A stretch of 64,000 nt of DNA, taken from contig NIVC01001271.1 of assembly GCA_002269645.1 (NCBI GenBank), positions 62,001-126,000 on the forward strand, in the 5' to 3' direction. Source of the stretch: Macrostomum lignano (taxonomy: Eukaryota). Positions within the stretch are counted from its first letter, which is position 1. Each line of letters starts with the position of its first letter. The notes beneath the pieces are model-generated. The model made no database searches, was not told the origin of the DNA, and was given only the letters and a program-made list of their open reading frames with translations. Shown here piece by piece: positions 1 to 64,000 of this stretch. The translations under genes were made by a program, and so were the position numbers.

Positions 1-3000
1 GAGCTGATGGCCTGTCGCAGCAGCCGCCAGAGGCCGGTGGATATCTACTGTCTGACCAGGGCTACGCACTTCAACAACAAGGAGCTGCGTGCGCTGTACC
101 GTGGGTTCAAGACCGAATGTCCCGAAGGTGAGTCACCTTTGATATACTTTTAATCTATACTCGTAATTGAGCGCTATAAAACTGCTGTTTTGTGATAAAG
201 GACCTGGATTCGTTCCTCAAACTAAGAGACTCTCCTCCCGGAGGTGTCCGATCTCAGAGATTCTCTCGATAAACTGGGAGACTCTCCTCCGGAGGGATCC
301 GATCTCAGAGATTCTCTCGATAAACTGGGAGACTCTCCTCCCGGAGGTGTCCGATCTCAGAGATTCTCTCGATAAACTGGGAGACTCTCCTCCCGGAGGT
401 GTCCGATCTCAGAGATTCTCTCGATAAACTGGAAGACTCTCCTCCCGGAGGTGTTCGATCTCAGAGATTCTCTCGATAAACTGGAAGACTCTCCTCCCGG
501 AAGTGTCCGATCTCAGAGATTCTCTTGATAAACTGGGAAATTCTCCTCATGGAAGTGTTCGATCTCAGAGATTCTCTCGATAAACTGGAAGACTCTCCTC
601 CCGGAAGTGTCCGATCTCAGAGATTCTCTTGATAAACTGGGAAATTCTCCTCATGGAAGTGTTCGATCTCAGAGATTCTCTCGATAAACTGGGAGACTCT
701 CCTCCCGGAGGTGTCCGATCTCAGAGATTCTCTCGATAAACTGGAAGACTCTCCTCCCGGAGGTGTTCGATCTCAGAGATTCTCTCGATAAACTGGAAGA
801 CTCTCCTTCCGGAGGTGTCCAATCTCAGCAGATTCTCGATAAACTGGGAGACTCTTCTCATGGAAATGTTTGATCTCAGAGATTCTCTCAATAAACTGGG
901 AGACTCTCCTCCCGGAAGTGTCCGATCTCAGCAGACTCTCGATAAACTGGGAGACTCTCCTCCCGGAAGTGTCCGATCTCAGCAGATTCTCTCAATAAAC
1001 TGGGATATTCTCCTTCCTGAAGTGTCCGATCTCAGATTTAGAGATTCTCGATAAACTGAGATATTCTCCTCCCGGAAGTGCCCGATCTCAGAGACTCACA
1101 TGATTTCATGATTTCATAGGGAAGTTTTTCATGCATAATAGGAGTACATAACTAATTATTCTTTCGTCAGGTGTAAATATTTCTTATTGAAGACAATAAA
1201 AGTTATAAAAAAGGAATTGAGAGTCTGTAAAGGGAGGAATTTGAGACACAACTGGCCAGCCCCAACAGGATTCAACAGCTGCAGCTTCATTAGCCAGTGA
1301 ATACAGATGCTTCTATGTTGCTCATCTACTCCTGCTTAAGCCCCAGATTCTTCAGATGTCAGATTTTCATTGTATCACAGAAATTTTCAATTCGCTCTCG
1401 CGGAAATGGAATCGAGGTTAGAAAACGGAAATGACCTGGGTGTTAACATGCTATGTGCAGGCAACCATTATAGCTGCATACAACAGGTATGCCGGAAATC
1501 ATGATGGAGAGCGGAAGCTGGGGATCGAATTCACAGCGCTGCTGTAGAATAAAGAAGCGTCAAATCATAGGGAGAATTGACGCAGTTTTGGCCGGTAAGT
1601 AAAACAGGAGCGAGCACAGGAGTCAAGGGGGAAGCTATAGGCTACTCGGCATGAGTTAATTAAGAATCCCGGCTCTCGTAAGCCAGACTCTCCCCTCTGG
1701 TCCTGGCGGCAGGATATGCGTTCAGATGGAGCAGCCGGAGAAGCTGCAACAGATATACGAGAAGAGAAAATATGGCAAGATGGGCCACTGGAGACGAAGG
1801 CCCGAGGATGACAGGGCCGCAGGGGGGTGGCGGCATCCACAGAGCTTTGCCTTCTCAAAGGGCAGCGGCTGCAGCAGCAGCACTGATCCACTCTCTCGAT
1901 CTGTGTGCCCTAGCTGCGCCAACAACAGCCCCGAGGGGTCGGGCAGGCCTGAAGCATGGGGGATCGCTTGGATTAGATAGGAGGTGCGGACAGCTGAGCG
2001 TGTTCTGTTTGAGTTGCATAAGGGGGCACCTACCTTTTCTGCTTTCTTGGTTTCAGGTCTGCTACTATCGCTGCAACTTGCTTCTAAGCGTTGATTTTAT
2101 TTCTTTGGAAAGATTTGGTGTGGAGTAAATAAGGAGAGAGAGAGAGAGACTGGATGTGACCAGAGAGGGACGCAGCGATGAGGGACAGCTCATATACCAC
2201 AGACTTGGCGATGGATATGCGGTGAAATACGATGTACGAATATCTCATAGAAAGAATTCCCCTCGAAGTTAAACCCATTTTATTTGCAAAGTACAGTACA
2301 ATAATTTGAGAATCGGCTCATTTAGCTTGATCCCACTCATGCAGCATCATTCCCTCCCAGTCCCGCTCATGCAGCATCATTCCCTCTGAGTGCCGCTCAT
2401 GCAGCATCATTCCCTCTCAGTGCCGCTCATGCAGCATCATTCCCTCTCAGTGCCGCTCATGCAGCATCATTCCCTCCCAGTCCCGCTCATGCAGCATCAT
2501 TCCCTCCCAGTCCCGCTCATGCAGCATCATTCCCTCCCAGTCCCGCTCATGCAGCATCATTCCCTCTCAGTCCCGCTCATGCAGCATCATTCCCTCCCAG
2601 TCCCGCTCATGCAGCATCATTCCCTTCCAGTCCCGCTCATGCAGCATCATTCCCTCCCAGTCCCGCTCATGCAGCATCATTCCCTCCCAGTCCCGCTCAT
2701 GCAGCATCATTCCCTCTCAGTCCCGCTCATGCAGCATCATTCCCTCTCAGTGCCGCTCATGCAGCATCATTCCCTCCCAGTCCCGCTCATGCAGCATCAT
2801 TCCCTCTCAGTCCCGCTCATGCAGCATCATTCCCTCTCAGTGCCACTCATGCAGCATCATTCCCTCCCAAAAGAAAGTTGAAAGAAACGAGCCGCGATAA
2901 AAGGATCCCGCATAATCCCCAATCCCTATAGGATCACTGTTAATGGTCTTGCGGGCTCAATCCCCTTACAGAGAGTGAGTCGCAGCAAGCGGATTGGTGA

Positions 3001-6000
3001 GCGGGTCTGAGGTTGCTGTTGAGTAGCTAAGGGATTATCGAACACAAAGCAGTTTTCCAGTCCCTGAGCAGTTTCACTAGTTTAGTTATAAAGGCGGAAA
3101 AGATGGAAGCTGAGACACACCCTAGCAGTCCGGGTGTAGCAACTCGAGTCTGTTAAGTAGGGAAAATGCGGATTTCGGGTATTTTGAAGTTGAAAATTTT
3201 AACTTGAATCGTTGAAGGCTTAAGATTCGAGCTGAAGCATTCAATAATAATGATGGACTGATTTCACCTGCCCCAATTGGGTTAGATGTGCAACCGACAG
3301 CTCAGCCGCAGCTATTGCACGGGCGCATCTGAAGACTGCGTACGGCTGTTCAGTCCAAGGACTGGGGGGGGGGTCGCCACACACACCCTCAATTACCCCA
3401 GCTAATGCTGGCACCCATTTTACAGCTGGGTGAACTGAAGCAATGCAGAGTTAAGTCTCAAGTGCTCAAGGACACAAATTGTTCCAGTAGAATCGGGAAT
3501 CGAACCCCTGACCCTTCAAGTCGTGAGTCCGACGCTCTTAACCACTAGGCTACAACCCCTGTACTGCATTTAGATTCGAAAATAAACCAAAGGCAGTGTC
3601 GGTTGTCACTTCAGGGAGCCCGACATTTGACTGGGGTCAGTTTCGGTCAGGGCTTAAGGTTAGGGTTTTGGTCAAATAACGACAGCCAAATGCCACCCAA
3701 TTAACCTGGCGGAGGGAGACTTCAGTTGCTTAAAAGATACCATTAAAACCGTAATTAATGATCTGAAAAGTGTAAAAATGATTCATGGCACAGTTAAAGG
3801 AGAATTTGCTGCGTCGAATGAAGCTTTCTAGACGTAATTGACTGCGTCATTTGAAACATATCCGAGAAATTTATAAGAGCTTGATTTTCGAATACGATTG
3901 TTGGATGGAGGGTTCTTCACTGCCTGTAGGAAAACTCATAGGACCCAATTCTTCATTAGGTCAACAGAAAACTGGGGGGGGGGTGAGCACAGAAGCCAAA
4001 CTGCAGGTGGTTGGTCTCAACGACCTGCGCAAACCTAAATGAACTCTCCATCTATGGTCGCCAAGTGTGCAGCAGATTCTATCTTAGATCCGCATGCCCG
4101 CCCCTGTGCCAATACTAAAACTGCGGCTATGCGGTTTTTTTTCTTATTTCCCATCGCCCGTGAGACTCTTCCGTGTTCAAACAAAAGCGATGGAAGCCGC
4201 CACGACCGACAAGTGAGTGAAAAAGCAAGCTATAGAGCTATACGCAGAAGTCCGCCCCAGTTTTCTTTCCCCCTGTCAACAAGAATTTGACCGGGGAACC
4301 AAGTCTACTTTTCCAGGTTTCTGGTTCTTGAAGAAGAAAGAACTGTATGCTTAGTGTCACTTTACGGTTAGTGTCTATATTTCTGCAGCTCCTGTCGGTT
4401 TAGATTAGGCATATACTGCAGGCGAAGAGTCAATTCTCAATTTCGTTTAATTGGTAAACGGTAGTCTACTGTCTGACACTGGTCGTACTTATGCGTTTAA
4501 GAGAAGTTCAAGTCAGTATCTCTGTTGCCTTTTGGGCCTGTGACTTGCAGAGTCGGTGTCTCCGATGCCTTTTGGGTGTGTGACTTGCAGAGTCGGTGTA
4601 TCCGATGCCTTTTGGGCCTGTGACTTGCAGAGTCGGTGTCTCCGATGCCTTTTGGGTGTGTGACTTGCAGAGTCGGTGTCTCCGATGCCTTTTGGGTGTG
4701 TGACTTGCAGAGTCGGTGTATCCGATGCCTTTTGGGTGTGTGACTTGCAGAGTCGGTGTCTCCGATGCCTTTTGGGTGTGTGACTTACAGAGTCGGTGTC
4801 TCCGATGCCTTTTGGGTGTGTGACTAGCAGAGTCGGTGTATCCGATGCCTTTTGGGCCTGTGACTTGCAGAGTCGGTGTCTCCGATGCCTTTTGGGTGTG
4901 TGACTTGCAGAGTCGGTGTCTCCGATGCCTTTTGGGTGTGTGACTTGCAGAGTCGGTGTCTCCGATGCCTTTTGGGTGTGTGACTTGCAGAGTCGGTGTC
5001 TCCGATGCCTTTTGGGTGTGTGACTTGCAGAGTCGGTGTCTCCGATGCCTTTTGGGTGTGTGACTTGCAGAGTCGGTGTCTCCGATGCCTTTTGGGCGTG
5101 TGACTTGCAGAGTCGGTGTCTCCGATGCCTTTTGGGTGTGTGACTTGCAGAGTCGGTGTCTCCGATGCCTTTTGGGTGTGTGACTTGCAGAGTCGGTGCC
5201 TCCGATGCCTTTTGGGTGTGTGACTTGCAGAGTCGGTGTCTCCGATGCCTCTTGGGTGTGTGACTTGCAGAGTCGGTGTATCCGATGCCTTTTGGGTGTG
5301 TGACTTGCAGAGTCGGTGTCTCCGATGCCTTTTGGGTGTGTGACTTGCAGAGTCGGTGCCTCCGATGCCTTTTGGGTGTGTGACTTGCAGAGTCGGTGTA
5401 TCCGATGCCTTTTGGGTGTGTGACTTGCAGAGTCGGTGCCTCCGATGCCTTTTGGGTGTGTGACTTGCAGAGTCGGTGCCTCCGATGCCTTTTGGGTGTG
5501 TGACTTGCAGAGTCGGTGTATCCGATGCCTTTTGGGTGTGTGACTTGCAGAGTCGGTGTCTCCGATGCCTTTTGGGTGTGTGACTTGCAGAGTCGGTGCC
5601 TCCGATGCCTTTTGGGTGTGTGTGACTTGCAGAGTCGGTGTATCTGATGCCTTTTGGGCCTGTGACTTTTAGAGTCGGTGTCTCCGATGCCTTTTGGGTG
5701 TGTGACTTGCAGAGTCGGTGTCTCCGATGCCTTTTGGGTGTGTGACTTGCAGAGTCGGTGTATCCGATGCCTTTTGGGTGTGTGACTTGCAGAGTCGGTG
5801 TCTCCGATGCCTTTTGGGTGTGTGACTTGCAGAGTCGGTGTATCCGATGCCTTTTGGGTGTGTGACTTGCAGAGTCGGTGTCTCTGATGCCTTTTGGGCG
5901 TGTGACTTGCAGAGTCGGTGTCTCCGATGCCTTTTGGGTGTGTGACTTGCAGAGTCGGTGTATCCGATGCCTTTTGGGTGTGTGACTTGCAGAGTCGGTG

Positions 6001-9000
6001 TCTCCGATGCCTTTTGGGTGTGTGACTTGCAGAGTCGGTGTATCCGATGCCTTTTGGGTGTGTGACTTGCAGAGTCGGTGTATCCGATGCCTTTTGGGTG
6101 TGTGACTTACAGAGTCGGTGTCTCTGATGCCTTTTGGGTGTGTGACTTGCAGAGTCGGTGTATCCGATGCCTTTTGGGTGTGTGACTTGCAGAGTCGGTG
6201 TCTCCGATGCCTCTTGGGTGTGTGACTTGCAGAGTCGGTGTATCCGATGCCTTTTGGGTGTGTGACTTACAGAGTCGGTGTCTCTGATGCCTTTTGGGTG
6301 TGTGACTTGCAGAGTCGGTGCCTCCGATGCCTTTTGGGTGTGTGACTTGCAGAGTCGGTGTATCCGATGCCTTTTGGGTGTGTGACTTGCAGAGTCGGTG
6401 TCTCCGATGCCTTTTGGGTGTGTGACTTGCAGAGTCGGTGCCTCCGATGCCTTTTGGGTGTGTGACTTGCAGAGTCGGTGTATCCGATGCCTTTTGGGTG
6501 TGTGACTTGCAGAGTCGGTGCCTCCGATGCCTTTTGGGTGTGTGACTTGCAGAGTCGGTGCCTCCGATGCCTTTTGGGTGTGTGACTTGCAGAGTCGGTG
6601 TATCCGATGCCTTTTGGGTGTGTGACTTGCAGAGTCGGTGTCTCCGATGCCTTTTGGGTGTGTGACTTGCAGAGTCGGTGCCTCCGATGCCTTTTGGGTG
6701 TGTGTGACTTGCAGAGTCGGTGTATCTGATGCCTTTTGGGCCTGTGACTTTTAGAGTCGGTGTCTCCGATGCCTTTTGGGTGTGTGACTTGCAGAGTCGG
6801 TGTCTCCGATGCCTTTTGGGTGTGTGACTTGCAGAGTCGGTGTATCCGATGCCTTTTGGGTGTGTGACTTGCAGAGTCGGTGTCTCCGATGCCTTTTGGG
6901 TGTGTGACTTGCAGAGTCGGTGTATCCGATGCCTTTTGGGTGTGTGACTTGCAGAGTCGGTGTCTCTGATGCCTTTTGGGCGTGTGACTTGCAGAGTCGG
7001 TGTCTCCGATGCCTTTTGGGTGTGTGACTTGCAGAGTCGGTGTATCCGATGCCTTTTGGGTGTGTGACTTGCAGAGTCGGTGTCTCCGATGCCTTTTGGG
7101 TGTGTGACTTGCAGAGTCGGTGTATCCGATGCCTTTTGGGTGTGTGACTTGCAGAGTCGGTGTATCCGATGCCTTTTGGGTGTGTGACTTACAGAGTCGG
7201 TGTCTCTGATGCCTTTTGGGTGTGTGACTTGCAGAGTCGGTGTATCCGATGCCTTTTGGGTGTGTGACTTGCAGAGTCGGTGTCTCCGATGCCTCTTGGG
7301 TGTGTGACTTGCAGAGTCGGTGTATCCGATGCCTTTTGGGTGTGTGACTTACAGAGTCGGTGTCTCTGATGCCTTTTGGGTGTGTGACTTGCAGAGTCGG
7401 TGCCTCCGATGCCTTTTGGGTGTGTGACTTGCAGAGTCGGTGTCTCCGATGCCTCTTGGGTGTGTGACTTGCAGAGTCGGTGTATCCGATGCCTTTTGGG
7501 TGTGTGACTTACAGAGTCGGTGTCTCTGATGCCTTTTGGGTGTGTGACTTGCAGAGTCGGTGCCTCCGATGCCTTTTGGGTGTGTGTGACTTGCAGAGTC
7601 GGTGTATCTGATGCCTTTTGGGCCTGTGACTTTTAGAGTCGGTGTCTCCGATGCCTCTTGGGTGTGTGACTTACAGAGTCGGTGTCTCTGATGCCTTTTG
7701 GGTGTGTGACTTTTAGAGTCGGTGTCTCCGATGCCTCTTGGGTGTGTGACTTACAGAGTCGGTGTCTCCGATGCCTTTTGGGTGTGTGACTTTTAGAGTC
7801 GGTGTATCCGATGCCTTTTGGGTGTGTGACTTGCAGAGTCGGTGTCTCCGATGCCTTTTGGGTGTGTGACTTGCAAAGTCAGTGCCTTTTGGGCCTGTGA
7901 CTTTTAGAGTCGGTGTCTCCGATGCCTCTTGGGTGTGTGACTTACAGAGTCGGTGTCTTTGATGCCTTTTGGGCCTGTGACTTTTAGAGTCGGTGTCTCC
8001 GATGCCTCTTGGGTGTGTGACTTACAGAGTCGGTGTCTCTGATGCCTTTTGGGTGTGTGACTTACAGAGTCGGTGTCTCTGATGCCTTTTGGGTGTGTGA
8101 CTTTTAGAGTCGGTGTCTCCGATGCCTTTTGGGTGTGTGACTTTTAGAGTCGGTGTCTCCGATGCCTCTTGGGTGTGTGACTTACAGAGTCGGTGTCTCC
8201 GATGCCTTTTGGGTGTGTGACTTTTAGAGTCGGTGTATCCGATGCCTTTTGGGTGTGTGACTTGCAGAGTCGGTGCCTCCGATGCCTTTTGGGTGTGTGT
8301 GACTTGCAGAGTCGGTGTATCTGATGCCTTTTGGGCCTGTGACTTTTAGAGTCGGTGTCTCCGATGCCTCTTGGGTGTGTGACTTACAGAGTCGGTGTCT
8401 CTGATGCCTTTTGGGCCTGTGACTTTTAGAGTCGGTGTCTCCGATGCCTCTTGGGTGTGTGACTTACAGAGTCGGTGTCTCCGATGCCTCTTGGGTGTGT
8501 GACTTACAGAGTCGGTGTCTCTGATGCCTTTTGGGTGTGTGTGACTTGCAGAGTCGGTGCCTCCGATGCCTTTTGGGTGTGTGTGACTTGCAGAGTCGGT
8601 GTATCTGATGCCTTTTGGGCCTGTGACTTTTAGAGTCGGTGTCTCCGATGCCTCTTGGGTGTGTGACTTACAGAGTCGGTGTCTCCGATGCCTTTTGGGT
8701 GTGTGACTTTTAGAGTCGGTGTCTCCGATGCCTCTTGGGTGTGTGACTTACAGAGTCGGTGTCTCCGATGCCTCTTGGGTGTGTGACTTACAGAGTCGGT
8801 GTCTCTGATGCCTTTTGGGTGTGTGACTTTTAGAGTCGGTGTCTCCGATGCCTCTTGGGTGTGTGACTTACAGAGTCGGTGTCTCTGATGCCTTTTGGGT
8901 GTGTGACTTACAGAGTCGGTGTCTCTGATGCCTTTTGGGTGTGTGACTTTTAGAGTCGGTGTCTCCGATGCCTCTTGGGTGTGTGACTTACAGAGTCGGT

Positions 9001-10332
9001 GTCTCCGATGCCTTTTGGGTGTGTGACTTTTAGAGTCGGTGTATCCGATGCCTTTTGGGTGTGTGACTTGCAGAGTCGGTGTCTCCGATGCCTTTTGGGT
9101 GTGTGACTTGCAAAGTCAGTGCCTTTTGGGCCTGTGACTTTTAGAGTCGGTGTCTCCGATGCCTCTTGGGTGTGTGACTTACAGAGTCGGTGTCTCTGAT
9201 GCCTTTTGGGCCTGTGACTTTTAGAGTCGGTGTCTCCGATGCCTCTTGGGTGTGTGACTTACAGAGTCGGTGTCTCTGATGCCTTTTGGGTGTGTGACTT
9301 ACAGAGTCGGTGTCTCTGATGCCTTTTGGGTGTGTGACTTTTAGAGTCGGTGTCTCCGATGCCTTTTGGGTGTGTGACTTTTAGAGTCGGTGTCTCCGAT
9401 GCCTCTTGGGTGTGTGACTTACAGAGTCGGTGTCTCCGATGCCTTTTGGGTGTGTGACTTTTAGAGTCGGTGTATCCGATGCCTTTTGGGTGTGTGACTT
9501 GCAGAGTCGGTGTCTCCGATGCCTTTTGGGTGTGTGACTTGCAGAGTCGGTGTCTCCGATGCCTTTTGGGCGTGTGACTTGCAGAGTCGGTGTATCCGAT
9601 GCCTTTTGGGTGTGTGACTTGCAGAGTCGGTGTCTCCGATGCCTTTTGGGCGTGTGACTTGCAGAGTCGGTGTCTCCGATGCCTTTTGGGCGTGTGACTT
9701 GCAGAGTCAGTGCCTCCGATGCCTTTTGATTTTCTTTCTTACTCAGTCAGTGAAAACAAATAGCTTTTTCTTGTTGAAATGCTCAATTTACTCCGGGCTG
9801 CTTTGTGCACCTTTTCATCTGTCTCATCTTGAAGAAGTGAGAGCAAGGCAGAACGTTAACCCGTGTTAAAATACATGCAGGAACCCTGCACGAGGAAGTG
9901 TTCCGGTCGATATTCGCTCAGTTCTTCCCCCAAGGCGACGCCACCGCTTATTCCCGCTTCATTTTCTCGGCCTTCGACCGGTCACGCACGGGCGCCCTGA
10001 CATTTGCCGACTTCGCCCGCGGCCTCTCAACAATCTGTCGCGGCAGCCAGAACGAGAAGCTGCGCTGGATTTTCAACATGTACGACATCAACCAGGACGG
10101 AGAGATCACCAAACGGGAGCTGAACGAAGTTTTAAACGGTATCTACGACCTACTAGGCAGGATGGTGCGCCCGCCGGTGGACGAGCTCACCGTGCTTGAG
10201 CACGCCGACGCTGCATTCGAGCGAATGGACGCCGACGGCGACGGCGTAATCTCGTTCGAAGATTTTGAGGCGTATTTTCAGCGGAATCCGCAGATGCTGC
10301 AGTGCTTGGCCTACTTTGACACGGCCATGTGA
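1..10332 (+). CDS. KCNIP: Kv channel-interacting protein (KChIP/calsenilin, neuronal calcium sensor family), probably 5'-partial. Exons 1..127 and 9881..10332, one 9.75 kb intron
   Basis: Frame 1 reads ...THFNNKELRALYRGFKTECPE-G. Donor G|GTGAGT at 127/128, acceptor ATGCAG|GA at 9880/9881. Continues G-TLHEEVFRSIFAQFFPQGDA...EKLRWIFNMYDINQDGEIT...FERMDADGDGVISFEDF, matching the KChIP core and EF-hands. AATAAA at 11261. Confidence 0.93.
224..1097. repeat. 52-bp minisatellite (~17 copies) in KChIP intron
   Basis: Unit GATCTCAGAGATTCTCTCGATAAACTGGGAGACTCTCCTCCCGGAGGTGTCC; period read directly (301 to 353). Confidence 0.95.
2333..2869. repeat. 30-bp minisatellite (~18 copies) in KChIP intron
   Basis: Unit CCAGTCCCGCTCATGCAGCATCATTCCCTC; explains the PLMQHHSLPV ORF. 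Confidence 0.95.
3243..3560 (-). mobile_element. tRNA-derived SINE with a CORE/MIR-like central domain and (ATT)n tail
   Basis: Minus strand shows A-box TAGCCTAGTGG and B-box GGTTCGATTCC, then TGTGTCCTTGAGCA...ACTTAACTCTGCATTGCTTCAGTTCACCCAGCTGTAAAATGGGT (resembles the CORE domain), ending CATCATTATTATTG. Confidence 0.8.
4530..9728. repeat. 40-bp minisatellite, ~130 copies (5.2 kb), with higher-order structure
   Basis: Unit CCGATGCCTTTTGGGTGTGTGACTTGCAGAGTCGGTGTCT; contiguous copies, no spacers. Confidence 0.97.
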
Positions 10333-10395
10333 ATAGAGACGACCCTGACGCGTTTTTACAACTGATACTGGACGCCAATCAGAGGCCTCAGGGGA

Positions 10396-11075
10396 AAGTA
10401 GTCAACCTGAGGATTGGGGAAGTGGTCAACCTGAGGATTGGGGAAGTGGTACACCTGAGGATTGGGGAAGTGGTCAACCTGAGGATTGGGGAAGTGGTCA
10501 ACCTGAGGATTGGGGAAGTGGTCAACCTGAGGAGGATTGGGGAAGTGGTCAACCTGAGGATTGGGGAAGTGGTCAACCTGAGGAGGATTGGGGAAGTGGT
10601 CAACCTGAGGATTGGGGAAGTGGTCAACCTGAGGATTGGGGAAGTGGTACACCTGAGGATTGGGGAAGTGGTACACCTGAGGATTGGGGAAGTGGTCAAC
10701 CTGAGGATTGGGGAAGTGGTACATCCGAGGATTGGGGAAGTGGTACACCTGAGGATTGGGGAAGTGGTCAACCTGAGGATTGGGGAAGTGGTCAACCTGA
10801 GGATTGGGGAAGTGGTCAACCTGAGGATTGGGGAAATGGTGCACCTGAGGAGGATTGGGGAAGTGGTCAACCTGAGGATTGGGGAAGTGGTCAACCTGAG
10901 GATTGGGGAAGTGGTTAACTTGAGGATTGGGGAAGTGGTTAACTTGAGGATTGAGGAAGTGGTTAACTTGAGGATTGGGGAAGTGGTCAACCTGAGGATT
11001 GGGGAAGTGGTTAACTTGAGGATTGGGGAAGTGGTTAACTTGAGGATTGGGGAAGTGGTCAATCTGAAGATCTGG
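10396..11075. repeat. 24-bp G-rich minisatellite (~28 copies) in the predicted KChIP 3' UTR
   Basis: Unit GAAGTGGTCAACCTGAGGATTGGG; lies between stop 10332 and AATAAA 11261. Confidence 0.93.
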
Positions 11076-11260
11076 GGAGCGATGAAGAACTACAAAGGTA
11101 ACGGCAATTAATTAACTGATATTTATCTAATTCGTTTAAAGGCAATTGACTTAGTAGTAGAAAAGTATTCAACACAGCAGAAAAACCTTTTAATCAGCAA
11201 ATTTTTGTCAACAAGTATTAATATTCTAATAATTTTTTTAACTAACAAGCACATCGCAAC

Positions 11261-11266
11261 AATAAA
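11261..11266 (+). promoter_or_regulatory. Candidate polyadenylation signal of KChIP
   Basis: AATAAA in AT-rich sequence just after the 3' UTR array. Confidence 0.5.
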
Positions 11267-11455
11267 ATATCTTATCTGCGTATGTTTATAGCAGACATTA
11301 AAATACACATTTATAGCCCCCTTGGCGTGTTTGAATTTGCTTGTATCCTTAAATTTCGGCAATAAGTCAGTCATTTAGCAACTTTGGCTGATTGTGATTA
11401 CATTAGTCATGGAAAGACAAGCTCCAATTGATGGAGTAGTTTGAAGTCATTAACT

Positions 11456-11461
11456 TTTATT
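11456..11461 (-). promoter_or_regulatory. Candidate polyadenylation signal of GPATCH1
   Basis: TTTATT on + (AATAAA on -), ~70 nt past the stop. Confidence 0.55.
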
Positions 11462-11531
11462 TGTTTACCAAACACTAGTAAGTAAAGATAATCAAATGCA
11501 TGGAAATACAAGATTATGAGTATCCAAATCT

Positions 11532-14186
11532 CTATTTATCGGCCTTTTTGGATACCGGCATGAATTCGTAACTGTCCGAATCGGACTCGGACCCCGACTG
11601 CTTGTGCTTTCGCTTCTTCTTAATCTTTTTAGCCTTCTTTAACTCTTTGCGCAGCTTCTTCTCTAATCGTCGAAGCTCCCGATCGCCGTCAGTGGAAGCT
11701 GACGAAGACTGGGCGGCGACTGGCTTCGAAGGCGGCGGTGGCTGCTGCTGCTGAGGCTTTGGGGGCTGTAGCGGAGGCGGCGGCGGCGGAGGCGGAGCAG
11801 GCGTCCTAAACGGCTCTGACGGAGGCTGATCCTCGAACAGGTGAGCAAACAGGCTACCAGCGGCCAGCATACGGCTGGTTGACTGCTCAGTAGCCGCCGC
11901 TGGTGCCGCCGCTGTATCTTTGCTAGCCTGAGCCTTAGCCAACTGTGGCCGCTCTTCGCTGCCGCCATCGTGTCGATCAGCAGCATCAGCATCGCCTTCC
12001 TTGTCCCCGCTATCTGGCCCGTCACCATCATTCTCGTCATCTGAGCCGAACACGGACCGAAACAGGTCCATAGACGGCCGGCTGGCTTCAACAACCGAAG
12101 CTGGCGCGGTTGCCGTGGCAACGGACAGAGCCAAGGAAGTCTGCGACTGCGTAGATGCAGGCGCATCGGAGGCTGGGACGGCGGCCGGGGCTGGCTGCTG
12201 TACGTTAGCAATCGGGTTGGGCGCGGGTGGCGCCGCTGCAGGCGCATTCGCATTGTCTTCAAACAGGCAGGCGAACAGCGACTGCGCCGACGCAATCGGA
12301 GCTTGGCCGACAGCAGCCGACATCTGCGAAGGTCGGCCGCTCGAGTCGCGCTTTGCCGGCGCTTCCTCCGGATAGGGATTCGGCACATTCAGCCGGCGGC
12401 AGACCATGGCGTGAGGCCGCCACTCGGACAGTCGGCGGGTCGGCGGCTTGTCGCCGCCAGCGTCGGCCGCAGCTTCGTCGGCCGCTTTGCCCGCTAGGCT
12501 GTCGTCGGCACCGTATTGCTGATCGGAGGCGCCGGCAGGCAAGAACCGGCTGCTCAGGCTGGTCGGCGCGGATCTATCGGCAGCGGCGGTGGTGTCGGCG
12601 GCTCGCGCGAACTGATCCCGTTCGAGGTTGCGCTCCCAGTCAGTCAGGCCCTCGGCGCCGTCGGCCGCTTTGGCGTAGGCCTCGGCGTGCTCGGCGCCAG
12701 CGGCTGTTCGCCAGCGCAGATAGCTGTGGTAGCGCGCCTGCTTGGCCGGATCGTCGCCAAACTGCTGATGCCAGCGGGCCGTGGTCAGCGGCGCGGACGT
12801 GGCGGCGGGGGCTGCGGGGGCGACAACGGCGGCAGTAGAAGAAGCTACTGAAGTCGAATTGCTTTTATCCAGCGGAGCACCGACGTCCCAGCGGCTGTTT
12901 CGCGGCGGGATAATTGTTTTTGACGACGTCGGAGGCGTTGGCGGCTTTGGCAAGTCGGCCTCAGCTTCGGCAGCTTCCTCCGCTTCGGCGCGCATCTGGC
13001 GCAGCGCAACGTCCAGAGCGTCAGGGGCCGGCGCGGGCCGATGCATTGGCACGAAGCCAGCCGGCAGCTCCGGTGGCGGGTAGGCCTTCCGGCGAACCGT
13101 GCCGCCGCGTCGCTGGACGAAGCCTTTCAAGGGCCGGTCTTCGTCGTCGTTGTCATCATCATCATCATCGACGTCGTTTAATGATGCTCGCTTTGCGTCC
13201 GGAGCCGTCCAGCCGAAATTCCGTCGGCGGCTGGCCAGCGCGGCCTCCTCGGCCTCGGTGCCGATGGAGAAGTCGTAGTTGGCCATGGAGTCGCTGCCGA
13301 ACACGTCGGCATCTTCAGATTCTAGCGCGCCGACGCCGAACGCCTGACCGCGCATGCCGCCGACTGACGTCGATGAGGCTGTCGTTGACGATAGGGCGCG
13401 GCCGGCGTCGAGGCCGGAGTAGCCGAGGCCGCGGGTGTCCCGGCCGGGCTTCAGACGCAGTTTTGACAGCAGATCCACCGCTGCTGCGTCGCCGGCGTCT
13501 CCAGCGCCGTCGCCGTCATCGCTGTCGGGATTTTCGTTGCCAGTTGTCGGCCGCGGTTGTCGCCGCCGACGCCAGCCGAGGTGCCGAAGCAGTCGGTCAC
13601 CCAGGCCAGTCTCACTCGGCAGCAGCAGCTCCGCCAGCGGGTCGGCGCCAGCGCCGCCGCGTCCTCCAACGGTGGCAGCAGCCGCCAGCCGGCGCATCTC
13701 GATGCCGTCGTACTCTGGGCGGGCGCGAACTTCCCGCGGTGCAATGCCAAAGTCACCGAGATCTTCGGCGTCCATGAAATCCTCCGGCCGACGCTCTCGC
13801 TGCCCTCGCTGGTCGCCCTGACGATCCCGACGAGACGAGCGGAACTCGCCAGGCTTAAAGCCCTCTACGGTGCCGACACTGTTGAAGTGCCCGGCCGAGA
13901 AGCCGCCAGTGAAGGCACCGTGGAATCGGACAGGCCGGCCGCGCTCGTCCAGCGCCCGCTGCTGATGGATCGGCAGTCCGCTCTGCGGCTGCTGGCGCCG
14001 GCGCTTTGCCTGCTTAGCCGCGGCCGTCGCCGGATCGTCGTCAGAGTCGTCGAGCAACTCCAACGGCGTGCCGAGAAATTCATCACTATCATCATCGTCC
14101 TCCTCATCATCATCTTTGTTGTCATCGCCCTGATAGGAGTCTCTGTGTCGGTCTTCGTAGTAGAGGCGGCCGCTACGCCGCGACAT
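11532..14186 (-). CDS. GPATCH1: G-patch domain-containing protein 1 (spliceosome-associated), intronless, 884 aa
   Basis: N-terminal DUF1604-type motif RFHGAFTGGFSAGHFNSVGTVEGF...RPEDFMDAEDLGDFGIAP, G-patch GLGDRLLRHLGWR, RPSMDLFRSVF motif, Lys-rich C-terminus. Confidence 0.95.
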   Translation of the reverse strand: MSRRSGRLYYEDRHRDSYQGDDNKDDDEEDDDDSDEFLGTPLELLDDSDDDPATAAAKQAKRRRQQPQSGLPIHQQRALDERGRPVRFHGAFTGGFSAGHFNSVGTVEGFKPGEFRSSRRDRQGDQRGQRERRPEDFMDAEDLGDFGIAPREVRARPEYDGIEMRRLAAAATVGGRGGAGADPLAELLLPSETGLGDRLLRHLGWRRRRQPRPTTGNENPDSDDGDGAGDAGDAAAVDLLSKLRLKPGRDTRGLGYSGLDAGRALSSTTASSTSVGGMRGQAFGVGALESEDADVFGSDSMANYDFSIGTEAEEAALASRRRNFGWTAPDAKRASLNDVDDDDDDNDDEDRPLKGFVQRRGGTVRRKAYPPPELPAGFVPMHRPAPAPDALDVALRQMRAEAEEAAEAEADLPKPPTPPTSSKTIIPPRNSRWDVGAPLDKSNSTSVASSTAAVVAPAAPAATSAPLTTARWHQQFGDDPAKQARYHSYLRWRTAAGAEHAEAYAKAADGAEGLTDWERNLERDQFARAADTTAAADRSAPTSLSSRFLPAGASDQQYGADDSLAGKAADEAAADAGGDKPPTRRLSEWRPHAMVCRRLNVPNPYPEEAPAKRDSSGRPSQMSAAVGQAPIASAQSLFACLFEDNANAPAAAPPAPNPIANVQQPAPAAVPASDAPASTQSQTSLALSVATATAPASVVEASRPSMDLFRSVFGSDDENDGDGPDSGDKEGDADAADRHDGGSEERPQLAKAQASKDTAAAPAAATEQSTSRMLAAGSLFAHLFEDQPPSEPFRTPAPPPPPPPPLQPPKPQQQQPPPPSKPVAAQSSSASTDGDRELRRLEKKLRKELKKAKKIKKKRKHKQSGSESDSDSYEFMPVSKKADK

Positions 14187-14910
14187 CCCAGTCAGGAATC
14201 GGAGATAACAGGAATCGGTTTGAAGTCTTTTATCTCGGGGTTTAATTCGACGATATGTATCGAAAGTTTATTTTACAAACCTAAAAAACTGATTAGGATG
14301 TGCTGTACATAAATTATCTTGAATAAAACTCTTACTACTATTAGTAGTGCAGATTTATTTTCTAAATAGTTTTTAGAATTTCCAACCTTGTTATGCTTTT
14401 TTTCCTAAGGATAAAAAACAAAGCCAAGCAAGAACAACAAACAATGGATGAGAAAAAATAAATAACTTTTTAATAATTTTTTTTCAATTGTTTTACAGTA
14501 TATTTGTGAACTTTTTTTGTTAAAAAAACAGAACTGAAAAGAAAACAAGCTCACCTCTTGTCTACTTAAAGTAGGAAAATAAAACAGGAGTAAAGAAAGC
14601 TTATATATGGCATTAATCTGCCTGTGTCGAATATTCAGAGACACAAAATATAACAAAAAGATGACTAATTAAGATGTTCCACTATAAGCTTTTATGACGA
14701 TTAGTTAAGAACGATTAGTAAAATAAATTAAAGTGTCGCATCAGAAACCAAAATCAGGACACCGTTCGTTTGTCAAAGCCTTTGAAACCGTACATAGGCG
14801 ACCTTTAAAGGAAACCAACAGCCTCAATAATATAACACAAAGTTAAGCGATTAGTACTCGTATCTGCACAGGTTTTGACAGCCGAAGTAGTTGCAGCAGC
14901 TAGCTTATGA

Positions 14911-15430
14911 CAGGATCACACAGACAGACATACCATAGACTGTGTGGATCACACAGACAGGCACACCATAGACTGTGTGGATCACACAGACAGACATACC
15001 ATAGACTGTGTGGATCACACAGACAGACATACCATAGACTGTGTGGATCACACAGACAGGCACACCATAGACTGTGTGGATCACACAGACAGGCACACCA
15101 TAGACTGTGTGGATCACACAGACAGGCACACCATAGACTGTGTGGATCACACAGACAGGCACACCATAGACTGTGTGGATCACACAGACAGGCACACCAT
15201 AGACTGTGTGGATCACACAGACAGGCACACCATAGACTGTGTGGATCACACAGACAGGCACACCATAGACTGTGTGGATCACACAGACAGGCACACCATA
15301 GACTGTGTGGATCACACAGACAGGTACACCATAGACTGTGTGGATCACACAGACAGGTACACCATAGACTGTGTGGATCACACAGACAGACATACCATAG
15401 ACTGTGTGGATCACACAGACAGGCATACTA
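14911..15430. repeat. 33-bp minisatellite (~16 copies) between TNIP-like and GPATCH1
   Basis: Unit CACACCATAGACTGTGTGGATCACACAGACAGG, containing the inverted repeat CTGTGTG-GAT-CACACAG. Confidence 0.95.
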
Positions 15431-16049
15431 TAGTAGATTTCAGTTAGAATAATTGTTTATTACTATACTGAAATGGGCAACTTTTAATACGTTTTCACTG
15501 CATTCGGCTGACAAAAACAGTTGTTATTATTAAGGCAACTGTACACAAAATATATGTAAAAACGCTAAGCGCTCAATAGAAAAAAAACAAATTAAAACGA
15601 AACAAAAGACTTTACTACAGAAAACAAAAAACACACCTTGGATAGATACTGAGTATGGATACATTCTGAATAGTGATTTGAAGTACAGAAATTAATTTTT
15701 CTTACTCTAGCTGGATAAATATTAAGCGATAAACGAAGGGGGGAGAAACCGGAAACTCTTCAACTTAGATCAGGAGCAATTGTAAACAGCAATAGCAAAT
15801 CGAAACTGCTACTAGTAGTATGATATAGGCATAGGCATATTAATACATATGTTAGTAACGATAATTGTTAGAAAACAACATCAGACAAAAAAGGTTAGAT
15901 CCGCAACTGGACAGAAAATCTGGATTAAAAAAATAACCGACAGCCTAATATAATCAGCTCGAATCAAAATGGAAATTTTTGCCACCATAACGCAAAATAT
16001 GGCATTTTAGTGCAGAATCTAACTTTAGTCGGCTCAATGTGATGGGTTG

Positions 16050-16055
16050 TTTATT
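16050..16055 (-). promoter_or_regulatory. Candidate polyadenylation signal of the TNIP-like gene
   Basis: AATAAA on -, ~200 nt past stop 16252. Confidence 0.5.
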
Positions 16056-16251
16056 GACTTGGCCTAAGGATTCTTTTGATACTTTGACGGGCGATTCTCA
16101 CAGGCGATTTTGGAGACAACATAAGGGGGGGGGCGATTCTCACAGGCGATTTCGGGAACAGCTAAAGCTGACCGAAATTGGACTCCGCAGAAAATGAAAA
16201 GTCAAGTCCAACCAGTCAATCAATAATCAGCGAATAAAACCCAGAGCAGGC

Positions 16252-17133
16252 TTAGAGCAGGTAGGGGTTCTGAGCCGGATACGGCTTCGCCCTGTCGCAC
16301 ACGCTGCAGTGATGCGCGGTGGCCGGATTCTCCAGGGTGCAGGCCTCGCATTTCCACGGGCCAGCCGGGCCGGTGGCAGCGGCGGCGGCTCCGGGTCTGA
16401 CAGGGTTGTGAGACTCCGGCAGCTGGTCGCAGATTGCGCTGGCGCTGTCGTTGTTGTTACTGTTGTTGCGACGGTTGTCGGCGCCAACAGTCGTTGCTAG
16501 CAGCTGTTGCTGCTGCTGCATCTGGCGCTGCTGCATGAAGGCCCGACGATCGGCGGGGCCCGGCGGACCGACTGGCGCAGGGGCAGCGGCAACGGCACCG
16601 GCGGCGGCGGCCGGAGCTTCGCCAAGCTGGTCTCGAAGTTCGGCCAGGCGAGCCTGTACCGCAATTTGGACATTTTTACAAATATAGATGGCAACAGTCG
16701 TAGTAAACAGCACAGGGCATATGGCGGCCCTGATTTTCTTATCATCCGGCATGTGCACTCTCTCTCTCTCTCTCTCTGTGCCCATGGGGATGGCCAGTGT
16801 GACAGATAGGAGAGTGTGACAGAGGAACATTGTGACAGGAATGTACAGGAACAGAAGTCAGAGACAGGGACATGAGCTCCTCAGACAAGCCCCAGGCCCC
16901 CAGCACCGGTAAAGTACTCACCTGAGCTGACTCCCTATCGGCTCTTTCCCTGGCAAAATCCTCTTGATACAGAGCAGCCTGAGCCTGCAGCACTTCGTTC
17001 TCCTGTCGCAGGCCTTCCAATTCGCGATTAGCTCTGGCCAGTTCGTCAGCCAGGCGCGTCCGCTCTCGTTCGAGTCGGCGCATGGCCTCTGTTGTGTCGG
17101 AAATGAGTGAATCAGTTGGGTCATTGGGCTGCG

Positions 17134-17165
<32 letters not shown>

Positions 17166-18715
17166 GCGACCCGCGGCGCGCTCCTAGCCTGGGCAAGCTG
17201 ATTTCGCAGCTCGGCGAGCTGGCGATCGCGATCTTCGTTCATCTTCTCGTGGCGAGCCTTCTGGCTGGACCAGAACTCGTGCCACTGCTTGTTCACGGAC
17301 TTGAGCTGGAGTTGAGCGGCACGGATGGCAATAATAGTCATAATTGTGAGCACAGGTGCGCAGGCGCGCACTCATGCACACGCTCACACAGGGTGTACAG
17401 CGGCCCTTTGACTTGCTAATCGTCCGGCATGTACACTCTCTGTGCCTTCAGGGTTGACCCTTATGGGTGTCATAGAGTGAGTAATACTCTAATAAGTAAT
17501 GCCATAAAGCAAATAAAATACCTCTTCATTTTCTTTTCTCAGGCGTTCCAGTTCACGATTCTGCTGCGGAGGCGTGTAAGGCATGTTTTGATACACCTGC
17601 TGCTGCTGCTGCTGCTTCTGTCTGGCCTGCGGATGCTGCAGCTTTAGTGGCTGCCACTTTTCCGGTGCGGCTTCAGTTCCGCCAACCTGAAAAGGGAAAA
17701 AACGAACAAACGGGGTCAGGAATTGGAGGGGCAATCAATGTACAGGGGAGGTAATTATTGTTAAATGGGGTGATGCATATTGAGGACGGGGTTACGGGTT
17801 GGAAGGGCACTGTACATTGAAGACGGGGTTATGCATTGGAGAGGAAATGTACATTGGGGGGCGGGTTCAGGGTTTGGAGGGGTAACGTACATTGGGGGAC
17901 GGGGTTATGCATTGGAGAGGAAATGTACATTGGGGGGCGGGTTCAGGGTTTGGAGGGGTAACGTACATTGGGGGACGGGGTCAGGGATTGGAGGGGCAAT
18001 GTACATTGGGGGACGGGGTTAGAGATTGGAGAGGAAATGTACATTGGGGAAGGGGTTAGGGTTTGGAGGGGTAACGTACATTGGGGGACGGGGTCAGGGA
18101 TTGGAGAGGAAATGTACATTGGGGGACGGGGTTAGAGATTGGAGAGGAAATGTACGTTGGGTTACGGGGTTAGGGATTGGACAGGAAATGTACATTGGGG
18201 ACGGGATTAGGGTTTGGGAGGGGTAACGTACATTGGGGGACGGGGTCAGGGATTGGAGGAAATGTACATTGGGGACGGGGTTTAAAGTAGCATTGTACAT
18301 CAGAGATCAAAGAGACATTCGCGCTAACCGTCTCCCCCTGGTGCAGCAGGGCGTCCGCCTCGGCCAGGTGGGCAATAATACGCCTTAGGTCGACAATTTT
18401 CTCCGGCGAACGGAACAGCATTTTTAACGAAGCGTCCAGCATCTCCTGCGGGGAGGCCGGCGACGGGGCTTCCATAGTCCAGTCGTGGACGTCCCGGCCG
18501 CCAGCTGGCATGCCGCCGTCCGCGGCGTCGTCGTCTTCATCGTCCGTGTCGGCATTGCCGTTGCGATTGGCGTCAATGAGCTGCTGCGGGCAGGGCGCGT
18601 CGAGCAGGCTGAACTGCTGCTGGCCGTCAGCCCAGGGGTCCGGCTGCATCAGGTCCGGCTCGAACGAATCGTCCCGATCTCTCAAATTAGAAGCGGCTGC
18701 TGCTGCTGTGGCCAT
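16252..18715 (-). CDS. TNIP1: ABIN/TNIP-like ubiquitin-binding adaptor (AHD coiled coil + UBAN) with a C-terminal RanBP2/NZF zinc finger. Exons 18715..18329, 17686..17522, 17305..16922, 16653..16252
   Basis: All three introns are GT-AG, phase 0. Spliced product has ENEELKSVNKQWHEFWSSQK (cf. TNIP1/3 LLEVNKQWDQ), UBAN VLQAQAALYQEDFARERADRESAQARLAEL, and WKCEACTLENPATAHHCSVCD. The first donor (ACG|GTTAG) and the start codon are less certain. Confidence 0.75.
17770..18282. repeat. ~40-bp G-rich minisatellite filling TNIP-like intron 1
   Basis: Unit approx. AATGTACATTGGGGGACGGGGTTAGGGTTTGGAGGGGTAAC, with variants. Confidence 0.9.
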
Positions 18716-19319
18716 TGTGATTTTGCTGGATGATTTATTGAAAACCGAAAATTTGCTTTGCATGAATTATTACGGAAATAACAATTCGGCTTTGGACATT
18801 GCGAATATTTCCTCTGATAATTTATTTTTCTAGTGCTTCATAATAAAAAATGAATTAAAACTCAAACTGTAAATAAGTAAAGCTCTATATAGAGTAATAG
18901 AATTACATGGCTGCAATGTTTTTATTATCAGCGTACAATTTAAAAGTAGTGAATCGGAAAGACAAAGTAAAGATCAAATAAGTGACTGGTCGGATTGGCC
19001 TCACATTCTCATAATAATCAGCACATGTAACTTATTAAAACTAGGAATTTTTACCCACAGGCCACAGCTCGCCTCAGTTGCCTAATTCAAATTAACAGTT
19101 AACCTTTTGGAGGCCGAATTTATAAATGAAACGCACCGAGTCGAATGACAATACACAGATCAAGGTTATCTACGGAAGTAGAATTATTAAAAAGCATGCG
19201 CAAATGGTCTACATCAAGATTTACGAGTATAGAAGACTCTTTCATGAACGCAGGTAAACTGTTTGAAATGATCGATAAAAAGTTACATCAAAGGCCAAAT
19301 ATTATCCATATGGACTTTA

Positions 19320-19512
19320 AGGTTTTTGGAGAGGATTATCGAAGGTTTTAGGGAGGATTATCGAAGGTTTAGGGAGGATTATCGAAGACTTTTGGGGAGG
19401 ATTATCTAAGGTTTTTGGGGAGGATTATCGAAGGTTTTGGGGAGGATTATCGAAGGTTTTTAGGCAGGATTATCGAAGGTTTTGGGGAGGATTATCGTCA
19501 TCGAAGACTTTT
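19320..19512. repeat. ~21-bp minisatellite between D2HGDH and TNIP-like
   Basis: Unit approx. GAGGATTATCGAAGGTTTTGG. Confidence 0.85.
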
Positions 19513-19637
19513 GGAAGCAACACGGACGAAGTTTCTAAAAATGATGGACTATTTCTGGGAAGATAATGAACAATATTTACATGTACAGTTAATTCTGTTT
19601 GGAACTGTCAGGATAACGGGGTGGCAACATCAGAGAG

Positions 19638-22491
19638 TCATTCATCGGGCAGCACCTTGTAGGGATTCATAATCCCGTTAGGATCCAGCAGCCGTTTCAC
19701 TTCGGCCATGACTCGAACAGCAAAATCGGCCTTACTATGCCGAATGTACTGACTCTTCTTGAGCCCCAGCCCGTGCTCAGCGCTAACCGAGCCACGCCGG
19801 TCCCTGACCCAATCGAACACGTGCGGCTCGATCAGCTCCAACACTTTGGCATCGAATTTTGGCGTAGTAAAATTCAAATGCAGATTGCCGTCGCCAAGGT
19901 GACCGTAGCCGGCTGTCCGAATAACCCGGCCGTCCAGGCGGGTCCGCATGTGCTCAACTAGGCGGTAGATGTCGGCCAGCGGCAAGCTCACGTCGTATTT
20001 GTACTCGTAGCCGTCCACTAGCAGGGATTCGACAATGCGCTCGCGCAGAGACCACAGGTGAGCAAATTGCCCAGCATCCTGGGCTACTGTGCCGTCGGTT
20101 GCGCAACCATCCATCGACATCACTGACTCGATGAAGCCGTCCAGCTTCTCTCGATCGTGCGTCTCGTTAGAGCCGGATGTCTCGGCTAGCACATAGAAAC
20201 TGTGCTCGCCCAGGGGGCAGGAGAGGCCGAGGTTCTTTTTGACAGCTCGCATGGACTCCGAATCGATGAACTCGAATGCGGACAGGATCTCGCCCAGGCT
20301 GCGTCTGGCCAGCCGGTAAGTGTCCAGCACGGCCTGCGGGATGGCCTGGTCTATGTTAGTTGAAGCCTAAGCCTATTATAGAGTTAAGCAGAGCTGGCCG
20401 CGGTTAGTACACAAGGCCCTCTACACTCTCAGCACTAAAAATTCAATTCTACCTACAAAAGATCCTAATCCTATTGTAAAGATCCCAATCCTACTATACA
20501 GATCCCAATCCTACTATACAGATCCCAATCCTACTATACAGATTCCAATCCTACTATACAGATCCCAATCCTACTATACAGATCCCAATCCTACTATACA
20601 GATCCCAATCCTACTATACAGATCCCAATCCTACTATACAGATCCCAATCCTACTATACAGATCCCAATCCTACTATACAGATCCCAATCCTACTTTACA
20701 GATCCCAGTCCTACTATACAGATCCCAATCCTACTATACAGATTCCAATCCTACTATACAGATCCCAATCCTACTATACAGATCCCAATCCTACTATACA
20801 GATCCCAATCCTACTATACAGATCCCAATCCTACTATACAGATCCCAATCCTACTATACAGATCCCAATCCTACTATACAGATCCCAATCCTACTTTACA
20901 GATCAAGTCTCAAGATCAAATTCAAGGACTCCAAATGCTAATTTTTAAACTGGAACAAACCTGAAAGGAATCCAGGCCGAGAAAGGCCAGCTGCACAGAC
21001 TTGGGCCTGGCCGGGCACAGTATAGCCGCTTTAGTAATGATACCAAGCGTTCCCTCGCTACCAATGAGCAGCTGTTTAATATCGTATCCGGTGTTGTCTT
21101 TCCGCAGAGTAGTCAGGCAGTCCAGCACCTGTCCGGTAGGCAGCACAGCCTCCAGACCCAAGGTGGTGCCGCGCAGGCTGCCGTACCGCAACAGGCGAAG
21201 GCCGCCAGCATTCGTGGCCAAGTTGCCGCCAATCTGACAGCTGCCCTTGGCGCCAAGGTCCAGCGGCATCATCAGGCCTTGGCTAGCCGCCTCCCTGTCC
21301 AACTGTTCGAGTACGCAGCCGGCCTCGGCAACAAGCACGCCGGACACTGGGTCGATGCTAAGCAGGCTGTTCATGCGGCTAGTTGAGATCACGATCTCGT
21401 CGAATAGAGGCACCGAGCCGCCAACCAGGCCGGTGTTGCCGCCCTGCGGTACTACGGCTAAACGGCGCTTATTGCAGTGACGGACTATGGCGCTCACCTG
21501 GGATTTCGGTAGGTTAAGAGTTTGTGACATTGTGACATTGGTATTGTTTGTTATTAGAGGTATTACTGCCCATTCCGCCGAATCCCCTAAGCAGGAACAC
21601 AAGCGCAAAGATATGTACGTAGTCATACGCAAAGGCACACACTCACACCAGAGAGTGTTCAGAAATCTAATGACAACTTTCCTTTTAAATGATTGTAAAC
21701 TTTTCTTGTCATTTCTAATATTTCCCAATGAAAACTGTACCTAGACCAGGAGCGTCCCAGAGTCGCTTGCGTCGCCCCAGCGTCTCTACTGGTAACACAG
21801 GTAAAATAGGAAAGAAAGTCACTCTAGACGACTCTAAAATGACGAGATGTCACGGAACAAGTTTTCAAAAAGAGTTGCCTACACAGTGTTCATTTGGAGG
21901 CGTTTTACTGGATCTGTGACTCTGGGGCGCTTCTATAGTGACTTTTAGTCTAAGGCGCATCTGCGTCACTTCATAAAATTAGAATCGCATTTCGAATTTA
22001 TAACAACTACTACTGGAGTCTACTTGAGTTAGTAGAAAGCTATGCGCTACTCTTGGGTGCAACTTTTTTTGCGACTCTCGCTTTTACAGTCGCATTACAA
22101 TCATTCGAATCGTTAAAAAAGTCACAAGAGTCGCCCCAGACCCGCCTAGAGTAAAGGTTTCAACGGTTTTTATATTTAATCTCGTTTAAAATGGCACTCG
22201 AACCTCTTCCGTAGTTTTTGGCCGCAGCACCAGCTGACCCTGGCCACGGCATATCCGCAGCCAGTCAATATTGTAGGACAGCACCTCGTCCGCATCTTTG
22301 ATCACGTGATCGCCGCCAACAATAGCCTCGAATGCGGATACGTCAGCGTCAGTTAATTGACTGAACGCGCCGCGCTTTATCCCGGGATGAATTTCGGTGG
22401 TCAGCGGGGGCAGCCCGCCTGAAGCTGAAGAGGCTGGTCGGGCAAGAAGGGCGAAAGCGCCAGCAGATGCGGGTCGCCGCCTGAGCAGCAG
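19638..22491 (-). CDS. D2HGDH: D-2-hydroxyglutarate dehydrogenase, mitochondrial (FAD-linked). Exons 22491..22204, 21497..20961, 20333..19638; initiator Met is not present locally
   Basis: [20 protein letters not shown]|[54 protein letters not shown]|[40 protein letters not shown]. Both introns are phase-0 GT-AG. The 5' boundary is inferred from acceptor CTCTGCTTCCTCAG| at 22492. Confidence 0.92.
20460..20904. repeat. 20-bp minisatellite (~22 copies) in D2HGDH intron 2
   Basis: Unit GATCCCAATCCTACTATACA. Confidence 0.95.
21725..22150 (+). mobile_element. Dispersed non-autonomous repeat (MITE-like) in D2HGDH intron 1; related copy at 53020..53295 (-)
   Basis: AATGAAAACTGTACCTAGACCAGGAGCGTCCCAGAGTCGCTT aligns with the reverse complement of ~53250-53290 (GATGAAAATGGTACCTAGGCCAAGAAGCATCCCAGAGTCGCTT). 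Internal inverted GAGTCGC/GCGACTC motifs. Ends not defined. Confidence 0.6.
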
Positions 22492-22614
22492 CTGAGGAAG
22501 CAGAGATGCGGCTCGGCTGGCCAGGAAGAGGCGGCGTCAGAATGAGATTGAATATTTTTCTGAGATTTCTAAATGATTCCTAAAGCCATACTGATATGAC
22601 TCCTGAAGCTAATT

Positions 22615-22975
22615 GATGGCTTAGCAACCAATAACCTGCCCTAGCAACTGATGCTTAACCCTAGCAGCCAATATCCTACCTTAGCAATCATTGCTTAACC
22701 CTAGCAACCAATGACCTGCCTTAGCAACCATTGCTTAACCCTAGCTACATACATCCTGCTTTAGCAACCAATGCTTAACCCTAGCAACCAATGACCTGCC
22801 TTAGCAACCATTGCTTAACCCTAGCTACATACATCCTGCTTTAGCAACCAATGCTTAACCCTAGCAACCAATAACCTGCCTTAGCAACCGATGCTTAACC
22901 CTAGCTACATATATCCTGCTTTAGCAACCAATGCTTAACCCTAGCAACCAATATTCTGCCTTAGCAACCAATGCC
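22615..22975. repeat. 40-bp minisatellite (~9 copies) between FAU and D2HGDH
   Basis: Unit approx. TTAGCAACCAATGCTTAACCCTAGCAACCAATGACCTGCC, with alternating variants. Confidence 0.9.
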
Positions 22976-23196
22976 CTCTCACTCACAACTAATAATGCCC
23001 TTCCTTAAATACCAATTCCTTCTCTAAAGCTAGCAACACTAATTATGAAGTTATCAAAAAACTAACCTACACAATTAAAAAGAGTCATTAAAGTTATTAA
23101 GTTTCCTATCTTTAACAAGCTTTTACATGACAACAAAGAACAGAAAAGAACCAACAAGTCATTCATACGCCAGGAACCGCGTGCGGCATGATCTTG

Positions 23197-23202
23197 TTTA
23201 TT
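23197..23202 (-). promoter_or_regulatory. Candidate polyadenylation signal of FAU, followed by a U-rich element
   Basis: AATAAA on -, ~120 nt past the stop; downstream GACTTGTTGGTTCTTTTCTGTTCTTTGTTGTC. Confidence 0.6.
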
Positions 23203-23323
23203 TTCCAATCCAAACTATAAATAAAAACTGCCGCTCAATGCGCCTCGAAGCCTTAACTTATTAGGTAGGCCCTGTCATCAATCAATCAAATCAGTCTTGT
23301 CTAAGCTTAATCGCTTCCATTAA

Positions 23324-24586
23324 TCAAGAGTTGGCGTTGGGTCCGCGACGACGACCGCCCGGCAGGTTGACAGTGGCCACGAATCGCTTGTTGTACTGAA
23401 TGCGGCGCTTAGCCCGGCCAGTTTTGGCCTTGTGCTTCTCCTGCTTGGCCACTTTTGGCGTCTGGCCGCGCACTTTGCCAGCTCGGGCCAGCGAGCCGTG
23501 CACCTTGCCGCCGGGTAGCAACGCCTGGATGTCCAGAGTGGTGCCTTCGGTGGCCACCTGTGGTACAGCGGAGGGGGTAGGGGGGGGGTGGGACATGACA
23601 CTTGCTTGATACAAATCAAAACCGTTTCTGTCATTTTAACCTAGAGTTCAGTTGTTCTTAATCAGATCCCACAATAGCTGTCAATCCAATCAGATCCCAC
23701 AATAGCTGTCAATCCAATCAGATCCCACAATAGCTGTCAATCCAATCAGATCCCACAATAGCTGTCAATCCAATCAGATCCCACAATGGCTGTCAATCGA
23801 ATCAGATCCCATAATGGCTGTCAATCCAATCAGATCCCACAATGGCTGTCAATCCAATCAGACTTCACAATGGCTGTCAATCCAATCAGATCCCACAATG
23901 GCTGTCAATCCAGTCAATTATCAGATCCCACAATAGCTGTCAATCCAATCAGATCCCACAATAGCTGTCAATCCAATCAGATCCCACAATGGCTGTCAAT
24001 CCAGTCAATTATCAGATCCCACAATAGCTGTCAATCCAATCAGATCCCACAATGGCTGTCAATCCAATCAGATCCCATAATGGCTGTCAATCCAATCAGA
24101 TCCCACAATGGCTGTCAATCCAATCAGACTTCACAATGGCTGTCAATCCAATCAGATCCCACAATAGCTGTCAATCCAGTCAATTATCAGATCCCACAAT
24201 GACTGTCCAATCAGATCCCACAATAGCTGTCAATCCAATCAGATCCCACAATAGCTGTCAATCCAATCAGATCCCACAATAGCTGTCAATCCAATCAGAT
24301 CCCACAATAGCTGTCAATCCAATCAGATCCCACAATAGCTGTCAATCCAATCAGATCCCCAAAATAAGTGCTAAGTTAGCAAGCCAAGCATGCACTATGC
24401 AAAACTCACAGTCGCAATGGTGGCATCATCGTCCAGAGCTTCACCGGCAGCGGCAAACACAGCCAGGCCTAGAGGAGAGGCGCCGCACTGTTCGCCAGCC
24501 CAGGTCTTCAGGTCGGCAACGGTGTCCTCGGCGGCAAACTGCTTGGCGATGGTGTCGCCAGTAGGCAGGGAGACAAACACGGGCAT
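23324..24586 (-). CDS. FAU: FUBI-ribosomal protein S30 (eS30) fusion. Exons 24586..24410 and 23557..23324, 136 aa
   Basis: Ubiquitin-like [10 protein letters not shown]...[10 protein letters not shown]|[17 protein letters not shown] followed by [24 protein letters not shown]...GPNANS. Donor ACT|GTGAGT, acceptor CACAG|GTG. Confidence 0.96.
23660..24360. repeat. 28-bp minisatellite (~25 copies) filling the FAU intron
   Basis: Unit AATCAGATCCCACAATAGCTGTCAATCC. Confidence 0.95.
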
Positions 24587-25669
24587 GATTTCTGGCAGGT
24601 TCTCTTTGCGTTGGATTGCTACTAGGAGCTGAAGATTGATGAGATTAAAAAGTACTCCAGAGTGCAGATTAAAGAAGACTGACAATAGTCAGTGTTCCAG
24701 CTTCATGTTACTTGTACTTGATGCTCACATATAACATGTTTTCTAGACAATTGCCATTATAGACAATGGAATATTCCATATTTGTACTATAGTACTAGAT
24801 AGGACAAAATCTAGTGTTATATATTAATAAATATTGGCCTTAGGATACACCAATATTATTAGGATCATTAACCTTTCTGTAATGTTGCCGTTGTTTAGAT
24901 TATTTACATAAGCCCTAAAGGCTTGGGTTATTTTTTTTTAAATACAGGCTATTGTTCTATTATAAAGATCATGCAAAATATATGCTAGAAAAATTGATAT
25001 ATTAAAAAATAAGTGTTACCACTCTAGAAAGAGAGCAAGATTGGTACTCAAGAGCTGTAGCCCCTCCCTATTCCTCCCTTGACACAGCCACTGGTGCCAA
25101 CTATAGGCCAATGTCAACTGTATATTGGTAACCCAAAAAAATTATATTGGGAATTTTTTGGTATGTCCTATATCTCTATATGCTCTTAATAGCTAGAATC
25201 CTCCAATATATATGCTAGAAGCCATCTGTCTCTTTGTATGTGTATAAGATATGCCAAGCAAAAAGCATAAGTTGCACCAGTTTTAAATCATCTATGCTCT
25301 TGTTGTGTAGTAGTTTTATCTACTGCCTTTTTGTCTACTAGTAGATGAAATACGAGGTAGCATTTTCTAATAAAATATAGGACATAACATTGTCCCAGTC
25401 TTGTATGTATACCCAGAACTGGATTAAAGTGAATGATATATAATTTATTGTCTGCATCAATGTATAAAAGTTGTTTTATATCTTTGCAATAGTTTTATAT
25501 TTTTGTGTATATACCTTATTGGAAGGAAACCTTATTTAGCCCTTATTCAATCATTCGAGTCAGTGATATTTTTAACCTTTCATTGGTCATGGATCTTGCA
25601 CTTTATTTCCAAAATAAAAAAAACAATAAATGAAGCTGGTTGAAATACCAAACTATTTAAGTGCTACAA

Positions 25670-26442
25670 GGCTCATTCCATATAAGCATGGTCGTAACAT
25701 GACAGGTTATTTTTACTTATAAAATGAAATCTAATAATAGAATATACTAAACCAATATTTTAAATGAAAGATTATTTTGTCTAGAATATATTTATAGAGT
25801 TTCATATAGATATCATCATTAGTATAGATGCTATTAAACCTTAAATGACACTTATGGTAGTAACGACAGGATTTTTGACATATAGAAACTAAAAGGTAAA
25901 AGTCTTATAACATTTTTCATTTTTGATATTTTGCAATACATTTTTAAAATTTGACTAAGAACATCTTTAGAAATCATACTCTTTTATTAGAATATATAAA
26001 CTCAAAAGGCAACAAAGATACAAAAGAAAAGGCAGCCTTATGGTCGTAACATATTTTTTTCTGTCAATTCAGTAACTTTGAGGTACTAATACATTAAAAA
26101 TATAATAGATTATTTGGTCACCAATGCTTTTATCTGATGATGCAAGTACTATACTTTTATCTATAGTTTGTTTCAACCTTCAAAAGCTTTCTATTTGTTT
26201 TTAAAAGGTACAAAATCTTAATGATGTCTTTTGCTTCGAAAAATGTCCAAATTTTTACAAAAATGACTTTTTGCCAATTGATAACATACTAATCCAACAT
26301 TTTACCATTCCTTTATTCTTAGATTGTATATATTGCACAATATAAACATTTGGTAAAAAAAATAGGCTAATTAGGCAATGGCAAGCAAAAATATTGACTT
26401 TTTTCTATTTTCCAAATATGTCCATCTTATATGGAATGAGCC
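25670..26442. mobile_element. MITE copy 1 (773 bp), 17-bp TIR, 4-bp TSD ACAA
   Basis: GGCTCATTCCATATAAG ... CTTATATGGAATGAGCC flanked by ACAA/ACAA; near-identical to 28248..29027. Confidence 0.92.
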
Positions 26443-26599
26443 ACAAGGATACTGTACTTTGGATTTCAATTAGTCATTCAATTGGATCAGTTAGTGTGAC
26501 AAACCAAGGATGAACATTTTGCTCAATTATAGGAAGTAGTTTGCAAAGGCAATGCTAACTATAAACACTGGCAACTGCTAATGAGCAAAGATTGCTAAG

Positions 26600-27215
26600 C
26601 AAGTACATCTGATCTGTTGGAGTTATATTTCTTAATGGGTAATATTTATATATAACAAATAAGGAAATAATTGATGAGAATTGTTGCCAACTAGCCAAGC
26701 TATGCAAAGATTCTGGCTATCTAGTATGCACAATTAATGTTCTATGCAGCAGAGCCAATTACCAACTTGAAGATATCTAGAACCAACTAGGCCTGATTCA
26801 AAAGCTTCATCTGGTTGTTGGTTGTTGTGTAATACTAATGAGGAATATTGTCTATTTAGTGGCTTAGTTAATAGATCTAATGGAATTATTTATAGAATAT
26901 GCTATATGACATGTACAAAACTGCCTAGTCTGCCTATAGTGGTATGGGTTGAGTTCAACAAATATAGTAGGAACTTGCATTGTCTATCCAGGAATAGCAA
27001 TGACCTCAGTGGAGAATGATTCCAATTGGAACAATCAGAAAAGCCTCTGTCATTTGTAGTATCTAACAATTGCCACTAAAATTGGCCTAGGTTATTACAA
27101 TTCACAATTTGCAAAGAATGATACTGAACAAAATTTTTATCGATATAGGCTATGGCCAAAGCAAATAAAAGTCAATAGTTTGGCTTGCTTTACATTGCAC
27201 TATTGTTTTTATTGT
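26600..27215 (+). pseudogene. Decayed Pif1-family helicase fragment (Helitron-type)
   Basis: Frameshifted motifs LHLVVGCCVILMRNI, GLVNRSNG..PSLPIVVWVEFNKYS, QLPLKLA*VITIHNLQRMILNKIFIDIG and GLLYIAL correspond to Pif1 LxLAVGARVMLTRN, GLVNGS, QLPLKLAWAITIHKSQG and GLxYVALSR. Confidence 0.8.
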
Positions 27216-27779
27216 CTGACAGATTTGCACATCAATGCTTGCAAAAGTAAAAGTATTTGTACCAGTGTATATATATCTTTAAAAGCTGAATATTTTAAAT
27301 GAATTAGCAATTATCAACCAAGAAGAAGTGGAACTTGTCCAAAGCAGGGGTAAGTATAGTATTAGCTTATTAAGTTTTAACAATGCAAATTTTGATTGGA
27401 AACATTATATTACATGTACTTATTTTTATTTTAGATTATATCTTTAGACTTGTTTATTCAAAATTGTTATTCATTTAAACATCTCAGGTGAAATGTTTGT
27501 CATATTGTCAGTAGTAGCTTAGCATAGCCAAAACAATTTGCTTAAAGCATTTTGCCACACTAAAAAATAGTAGCAGCTTCTAGATGTATATAATTGTGCT
27601 AAGCTAATGCTAGATTTTAAAGCAAATATCAGTTTAGTGAAAGTGTATTTGATAGAGACTATTAGGAAAACAGTATGCAATTCTAATGTTCAAACTTCTA
27701 TAATCAGTTGTGTGCATTCAGGCAAGGTAAAAATCCAGTTGCAATAGTTGCAGTTGTAGAGTAGCAGAGCTCTATTCCA

Positions 27780-29560
27780 ATGTTGACAATAGAAGTTCAG
27801 GAGTCTGAGGATATGATCTCAGCAATTGTTTATCAATCAATTGCTATGAAGGAAATGTTTGAAGTCTATCCAGAAGTGCTACTATTTGACACTACTTATA
27901 AGGTGGACAATTGTAACATGCTACTCTTGCCAATGGTTAAAGATGGTGACAATAGTATCTAAGTATCTAAGACTATTAATACTAATTGCTAATGAAATAG
28001 CTAAGACTATAGCAAATGCTGTAAACTTTTTACCACTTTTTGTAGCATATGATAAGGTTTGCTGCTTAATAGTTGACAAAGACTTGACAGCTTTAAAAAT
28101 CTTGAATAAGTGCTTTTACAATGCTAAGCCAAATTTGTACAAATTCCACATTTTATGAACTTTCAAGCATATTGCTACAGAGAGTCAAATGTCAATCACT
28201 ATTCCTTAGAAAACTGCAGTCCTTAAGCTCCTAGAAAATATGGTCCAGGCTCATTCCATATAAGCATGGTCGTAACATGACAGGCTATTTTTACTTATAA
28301 AATGAAATCTAATAATAAAATATACTAAACCAATATTTTAAATGAAAGATTATTTTGTCTAGAATATATTTATAGAGTTTCATATAGATATCATCATTAG
28401 TATAGATGCTATTAAACCTTAAATGACACTTATAGTCGTAACAACAGGATTTTTGACATATAGAAACTAAAAGGTAAAAGTCTTATAACATTTTTCATTT
28501 TTGATATTTTGCAATACATTTTTAAAATTTGACTAAGAACATCTTTAGAAATCATACTCTTTTATTAGATATAAACTTAAAAGGCAACAAAGATACAAAA
28601 GAAAAGGCAGCCCTATGGTTGTAACATTATGGTCATAACATATTTTTTTTCTGTCAATTCAGTAACTTTGAGGTACTAATACATTAAAAATATAATAGAT
28701 TATTTGGTCACCAATGCTTTTATCTGATGATGCAAGTACTATACTTTTATCTATAGTTTGCTTCAACCTTCAAAAGCTTTCTTTATTTTTAAAAGGTACA
28801 TAATCTTAATGATGTCTTTTGCTTCAAAAAATGTCCAAATTTTTACAAAAATGACTTTTTGCCAATTGATAACATACTAATCTAACATTTTACCATTCCT
28901 TTATTCTTAGATTGTATATATTGCACATAAAAAACATTTGGTAAAAAAATAGGCTAATAAGGCAATGGCAAGCAAAAAGATTGACTTTTTTATTTTCCAA
29001 ATATGTCCATCTTATATGGAATGAGCCTCCACACAGTGACAGAAGCAGAATTTGAAAGATCTCATTGCCAGCTGCAGCAATTGGCATTGCCATATCTTCT
29101 AGAGTACTTCAAAAAAGTAGGTTCTCTTGTAGGCATCAGTGGGCAAAGTGCTATAGGAAGTTTTGCCTTAACCTTAGTACAAGTGATACTCAGCAACTAG
29201 AATGTTTTCATTGGTAGGTGAAGGATGTCATTAGACACAATTTGGAGATTACATTTTTTGTTGCCAACTTTCTATTCCTACTTCACTCAACTGATAAAAA
29301 GGTAAATCACTAGGTATTCAATACAAAAAACAGACCAACAACAGTACTATCAAGCTCAAGCTTTTTATACAAATAATTTAAAGTCTTGGCACCATTTCCT
29401 TTTGCTCAAGTTGAGAAGAAATCAAAGAATGTGTCATTAACCACTGTCACTGATAAGTTAGAAAATAGTTGAAAAGGTGTTCTGCGTGTTAGTAGTCTAA
29501 CTTGCCAGTGTGCTGCCTTCAATTCCTTTTCACTGCCATGTAAGCACATTTTGCAACTCC
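27780..29560 (+). mobile_element. Decayed Mutator-like (MULE, ZSWIM-type) transposase, interrupted by MITE copy 2
   Basis: YQSIAMKEMFEVYPEVLLFDTTYKVD, IVDKDL..LYKFHIL, ENMV|HTVTEAEFE..YF (frame restored when the MITE plus one TSD is removed), and SWIM finger TCQCAAFNSFSLPCKHIL at ~29500-29555. Confidence 0.82.
28248..29027. mobile_element. MITE copy 2 (780 bp), 17-bp TIR, 4-bp TSD TCCA
   Basis: Same TIRs as 25670..26442; flanks TCCA/TCCA. Confidence 0.92.
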
Positions 29561-30339
29561 AAGTATGGGAACTCTTGCTATTATTTCATGAAGATTTGAT
29601 CATATGATGATGGTTGCATAGCTACTGGCTTTCTATGACTAGATTGAACTCATCTAAGAGCTCCATTACTATCCATTCAATTGACAAAAAAGTGTGTTCT
29701 AATAGATACATAGAAAATTTTTAAAGCGTACTCAGTTTGCAAATAGCTAGCATAAATCATTATCTATTATAATGGTTCAGTTAAGAAATTGAATGTCACT
29801 TCCGGAGCAAATGCTTTAGGGCTAGAAAGAAAGTCACTCTATTAGTATCCACTCCATATTAGGAATAAACCAAACATCCTTTGTGCCTGCATTAGGAAAG
29901 CATAGAATACACACCCAATGACAATATTTTTGCTACATTTGACATTGATGCAAAGCTTGAGGTAGATATTCTTACATTTTTTACTTATACATTTTTAGCA
30001 ACTGGATGCTGAGCAAATGCCCAAGGCTAAACAACTGGGGCTTTGGAGTCATTTAAGGTTTGTTTTTGGGAGTTATTTCCTACATGCAATAGTTTTTTAC
30101 TTGCAATCTAGTGTCCTCCTTTGGGGCACCCAATAAGGAAGGAACAAAAATTATTTATACAAATCCATTAAAAAGCACATTTTCTTAAGAACCAACTTAT
30201 TTTTTAGTTTTATGCTAATATAAACCACCTTATTTTAGTAAAATTTTCACAGACAAATATATTTGCTATGAATCTATATATTGCCTTAAAGTAAAATGAC
30301 ACAAAAAAAATAAAGCCTTCACAAAAGAAACATGCATTC

Positions 30340-30735
30340 CCTAGACCCCAACACCCCCTTAAATAGCAAGCACTCCCAGATAGCAAACATCCCTTAGATT
30401 GCAAGCATCCCCCAGATAGCAAGTATCCCCCCAGATAGAAAGCATCCTCTAATAGTAAGCAACCCCAGATAGCAAGTATCTCCATAGATAGATAGCAAGC
30501 ATCTTTAAGATAGCAAGCATCCTTCAAATAGCAATAAACCCTAAACAGCAAGTATACACCCCAATAGCAAGCACCTCCCAGATAGCAAGCAAACCTAGAT
30601 AGCAAACATCCATGGATATAAAGAATCACTAGATAGCTAGCAACCCCCTCCTTAGACAGTAGGTACCCCCTACCCCTGAGAGCAAACATCTCCCCAATAT
30701 AACAAGCTACCCCAGATAGCAAGCATCCACTAGAC
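30340..30735. repeat. Degenerate ~20-bp tandem repeat
   Basis: Recurrent (A)GATAGCAAGCAYCCCCC. Confidence 0.75.
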
Positions 30736-30759
30736 ATTAAGTAGCTAATGCAACAATTT

Positions 30760-31136
30760 CCTTAGCTAATGCAATGATTGCTATCTTAGGTAGTGCAAAA
30801 ATCATTTATTTATCAAATGCAATAATTTATGTCTTAGCTAGTGCAACAATCCTTTTCTCTCATCAAGCATATTTTTCCTCTAGTGCAATAGTCGACATTT
30901 CATCTAATACAAGTATCCTTTTTTCATTTAGTGCAATAATCCTTTACTCATTAAGCACAATAATGCATGTTTCAACAAGTGCAATAATCCTTTACTTACT
31001 AAGTGCAATAATCATTGTCTCATCAAATGCAATAATCATTGTTTCATCAAGCATAATAATCTTTTATTATTCTCATCAAGCATAGGGATATGATCATCAA
31101 GTGCAATGATCATTGTGTTTTTAATAAAAGCTTTCA

Positions 31137-31176
<40 letters not shown>
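30760..31176. repeat. Degenerate ~28-bp tandem repeat followed by (TA)n
   Basis: Recurrent AGTGCAATAATC(A/C)TT; (TA)n at ~31140-31176. Confidence 0.65.
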
Positions 31177-31180
<4 letters not shown>

Positions 31181-34100
31181 TGTAATATTTTATAATAATA
31201 CTATACCAAGATTTGAACAAAGGTTGCTGCAGTAGTATTTCAGTCTGTTCATATCTAGGCTAGCTCTTCATTGAATTTATAAAATGAATTTGTAGCACTT
31301 ATAATTCAATACTCATACCAAGTCAGATAAAGTAAAAGTTATATAAAGCAATTATGACAATCAATTTTTTCAGGTAAGTCAATACTAGTCTTTATTAAAG
31401 TTAGCAATATGGTTATGCAACATAAATAAAGTCTTTTTTTATACTTCCACACTGCATTTTTAACACTGGCACAATTCAATTCAATGTCAAAAATCAGCTA
31501 GGGGCCTAATAGATAGACTGAATAAATAAAAAGCCTAGTCTAATATAATTTATTCATAATCAGATCTTAGCTAGTCAGTTTTTTCCTTAGCATTCTTACA
31601 ATGCATTTCAAGTCAAAAAATTGCTTGACCTTTGCAAAAAAGCATGTTTTTCACATATTTAATCCTTTTAGCATTAAGCAATTCCTTAACCATGTTGTAT
31701 ATACTAGGCCTATCATGGAAAAAATTCTGATCAAATGGTGCAAGTTTGAAAGAATATTTTTTCTTTGATCAATTATATATCTATCTTATTATCTACTTAT
31801 CTAAATAAATATTGACAAACCATTTTCAGTATATGAAGTCATTTGTAGTCCTAGTTTTTTATATTAAATTATTTTTTGATACTAAATTTTTTAACAAACA
31901 AACCAAAAAGGCTTATTAAAGCATTACTAAAGCTTTAAGTTTACTTTAAAGTTTACCTCCAAAGTTTATAAATGGTTTTAATGACAACCTTTTCAAGTTT
32001 TATCTTAACAAATTCCTTTGGCACTAGGTACTAAGTCTATCTATAGAAATACTTTAGCAATTTTTTTTAACCTATTACTATAGTGAGTAATGATATTTAA
32101 AAGCCTTCATGGTTTATAGACTTACATATATCTTAAATATGCTTTAGTAAACTCATTTTGGTTTATTTATCTAAAATTTTATATAAAAATAATTTACTCT
32201 AAGAAACTATAATTAGGGCCTATGCTAACATGTATATATAATATATTGTCTAAATTTCTATGATCTAGAATTACATAGAATAAGCCTAATAAATCTAAAT
32301 AAATTATCCACTCATTATTACTAATGGGGCCTATAGGCCCTATGTATTGTGCACTGCATTGACTCCAATTAAATTTAAAAATAGGCCTAAGCATCTTGGC
32401 CATAGACTAGGCCCCCATTATGGTAGCCTTCTAGCTTAAAATAGTTCATGGGGCCTAATCATAAATAAATTTCTAGAATAAAAATAGTTTAAAGAATAGG
32501 TCTTGACAACTCAGTCACAACTGGCCAACTGTTGTATAACTAAGCCTAGGCTAGACCTAACTAGGTAATGGGCAATGGCTAGAGTTCCGGCACTGGAACC
32601 TGTTTTCTAATGGCTATGGATCTGTCTAAAAATGTGTCGGCAAAAGTTATACAGGTTATGGATCTTCTGGCAGTCTTCTGCAGGCAGTTATCTACTAATA
32701 GTGCTTGATTACACTTAAAACACTTAAAATGTTGCAAAAAGTGTCGGCGAAAGTTATACAGGTTAGGCCTATGGATCTGACAGTCTTCTGCAGGCAGTTA
32801 TCTACTAATGAAGTCTTTGAACATTAGAAGTATCTTGTTTTGAATGTCATTGTTTCATTTTGATCTTATCTTGAACTAAATCCCAATATCAACCACCCAT
32901 TAAAAAGTAAAATGTTTTTGCTATATTATACTGGCATTCCTTCAGTATACAATCATTGAAATTAGTGACAATCCCCATTGCCATTGGAGGGATAGACCTA
33001 GAAAGATGACGAAAGTGCTGTTTTTTCATCAAAATGCAAAACAACAGCTGGCAACGCCAACAAGCACTCCGATAATTTTTATTTATCCATCATAACACAG
33101 GCTTATAGCTACAGATAATGTTTGAATGAAAAGAGACGGTAAGGGGCTTTGTGCTCCACTTCACTTCACGAGTCCAAGAATCAAAGACGATCCTATATAT
33201 CCACTTCGGTTTATGATCATTTAAATGGGAATAATACATGTAAATGATCGTGAACCGAAGCTAGCCATGTATCGAGATAGCTACAAGCATTATCTGAAAT
33301 CAAGCACTAGGGCCTATGGCACTAAGCACTAAGCACTATCCTCCTTGTGGAGGAATAGAGCCTGTTTTCCTAAACATAATAAACACACTATAAACTTCAA
33401 TGCAATACTTACTTAAGTAAGGTACCTTATCAGTGCTGTTACAGTTCTATTTTAAACACAAGAAATCGTAATGCATACGTACGTAGCCGCAGTACATTAA
33501 CGCACACTAATCTATAAAAAGAAGATGACTCTAACTAGTAGACCATAATTATGTGATTATGTTGTGACCGGACCTTTTTCTCAGCAGACGACGCGCTTTT
33601 CGTTTTGTATAGTTATTTTACAAACTTTAAAGAATACACATACGTATTGCAAATACTATAAATAAATGTAAGTATTCTGTATTGATTTTTTTGACTTCTT
33701 TACAAATTTTTGTTAATTCGGTATATATTTTGAAATGAAAATTCTACTAAAAAGCTTAATTCCTTGGATTTTTTTTTCTTTTTAGAAAATTACGCTTAGT
33801 AGTAAACCCGAAGGGTGAAGACGCTTTGGTGAAAAGTTGTTTTTTACAAAAAATTCTATAATTTTTCCCACAGCCATTTTTATGCGCAATATGTTATTCT
33901 ATCACTATGCCAATGGCATCAATATGCCAATAATAAATGAATAGGCTAACCAATTTTACAACATTTTTTCAATCAATTATTAATCAATTAAACGCATTAG
34001 AAGCATTATAGGCCCTATAGTCTCTAAAAAGTCGCAAAAGAAGTGCTTGGCAGATAGAAAATGCATGCCTATCTGCTATCACCTATGGCTATAAACCCAG

Positions 34101-34899
34101 TGAGCTATAAACTTGGCAAAATGACACAAAATTTGGCAAACAAAAATGCATTGAAAATTTTCGTGTATTCTTCGGCCTAGCAAGCATTGCATCTCTGTTC
34201 AATAGAAGCCATTCCCATTTTTTCACCAGTAGGGCCTATTATTAAATAATTGATAAAACAAGGGTGGGGGTTAATTTTACTAAGTAATAATAGGCCTAGT
34301 AATAAAGACATTGTTATTGGTAGTATAATTATTAGATAGGCCTAGGCCTAGGCCTAGTATTAGCAAGTAGAAAGACCAGTCTGAATCATGTTAGGCTAGG
34401 TGCATGCCTGAACAAAAATTGAATAGTTACAATGCACACAAAAAAGTTGAGTGCATAGCCATATTCTCAAAGCTAGACTAGAGCCTAGCGTCCAGGCCCC
34501 AAGTATTGTGTCAATAAATAACCTTTTTTGCATTGCAACAGTAAATGTTACATAAATGACCCTTTTTTATGCTAATAATTTGGTTGATTATTCATCTTTT
34601 TTGTTTATACTATATATAGCCAAAAATCAACATATAAACATTTGTTTAAACACCTTATTTGTTATTATAAGTTTTTCAAAGTAGAAAGCCTAAAATTTAT
34701 GCTTTAAAATCTACTTTTCCATGTTTTTCTATTTTTTTCCACTTAACATTAACTTTTCTGCATGATTCTATCAAGTGCATACTAGGTATGCATACACATT
34801 ATTTTTTAGGGTAATAGCAATACCTAACTTTTGGTATACAAGGCAAATGCATGCCAAAATTTTTGTGCATATACTACATGATCCAGAGTTTGGTAGGAC

Positions 34900-35590
34900 A
34901 AATCTCTACATATAAAAATCAAAACTCTGTCTGTCTGTCCGTCTGTGTGTGGACAATTTTGATCGCTATGGACTCCCAAACCGCTCAACCAAATTACACC
35001 AAACTTTACACCCACCCTAAACTTACTATGGAGAATGTCTTAGGCTACCTTTTAATTTCCTAAATTTGAGTCTTCCTACCTAAAAGTACAAAAAACTGCT
35101 CAAAATGCGCAATTTTTTTCACTTAATCCTCCATAGCGCCGCTCCACTTCTACCGATTCTCTTCAAATTTGACACAGGCAATTTTCACCTATTTTGACAC
35201 AATCGTGTAAAATTTCAAATCTCAAAGTTAATCCTGAAAGCCGCTGTGCACTTTTAAAGTTAGGCTGTTTTTTTTCAGCGTAGCAACCACCCCAACGTCC
35301 GCCCGCCTGCCCCTCTTTCCCAATCTGGGCCCAGCCCCAGATGTGTAAAAGGGTTTCAAAATTGACTAACTTTCAGCTGCCATAAGTTTGCTCCACGTAA
35401 AGCGATTGACTTCAAACTTGACACAATTCTTCATTGACTCATTCTCTGTCTAAATGTAAAGTTTCAACTCTGTAACTCAACCGAAAAAGAAACTGTAAGC
35501 ATGTAAAGTTTGTCTGCTTTTTCTGTTGTTTGTGCCACTCACTCACTCATTGCCCTAGAGCCAGACGAAGGGTCAGGCGATAGGACTGAA
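34900..35590 (+). mobile_element. Probable non-autonomous Helitron-like element (end uncertain)
   Basis: TCTACATATAAAAATCAAAACTCTGTCTGTCTGTCC...CTCCCAAACCGCTCAACCAAATTACACCAAACTT resembles typical non-autonomous Helitron 5' regions ((CTGT)n plus an AACCGATTT-like box). The 3' hairpin/CTAG was not clearly identified. Confidence 0.45.
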
Positions 35591-36129
35591 TGTACATAGC
35601 AAATGTACAGTGTTTTGGAATAACTTTATTTATAGCCTTCTCTGCACCCCAAGAGTGGAGAGGCTACGTTTAGCCATAACAGTTTAGTGAGAAATTCTAA
35701 CCACTGCCCTCCCCTCTGTATTGGCAAACTCTGCAGCAGTTTAACACTGGATGGCAATTGGCAAATCGAGGGAATCCAGCATGGTTTGTAAAAGCTAAAG
35801 ATTTATGAAAAGGCGATGCGATGCAATGCAATACAACCCTACTAAATTAGGCACACCAGGGAAATTTTAGGTTTCTTTTAAAGGTACTGTGTAAAATGGC
35901 CTCCTAAGAAATGCGTATTTCCTTGGTTTTTAGACTGATGCAAACTGCAATGGAGCTGAAGATACACAAATTCCTTTCAGGACTGCAAATTGGCAAGAAA
36001 GATGACGTGATCAAAGCATGAGAACAACCATGAGAGTACTATGTCCCACAAACTGGCTTTCCAAGCAGGGATGGGCAGACTTTTACCTCAAAGGCCAGAT
36101 AAAGAATCCAGCTCATAGCTGAGGGGCAG

Positions 36130-36828
36130 ATGAAAGTGGAAAGAAGAAGGAATAGACGATTCGAAGAGAGGAGAGGCAACAGAGGGGATAAAAGAAAAGA
36201 TAAAAGATAATAGAAGAGATGAGGGGGTGAGGACGATGAGAGAGAGGGGAGAAGAGGGGAGAGAGGAAAAGCGAGAGGAGAGAGTAGAGATGAGAGAGCA
36301 GAGAGCTGCAGATGAGAGGAGAGAGGAGACAGCAGAGAGGAGAGCAGAGAGGAAACAGGTGAAAGAAGAGATGAGAGAGTAAAGGGAAGAGAGAAGAGAT
36401 AAAGATACATCTCTACATCTCTAAGGTTCTAGAGATGAGAGAGGTGGAAGGAGAGATAAGAGATAACGGAGAGAGGAGAGTGGAGTGAGAGAAGAGAGAG
36501 AGACAGAGTATAGAAAAGGGAAGAGAAGAGAAAAGAAGAAAGGAGAAAGGAGAAAGGAAAGTGAGGAGTCAAAAGAGGGGAAAGAAAAGAGTACAGAGGA
36601 GAGAGGTGAGAGAACATATAAGACAGAGATGCCAGATTAAAGAGGGGGGATGAGAGAGCAGAGACGAGAGTAAACAGAAAAAAGATGGGAGAGTAGAGAG
36701 AACAGAGGAGAGGTTACAGAGACGAGAGGAGAGAGGAGAGACAAAGGTAGAGAAGTGAGTGAGGAGAGAGGAGCGGAAAGAAGAGAATGGAGAGGGGAGA
36801 GAGAGAAAGAGAGATAAGAGAGAAAGAC

Positions 36829-36920
<92 letters not shown>

Positions 36921-37255
36921 GAGCAGAGAGAAATGAGAAGAGATAAGAGATAAAAGATAAAAAAAGAGAAAGGAATGATGAGAGAGCAAAGACAAGAGAG
37001 AAAAGAGGTGAGGGAAGAGACGAGAGAAGAGGGGAGAGATGAGAGAGGAGAGGGGGAGAGAGGAGAAAGGAGAGGAGAGAGAAACGAAGAGACAAGAGAT
37101 GAGATAAGAGAGATGAAAGAGAAGAGAGATAAGGGAAGATACGAGAGGAGAGAGGAGAGAGGAGAGACGAGGGACGAGAGAGATGAGAGGAAACAAAGAG
37201 ACGATAGAAATTTTAAAGGATCCAAGGGACGTAGGGAGAGTCAGGGAGAGACCAG
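36130..37255 (+). repeat. ~1.1 kb polypurine tract with a perfect (GA)n core at ~36830-36917
   Basis: Almost exclusively A/G on the + strand. Confidence 0.95.
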
Positions 37256-37722
37256 AGTTTAGCAATATATGTTTTAGAGACAGACAGACATTGCCTGACA
37301 TTCTGCGCAGTACCCCAGCCAACAATGTCTCAAACCCTAAACCCTAAACCCTAATGCTCCATTTTATGTCTACCTCTATCCTACTAACTATTAACAAGTT
37401 TTTGTTTGTGTATGGCCTTAGATTTCAGAATACATGCAAAAGTAGTTCCGGGTATTGGAATTCCTCGGGTTCAAAATCCGCGGGTTTTAACAGCTTGTTA
37501 ATTATAAAGAATTAATAAAGTTAAAAATGTTATATTACTTTTACTAAATAATAGTATTTTTAGCATTAAAATAGCAATAAAATTAAAAGATATAATTAAA
37601 AATAAAATAGCATTAAAATGGTAACCAGAATAAACAAATGAAAATAAAAAAAGGTTACAAATGACTTTCAATTTATGGGATATATGCAAGCATATCCTAG
37701 AACCATGATACCTATGAGTTGG

Positions 37723-38023
37723 CTCATACATGAGCAACCTCCGAAATTTGGTCGGCCATGCGACTTAGTTTCAACAAAAATGCGACGTAGTTTTTGGCCA
37801 AAAATGCGACTTACATGTAAAAAAACCCTAAAGCAAAATTAACGCAACTTTGGGTAAACGGCAGGAGTAACTATGACTGTCTTATTAAGCCAAAATGCCT
37901 CGTCAGCTACTTAGTACTACTACTTGGTTATTTTTCAGGTGGGCATTTTTGCGACTTCCTTGGTTGGCCACCAGATCGGTCGGCCGGATCGGCCGACTCG
38001 GCCGACTGTTGCGCATGTATGAG
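37723..38023. mobile_element. ~300-bp TIR element (MITE-like) carrying a 28S rRNA fragment
   Basis: TIR CTCATACATGAGCAAC / GTTGCGCATGTATGAG (15 of 16 match), TTGG on both flanks, subterminal GTCGGCC/GGCCGAC repeats; CpG-rich relative to its surroundings. Confidence 0.7.
37852..37915 (+). rRNA. 64-bp diverged fragment of LSU (28S) rRNA, R2 / I-PpoI target region; not a functional rRNA gene
   Basis: GGGTAAACGGCAGGAGTAACTATGACTGTCTTATTAAGCCAAAATGCCTCGTCAGCTACTTAGT versus conserved 28S GGGTAAACGGCGGGAGTAACTATGACTCTCTTAAGGTAGCCAAATGCCTCGTCATCTAATTAGT. Confidence 0.85.
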
Positions 38024-40034
38024 TTGGCTAGTCTAGTCATATAAAAGCTACAAAAAGCAGCTATGCAATAGTATTACTATCTTGATTACATATTTAGCTA
38101 TCATTGAGGCATTACCCAACCATTGTCTATCAACTATTTGCAACCAGGTTAGCAAAATTCACTCATTTCCCTAAGTTACATTGGTGTAGATAAATCAAGT
38201 GACTAGAATTATATATATGCATGTAATGAAACCTTTGTAAGATAAAAAACAATGCAAGAAAAAGTAACATTGATGCTGGCAAGTGCCAAACTGGCTAACT
38301 ATAGGTATTAGTATAAAACAATTTGAAGCATGCAGCTCTATTTTGCTTTTGCATTTAATTTCTATAGGAATAAAACATTCTCCATATGCAGAAGCAAATG
38401 GTACAAGCATGAAGAAGCTAGAGATGAAGTATATGTGTAGTATATCCTATATATCATACTGAAATTCAAACCTTACTACATTATACCTTTCTTTATAATA
38501 CATATTTACCTAAAGTCTACAAGTACTTTAAAATGCACTGCCAATAAAACACAATAGAGATACTTGCAATAATTGCTAAGTAGAATAATAATTTATTTTG
38601 GAAGCAAATAGAAGTCACAAATTTTCTTTGCGACATGCTTCTTATCACTGTACAAATTGTAGCCGTAGCATATAGCTTAGTTATTGGATGTCTAATATTA
38701 GCCTTGAACCAATGATAGTTGGAACCAATGATAGGGACAAACTCTACTACTGAATACTAACTACAAAAGTGAGAAAAAGGGCTTATTAGAATGCAATAAA
38801 CACAGCCTTTCTGTCCTCTCTCCCTTTCTCTTTGTCCTTAATCTCTTTAATTTAAGTTTCTCTTTAATTGTCCTATATCCTCATGCTTCTTATATGGCAT
38901 CTTTACTTCTCTTTCTCTATTATTTAAAAAATATTTAAAATTCAAAATTAAAATTGATTTGATTTTTTTAATTTAAAACCTGATTGCTAGGTGGCTTGCA
39001 GTATGTTATACACCTGCTGGCCATCTCTTAAAATGCATGTTTGATATAATATAGTGCAAAATTTAAAACTGGCCCCTATCCTATCCCTTTCAATTATTAA
39101 ATCAACAGCTCCAATGGAAAAAGTCTTACTAAAATATTACTAGATATGGAAAGTATATGTTCCTTTCATATGCTTTGTCTAAAAAACCTTTATATCTATA
39201 ACTTCTCATAGCCATATCTATAGCTACAGTGGAACTCCAATGCGTGACCTTGGCCTTGGTAGGATATAACAAATAATGACAGTAGCATGGTAGAGGCAGC
39301 TATGTGATCAGGCATAGCTACCCAGCCTACCATCAAACACTTTGTTGAACCACATTCTGCCATGTCCAGCACCTATTGACCAAGTCAAAAGGCACCTTGT
39401 CCTTGATAGAACTTCATGTCATCAATTTTGCAATTTATGCCAGCTAGATTGACTGGGTTAACCAACAGTTATGCATGTATATTTGGATATGTATGCATGC
39501 ATGTATATGCTCATGCATTTAGCATACTGGAAGCATTAATCATAATAAATATAATAATGGGTATAAATTGCTAGATAAATAGGAGATGCCACTTTTATTC
39601 ACCTTTGCTTTTGGCAAGGCATCAATACCCTAATTTATATAGTAATGTAACTACTAATATTAGTAGTATTACTACTACTGCACTAACTTGCCCAAAGCCA
39701 CTGGAAATTGAACAAACTACCAGTATAAGCTAAAAGCTGAGTTCTCTGACATCACTAAGGCCTGGCTTTCTAGATCTTTGCATTAATTCATATTCTCAAA
39801 TGTAGTATAAGAATATACATATTTTTCTAAAGCATCAGGTTGAAGAATTCTAACTCCCAGCAAAAGTTCGATAACTTAGAGATAAGTATGTTACATTTAG
39901 AAGCGTGTATAAAAAACTAAGGTTTTAACAGTCCCCGCTGTTATTGTGCTTTATTTTGTGTGAATATGTTATCACACGAAGAGAAATCAGTTGGAATTTA
40001 GCGAATTAAAACAAAAACACACTGCAGCTGCGCA

Positions 40035-42051
40035 ATGTCGGACAAGTGCTGCTATTTAGTGGAGTTCGATTACAAAGCCGACCAGGAGGACGAGCTCTCC
40101 ATAGTCAAAGGCGAGCTGCTGTACGACGCCGAGCCGGAGGAGGACGGCTGGCTTCGCGGCCGGAACTCGGCGGGCAGGCGCGGCCTGTTCCCTGACAATT
40201 TTGTTAAACCGTGCCGCCTGGCCACCCTGCGCCGGGTTGACCCGAAGCTGCGCGCCTCCGGCTTGGAGGCCAACTCTGCTGTCTATGCGATGGAGCCGCT
40301 GCCAGCTGCCGGATCCGCCGCTGTGGCGACCGTCTACGTGCCCAAGCTGGCCGCCAAGTTTCCCGTCCCGCTGGCCTATCTGGACATTGACGGCGGGGGT
40401 GGCCAGCCGCCGCACGAGCAGCAGCAGCTGCCGTCGCGCCCCCTGCCCGGGATGGCGCCCACCAGCGCAGTCAGGCAGCACCAGCCGAAGCCTGCGCAGT
40501 CGGCGACTGCTGGCGGTTCAGCATCGGCCTCGCTGTCTGATAAGGCCAAGCTGCAGATGCACTCGGACTATGTGAAGGTTAGGGAGGCTGGGTTGGAGTG
40601 GCTCGGGTATTGGGGCACAGATCCCAATTACAGACACCCAGATCCCAATTACAGACACCCAGATCCCAGTTACAGACACCCAAATCCCAGTTACAGACAC
40701 CCAGATTCCAATTACAGACACCAAGATCCCAATTACAGACACCCAGATTCCAATTACAGACACCCAGATCCCAATTTCAGACACCCAGATCCCAATTACA
40801 GACACCCAGATCCCAATTACAGACACCGAGATCCCAATTACAGACACCGAGATCCCAATTACATACACCCAGATCCCAATTACAGAAGCCCGGGTCCCGA
40901 ATCCATAAAAATATCCCCATTCACAATCCCTATTTCCATGGCAACGCAGGTGATCCACGCCTACACGGCCCAGCACCAGGACGAGCTGACCCTCCACATC
41001 GGCGACGTGATCCGCGTCACCAACCGCAACCTCAGCGACGACGGCTGGTGGCAGGGCGAGCTGCACGGCCAGGTCGGCGTGTTCCCCGACAACTTTGTTG
41101 AGCCCTGCTCCGCCTCGGCTGCCGCGCCTGCCCGACAGGCCGCCTCCTCGACTGCCGCCGCCGCGCCGGCCCGGCCGCCTGTCAGCGCCGCCGCCCGGCA
41201 CCAGAACTCGTCCGGCGGGCTGGACTCCGCCGCTGCACACGCCGGCAGCAACGGCCTGCTGGCTGGCGACCACCCGCAGCGGCAGCCGCTGGCCGACGCG
41301 GCAGCTGGCAGGCCGCGGCCGGTGGCCGGCAAGAGGCCGCCAAACGGAGCCAATCACAGGGGCCCAGTGAGTGTCCTACTGGGGATGGGAATCCCAAAGT
41401 GTAGGGTATTGGAATCCTACAGTGTAGGGTATGGGAATCCCACAGTGTAGGGTATGGGAATCCCACAGTGTAGTATGGGAATCCCACAGTATAGGGTATG
41501 GGAATCCCACAGTGTAGGGTATGGGAATCCCACAGTGTAGTATGGGAATCCCACAGTATAGGGTATGGGAATCCCACAGTGTAGTATGGGAATCCCACAG
41601 TTGTAGGGTATGGGAATCCCACAGTGTAGGGTATGGGAATCCCACAGTGTAAAACACGGTAAAGCCAAATCCAGGTGACCGCTGGTTGCTAAGGCCCGCA
41701 TAGCAACTGAGCAGCAATCCATTGAACGCCCCGCAGCATCTGGAAGAGGAGGCCAGCCGCACCGAGAGCTCCCAGCTGACCACGGCCGCCACGTCTTACA
41801 GCGCGGCTGGCGGGTCCGGTCAGCAGCAGCCGGAGACGCTCGCTGAACTGCTTCAGGAGGTGCAGCGCCTTCGCTCGGAGGCGGCCCAGCGCGACCGGGA
41901 GATCCTGGAGCTGAGCAGGTTCAAGCGCACGGCTGTTGACAACATCGCGGGCCTGAAAGAGGAGATCGACAATATTAAGAAGAGCTTTCACGCCTGCTGC
42001 GTGGACATGGACCGGGTGAAGCGGGAGCTGGCCAGCCTCAGCAGTATCTGA
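40035..42051 (+). CDS. SH3KBP1: CIN85/CD2AP-family SH3 adaptor (SH3, degenerate SH3, SH3, Pro/Ala-rich region, C-terminal coiled coil). Exons 40035..40577, 40950..41366, 41737..42051, 424 aa
   Basis: SH3 VEFDYKADQEDELSIVKGE..GWLRG..GLFPDNFVK and DYVK|VIHAYTAQHQDELTLHIGD..DGWWQGELHGQVGVFPDNFV. The FPDNFV signature and terminal coiled coil fit the family. Phase-0 GT-AG introns. Exact orthology is uncertain. Confidence 0.8.
40618..40885. repeat. 21-bp minisatellite (~12 copies) in SH3-gene intron 1
   Basis: Unit CAGATCCCAATTACAGACACC. Confidence 0.93.
41380..41651. repeat. 23-bp (and 20-bp variant) minisatellite in SH3-gene intron 2
   Basis: Unit GGTATGGGAATCCCACAGTGTAG. Confidence 0.93.
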
Positions 42052-42281
42052 ATAGGACCGGGTGAAGCGGGAGCTGGCCAGCCTCAGCAGTATCTGAATA
42101 GGACCGGGTGAAGCGGGAGCTGGCCAGCCTCAGCAGTATCTGAATAGGACCGGGTGCAGCGGGAGCTGGCCAGCCTCAGCAGTATCTGAATAGGACCGGG
42201 TGAAGCGGGAGCTGGCCAGCCTCAGCAGTATCTGAATAGGACCGGGTGAAGCGGGAGCTGGCCAGCCTCAGCAGTATCTGA
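42010..42281 (+). repeat. Six tandem copies of a 46-bp unit spanning the SH3-gene stop codon
   Basis: Unit GACCGGGTGAAGCGGGAGCTGGCCAGCCTCAGCAGTATCTGAATAG; the first copy encodes DRVKRELASLSSI*. Confidence 0.95.
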
Positions 42282-43218
42282 GCAAATGATAAAGGAATCT
42301 GATATTGAACAGACATTCACATGAAGTTCATTTGCAATGCACACCACACACCGATTCTGTCAGTTTTTACCATTTTTTTTACTTTGTGAGACCCAAGATT
42401 GATTATAGTCATTGCTTCACGAGTATTAAGAATTTACAAGCCGCCCGCAATTCACAATCACAAGTAACAAGGGAATTCGCATAGTGCATTTTTCTAATTC
42501 ACCATTTGAGTTGAATGATGTAGCTCGTACATCAACAATCTAATTAGCTTCCTGTGAATTCTCTTCATAATAACTTATGAATTTATATATGCAGCTGTAA
42601 CATTATTTGTCATTAATTACTAGTAGTGTTCACAACACAAGTTTCGTGAATTTTGTATTTTTTACCATTGTTATTGTATACTATTAATATTAATTATACT
42701 GTCAGCACCAGAAATCGTATTGTTTACAAACTTTGTTTGCGAAACTTTATATTGTTTTTAATTGTTGTCTATCTGCTCAACCATTATTGCTATTGGATTG
42801 AATCAAGAGCAGAAATGTTTAAGTTGCGACATTACAGAATCCTTCTTTTATGGCTCTTACCTGCTCTAATTTAGTAGTTTTATTACTGGATTGGATTAAC
42901 TGTGCTGTGAGGCTTTTTTGGCCCATTTATTGCATGAAAGTGCAAAGTACAGAAACAATGCGCTTTTCCAAGTTTCATTTATTTACAACATAACGTAACA
43001 ATCAGATACTGTGCGCTTTCGCAACCCAACACAGTATTGTTGTCGCAGTGCTTTTTTTAAAGAAGAAAAAACAAATACACTGTGAATTACAGTGCAAACT
43101 AAAGCACATATGACTGTGAAAAGCAACGTTTTCTGCTCTGCTATTCAATTTAATCAGTGATTTTTTCTATTATGTCAAATTTTCAAAGGTTTACGGAAGT
43201 ATCATTTTTGCACGATAG

Positions 43219-43456
43219 GCCCTACGAGTACTTTTCTAACGCAACTTTTCAACTGGCGAGCCACGTGGTCCAGGCCGAGGGCTACTGCCCCCAACCTGTT
43301 CAGGACGTCCTGCTGCTCACTCTGCGGGGCCCGCTCAGGCGGGGTCAGGCCCGAACCTGTCAATACGTGGACTGCCTCCTACGCGACGCCGGGGCGCCTG
43401 ACACTGCCAAGAGGGCGAACATCGTCCGCTCTCAGGCTCTGCGGCGCGCCATCTGA
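43219..43456 (+). other. Isolated GC-rich exon-like open frame of unknown identity
   Basis: Acceptor-like TTTTTGCACGATAG|, then an open frame PYEYFSNATFQLASHVVQAEGYCPQPVQDVLLLTLRG...RRAI* with GC3-rich codons inside AT-rich flanks. No family recognised. Confidence 0.3.
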
Positions 43457-46400
43457 CGCACCCTGCTCTGTGACTGTGCTTGCCAGGCTGCGTAATTTTG
43501 TGGACACCGACATCAGTCGACGCCTATTAATCTATAGAAAGTATTAAAATTTATTTAACCCTAGCATATTAGCTAATTTATTTTTTTGTCTTTTTCAGTA
43601 TCGCTACGATTATTACTTTGATGTGATAATGTTAAACGCACGATTTTAAACTTTGTGAAAAGAAATTATATTTAATAACATTTTTTGTATCATGAATGAA
43701 ATTCCTCCTTTTATTTAGTTTAAGTATTTCTTTTCAACCAGCAGAGTCAGATAATCTATTTAGAAGTTCTTCCTAGGCCTAACTAAATTCACAAATCACA
43801 AGGTTTTTTAGAAGTCTTATGCTTTATTCATACAGCTTACTTGGTATTTACCGTATATATGAATATGCGGCAATAGTGCAGTTTCGTTCGCGAAATTATT
43901 TTTCGTTTAAATTTGAAAGTTCGAAAGTTGGAAATTTTTATGCCAATGACACTGACAGGAAGTTGGCATAGAAGTAGGAACAGGGGCCCGTGGGGCCATG
44001 CCCCCCCCCCACTTTTCGAGAGTGGGGGCAGCGAAGTCATCTGGCCCCCATTTTTATTAGACAAAAAACTTTTTTGAACTTCTTACTCCTGATATAAAAA
44101 ATCATATATGTAGGAATGGGGGGCAATTGACCATGCTCCCCCACTTTTTTAAGCATTCATTCCTATGTATGCCATAGCTACGCAATAAACCTATGGAAGT
44201 TTGCATGCATGCAGGATGTTAACGCAATAGGGTGCACATAAGCAGATGTACACTTCTAGGCCTAAAAGAGGCTACGCCTATACCATGCCCTTATTGTTTT
44301 TAGAAACAATAAAAATCATATTAAGTAGGCCCCCTATATAAATTTAATAGTTTTTTTAAACAAATTGTATAGGCCTATTATAAACTTAAACTAACATTTT
44401 AAAAAGTAAGGGCCTATATATATTAGATAATTTATGCTTTTATTAAAATAGTTTTTGAATTTTTGTAACATTTAAATTTATATTAATAGTATACTATTAG
44501 GGGGCTAAAATATTTTAGATTTATTGTATTGCTAATATGCTTCAGACTAAGGGCTTAGTCTAATAAGTGTTGATAGACAGTTGACAGAGCTCTTATATTA
44601 TTAACTTAGCAGTTTGTCTACCTTATTAGTTTGGTTCCTAGCATCCCCAAAGATTTGCAGTATTGTTGCAGGCTTGCCTGGGCTGCTTTTTGTTCTATGA
44701 GCCTTGAGGGCAGTCCTACAGTCTGAGGTCTTACTTGACTACCAGAAGGCAGCATTGTTCTAGGCGATGATTAAGACTGTCCTAATATATAATGTTGAGG
44801 CCTTGATGCTGAAGGAGTCGCTTGAGTAATCAGTTGATATGGTATATGCTGGCTTGCTGTATGCAGGCCATCTTCAATATTGGCTATAAGCAAGTGACCA
44901 ACATAGCTTTGTATTGCCTCGCTGGCCTAGGCCCCCTAGTCTATCTAAGCAACCTATTGCACCATTGGCGACTCCAGCTGGCAGGCCACATGATCCATGC
45001 TAAGTTGCACTGCGTATTCTATTATTATTGTTTATATGCTATAGTTTTTTGGTTTTACTAAAAATATTTGATATTATATAGAAATAGTGCATATATAATA
45101 TATAAAAATTTCTAATTGAATGATGCAAGTCTTATGAAAATCAATTAAGCCATTTAGGATATAATTGATTGTACATAAACAAGTGTTGTAGGGCTTACTT
45201 CTGTCCTCTGAACTATCTCACTAAATGCCACCAAATTATTACAGGGTGACTTTTTTCTTAACAATATCCTTAAATAATGCTAAACATTATTTCTTAATTT
45301 CTAATTCCTAATTCTAGTAGTGTTCTGGTAGCATTCTGGTAGTATTCTTAATACTATAATATGGCCTGAGCAGTCTTACTGGTAGTTAGATGTATTATTC
45401 TCCAGTCTGGGCATTACCAAGATTAGAAGGTCACAGCAATTACTTTTAGTACTCTCTTTGCATGAATTCTTGATTCCCAACTCCCAAGCTTCCTCACAAT
45501 ACTTCTTAGAATAAATAAGCAATGGTCTGAGAATTGAGCACATTTTGAGCTTATAGCTATTGAACTAGTGAAAACACAAGTTACACAAGTTGCCTCTCAG
45601 TCTGATCCTATTTATACAAACATGTGTATTTTTAAGAAACATCAAATATTGAGAATATATAGAATATTTTGTAGAGTAAAACAAATTATTAGCGCAGATT
45701 CAAATTGTTACATTCTTAGAAACTATTAACCACTTCTACACTCCTACACAAGCAAACAAGATTTTCATTTTTAGTATATAGGATAATATATTGATTATCT
45801 TTAAAAATGTTCTTGCATATGCTATGCTACTTTCCTGATTATAGTTAGATTTAAAAAGGCCTAATAATTATTAAAGACTCAACTTATAAATAAAATAATA
45901 CATAGATATTCATCTTTGCTTTCTAAACCTTTAATTCTTATTTGTATAATAGAACTCTTTTAATATCTAGAATAGAATTTTACAGCTTACTATGCATATA
46001 TTTTTTGTATTTTTCATTTATATATTAGGCTATAAAAGGCCTATTGCAGCCAATGGCCATTATCATGGATAGAGTCTAATATAGATTGGCCTTTAATAGT
46101 GTAGGCATAGTCTAGTATAGTTAGGCATAGGAAAAGGGATGTCTGGTATGATTTAGACCTTGGTGACAATAAGGGGCTGGGCTATAGCCTAAAAATTACA
46201 ATGCCATGATTATAAAATATATCTTAATCTTCTTAAACATTATTGGTTGGCTTGAATTAGAAATATTTAAAAATAATTTTTATTTAATGTCGCGTCTTAT
46301 TATGCCCAATTCTTTGACTCTTTAACAATGAAATTATGTGTATTTTATTGGTATAGCTTTTATAGAAATATGTACTAAATGTATTAATAAATTCATTTGT

Positions 46401-46837
46401 AATAGAACAGTTTTAGTATTTTCAATACAATTTTATTTAAATGTTAATAAAATGTTAGTAAAATAGTATTAAAAAAAATTATTTATAAATTACAACATAG
46501 TGTTAAATGTTTAACCTAAATTATATTTTTACTAACTATAGTAGGGGCTATGTAACTGTGAATATTGCCATTCTTGTGTATATTATGTTTAGATTCTAGC
46601 TCTACTGGTACTAGGCAAATAAAAATATTATTTTATTTTTTAAATAATTTTTCCATTTCATACTATGCTACATTTTGTATCTAGATCAAAGAAACCCTGT
46701 GTACTTTTATTGAAATGCCAAATTGAAGTCTTTGTTGTGCATCTAACTAGATTTGCAACTGTTTTAACAACTGTAAGTATGTAGTTCAAAAATGCCCTTA
46801 GCAAACAGGCACAGTCTTTCTTTGCAGCTCTGAAAGC

Positions 46838-49800
46838 ATGGAGTCCAGCTGGGTGATTGTTATGACGCCAATCAGGCGAGGCCAAATGACTACTATGGAG
46901 TGTGTGCGCACCTCCAGCGACAATCTCGACCAAAACCAGATTGTCCACGTGGCTACTGGCGTCAACCAGGGCATTGTAATCTATAAAGCGATTATTGATG
47001 ACAGTAAGTCTTCTTCAGAATTAGAGGGGTCAAAACGGCAGTCTGCTGCAGAATCACAGAGGGGTCAAAACTGCAGTCTGCTGCAGAATCACAGAGGGGT
47101 CAGCGGCAGTCCTGCTGCAGAATCACAGAGGTTCAGTGGCAGTCTGCCGCAGAATCACAGGGGGGTCAGCGGCAGTCCCGCTGCAGAATCACAGAGGGGT
47201 CAAAACGGCAGTCCCGCTGCAGAATCACAGAGGGGTCAAAACGGCAGTCCCGCTGCAGAATCACAGGGGGGTCAAAACGGCAGTCCCGCTGCAGAATCAC
47301 AGAGGGGTCAAAACGGCAGTCCTGCTGCAGAATCACAGAGGGGTCAAAACGGCAGTCCCGCTGCAGAATCACAGAGGGGTCAGCGGCAGTCCCGCTGCAG
47401 AATCACAGAGGGGTCAGCGGCAGTCCCGCTGCAGAATCACAGAGTGGTCAAAACGGCAGTCCCGCTGCAGAATCACAGAGGTTCAGTGGCAGTCTGCTGC
47501 AGAATCACAGGGGGGTCAGCGGCAGTCCTGCTGCAGAATCACAGAGGGGTCAAAGCGGCAGTCCCGCTGCAGAATCACAGGGGGGTCAGCGGCAGTCTGC
47601 TGCAGAATCACAGAGGGGTCAAAACGGCAGTCTGCTGCAGAATCACAGAGGGGTCAAAGCGGCAGTCCCGCTGCAGAATCACAGGGGGGTCAGCGGCAGT
47701 CTGCTGCAGAATCACAGAGGGGTCAAAACGGCAGTCTGCTGCAGAATCACAGAGGGGTCAAAGCGGCAGTCTGCTGCAGAATCACAGGGGGGTCAGCGGC
47801 AGTCCTGCTGCAGAATCACAGAGGGGTCAAAGCGGCAGTCCCGCTGCAGAATCACAGGGGGGTCAGCGGCAGTCTGCTGCAGAATCACAGAGGGGTCAAA
47901 ACGGCAGTCTGCTGCAGAATCACAGAGGGGTCAAAGCGGCAGTCCCGCTGCAGAATCACAGGGGGGTCAGCGGCAGTCCTGCTGCAGAATCACAGAGGTT
48001 CAGTGGCAGTCTGCTGCAGAATCACAGAGGGGTCAGCGGCAGTCTGCTGCAGAATCACAGGGGGGTCAGCGACAGTCTGCTGAGAGTCACGGAACAGCAG
48101 AGGGTGACTCAGTGTTTATGTGATTTTTTGTCTAAAAAACGAACCTTATTCAGATCCGCTATCCACTTGGTCCATTTGCAGGCACAATTCTGAATTCGTC
48201 ATTCACTACATTGTGTAGAAGGCCTCTATCTCTGTGTGTTTTGTTTACACATCTATCTTAGCCGGGTTGTGCGCGTGCCTTCTAAGATATGGATGCATCC
48301 CTCCCTATCGATTCGTGGTACAGACGGGGAAGTGGCTAAGGCGAAAATATGAATCACTACCTTGCCTATCTATCCAGTTTATTCCAGAGCGATCACAACA
48401 GAAGCAAGTCTGGGGATATTTCTCTCTGTCCGGCTGTGCCTCTGTAAACTCTATTTGATGGCTTCGATTTCCTGTATTAGTTGTAATCGGATTGCACCTG
48501 ACAGGATTTTATTGCTTACTGGATTAATTATACTTATTCCGCATAGAAACTGTTTCTATCGATATTTACTGGACTTTAGAAGCCTTGGGCGACATTTCGA
48601 CCCCGGGTGACAAGTCTCATTTTTGATTTTTGTTTCTCTGGCATCCACGCAGTATAATAAGTTCGGATTTTATCGTTGTCAAGAAGAAAAAGTAGGGAAT
48701 TTTTACTGCGCTTTTAGCATCAGCGCTGCGCATTAAACAGGGCTTTGATTTGTGCACTTCTTGCCCAAAGAATAATTACTTTTCAAGTCGTGATTTTGCC
48801 TAGAATTGCATCAGGTTTGGCAGGAAAAATCGACTATTTCTCACCTGTAAGTAAGCTACAATTAGCTCGCCATGGGGGTGCTTTGCCTGGCAAGGGTGGC
48901 GGCAAGTTTTAACAGCCTGTTTGAAGCTGGCTACCCCTTGATAGTGTCTGTAGTCTCAGTAGTATATTATCGTAGCTTTAACTTGGGTACACTTGCGCCG
49001 CAAGTTACCCAGCAACCGAACGGATTTCGCTCAAAAAATCTCCCTATTTTAAATAATCCGCAGAGGGCGCCTACTCACCGTTGGCTGATTCGGAGTCCGA
49101 GATCACCTACAAATGCTTTGTAGTCAACCAAGACTCTAATGATGTTCGAGCAGTAAGTTTTGTTAAAATCAGATAAAGTGCCAACAGCACCTTCCTACAA
49201 GTTAAAATAAAATTTACAAAAATTTGTTTTCATCTACCTGCAGGAGAACCGAAAACTGCACTTCTGGTTCGTCCCGTCCGCGCAGAAGAAGGTGACTAGC
49301 TTTCTAGTGCAGACGTCATTCATGTTCTTCAACGATCTCATCACGCCGGGTCACGTGCCCAAGGATTATGCCACATTTATTAAACGAGTGATGCGGCTAA
49401 TGCTGCTGGATAAGTACAATAACATTTCTCGCATTCACCTGGACGTGATCCCGTTGGACAAGAACGAGGCAGTGTTCGAAGGCATGGAGGGTAAGTTCTA
49501 TCGATTTGCTAATTTTTAATCGTTATTTTTCACTACTGTCTACTCGTTGAGTAGCAAGTCTTGTACTTGTCGATGAGCCAAACAAAATCGGCAGATTTTG
49601 GTATATTACTTTCTGTTCAAGTCTCCTAATAAAACTAAAAATCTAAACAGATATAAGATAAAATTATAAAGATAAAATGAAAAGCTGTCAGAGCTGTTTA
49701 GAACTAAGCTGTACTTGTAATCTTGGTATAGTCATGCCCAATAAAATTGGCATCTTGTCTATAAAAATCCTTCCAATAATGTCTATAAGATCATTCCTTC

Positions 49801-52800
49801 AATCTATTTTTAGACATGCCAAACTTTGGTAAGAAAACTTTTTTTGCAAAGTTAGTTACCTTGTCTGGTATTTTTTGTTTTTATTTGTCCTTTTAGTTTC
49901 TACTCGTAGGCATGTTGCGGATGGCTTTCTTCTTTGCATTGGATTATTTTGTTCCTTTTTCCCGTGTTGATGCCTTTTCTCAGGTTTCTCAAGGAAGCAG
50001 TGTCAGATTTGATGTTGGGCAGTGTCAGATGGGATATTGAGCAGTGTCAGATTTGATGTTGGGCAGTGTCAGGTGTGATATTGAGCAGTGTCAGATGCGA
50101 TATTGAGCAGTCTCAGATGGGATATTGAGCAGTGTCAGATAGAAATAGCTATTGTCAGGCATTTTACTCCTACTTTCGTTGTCGCTTATTCGAAGTTGTT
50201 GCGCTTTGTGAAGGCTGCACCTGTCTTTTATTATAGTTTCCCAGCTTTATAGGCTTTGAGCTGTTTTGTAGATTTGCATTTGCACTTCTTGTAGTTGCTG
50301 TGAGTAAAATTCCTTATCAATTAGGGTTGTAGTTGATGTCTTTGTTATTTTATGTATATCATGATCCATCGTATTCATGTATTTTGTTTTTAGTAATATT
50401 TCTGTTTTGTTAATAATTTTTAGTACGCAGGTGTTTTAGACTATTTTTTTATATTATACGGTGTCAGACTAGAAAAATGGGCAGTGTCAGACATAATGAT
50501 AATGAGCAGTCATATAGAAGTTACAAAGTAGTGTTAGATGTGATTCAGAACAGTGTCAGAAGTGGTACAGAATAGTGTCAGAAGTGGTACAGAATAGTGT
50601 CAGGTGTGATTCAGAATAGTGTCAGAAGTGATACAGAATAGTGTCAGAAGTGATACAGAATAGTGTCAGAAGTGGTACAGAATAGTGTCAGAAGGGATAC
50701 AGAATAGTGTCAGAAGTGGTACAGAACAGTGTCAGGTGTGATTCAGAACAGTGTCAGAAGTGATACAGAATAGTGTCAGAAGTGGTACAGAACAGTGTCA
50801 GAAGTGATACAGCATAGTGTCAGAAGTGATACAGAATAGTGTCAGAAGTGGTACAGAACAGTGTCAGGTGTGATTCAGAACAGTGTCAGAAGTGATACAG
50901 AATAGTGTCAGAAGTGGTACAGAACAGTGTCAGAAGTGATACAGAATAGTGTCAGAAGTGATACAGAATAGTGTCAGAAGTGGTACAGAATAGTGTCAGA
51001 AGTGGTACAGAATAGTGTCAGAAGTGGTACAGAATAGTGTCAGAAGTGGTACAGAATAGTGTCAGAAGTGATACAGAATAGTGTCAGAAGTGATACAGAA
51101 TAGTGTCAGAAGTGATTCAGAATAGTGTCAGATGTGATTCAGAACAGTATCAGATGTTGATACACAGCAAGTTCAGATGTTATCCAGAACAGTCTCGGAT
51201 ATAATTAAGAACTTGACAGCTGGGATAATAATTCGTGTCAGATATGATACAGAGTAACTTCAAATGATTCAGAGCAGTGTCAGAGATTAGCAGTGTCATA
51301 TCCACATAGTGAAATATCTTAGCTGAAAACTTTCACATGATTGTTCCGTTTGCTTTACACTAGTAACCAACAGCAAAGTTATTACATTTTCCCATTTAAA
51401 TTACCTGTCCAGAGCGAGACGACAGGCCACTGGAGGTTCGAGTGCAGGAACAGCTGATGCGCACCATTGAGGAAGCCTATCCCAATGTGCTCACTACTGA
51501 GGAGCTGTCCAAGTAAGCATCTCTAATTTAGCATCCCCTATTTTAACAGCAATTGTGTCAGATGCATTTTTGGCTAATTATAGACCAATTAGTAAGTATA
51601 GTTGACAGGTAATGACATATAGGTCCTCTGTATGCAAAGAATTGGAATTTACTGTATATTTTATATACCTCTACAAATACCATATTGGCTATTCCCTCGC
51701 TGCATCACAACTCTCAAAACAATCGCGCTCAGGGTGATTCGCCAGGATGAGAAGCTGATCGTGCGCATCCTTGACCAGATGCTGTCGGAGGAGAGCATCC
51801 ACCGCATGGCCATGGAGGGTAAGCACAAGGGCAAGTTTGCCTACGTACTCCGGGTTGCCCAGGACGAGGAGAACGCCGATCTGGGCATGGGCAAAGTGGA
51901 AGTCATGGCCGAGGGCAACATGGACGTCATCACTAAGATGAAGGACAAGCCGACCGTGGCCATTATCACTAATCTGATGTGCGAGAAACGAGCGGTGGAC
52001 GCTATGATGCAGGACAAGACCACCTACGTGCGCTACGAGACTAAAGGCGGCGATTCGCACGTCTACACTATCGGGTTTATTGGTCCGCACAAGTGCGTCA
52101 GCACTAAACTGCCGGCGGTTGGGCGTGACAGGCGGGCCAAGATTGCTAGCGGCAATACGACCACTCGATTGTTGGGCACGTTTCAGGCAAGTTCTTAGAA
52201 ACTGCCATTTTTTACATTCTTTATTAGCTAAATTTCGCATCGTTTTAGGCAAGCTGACAATGTGTCTACACAAGATCGGTGGACACCCCACAGTGTCTCT
52301 GTCCCAAATTGGTGGACACCCCGACAGTGTCTCTGTCCCAAATCGGTGGACACCCCGACAGTGTCTCTGTCCCAAATCGGTGGACACCCCGACAGTGTCT
52401 CTGTCCCAAATCGGTGGACACCCCGACAGTGTCTGTCCCAAATCGGTGGACACCCCGACAGTGTCTCTGTCCCAAATCGGTGGACACCCCGACAGTGTCT
52501 CTGTCCTAAATCGGTGGACACCCCGACAGTGTCTCTGTCCCAAATCGGTGGACACCCCGACAGTGTCTCTGTCCTAAATTGGTGGACACCCCGACAGTGT
52601 CTCTGTCCTAAATTGGTGGACACCCCGACAGTGTCTCTGTCCTAAATCGGTGGACACCCCGACAGTGTCTCCTCTTGGCACCTCTTAGTGTCTCCTATTC
52701 TCGGACACCCCGCCTTTGATTGAGCATCTGATTGATTGATCACCTGTGCAGGACATTGAGCATGTGCTGCTAGTTGGCGTCTGTGGCTCGGTGTGCAACC

Positions 52801-54261
52801 TGGGCGACCTGGCCAAGAGCAGCCGCCTTGGCGACATCATTATCGCATCGCCCAGCCGCGAGCAGGACAGCGCCTACATCTACTGCGACAATGTCGACGA
52901 AGACGACTCCGGGCAGTTCAGCTTCAGCCTGAAGAACTGGACCATCCCGGATCCCAGCCTCATGCGCAAAGCTGCCAGTCTGGTTAATGAGTACGGGCCC
53001 AGCTTTGAGAATGTAAGTGCGCTTTGCGTCCTGCGTCTGAGAACCACTTGGAGTTGGGATTGTCATGTCCGTTAAAAACGCCTCCAGCACGCCTCAGATA
53101 CGACTCTACGGTGCCAGAGTCGTGATAGAAACACCCCAGAGTCGCTTTAGAGTCTAAGATTTTGACATCTTTTCGTCTTAAGGTCGTCATAGATTGATAG
53201 ATAAGCTATTGTCGCTTTCATTTTACCCGTTACCTGGAACGACTCAGAAGCGACTCTGGGATGCTTCTTGGCCTAGGTACCATTTTCATCGGGATGCATC
53301 TGGGAACCACCTCGAATTGGGCTGTCAAGGGTGAGTTGAATTGAGTAATCTCAAGGATCCAGGGATCGGTTGAGCTCAGAATCATCTCAAGGATTCAGGG
53401 ATCGGTTGAGCCTGGGTTTTTTTTTTCGTCCATAACTTGGGGGCAATTTCGCACCCTGTGCTAGATTTCAGGGTGCGATTTTCAAGACCAGGATGCGCTG
53501 CACTGCTGCAAACCAAAACTGGTCTAACACTAATAGTGTGTTTCAAATTACTGGCTAATTCTAAGAATATGAAGTTACGGACTTAAGATGTCCATAACAG
53601 TAAAACACTAAATTGTAAAACCCGCATCACATCCTTGCAAAAATTTGGGTGCGCTTTTCGCACCCTGAGTCAAATTTCAGGGTGCGATTTTTAAGACCAG
53701 GATGCTATTCGCACCCATTCGCACAAAAAAACCCAGGGTTGAGCTCAGAATCATCTCAAGGATCCAGGGTCCAGTTGAGATTACCGTGTCCTAGATCCAG
53801 GCACTCCACTGCATCAGCGGCCGACCCGCACCCCGCAGGCGCCGTGGAACCAGCTCTTCGCCGAAGTGGTCAGCCAGCTGTCCGACTTTGCCCGGCCGGA
53901 AGGCGTCGAGGACAAGGTGCAAATGCAGCTGGGCGACGGGCAGATCATCGAGATCGCTCCGCCGAGCATCGACCGCGCTGGCAACTGGCCGATGGTGCGC
54001 CTCGGACCGCTCGGCTGCGGCAAGCCGGTGGTGTCGGACACCTACCTGCGCACCGCCTTCGCCGACGAGCGCGGCCTGCTTGGCTACGACACCGAGTTCG
54101 ACCAGGTGCTAGAGAGTATCCTTGGCAACCGGTGCAACTCGTTTCTAATTGTGCGCGCCTGCTCCGACTATCACGACGGTCAGAAGGGAAACGTGTGGCA
54201 GCCGTACGCCAGCATGCAGGCTGCCGCCTTTGCCAAATCGGTGCTGCTGCAGCTGGCTTAA
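46838..54261 (+). CDS. Uncharacterised invertebrate protein: N-terminal domain + winged-helix-like segment + C-terminal PNP_UDP_1/MTAN (nucleoside phosphorylase/nucleosidase) fold. Exons 46838..47003, 49064..49152, 49244..49490, 51413..51512, 51733..52186, 52752..53012, 53839..54261, 579 aa
   Basis: Exon phases close (1740 nt total). PTVAIITNLMCEKRAVDAM..YTIGFIGPHKCVSTKLP..GNTTTRLLGTFQ|DIEHVLLVGVCG..RLGDIIIA..GYDTEFDQV..IVRACSDYHDG..WQPYASMQAAAFAKSVL is a PNP/MTAN-type fold. Intron 5 is GC-AG. Confidence 0.85.
47025..48085. repeat. 33/36-bp minisatellite (~30 copies) in intron 1 of the PNP-fold gene
   Basis: Unit GGCAGTCCCGCTGCAGAATCACAGAGGGGTCAAAAC and a shorter GTCAGC variant. Confidence 0.93.
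49995..51175. repeat. Two related 22-bp arrays (49995..50140 and 50545..51175) in intron 3 of the PNP-fold gene
   Basis: GCAGTGTCAGATGGGATATTGA and AGAATAGTGTCAGAAGTGATAC; shared core AGTGTCAGA. Confidence 0.88.
52277..52670. repeat. 34-bp minisatellite (~11 copies) in the GC-AG intron
   Basis: Unit GTGGACACCCCGACAGTGTCTCTGTCCCAAATCG. Confidence 0.93.
53020..53295 (-). mobile_element. Dispersed repeat related to 21725..22150
   Basis: Shared CCCAGAGTCGCTT / GCGACTCTGGG motifs and an alignable end. Confidence 0.55.
53411..53737. mobile_element. MITE (327 bp), TIR CCTGGGTTTTTTT, 6-bp TSD GTTGAG, inserted into a short ~37-bp tandem repeat
   Basis: GTTGAG|CCTGGGTTTTTTT ... AAAAAAACCCAGG|GTTGAG; internal TCGCACCCTG/CAGGGTGCGA repeats. 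Confidence 0.8.
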
Positions 54262-56309
54262 CTCTGCTCCCCGCGACTGGCCGGTGTTTCTAACTCCCAA
54301 TTATCCTGTAGTAACTCAGTTATATTTGATTCAATAGGAAATTACAGCTATAGAGATATGGAGATGTCATACATGCAGCGGACATTAAGTTCAAACTAAA
54401 CTAACAAAGAATTCAATTTCTTGAACATTGTACCGTTGATTCTCTTGCGTCTCCAACAGCCAACACACTACGACTGGATCAATATGGATTGATTTAAATC
54501 TGATCGATATTAATTTTTTTCATATTTACTTATAAGTAACATTAGCACTATTTCCATTATTAATAATCCATTATTATTACAGTAGTATTTGTGTTTGCAG
54601 TTTATTTTGTTCAGTAAAAATGAAAGTACCAGCTTAACTTGTTTTTTTTATATTATTCTTTAATTTCTGTCTGTCTGTCCCTAGGCCTAATTGTACAATT
54701 TTAACCATATTTTTCTATGTTTTCATAGAATGAATTAATATGTATCGATGAGTCTACAAAATGTCTTCCTTTATTATTACTGTTGTTATAGAAAATCTAT
54801 TTACATAATTAGATACAATAGTATATATCATTATATTGACCTTCGCTTTGTGTAGCCCTTAGATTGTTGCGTTCCATCTGCCTGGTTGTGCTTATTGTGC
54901 TGCTACGAGTACATGTACACTGTACACACGCTCTCACAGGGAATGTATGTACACTCACTGCTTTGGGTTTAAATCATGTGTGTGAATCGCACGACTACTT
55001 TTATAGGCAATTAATTCTAGAGGAGATAAGATAAGAGATTAAACAAAATTAGGGGTGTGTGAGTGGGTCGGAACACAGTATTAAAAAATCGATATTTGAG
55101 TAATAAACTTCAGTTTATCGCGCGGGCACGATAATAGGGGAGATAGAAAGACACCAAAAGCGTGAATTTAGTGGAGTTGACCAAATAAAATAGACAGCGC
55201 AGTGCCGAGCCGTCGACAGCTCAGCATGCACAAAAGCCAATAATTAATGCTGGTTATTTAACCTACTAATAGCGTGCTCTTCTCTGCCTAATGCGGTAGC
55301 TTTTACAGCGGCTCCGCATTGTGAAATCCATTCCAATATGCTGCACTGTGAGCCCGTGATTTTTTATTGGAAGCTAATTATTTAACCCATCTTTTCTCCC
55401 TGGCTTCCCATTTTACCTCCATTAAATCTTCTTTAATCGACTCTAATCCGACATTATTAACCAATTTTTCATAGGCTGACTGTGCTAAAAACAAATTATC
55501 CATTATTGCTTTCTTTAAACATTGATATAATTACTATATTTATACAGCTCTGATTATTCTGGACAATTACTGTAGTAACTGTACACATTTAACGTGTACA
55601 TTGTGTCTAGATGTTACGTATACTCAGCAACATCGAAAAGTCGCCATCACGAAAGATTCCGTCTGTGGACGCCACTTTTGAGAGTGCAGGTAAAGTCTCT
55701 CAATCTTGGCGAGTGGCGCAACTTATCGTCGCTCGGAATGAAGTGGGGGAGCTCTGTGCGAGTGTTGGACGGATTAAAGCTAACCCGATCGGTTTTCTCA
55801 TAGTACGAGCTACTCATTGATTGCCTGCCAGTAATTGATTTGTGATTTCAATGACCGAATGATTTTTCCGCTTCAATTTTCTACGCGAATGACCCCATTA
55901 TATCAAATCTGATAATCCTGATCAATTCAGAGTTTTCAATCCTGATTTAAATTAAGCGCTAAATCATAATCATAATTTTAATGTGTTTAAACACTGCACC
56001 AGCTTTGCTATATTTTGTCTCTGTCAAGCCATAGTTTTATACCTTTTTAAAACTGACTAATAAACACGTTTATTCTTTAAAAAATACAGCGAGTTTTGCC
56101 CGCTAAGGGATTGAATATGTCAATATATAAAAATTGTTTATTTCAGTTTTGATATTATTAACTGTGTGTGTATTAATTTTCGTAACTACATATTTGTTAA
56201 AATAGGCTAGTGGTTAGATAAACTTTATTAATTAGGCCCGTTTATGTAAATTTTAATTTGTAAGGCTTGTCTGCTGTCACACAGATTTATTTGATTCCCG
56301 CACCGTCTA

Positions 56310-57904
56310 CACCATTTTACCTCCTATTTTGAACAAAGTCTTGTTCAAAAGAAGCAAGCAGAATTTCCATTTAAACAAAGTCCCTTTCTATTGAAACAGA
56401 AGAACTTCAATTCAGACTGTCTGTGGCCAAAGTTGTCTCCGAGTGACGCGCATGCGCAGATTTGAAATTCAAAAGAAACAAAGTCACACTCTATTTCGAC
56501 AGATATTTTTTGCACATACATTGTATCACGCTGGCGCGCGTTAGATGCACGATTTACTGTGCGTCTAATGTAGGTGTCTATGGCAATTTTCTATCTGAGT
56601 AAAGGCAACAAGCGTGCGTCTAACGCGTGCGTGTAATGCACGGAAAGTGAGTATATTTTAATAAGTATACTTCTGCTACAAGTACAACGAACGAATAACA
56701 GGGAACTGTGTAAACAAGGTAGACTGCGTAGACGATTACCTATCATTGACAGGGAAAGCGAATGAGGATGAAGGCGTTCTGCATTTGGAAGTTCAGTGTG
56801 GGAAAATTATTACTCATTGTTATTACTCACTCTAAGAATTGAACGTGCAGTTGTTGACAGTGTTGTAGAAGTTATAAACCACAGTTGGTTTCTTCTTGGC
56901 GTCATCACTTGGCGTCCCACCAGCAACGTCCGACGTGTCAGAAACGACGGATGGTTCTCCATGAAGCTCTGCAACTTACCGACATAATATTCGGTAGCCT
57001 TTGTCACACTTTTACTAGCAGCGGTGTCCTCGATTTCGGAAACGAGCTGTTCCAATTCAAGTAGTTCAGCTTCTTCGTCAGGCATCTTCTTGAAAAGTGC
57101 CTCCAGAAGATCCTCCTCTTCTCGATCAATTGCCGACTCCGGTAGATTATCAGGCTCGTTCAGAATGTCGTCAATCTCATTGGTGGACAAGCCGGAAATC
57201 ATTTCGTTCGGAAATTTGCTCAGATTCAGAAGTCTGACTTTAGTTGGTGGCTCAGCCATATTCTCTCACAAGTGATTTTAATTTAACAGCTTCTTATTCC
57301 CTTCTTCGCAACACTCAATCAACTTGCGTGCCTTTCACGCATTTTTGTCTATGGTTAAGACAAATTAACTGAGCGTGCATCTAACGCGCCATCTAAAGTA
57401 TTAAGCCAACGTAATACAATGCAACTCATACCTGCGCGCACTCGTGCATAGACCATTTAAGCACGCAAAATCGATGTATGAATCCTACATTTAGATACGA
57501 GTACATTTTAGTACATTAATCTAACTTCTTGTTTTTCATGTACTGCATAACTATACAATCGTTGCGCAATAAGAAACGATATGAATGCTGAAGATAAGAT
57601 TGAAGAAGACGATGAATTGCTGGTAGATGGAATCGATGAATTTGAAGCAGAATTCGATGAAGATATCATGGAACAGCAGCCTCGGCTGTGCACTATTGTT
57701 TGCACTTTCAAATCTGCGCATGCGCGTCATTCGGGGACAATTTTGGCCACAGACAGTCTGAATTGAAGTTCTTCCGTTTCAATAGAAAAGGACTTTGTTT
57801 GATTTGAATTTCCGCAAGGGCTGTTATTTCTTAAAGTGTTTGAATTGAAGTTCTGCTTGTTTCTTTTGAACAAGACTTTGTTCAAAATAGGAGGTAAAAT
57901 GGTG
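56310..57904. mobile_element. 1.6-kb DNA transposon with long (~160 bp) TIRs and TA TSD (Tc1/mariner- or CMC-like), carrying cargo
   Basis: TA|CACCATTTTACCTCCTATTTTGAACAAAGTCTTGTTCAAAAGAA ... TTCTTTTGAACAAGACTTTGTTCAAAATAGGAGGTAAAATGGTG|TA; the TIR match extends to GCGCATGCGCAGATTTGAAA. Confidence 0.88.
56810..57259 (-). pseudogene. Truncated ORF resembling the N-terminus of Crypton (tyrosine-recombinase/DUF3504-type) proteins
   Basis: Acidic leader, then ELEQLVSEIEDTAASKSVTKATEYYVGKLQSFM, similar to the Crypton 'SKNTxxxTxxxVxxFxxW' motif. Bracketed by inner inverted repeats 56519..56551 / 57374..57421. No catalytic motifs are present. Confidence 0.4.
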
Positions 57905-60900
57905 TACTAATTCCTACTTAAGTGGTGGTTCAGTCTTCCACTTAGATCTTGCTTCTAATCAAGTAAGGCATGGATTGGGGACTAAGTTTCTCCTTTCTCA
58001 TTTCGATAATCCATTCGCTTAGTTCAGCTAGACAAAGTCCTGTCTGTTTCAACTCATTTTTTTCCGAAGACAAGTTCAACTAATATTGGATTCTTATTTT
58101 ATCTAATAGGGTTCACGTTCATCTTCAAACTGACGTACCGTCGAGACCTTCGGCATGATGAGAAATAAGATTTGCCAGACTTTGAATTGGTTGCTAAATC
58201 TGTCAAAGCTGCTGTCATTGAGCTTTTTATAATTGCTGACAGTGACAGTAACCTTGTTTAAAAAGCTTTTTAATAAGTCTTTGTGGTCAAATGATGAAAA
58301 TTTATTTGCCCAGGGTTGAATTCGCATCTTCAGCTTCAGAGTTTCGTTGGTTTTGATGAAGTCATGTTTCAAGCTCTTAATAATTGTTTTAAACTTTTTC
58401 ATTCTTGTGAAGTTTTATTTCAACTCATGCAGCTGAGGTTATAATATACATAGGTTAGTATATAAGGTTACGTACTTCGAGGTATATGAGATAAAGCAAA
58501 GTGGCAAAATTGATTAAATATAGGATTCAATACTTGGAAGCACTCAAAACCAAGTATTGCGTAGTATTGTTTGTAATCACATATTACTCGTGCATTAAAT
58601 GAATCTGGCCAATATGCGATCACGAGCTATTAAGCGCGCTTTTTGCGTTGAATGCACGCTTTTATATATTTATATCGAGTTACTTGGTTTTGAGTGCTTA
58701 AATATCCTGGTCACCAGTGTGCAAAGCATTGAACAGCGGTATATTTATTCGTCTCTGTCAAAGAAACTTGTTTCGTCTCAATCAGAAAAAATATTGTCCC
58801 ATTTATTCATTTATTTAAGACGAAAGACTTCAGGGTCGTACTACGAGTCGTATAAAGTCGTATAAAGCTGTCGTAGCGTAAGTTCGATCGTACGTCGGAA
58901 CTTTTACACTGCGAAGATAGGAGCTAAGATCGATCTTATCTTACGATGGCTTTATAGAACGGGCCCGTCCATTTGTTCGTCCTCATCTGCAATGAATCGC
59001 CGGTCAAATCGTGGAATTCAATTGTGCTGCCAGAAACAATGGAAACTACCGCACAATAATCGCGTCACGTTTTTAGTTTGAAGATTACTTTCACTAGTCC
59101 TGTTGTAGTTTGCAAAGTACGCTCGTACACTAACAGGCTGCGTTTGTGGGCTGATTAGAACCACTCGCACCTTAACTTTGCGACACCATAAGATCTGTGA
59201 GACTCCCATCTGGCTCGCTCAGCAATCGTCATCGAAGCCCATCACCCAGCTTTTATCACGGTCCAGGTCCAACAGCACACCAATACGCGCCGTACTTTTT
59301 AAATAGTATTCAAATCTGACCACATAATGTGGTTCTGGCAGATCCAGTCAGCACCCGGTCCAGTCTCGCCAGTGCCGATCAGCAAACATCAAAAGCATAC
59401 TTTCCCACAGTCTGTCATACAGTCTCCAGCAGATCCCATTCGATTTGCTTTGGCCTTGCACAGCTTACTTACGTTTGCTGATGCACTTGACAACTACCGG
59501 CGATATTGCCTTTATAATTCTGAAATCTTTATTCAAGCATTGGAACAAATCACCATGGTGAATGACGAGGCTTTCTGTCAGCCGTATTCATAGGGAGAAC
59601 TCCGTCTCTAGGAGCTGCTTGACTGGTCCAATTGTTCAGGCCGCCAGCCACACCAGAGCTGCTTACCTCCATCTGCCATGACGTGCTGCCTACGCTTCCG
59701 ACTCGCTTTCGCAAATTTGCAGAATGTTTTTCATTTCTCTCGAATCGCCCCCTCTCAACAAGATTAGCGTGTTCTTTATGATGCACTAGTGGCAACTGTC
59801 TTTACTAGCATTAGTTTAGACTTGTTGCTAGAAGTCGATAGTCAATGCTAATTTATTTGTTCTTCTAGCCCAGCGCTACCACTGCAGGACCTTCGCTTTA
59901 CTTTTACCAGTTCGCGTCATTATTCAGTAAATGTGCGTGCTGTTAGAAAAACAACCCACCTCATGCGTGCACTACAGCCCAGTTTGTACGATGTTTGTGA
60001 TAGAAAGTGCTCGCGTCGCATAAACCGATGTACTTTTGTAACCATGACGCGCGTGTTGTGCATCGATGCTGTGAAATTATCTACCCCAACTTGTACCTTG
60101 TACGCTCTTCTTCAACCCTGAATTTTTCCAGGAATTTTCTATCTACACCTGCAGATGTAGGAAAATTGTCGATCAACGCTTTGACAACTAAAGCTTATAT
60201 ATAGGAGGGTACCACTGAGAGAGGCTAGTCCCTTCTCTTAAAAAACTGTAAGCTGTCTCTTAAGCCCAACTCGGCAGTACTCGTAAACCAGCTGTAGCTA
60301 AGTTTATTTGTGCCAATCGACAAACCTACCGTTGAACGACACATCTAAGGTAATATTCATGCAGAGTATTTCTAAATCTTATTTAAATTCCATGTCTTAC
60401 GCACGCAGCATTATTCATTTAAAATTCATGGGATTTGTTGACTTGCTAAGATTTTGTGCGAAGATATAAAGTTGGTTTTCACATTTTATATTACCGGCTG
60501 TAAGAGTTGCCATTTGGTTTTTATCTCTTAAATAACTCTTAGCAGACCAATGTGACCCTCCTAGAAAAAATAGGCAAAAACTTTCGTTTGATTTCGGGCA
60601 GAGACTAAATGCTTTCATTTTTACTTTATTGAGCAGTAAAAGTCGAGCTGTTCATAATATGACTGTTATGACAGATGACAGTTATACTCGTATGAGTACT
60701 CTTTTGCCGTAATAGTTCGTGTTTTAACAAACCTTCGGCTCACTGCCTCTCAAATCGTCTGGTTTCCAGGTTGCGGATCCGCCCGTCGGGCTGCTTTACG
60801 GAACGACGGCCGGGGTGAGCTTTGTACTATTTGTTGTAATCGATTTCTTCTAACTTACCACCAAAATGCTTTTGAGACTTGTTTTGAGTAACCAAAATAC

Positions 60901-61544
60901 TACTTGAAGTACTTAGGACCCATATAGGGGTTGATTTTGGAGGTGAGGTGGACCAATACAAATTCAATGCCCATCTAAATGTATTAGCCCTTGTACGCAG
61001 AAGCGGCCGGCCTTCGCCACCCCTCATTCCAAAACCGATACCCGAAGGCATGAGCTCCAAATTGTCTCCCGCACAACCTGTTATTTCCACTCATTTGTCT
61101 TCTTCCTACCTTCACCCCTCTAGTATTCAACCGTCGCCACAGCTATCCAGACAGACCAGTTCTAGACTAGCCGACCTCAATGACCAAAGGACAATAACGA
61201 AACTGAGGTTTGAGGGCCAAGCCAAGCAGCCTGTTAATGTTTGATACAGAAGACTCACAGCAAATGCTTGGGGTGTGATGGTGCCTAACAACGGCACAGA
61301 GAGAAACTGCTTGAGCGCAAACCCTACCCCGCTCAAATCATTCATTACCTTGCATTGTGCCTATGCGTTCTCGTTGACTAAAATTCACTGAAATGCAAAT
61401 TTCTCTCCATGCAACCACAACGTGCTTTTCTACGCAGCGGCAGCAAGCCTTTCTTTTCTTTCCAACTATGGTTCAATGCATGCCATGTATTCCACGCGTG
61501 CTTTTCTACGCTTGCCTCGCTTCCTCATTCCGAAGGATTTTTGG

Positions 61545-61920
61545 ACGGTTAATTCACGATATTTCCACGGCAATTCCATGGGTTTGCCTAGCAGAGAGAA
61601 CTTCCATATTCAGACGGTAATTCACAGCAATTCCATGGGTTTGCCTAGCAGAGAGAACTTCCATATTCAGACGGTAATTCACGATATTTCCACAGCAATT
61701 CCATGGGTTTGCCAAGCAGTAGCGCAACCAGAAATTTTTCGAGGGGGCGGATTCTGAGGGTAGTCCCGGGAGGGGGGCGGATGGGTGGCTCTATTTTTGG
61801 AGAATTCGCTTGGTCCCCCCTTTGATTTTTTTCGGCGACCGAACAGAGAGCAGAGAGAAGTTCCGTATTCAGACGGTTAATTCACAATATTTCCACGGCA
61901 ATTCCGTGGATTTGCCAGAC
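61545..61920. repeat. Short ~65-bp tandem repeat interrupted by a G/C-run insert
   Basis: TTAATTCACGATATTTCCACGGCAATTCCATGGGTTTGCC(TAGCAGAGAGAACTTCCATATTCAGACGG) recurs about 4 times. Confidence 0.7.
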
Positions 61921-62639
61921 AGAGAGAGAGAAACCAAAGATATATGCATAACCAATCTGACCTCGCCTCACCTCGCTCCAATTCTTGTGCCAAGCTATGA
62001 ACCATGGATTCCGAGGCTAAACAGTCAAGCAAAATTCTTAACTTAATAAAAAGTATAAATTCAAGAGTCAGCAAGCGCAGCCATTGCCATCTCGACCATC
62101 TCTGAAGACGAGAAAGCCAATCTACTGAAAAGCCTTCAAAATGTTGACGAACAATCATCGAAGAAAGAAAGATCCGAGGAGGCCAAGCGCTTGGATAGTG
62201 AGAAGGAGAGACGTGAAGTCCGGTTCATGGCTCGGCTGAAGGAAAGCCTTAACAACATAAATAATGCAGATTGTCGTCAAGACGCTCAAAAACTCTTATC
62301 CCATTTCCCATGCCCTGGTATTTGGTCATTGACCTTTTACTAGGGTCCACCCCTCCCCGTGAGTCCGTACTTTATCAACACCATCTTGAATAGGTCTTCA
62401 TACCTCTTTATGTTGATAAAATCAATCCCCATAAAGAATCTCCCCATCCCTATTCCCCATGCCTCGGTGGTTGGTTTTACGAACTCGTAAGCTACATATA
62501 GTTGGGTTGAAGCTACCAAAAATGAAGCTCATATTTGAAATCAGCACCATAAAAAATCTCTATAAAGACAAAATTATGATCCTGTCAAAACTGCAACTAA
62601 TTTATTAACATAAACTTGAAGAAGTCTATTTCGTCCTCT

Positions 62640-63449
62640 CTAAAACGCCATCTTTTGAGATTCGAAAGCCAAGAAATGAGATCTCCTGATAGCACAAGTA
62701 GCACTTGGTTGCTTCAACTTCAGGTTAGCGGTTCTGAATTTCTGCAAAACAAGCTCAAGACGCCGCAGATGCTCCTCGACTCCTTTTAAAAAGATGACAA
62801 CGTCGTCAAGAAATGACAGGCACACTTCCCAACGTAGGCCCTTCAGAACGAGTTTCATCAGTCTTTAAAACGTGGCAGGACCATTGCACACACCTTGCGG
62901 TAGTCTCTTGTACTGGAATAATCCCTGTGGCGCATGAAATGCTGTTTTTGCGTGACTCTCTGAGTCCAGCATCACCTGGGTGTATCCGCTAGTGAAGTCG
63001 AGCGTTGTGGATCCTGCGAGAGCATCGATCAGATCGCTGGTGTGAAGCAGTGGATGACTTCAGAAGTTGAGCAGTCTGAAGTCGTTCACAAAGCGCAAAC
63101 TGCTGTCCTTCTTCACCATAATGACTGGACTCGACCACGGAGAATTCGAAGGCTCTACGATGTCGTCTCGCACCATCTGCTCGACCATCTCTGACACAGC
63201 TCGCTGGTTCAGCGGTGACAATCGACGAGGAGGCACTCTAATGGGTTTCGCCGACCCGGTGTCAATTTTGTGGTCAAGGAGTGAAGTGCAGCCCAGGTCG
63301 TTTGGACCTTTCGAGAACACATCCCGGCACTGATACAGCAGATCTTTGACACACTGAACTTGATTGGCTGTCAGATTTTTATCATCAATGGGCACATTTG
63401 GTGCATACTCAGCGATTTGACCTTTCACTGTCTCAAATTGTATTAACAA
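62640..63449 (-). mobile_element. Ty3/Gypsy LTR-retrotransposon reverse transcriptase relic (frameshifted)
   Basis: DVFSKGPNDLGCT..HKIDTG..PIRVPPRRLSP..IVEPSNSPWSSPVIMVKKD..LRFVNDFRLLN, then TLDFTSGYTQV..KTAF..GLFQYKRLPQG.CNGPATF*RLM..CLSFLDDVVIF. Confidence 0.93.
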
Positions 63450-63539
63450 CTTAGCAGCAGGGGCGGGCGACTCGGTGTTAAGAGACCCCCTGCCGCCGAA
63501 CCCCGTCCATCAGTTTTTTGCCGCCGGGCCACCCTCCGA

Positions 63540-64000
63540 TCCGTGGAAGGTGGCCTCCGAGTGCGCCTGGCCGCAGCGCAAACAACAGTGCGTGAATCGG
63601 CACGGATTGCGATGTCAGCCGGACAGTCTGTTGTAGTCGAAGCAGACCGTTCGCTTCAGTGCTGGCTTTGCCGCAGCACCAGCCTGCCGCTGCAGACCCG
63701 GTGCCATCAGGTGCGCTGCTACCAATCCGAGGTCGGTCACCGAGCTGTCCCAGGCGCCGTAACCCGTCTGCTGCACTCTGAACTCGTCGTCATAGCGCAA
63801 CACGCGACCGCGGTCGAAACCGAGGTCGAGGAGGTCGCCGATCTTGGCTGTGTGCTTCAGGTACTCGAGCAACTCAGACATGTCGATGGTGCTGTCTCTG
63901 AGAACCAGAAGCCTGCCGTCCTTCAGCATCTGCATCAGTGCATTCGCATTCCCGGTAATCCACTCACCAACAGACAGACTATCCAGAATGAACTGCTTCC
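63540..64000 (-). mobile_element. DIRS/Ngaro-type gag relic (continues beyond the window)
   Basis: LRYDDEFRVQQ...WD motif and Cys/His finger VCFDYNRLSG*HRNPCRFTHCCLRCGQAH (the stop sits at an expected Cys). Confidence 0.6.

What the first reader, a model, noticed from the sequence alone, without database searches (positions are those of the whole stretch)
22204..22560. D2HGDH has no genomic start codon; the spliced-leader AUG would supply it in frame
Seen: the D2HGDH frame runs upstream from the conserved region to an in-frame TGA (~22539) without any ATG. A pyrimidine-rich acceptor ATCTCTGCTTCCTCAG| at 22492 is in phase 0; adding only ATG gives [27 protein letters not shown]..., an Arg-rich, acid-free presequence suited to a mitochondrial enzyme. 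Established: flatworm SL exons end in AUG, and in Schistosoma mansoni this AUG initiates some proteins. Inference: trans-splicing completes this CDS. The acceptor-like AGs before FAU, TNIP, GPATCH1, the SH3 gene and the PNP gene (5, 10, 94, 7 and 10 nt from their ATGs) would all put the SL AUG out of frame. Alternative: a 21-nt cis mini-exon ATGCCGCACGCGGTTCCTGGC|GTATGA at 23189..23169, which would overlap the FAU cleavage site.
Basis: partly seen in the sequence, partly recalled or inferred. Interest (0 to 1): 0.8.

Follow-up and report, generated by a model that had tools for sequence, protein, structure and literature searches.

The report
Flatworm D2HGDH gene lacking its own ATG
In the flatworm Macrostomum lignano, the gene for the mitochondrial enzyme D-2-hydroxyglutarate dehydrogenase has no start codon of its own and most likely gets it from the AUG at the end of the trans-spliced leader RNA, a mechanism already shown in schistosomes, so this is a tidy new example and not a new phenomenon.

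Summary
The window is Macrostomum lignano (Mlig_3_7 contig NIVC01001271.1). D2HGDH lies on the minus strand in three exons: 22491-22204, 21497-20961 and 20333-19638. Exon 1 has an in-frame TGA at 22539-22537 and no in-frame ATG before codon 138, which lies in exon 2. The only in-phase AG is the acceptor TCTCTGCTTCCTCAG|CTG at 22492. It is one of the nine strongest acceptor-like sites in 128 kb.

All three genomic copies keep this layout with intact CDSs. All eight public protein models are 5'-partial and lack a Met. The M. lignano spliced leader (SL) is 35 nt and ends in ATG. An SL RNA gene found in a metagenome reads ...TTGCATG|GTAAGA.

Joining the SL at 22491 gives a 507-aa protein, [14 protein letters not shown]..., with an Arg-rich, acid-free N-terminus of normal length.

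No transcript showing the SL joined to D2HGDH could be reached, so trans-splicing at this site remains inferred (about 0.78). Rival readings are an unannotated upstream cis exon and non-AUG initiation.

SL-AUG initiation has been known in Schistosoma since 2006 and has been noted for Macrostomum. This is a new member of a known kind, of modest interest.

The parts
22204..22491 (-). D2HGDH exon 1 (96 codons, [13 protein letters not shown]...KTTEE). It has no ATG in frame. The donor is GAG|GTTCGA at 22204/22203.
   Evidence: 99% identical to M. lignano D2HGDH entries
22492..22507 (-). 3' splice acceptor: pyrimidine tract plus CAG (ATCTCTGCTTCCTCAG|). This is the proposed SL trans-splice site, in phase 0.
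   Evidence: one of 9 such sites in 128 kb; identical in L001-L003
22537..22539 (-). In-frame TGA that closes the frame 16 codons upstream of the acceptor.
   Evidence: conserved in all three copies
22492..23190 (-). Presumed outron and FAU-D2HGDH spacer (about 700 nt). It includes a tandem repeat of 40/80-nt period at 22622-22974.
   Evidence: its role as an outron is inferred
20961..21497 (-). D2HGDH exon 2 (acceptor CCCAG|GTGAGC, donor CAG|GTTTGT). It holds the first in-frame Met of the gene (SRMNSLL).
19638..20333 (-). D2HGDH exon 3 through the TGA stop (19640-19638).
23197..23202 (-). AATAAA poly(A) signal of the upstream same-strand gene FAU (stop codon 23326-23324).
23169..23189 (-). 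Rival candidate cis mini-exon ATGCCGCACGCGGTTCCTGGC|GTATGA. It lies in the expected FAU cleavage zone.
   Evidence: the donor is GTATTA in copy L003; absent from all eight public gene models

Best explanation
D2HGDH of Macrostomum lignano is an SL-AUG-dependent gene.

**Proposed mechanism.** The pre-mRNA comes either from a promoter of its own or from read-through of the upstream same-strand gene FAU, operon-style. It carries an outron that ends in the acceptor TCTCTGCTTCCTCAG at 22492. The spliceosome joins the 35-nt spliced leader (CGGTCTCTTACTGCGAAGACTCAATTTATTGCATG) to base 22491. The leader's last three bases then become codon 1 of a 507-codon [30 protein letters not shown].... The Arg-rich, acid-free N-terminus serves as the mitochondrial presequence of a normal FAD-linked D-2-hydroxyglutarate dehydrogenase.

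**Shown here:** the gene structure, the absence of an ATG, the acceptor, its phase, its conservation in all copies, and the SL sequence.

**Inferred:** that the SL is actually joined here, and that ribosomes start at its AUG.
For: - **Species and SL.** The protein is 99% identical to M. lignano D2HGDH entries, and the window is identical to NIVC01001271.1. [quoted passage not shown] The SL RNA gene on metagenome contig L008 reads ...TTGCATG|GTAAGA. It has three hairpins and a U-rich Sm-like site.
- **No genomic start.** An in-frame TGA sits at 22539. There is no in-frame ATG until codon 137 of the 506 genomic codons. The first ATG inside exon 1 (22295) is out of frame.
- **Acceptor.** It has a 92% pyrimidine tract plus CAG and is one of 9 such sites in 128 kb. 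About 0.001 are expected by chance in the in-phase positions available. It is the only in-phase AG.
- **Functional gene.** Three genomic copies keep the same layout and have intact 1521-nt CDSs. Synonymous/non-synonymous differences between pairs are 4/1, 4/3 and 2/2.
- **Public models.** All eight models (3 GenBank, 5 UniProt) are 5'-partial. They start 2-12 codons upstream of the acceptor inside the 45-nt gap, and none has a Met or an upstream exon. The annotation pipeline trimmed the whole SL, including its ATG, before mapping, which explains the partial CDSs.
- **Product.** The N-terminus has 4 Arg and no Asp/Glu in the first 30 residues, with the first acidic residue at position 34. There are 74 residues before the conserved N.DW anchor. 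In 107 Met-starting homologues the median is 86 and the interquartile range 77-93.
[quoted passage not shown] The Macrostomum genome paper calls the SL's final ATG a 'translation start codon' (PMC10468722).
- **Operon-like setting.** FAU lies upstream on the same strand. The spacer is about 700 nt, or about 350 nt after removing the 353-nt tandem repeat. That is under the published 1-kb operon threshold.
Against: - No SL-D2HGDH junction sequence could be retrieved. The protein collection holds no RNA-seq-derived M. lignano D2HGDH. None of the six metagenome contigs carrying the SL is D2HGDH.
- None of the GenBank models starts exactly at 22491, as would be expected if the pipeline had cut the transcript at an SL peak there. 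They start 6, 12 and 27 nt upstream. The annotated starts of the neighbouring FAU and TNIP-like genes do not sit at acceptors either, so this is weak evidence.
- The acceptor matches the published motif [T/C]TNCAG at 5 of 6 positions (CCTCAG).
- The SL AUG has a weak Kozak context (U at -3, C at +4).
- In all five SL-capped environmental transcripts the SL AUG opens only a short ORF of 2-41 codons, and the gene has its own ATG. SL-AUG use is therefore the exception.
Confidence: 0.78

Rival explanations
1. The acceptor at 22492 is used in cis. A short, unannotated upstream exon in the FAU-D2HGDH spacer supplies the ATG. Candidates are the reader's 21-nt mini-exon 23189-23169 (MPHAVPG-) and ATG...|GT stretches inside the tandem repeat, such as 22834-22796, 22754-22716 and 22691-22680.
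For: Sixteen phase-0 ATG...|GT candidates exist between FAU and the acceptor. The gene's own two donors (GAG|GTTCGA and CAG|GTTTGT) are non-consensus, so weak donor sequence is no argument against a candidate. N-termini built from these candidates are equally presequence-like.
Against: None of the eight transcript-based public models contains such an exon. All of them run colinear with the genome for 6-36 nt upstream of the acceptor and stay Met-less. No candidate matches GTRAG fully. The mini-exon begins 8 nt after FAU's AATAAA, inside the expected cleavage zone, and its donor is degraded to GTATTA in copy L003. The repeat-borne candidates differ between copies.
Confidence: 0.1
2. The mRNA is not trans-spliced, or it retains its outron. 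Translation starts at a near-cognate codon such as CUG, either just upstream of the acceptor (22527-22525 or 22503-22501) or at it (22491-22489).
For: Public models include 6-36 nt of sequence upstream of the acceptor, so RNA covering that stretch exists. The 15 codons between the TGA and the acceptor (RRLFLASRAASLLPQ) are also Arg-rich and acid-free. Several in-frame CTGs are present.
Against: All of these CTGs have a pyrimidine at -3, which is a poor context. The CTG at 22527 is CAG (Q) in the ML2-derived models (FQAS versus FLAS). The presequence-like translation is what a C/T-rich splice tract would give anyway. RNA upstream of the acceptor is expected from unspliced pre-mRNA in genome-guided assemblies.
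Confidence: 0.06
3. The locus does not make a full-length enzyme. It is either a decaying duplicate or is translated only from the first in-frame Met in exon 2, giving an N-terminally truncated, non-mitochondrial protein.
For: M. lignano is a recent polyploid with many redundant copies (PMC8629364). No genomic start codon is present.
Against: All three copies keep a 1521-nt open frame with more synonymous than non-synonymous differences. The protein is 58-62% identical to animal D2HGDH over 94-100% of its length. Exon 1 encodes conserved N-terminal sequence. Starting at codon 137 would delete part of the FAD-binding domain, and that Met lies downstream of out-of-frame ATGs.
Confidence: 0.04

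Closest known systems
SL-AUG-initiated mRNAs of Schistosoma mansoni (Cheng, Cohen, Ndegwa & Davis 2006, J Biol Chem 281:733), later called 'slORFs' (PMC9851317)
   Same: Both are flatworms whose SL ends in ...UUGCAUG. The recipient exon starts at an acceptor in phase 0. No genomic in-frame AUG lies upstream of the conserved protein, so the SL's AUG would be the initiator Met.
   Different: This case is in a free-living, early-branching flatworm (Macrostomorpha), not a parasite. Neither the SL junction nor the initiation has been shown experimentally here. Whether D2HGDH is on the S. mansoni list could not be checked, because the paper is not held.
SL trans-spliced operons of M. lignano (Ustyantsev & Berezikov 2021, PMC8629364) and of nematodes
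   Same: The neighbours FAU and D2HGDH lie on the same strand. The repeat-adjusted spacer is about 350 nt, under the 1-kb threshold. The downstream gene begins at an acceptor with no paired cis donor.
   Different: In the classic operon role the SL only caps and separates cistrons. Here it would also supply coding sequence. Co-transcription with FAU is not shown.
Ordinary SL-trans-spliced Macrostomum-type mRNAs with their own ATG (environmental contigs L004-L007 and L009)
   Same: The same SL is joined directly after ...TTGCATG.
   Different: Those five transcripts have their own ATG 15-106 nt downstream, and the SL-AUG ORF stops after 2-41 codons. In D2HGDH the SL-AUG ORF would run 507 codons through a conserved enzyme.

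Membership tests
SL-AUG-dependent (slORF) flatworm mRNA | The organism has an SL RNA whose exon ends in AUG immediately before the GU donor. | tested here: met
   The M. lignano SL is CGGTCTCTTACTGCGAAGACTCAATTTATTGCATG (PMC8629364). An SL RNA gene with a 35/35 match followed by GTAAGA is on L008.
SL-AUG-dependent (slORF) flatworm mRNA | The first coding exon begins at a 3' splice acceptor. | tested here: met
   TCTCTGCTTCCTCAG|CTG at 22492 is one of 9 sites of that strength in 128 kb and is identical in three copies.
SL-AUG-dependent (slORF) flatworm mRNA | No upstream cis donor or exon is paired with that acceptor. | tested here: inconclusive
   No upstream exon appears in any of the eight public models. 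However, 16 sequence-level candidates cannot be excluded.
SL-AUG-dependent (slORF) flatworm mRNA | The SL AUG is in frame with the conserved ORF, and no genomic in-frame AUG is available. | tested here: met
   The acceptor is in phase 0, there is a TGA 16 codons upstream, and the first in-frame Met is at codon 137 of the 506 genomic codons.
SL-AUG-dependent (slORF) flatworm mRNA | The SL is physically joined to this exon in mature mRNA. | not testable with these tools
   No M. lignano RNA-seq or cDNA is reachable. The protein and contig look-ups found none.
SL-AUG-dependent (slORF) flatworm mRNA | Translation initiates at the SL AUG. | not testable with these tools
   This needs Ribo-seq or a reporter assay.
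D-2-hydroxyglutarate dehydrogenase, mitochondrial (FAD-linked oxidase) | FAD_binding_4 (PF01565) plus FAD-oxidase_C (PF02913) architecture, with high identity to annotated D2HGDH. | tested here: met
   Both domains are precomputed for the matching M. lignano proteins. The protein is 58-62% identical over 94-100% of its length to animal D2HGDH.
D-2-hydroxyglutarate dehydrogenase, mitochondrial (FAD-linked oxidase) | N-terminal mitochondrial presequence. | tested here: inconclusive
   Composition fits: 4 Arg, no Asp/Glu in the first 30 residues, first acidic residue at 34. Length is within the range of homologues. No dedicated predictor was available.
M. lignano operon (criteria of PMC8629364) | Adjacent same-strand genes with a repeat-adjusted intergenic distance under 1 kb. 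| tested here: met
   From the FAU AATAAA at 23202-23197 to the acceptor at 22492 is about 700 nt. Removing the 353-nt tandem repeat leaves about 350 nt.
M. lignano operon (criteria of PMC8629364) | The downstream gene is SL trans-spliced. | not testable with these tools
   Same gap as above: no SL-read data.

The most novel reading that the evidence does not exclude
D2HGDH is an obligate SL-AUG gene in all subgenome copies of a free-living, early-branching flatworm, probably expressed as the downstream cistron of a FAU operon. Trans-splicing would then be indispensable for the coding sequence of a conserved mitochondrial enzyme, not only for 5'-end processing. A whole class of Met-less '5'-partial' CDSs in the M. 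lignano annotation would in fact be complete genes whose first codon was trimmed away with the SL.
Probability: 0.7. Interest if true: 0.35.

Novelty: new member of a known kind. Interest (0 to 1): 0.3.

Why it matters
**Practical value.** The GenBank and UniProt entries for this gene (PAA70026.1 and relatives) are labelled partial and translate 2-12 codons of outron. The true product is probably a complete 507-aa precursor starting with the SL-encoded Met. The same correction may apply to other Met-less CDSs in M. lignano.

**Biological value.** It would add an example from outside the parasitic flatworms of a gene that has lost, or never had, a genomic start codon and depends on the spliced leader for it. 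That supports the view that the conserved AUG at the 3' end of flatworm SLs has a coding role. It does not open a new question. The mechanism was shown in Schistosoma in 2006 and is acknowledged by the Macrostomum community.

Tried and rejected
- **Direct transcript evidence.**
  - An exact look-up of the predicted MLLLRRR... protein found nothing in the 15-billion-protein collection. The 90% cluster holds only seven genome-derived, Met-less models.
  - An N-terminal 112-aa search returned nothing.
  - A 205-aa search returned no Macrostomum fragments.
  - I prepared ten alternative N-terminal variants but did not submit them. Any such protein would have fallen into the fully listed cluster.
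- **Supplementary gene tables.** No held file of the M. lignano papers mentions Mlig033996, Mlig010276 or D2HGDH. No paper mentions Macrostomum together with D2HGDH.
- **Papers not held.** Cheng 2006 and Wasik 2015 are not available.
- **SL gene in the window.** None, even with up to 3 mismatches.
- **Rfam.** No hit in the window or on L008.
- **Comparing copies.** The three genomic copies are 98% identical across the spacer, so the comparison cannot separate outron from coding sequence.
- **Scoring donors against GTRAG.** This cannot dismiss cis exons, because the gene's own donors also fail that consensus.
- **Presequence composition.** It does not discriminate between the SL-AUG N-terminus and the rival N-termini.
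- **Assembly error.** Rejected: three contigs plus the older assembly agree.
- **'SL does not end in AUG'.** Rejected.
Full report
**What is in the sequence.**
- The finding lies on the minus strand. Stop-free segments and splice junctions give a three-exon gene: exon 1 at 22491-22204, exon 2 at 21497-20961, and exon 3 at 20333-19638 including the TGA.
- The spliced 1521-nt frame encodes 506 residues. These are 99% identical to proteins named D-2-hydroxyglutarate dehydrogenase, mitochondrial, of Macrostomum lignano. They are 58-62% identical over 94-100% of their length to D2HGDH of many animals, with FAD_binding_4 and FAD-oxidase_C domains.
- The window is base-for-base identical to part of contig NIVC01001271.1 of assembly GCA_002269645.1, Mlig_3_7.

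- The exon-1 frame is closed by TGA at 22539-22537. It contains no Met down to the donor at 22204.
- The first in-frame ATG of the CDS is codon 137 of the 506 genomic codons, in exon 2. The first ATG within exon 1 (22295) is out of frame.
- The sequence ATCTCTGCTTCCTCAG|CTG places an AG at 22493-22492 with the next base in phase 0. It is the only AG in that phase between the TGA and the conserved part of the protein.
- Sites this strong are rare. A 12-nt tract that is at least 90% pyrimidine followed by CAG occurs nine times in the 128 kb of both strands. One of the others is a bona fide internal acceptor of the neighbouring TNIP-like gene. The chance expectation for such a site in the 16 in-phase positions available is about 0.001.

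**Not an artefact.**
- Two further contigs of the same assembly (L002 and L003) carry the same FAU-D2HGDH-TNIP-like-GPATCH1 gene order.
- All three copies have the identical TGA, no ATG and the identical acceptor.
- Their CDSs are intact. They differ by 4/1, 4/3 and 2/2 synonymous/non-synonymous changes.
- Every public version of the protein is Met-less and partial: three GenBank entries and five UniProt entries. They begin PQLLL..., LLPQLLL..., [12 protein letters not shown]... or [15 protein letters not shown].... That is 2-12 codons upstream of the acceptor, and always inside the 45-nt gap after the TGA.
- None contains an upstream exon.

**Does the host fit?**
- M. lignano has a single 35-nt spliced leader, CGGTCTCTTACTGCGAAGACTCAATTTATTGCATG. 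An estimated 30-39% of its genes are trans-spliced, and the top acceptor motif is [T/C]TNCAG (PMC8629364 and PMC5730564).
- I confirmed the SL independently. A scan of metagenome contigs with its last 21 nt found six contigs.
- Five of them are transcripts with the SL at their 5' end (L004-L007 and L009). One (L008) is an SL RNA gene in which the full 35-mer is followed by GTAAGA, three predicted hairpins and a U-rich Sm-like site.
- The Mlig_3_7 annotation pipeline trimmed the SL from reads and transcripts before mapping, and ORFs were then called by TransDecoder. Any gene whose start codon is the SL's ATG would therefore come out as a 5'-partial CDS, as seen here.

**The inferred mechanism.**
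- Joining the SL to base 22491 creates AUG-CUG-CUG-CUC-AGG..., a 507-codon ORF.
- Its N-terminus, [27 protein letters not shown], has four Arg and no acidic residue in the first 30 positions. The first acidic residue is at position 34.
- There are 74 residues before the conserved N.DW anchor. In 107 Met-starting homologues the median is 86 and the interquartile range 77-93. The product would therefore be complete, not truncated.
- FAU lies upstream on the same strand. From its AATAAA (23202-23197) to the acceptor is about 700 nt, of which 353 nt is a 40/80-nt tandem repeat. The repeat-adjusted distance is well under the 1-kb operon threshold used for this species. D2HGDH may therefore be the downstream cistron of a FAU operon. 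This step is an inference.

**What I could not show.**
- No sequence with the SL joined to D2HGDH was reachable. The predicted protein is not in the 15-billion-protein collection, and its 90% cluster holds only the seven genome-derived models.
- Searches with the N-terminus found no Macrostomum fragments.
- None of the six SL-bearing metagenome contigs is D2HGDH.
- Supplementary tables of the M. lignano papers that are held do not list the gene.
- The GenBank CDSs start 6, 12 and 27 nt upstream of the acceptor, not exactly at it. The annotated 5' ends were therefore not set by an SL peak at 22491. The annotated starts of FAU and the TNIP-like gene do not coincide with acceptors either, so this says little.

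**Rivals.**
- *A cis exon supplying the ATG.* Sequence alone cannot exclude it. There are 16 phase-0 ATG...|GT candidates in the spacer, and the gene's own donors (GAG|GTTCGA and CAG|GTTTGT) are themselves non-consensus.
  - Against it, no public transcript-based model has such an exon.
  - The repeat-borne candidates vary between copies.
- *Non-AUG initiation at an in-frame CUG.* This is possible. But all the CUGs have a pyrimidine at -3, and one is CAG in another haplotype.
- *A dead or truncated gene.* This is unlikely given three intact, conserved copies.

- The distances and phases quoted for FAU, the TNIP-like gene, GPATCH1 and the SH3 gene are arithmetically right. The acceptors themselves were chosen by eye.
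- For FAU a better site (CTTCAG|, a perfect match to the published motif) lies 42 nt upstream of the ATG. It would be in frame with no intervening stop.
- The contrast 'all the others are out of frame' is therefore not established.
- The five environmental SL-capped transcripts make a better contrast. Each has its own ATG 15-106 nt downstream, and the SL-AUG ORF ends after 2-41 codons.

**Comparison with what is known.**
- SL-AUG initiation was demonstrated for Schistosoma mansoni. The SL AUG is in frame in 28% of trans-spliced cDNAs, and more than 40 cDNAs need it (Cheng et al. 2006, as summarised in PMC9851317).
- All reported flatworm SLs end in AUG (PMC12582326).
- The paper on the M. cliftonense and M. 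hystrix genomes calls the SL's final ATG a 'translation start codon' and deliberately left it on the reads (PMC10468722).
- The D2HGDH case is therefore a new, well-formed member of a known kind. Its practical use is to correct the public gene models. It also flags that Met-less partial CDSs in this genome may be complete.

**Verdict.**
- Observation: confirmed.
- Interpretation: probably right (about 0.78) but not demonstrated.
- Novelty: new member of a known kind.
- Interest: 0.3.

Noticed in passing
window 22622-22974 (also L002 and L003): A tandem repeat of 40/80-nt period (about 8.8 copies of TAGCAACCAATATCCTGCCTTAGCAACCAATGCTTAACCC) fills half of the FAU-D2HGDH spacer. Copy L003 lacks one 40-nt unit and has diverged units.
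   Followed up: partly
window 20460-20904, 23660-24359 and 19319-19497: More tandem arrays lie in and around the gene. A 20-nt unit repeats 22 times in D2HGDH intron 2. A 28-nt unit repeats 24 times in a FAU intron. A 23/45-nt unit sits in the D2HGDH 3' region.
   Followed up: no
L004-L007 and L009 (JGI Ga0316592); L008:625-733 (Ga0302322): Environmental contigs carry the exact M. lignano spliced leader. Five are SL-capped mRNAs: VDAC-like, IDH-like, CNBP-like, GAPDH-like and a 369-aa kinase-like ORF, named from ORF sequence by eye. One is a complete SL RNA gene. Macrostomum-type flatworm sequence is therefore present in these metagenome or metatranscriptome samples. Rfam has no family that matches the SL RNA.
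   Followed up: partly
window 24586-24628 (-): FAU has a motif-perfect acceptor, CTTCAG|, 42 nt upstream of its ATG. It is in phase 0 with no stop in between, so an SL joined there would add 15 residues to FUBI. The GenBank FAU CDS is also 5'-partial, starting at 24613, nine codons before the ATG.
   Followed up: partly
window 22497-22491 (L001:10001); L002 and L003 equivalents: The public protein models PAA70026.1, PAA70035.1, PAA69983.1 and five UniProt entries translate 2-12 codons of the presumed outron (..SRAASLLPQ) as protein and are flagged partial. They are probably mis-annotated complete genes.
   Followed up: yes
window 18374-18751 (-) versus L002:13892-16193 and L003:13727-16151: The TNIP/optineurin-like gene downstream of D2HGDH (weak CC2-LZ and RanBP zinc-finger hits) is annotated as 126 aa in this copy but as 461 and 458 aa in the other two. 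The gene models are inconsistent.
   Followed up: no
window 4500-9750 (-), 10350-11110, 14900-15460 and 36000-37350: Large tandem arrays with long open frames in several phases (for example units reading VTHPKGIGYTDSASHTPKRHRRHRLCKSHTQKAS) show strong GC and AT skew. They probably account for much of the compositional patchiness of the window.
   Followed up: no
window 22492-22536 (-): The 45 nt between the in-frame TGA and the acceptor are GC-rich, and the spacer shifts from AT-rich to GC-rich sequence at about 22540. They translate to an Arg-rich, acid-free peptide (RRLFLASRAASLLPQ). This is probably a by-product of the C/T-rich splice tract, but it is also compatible with a former or alternative upstream start.
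   Followed up: partly
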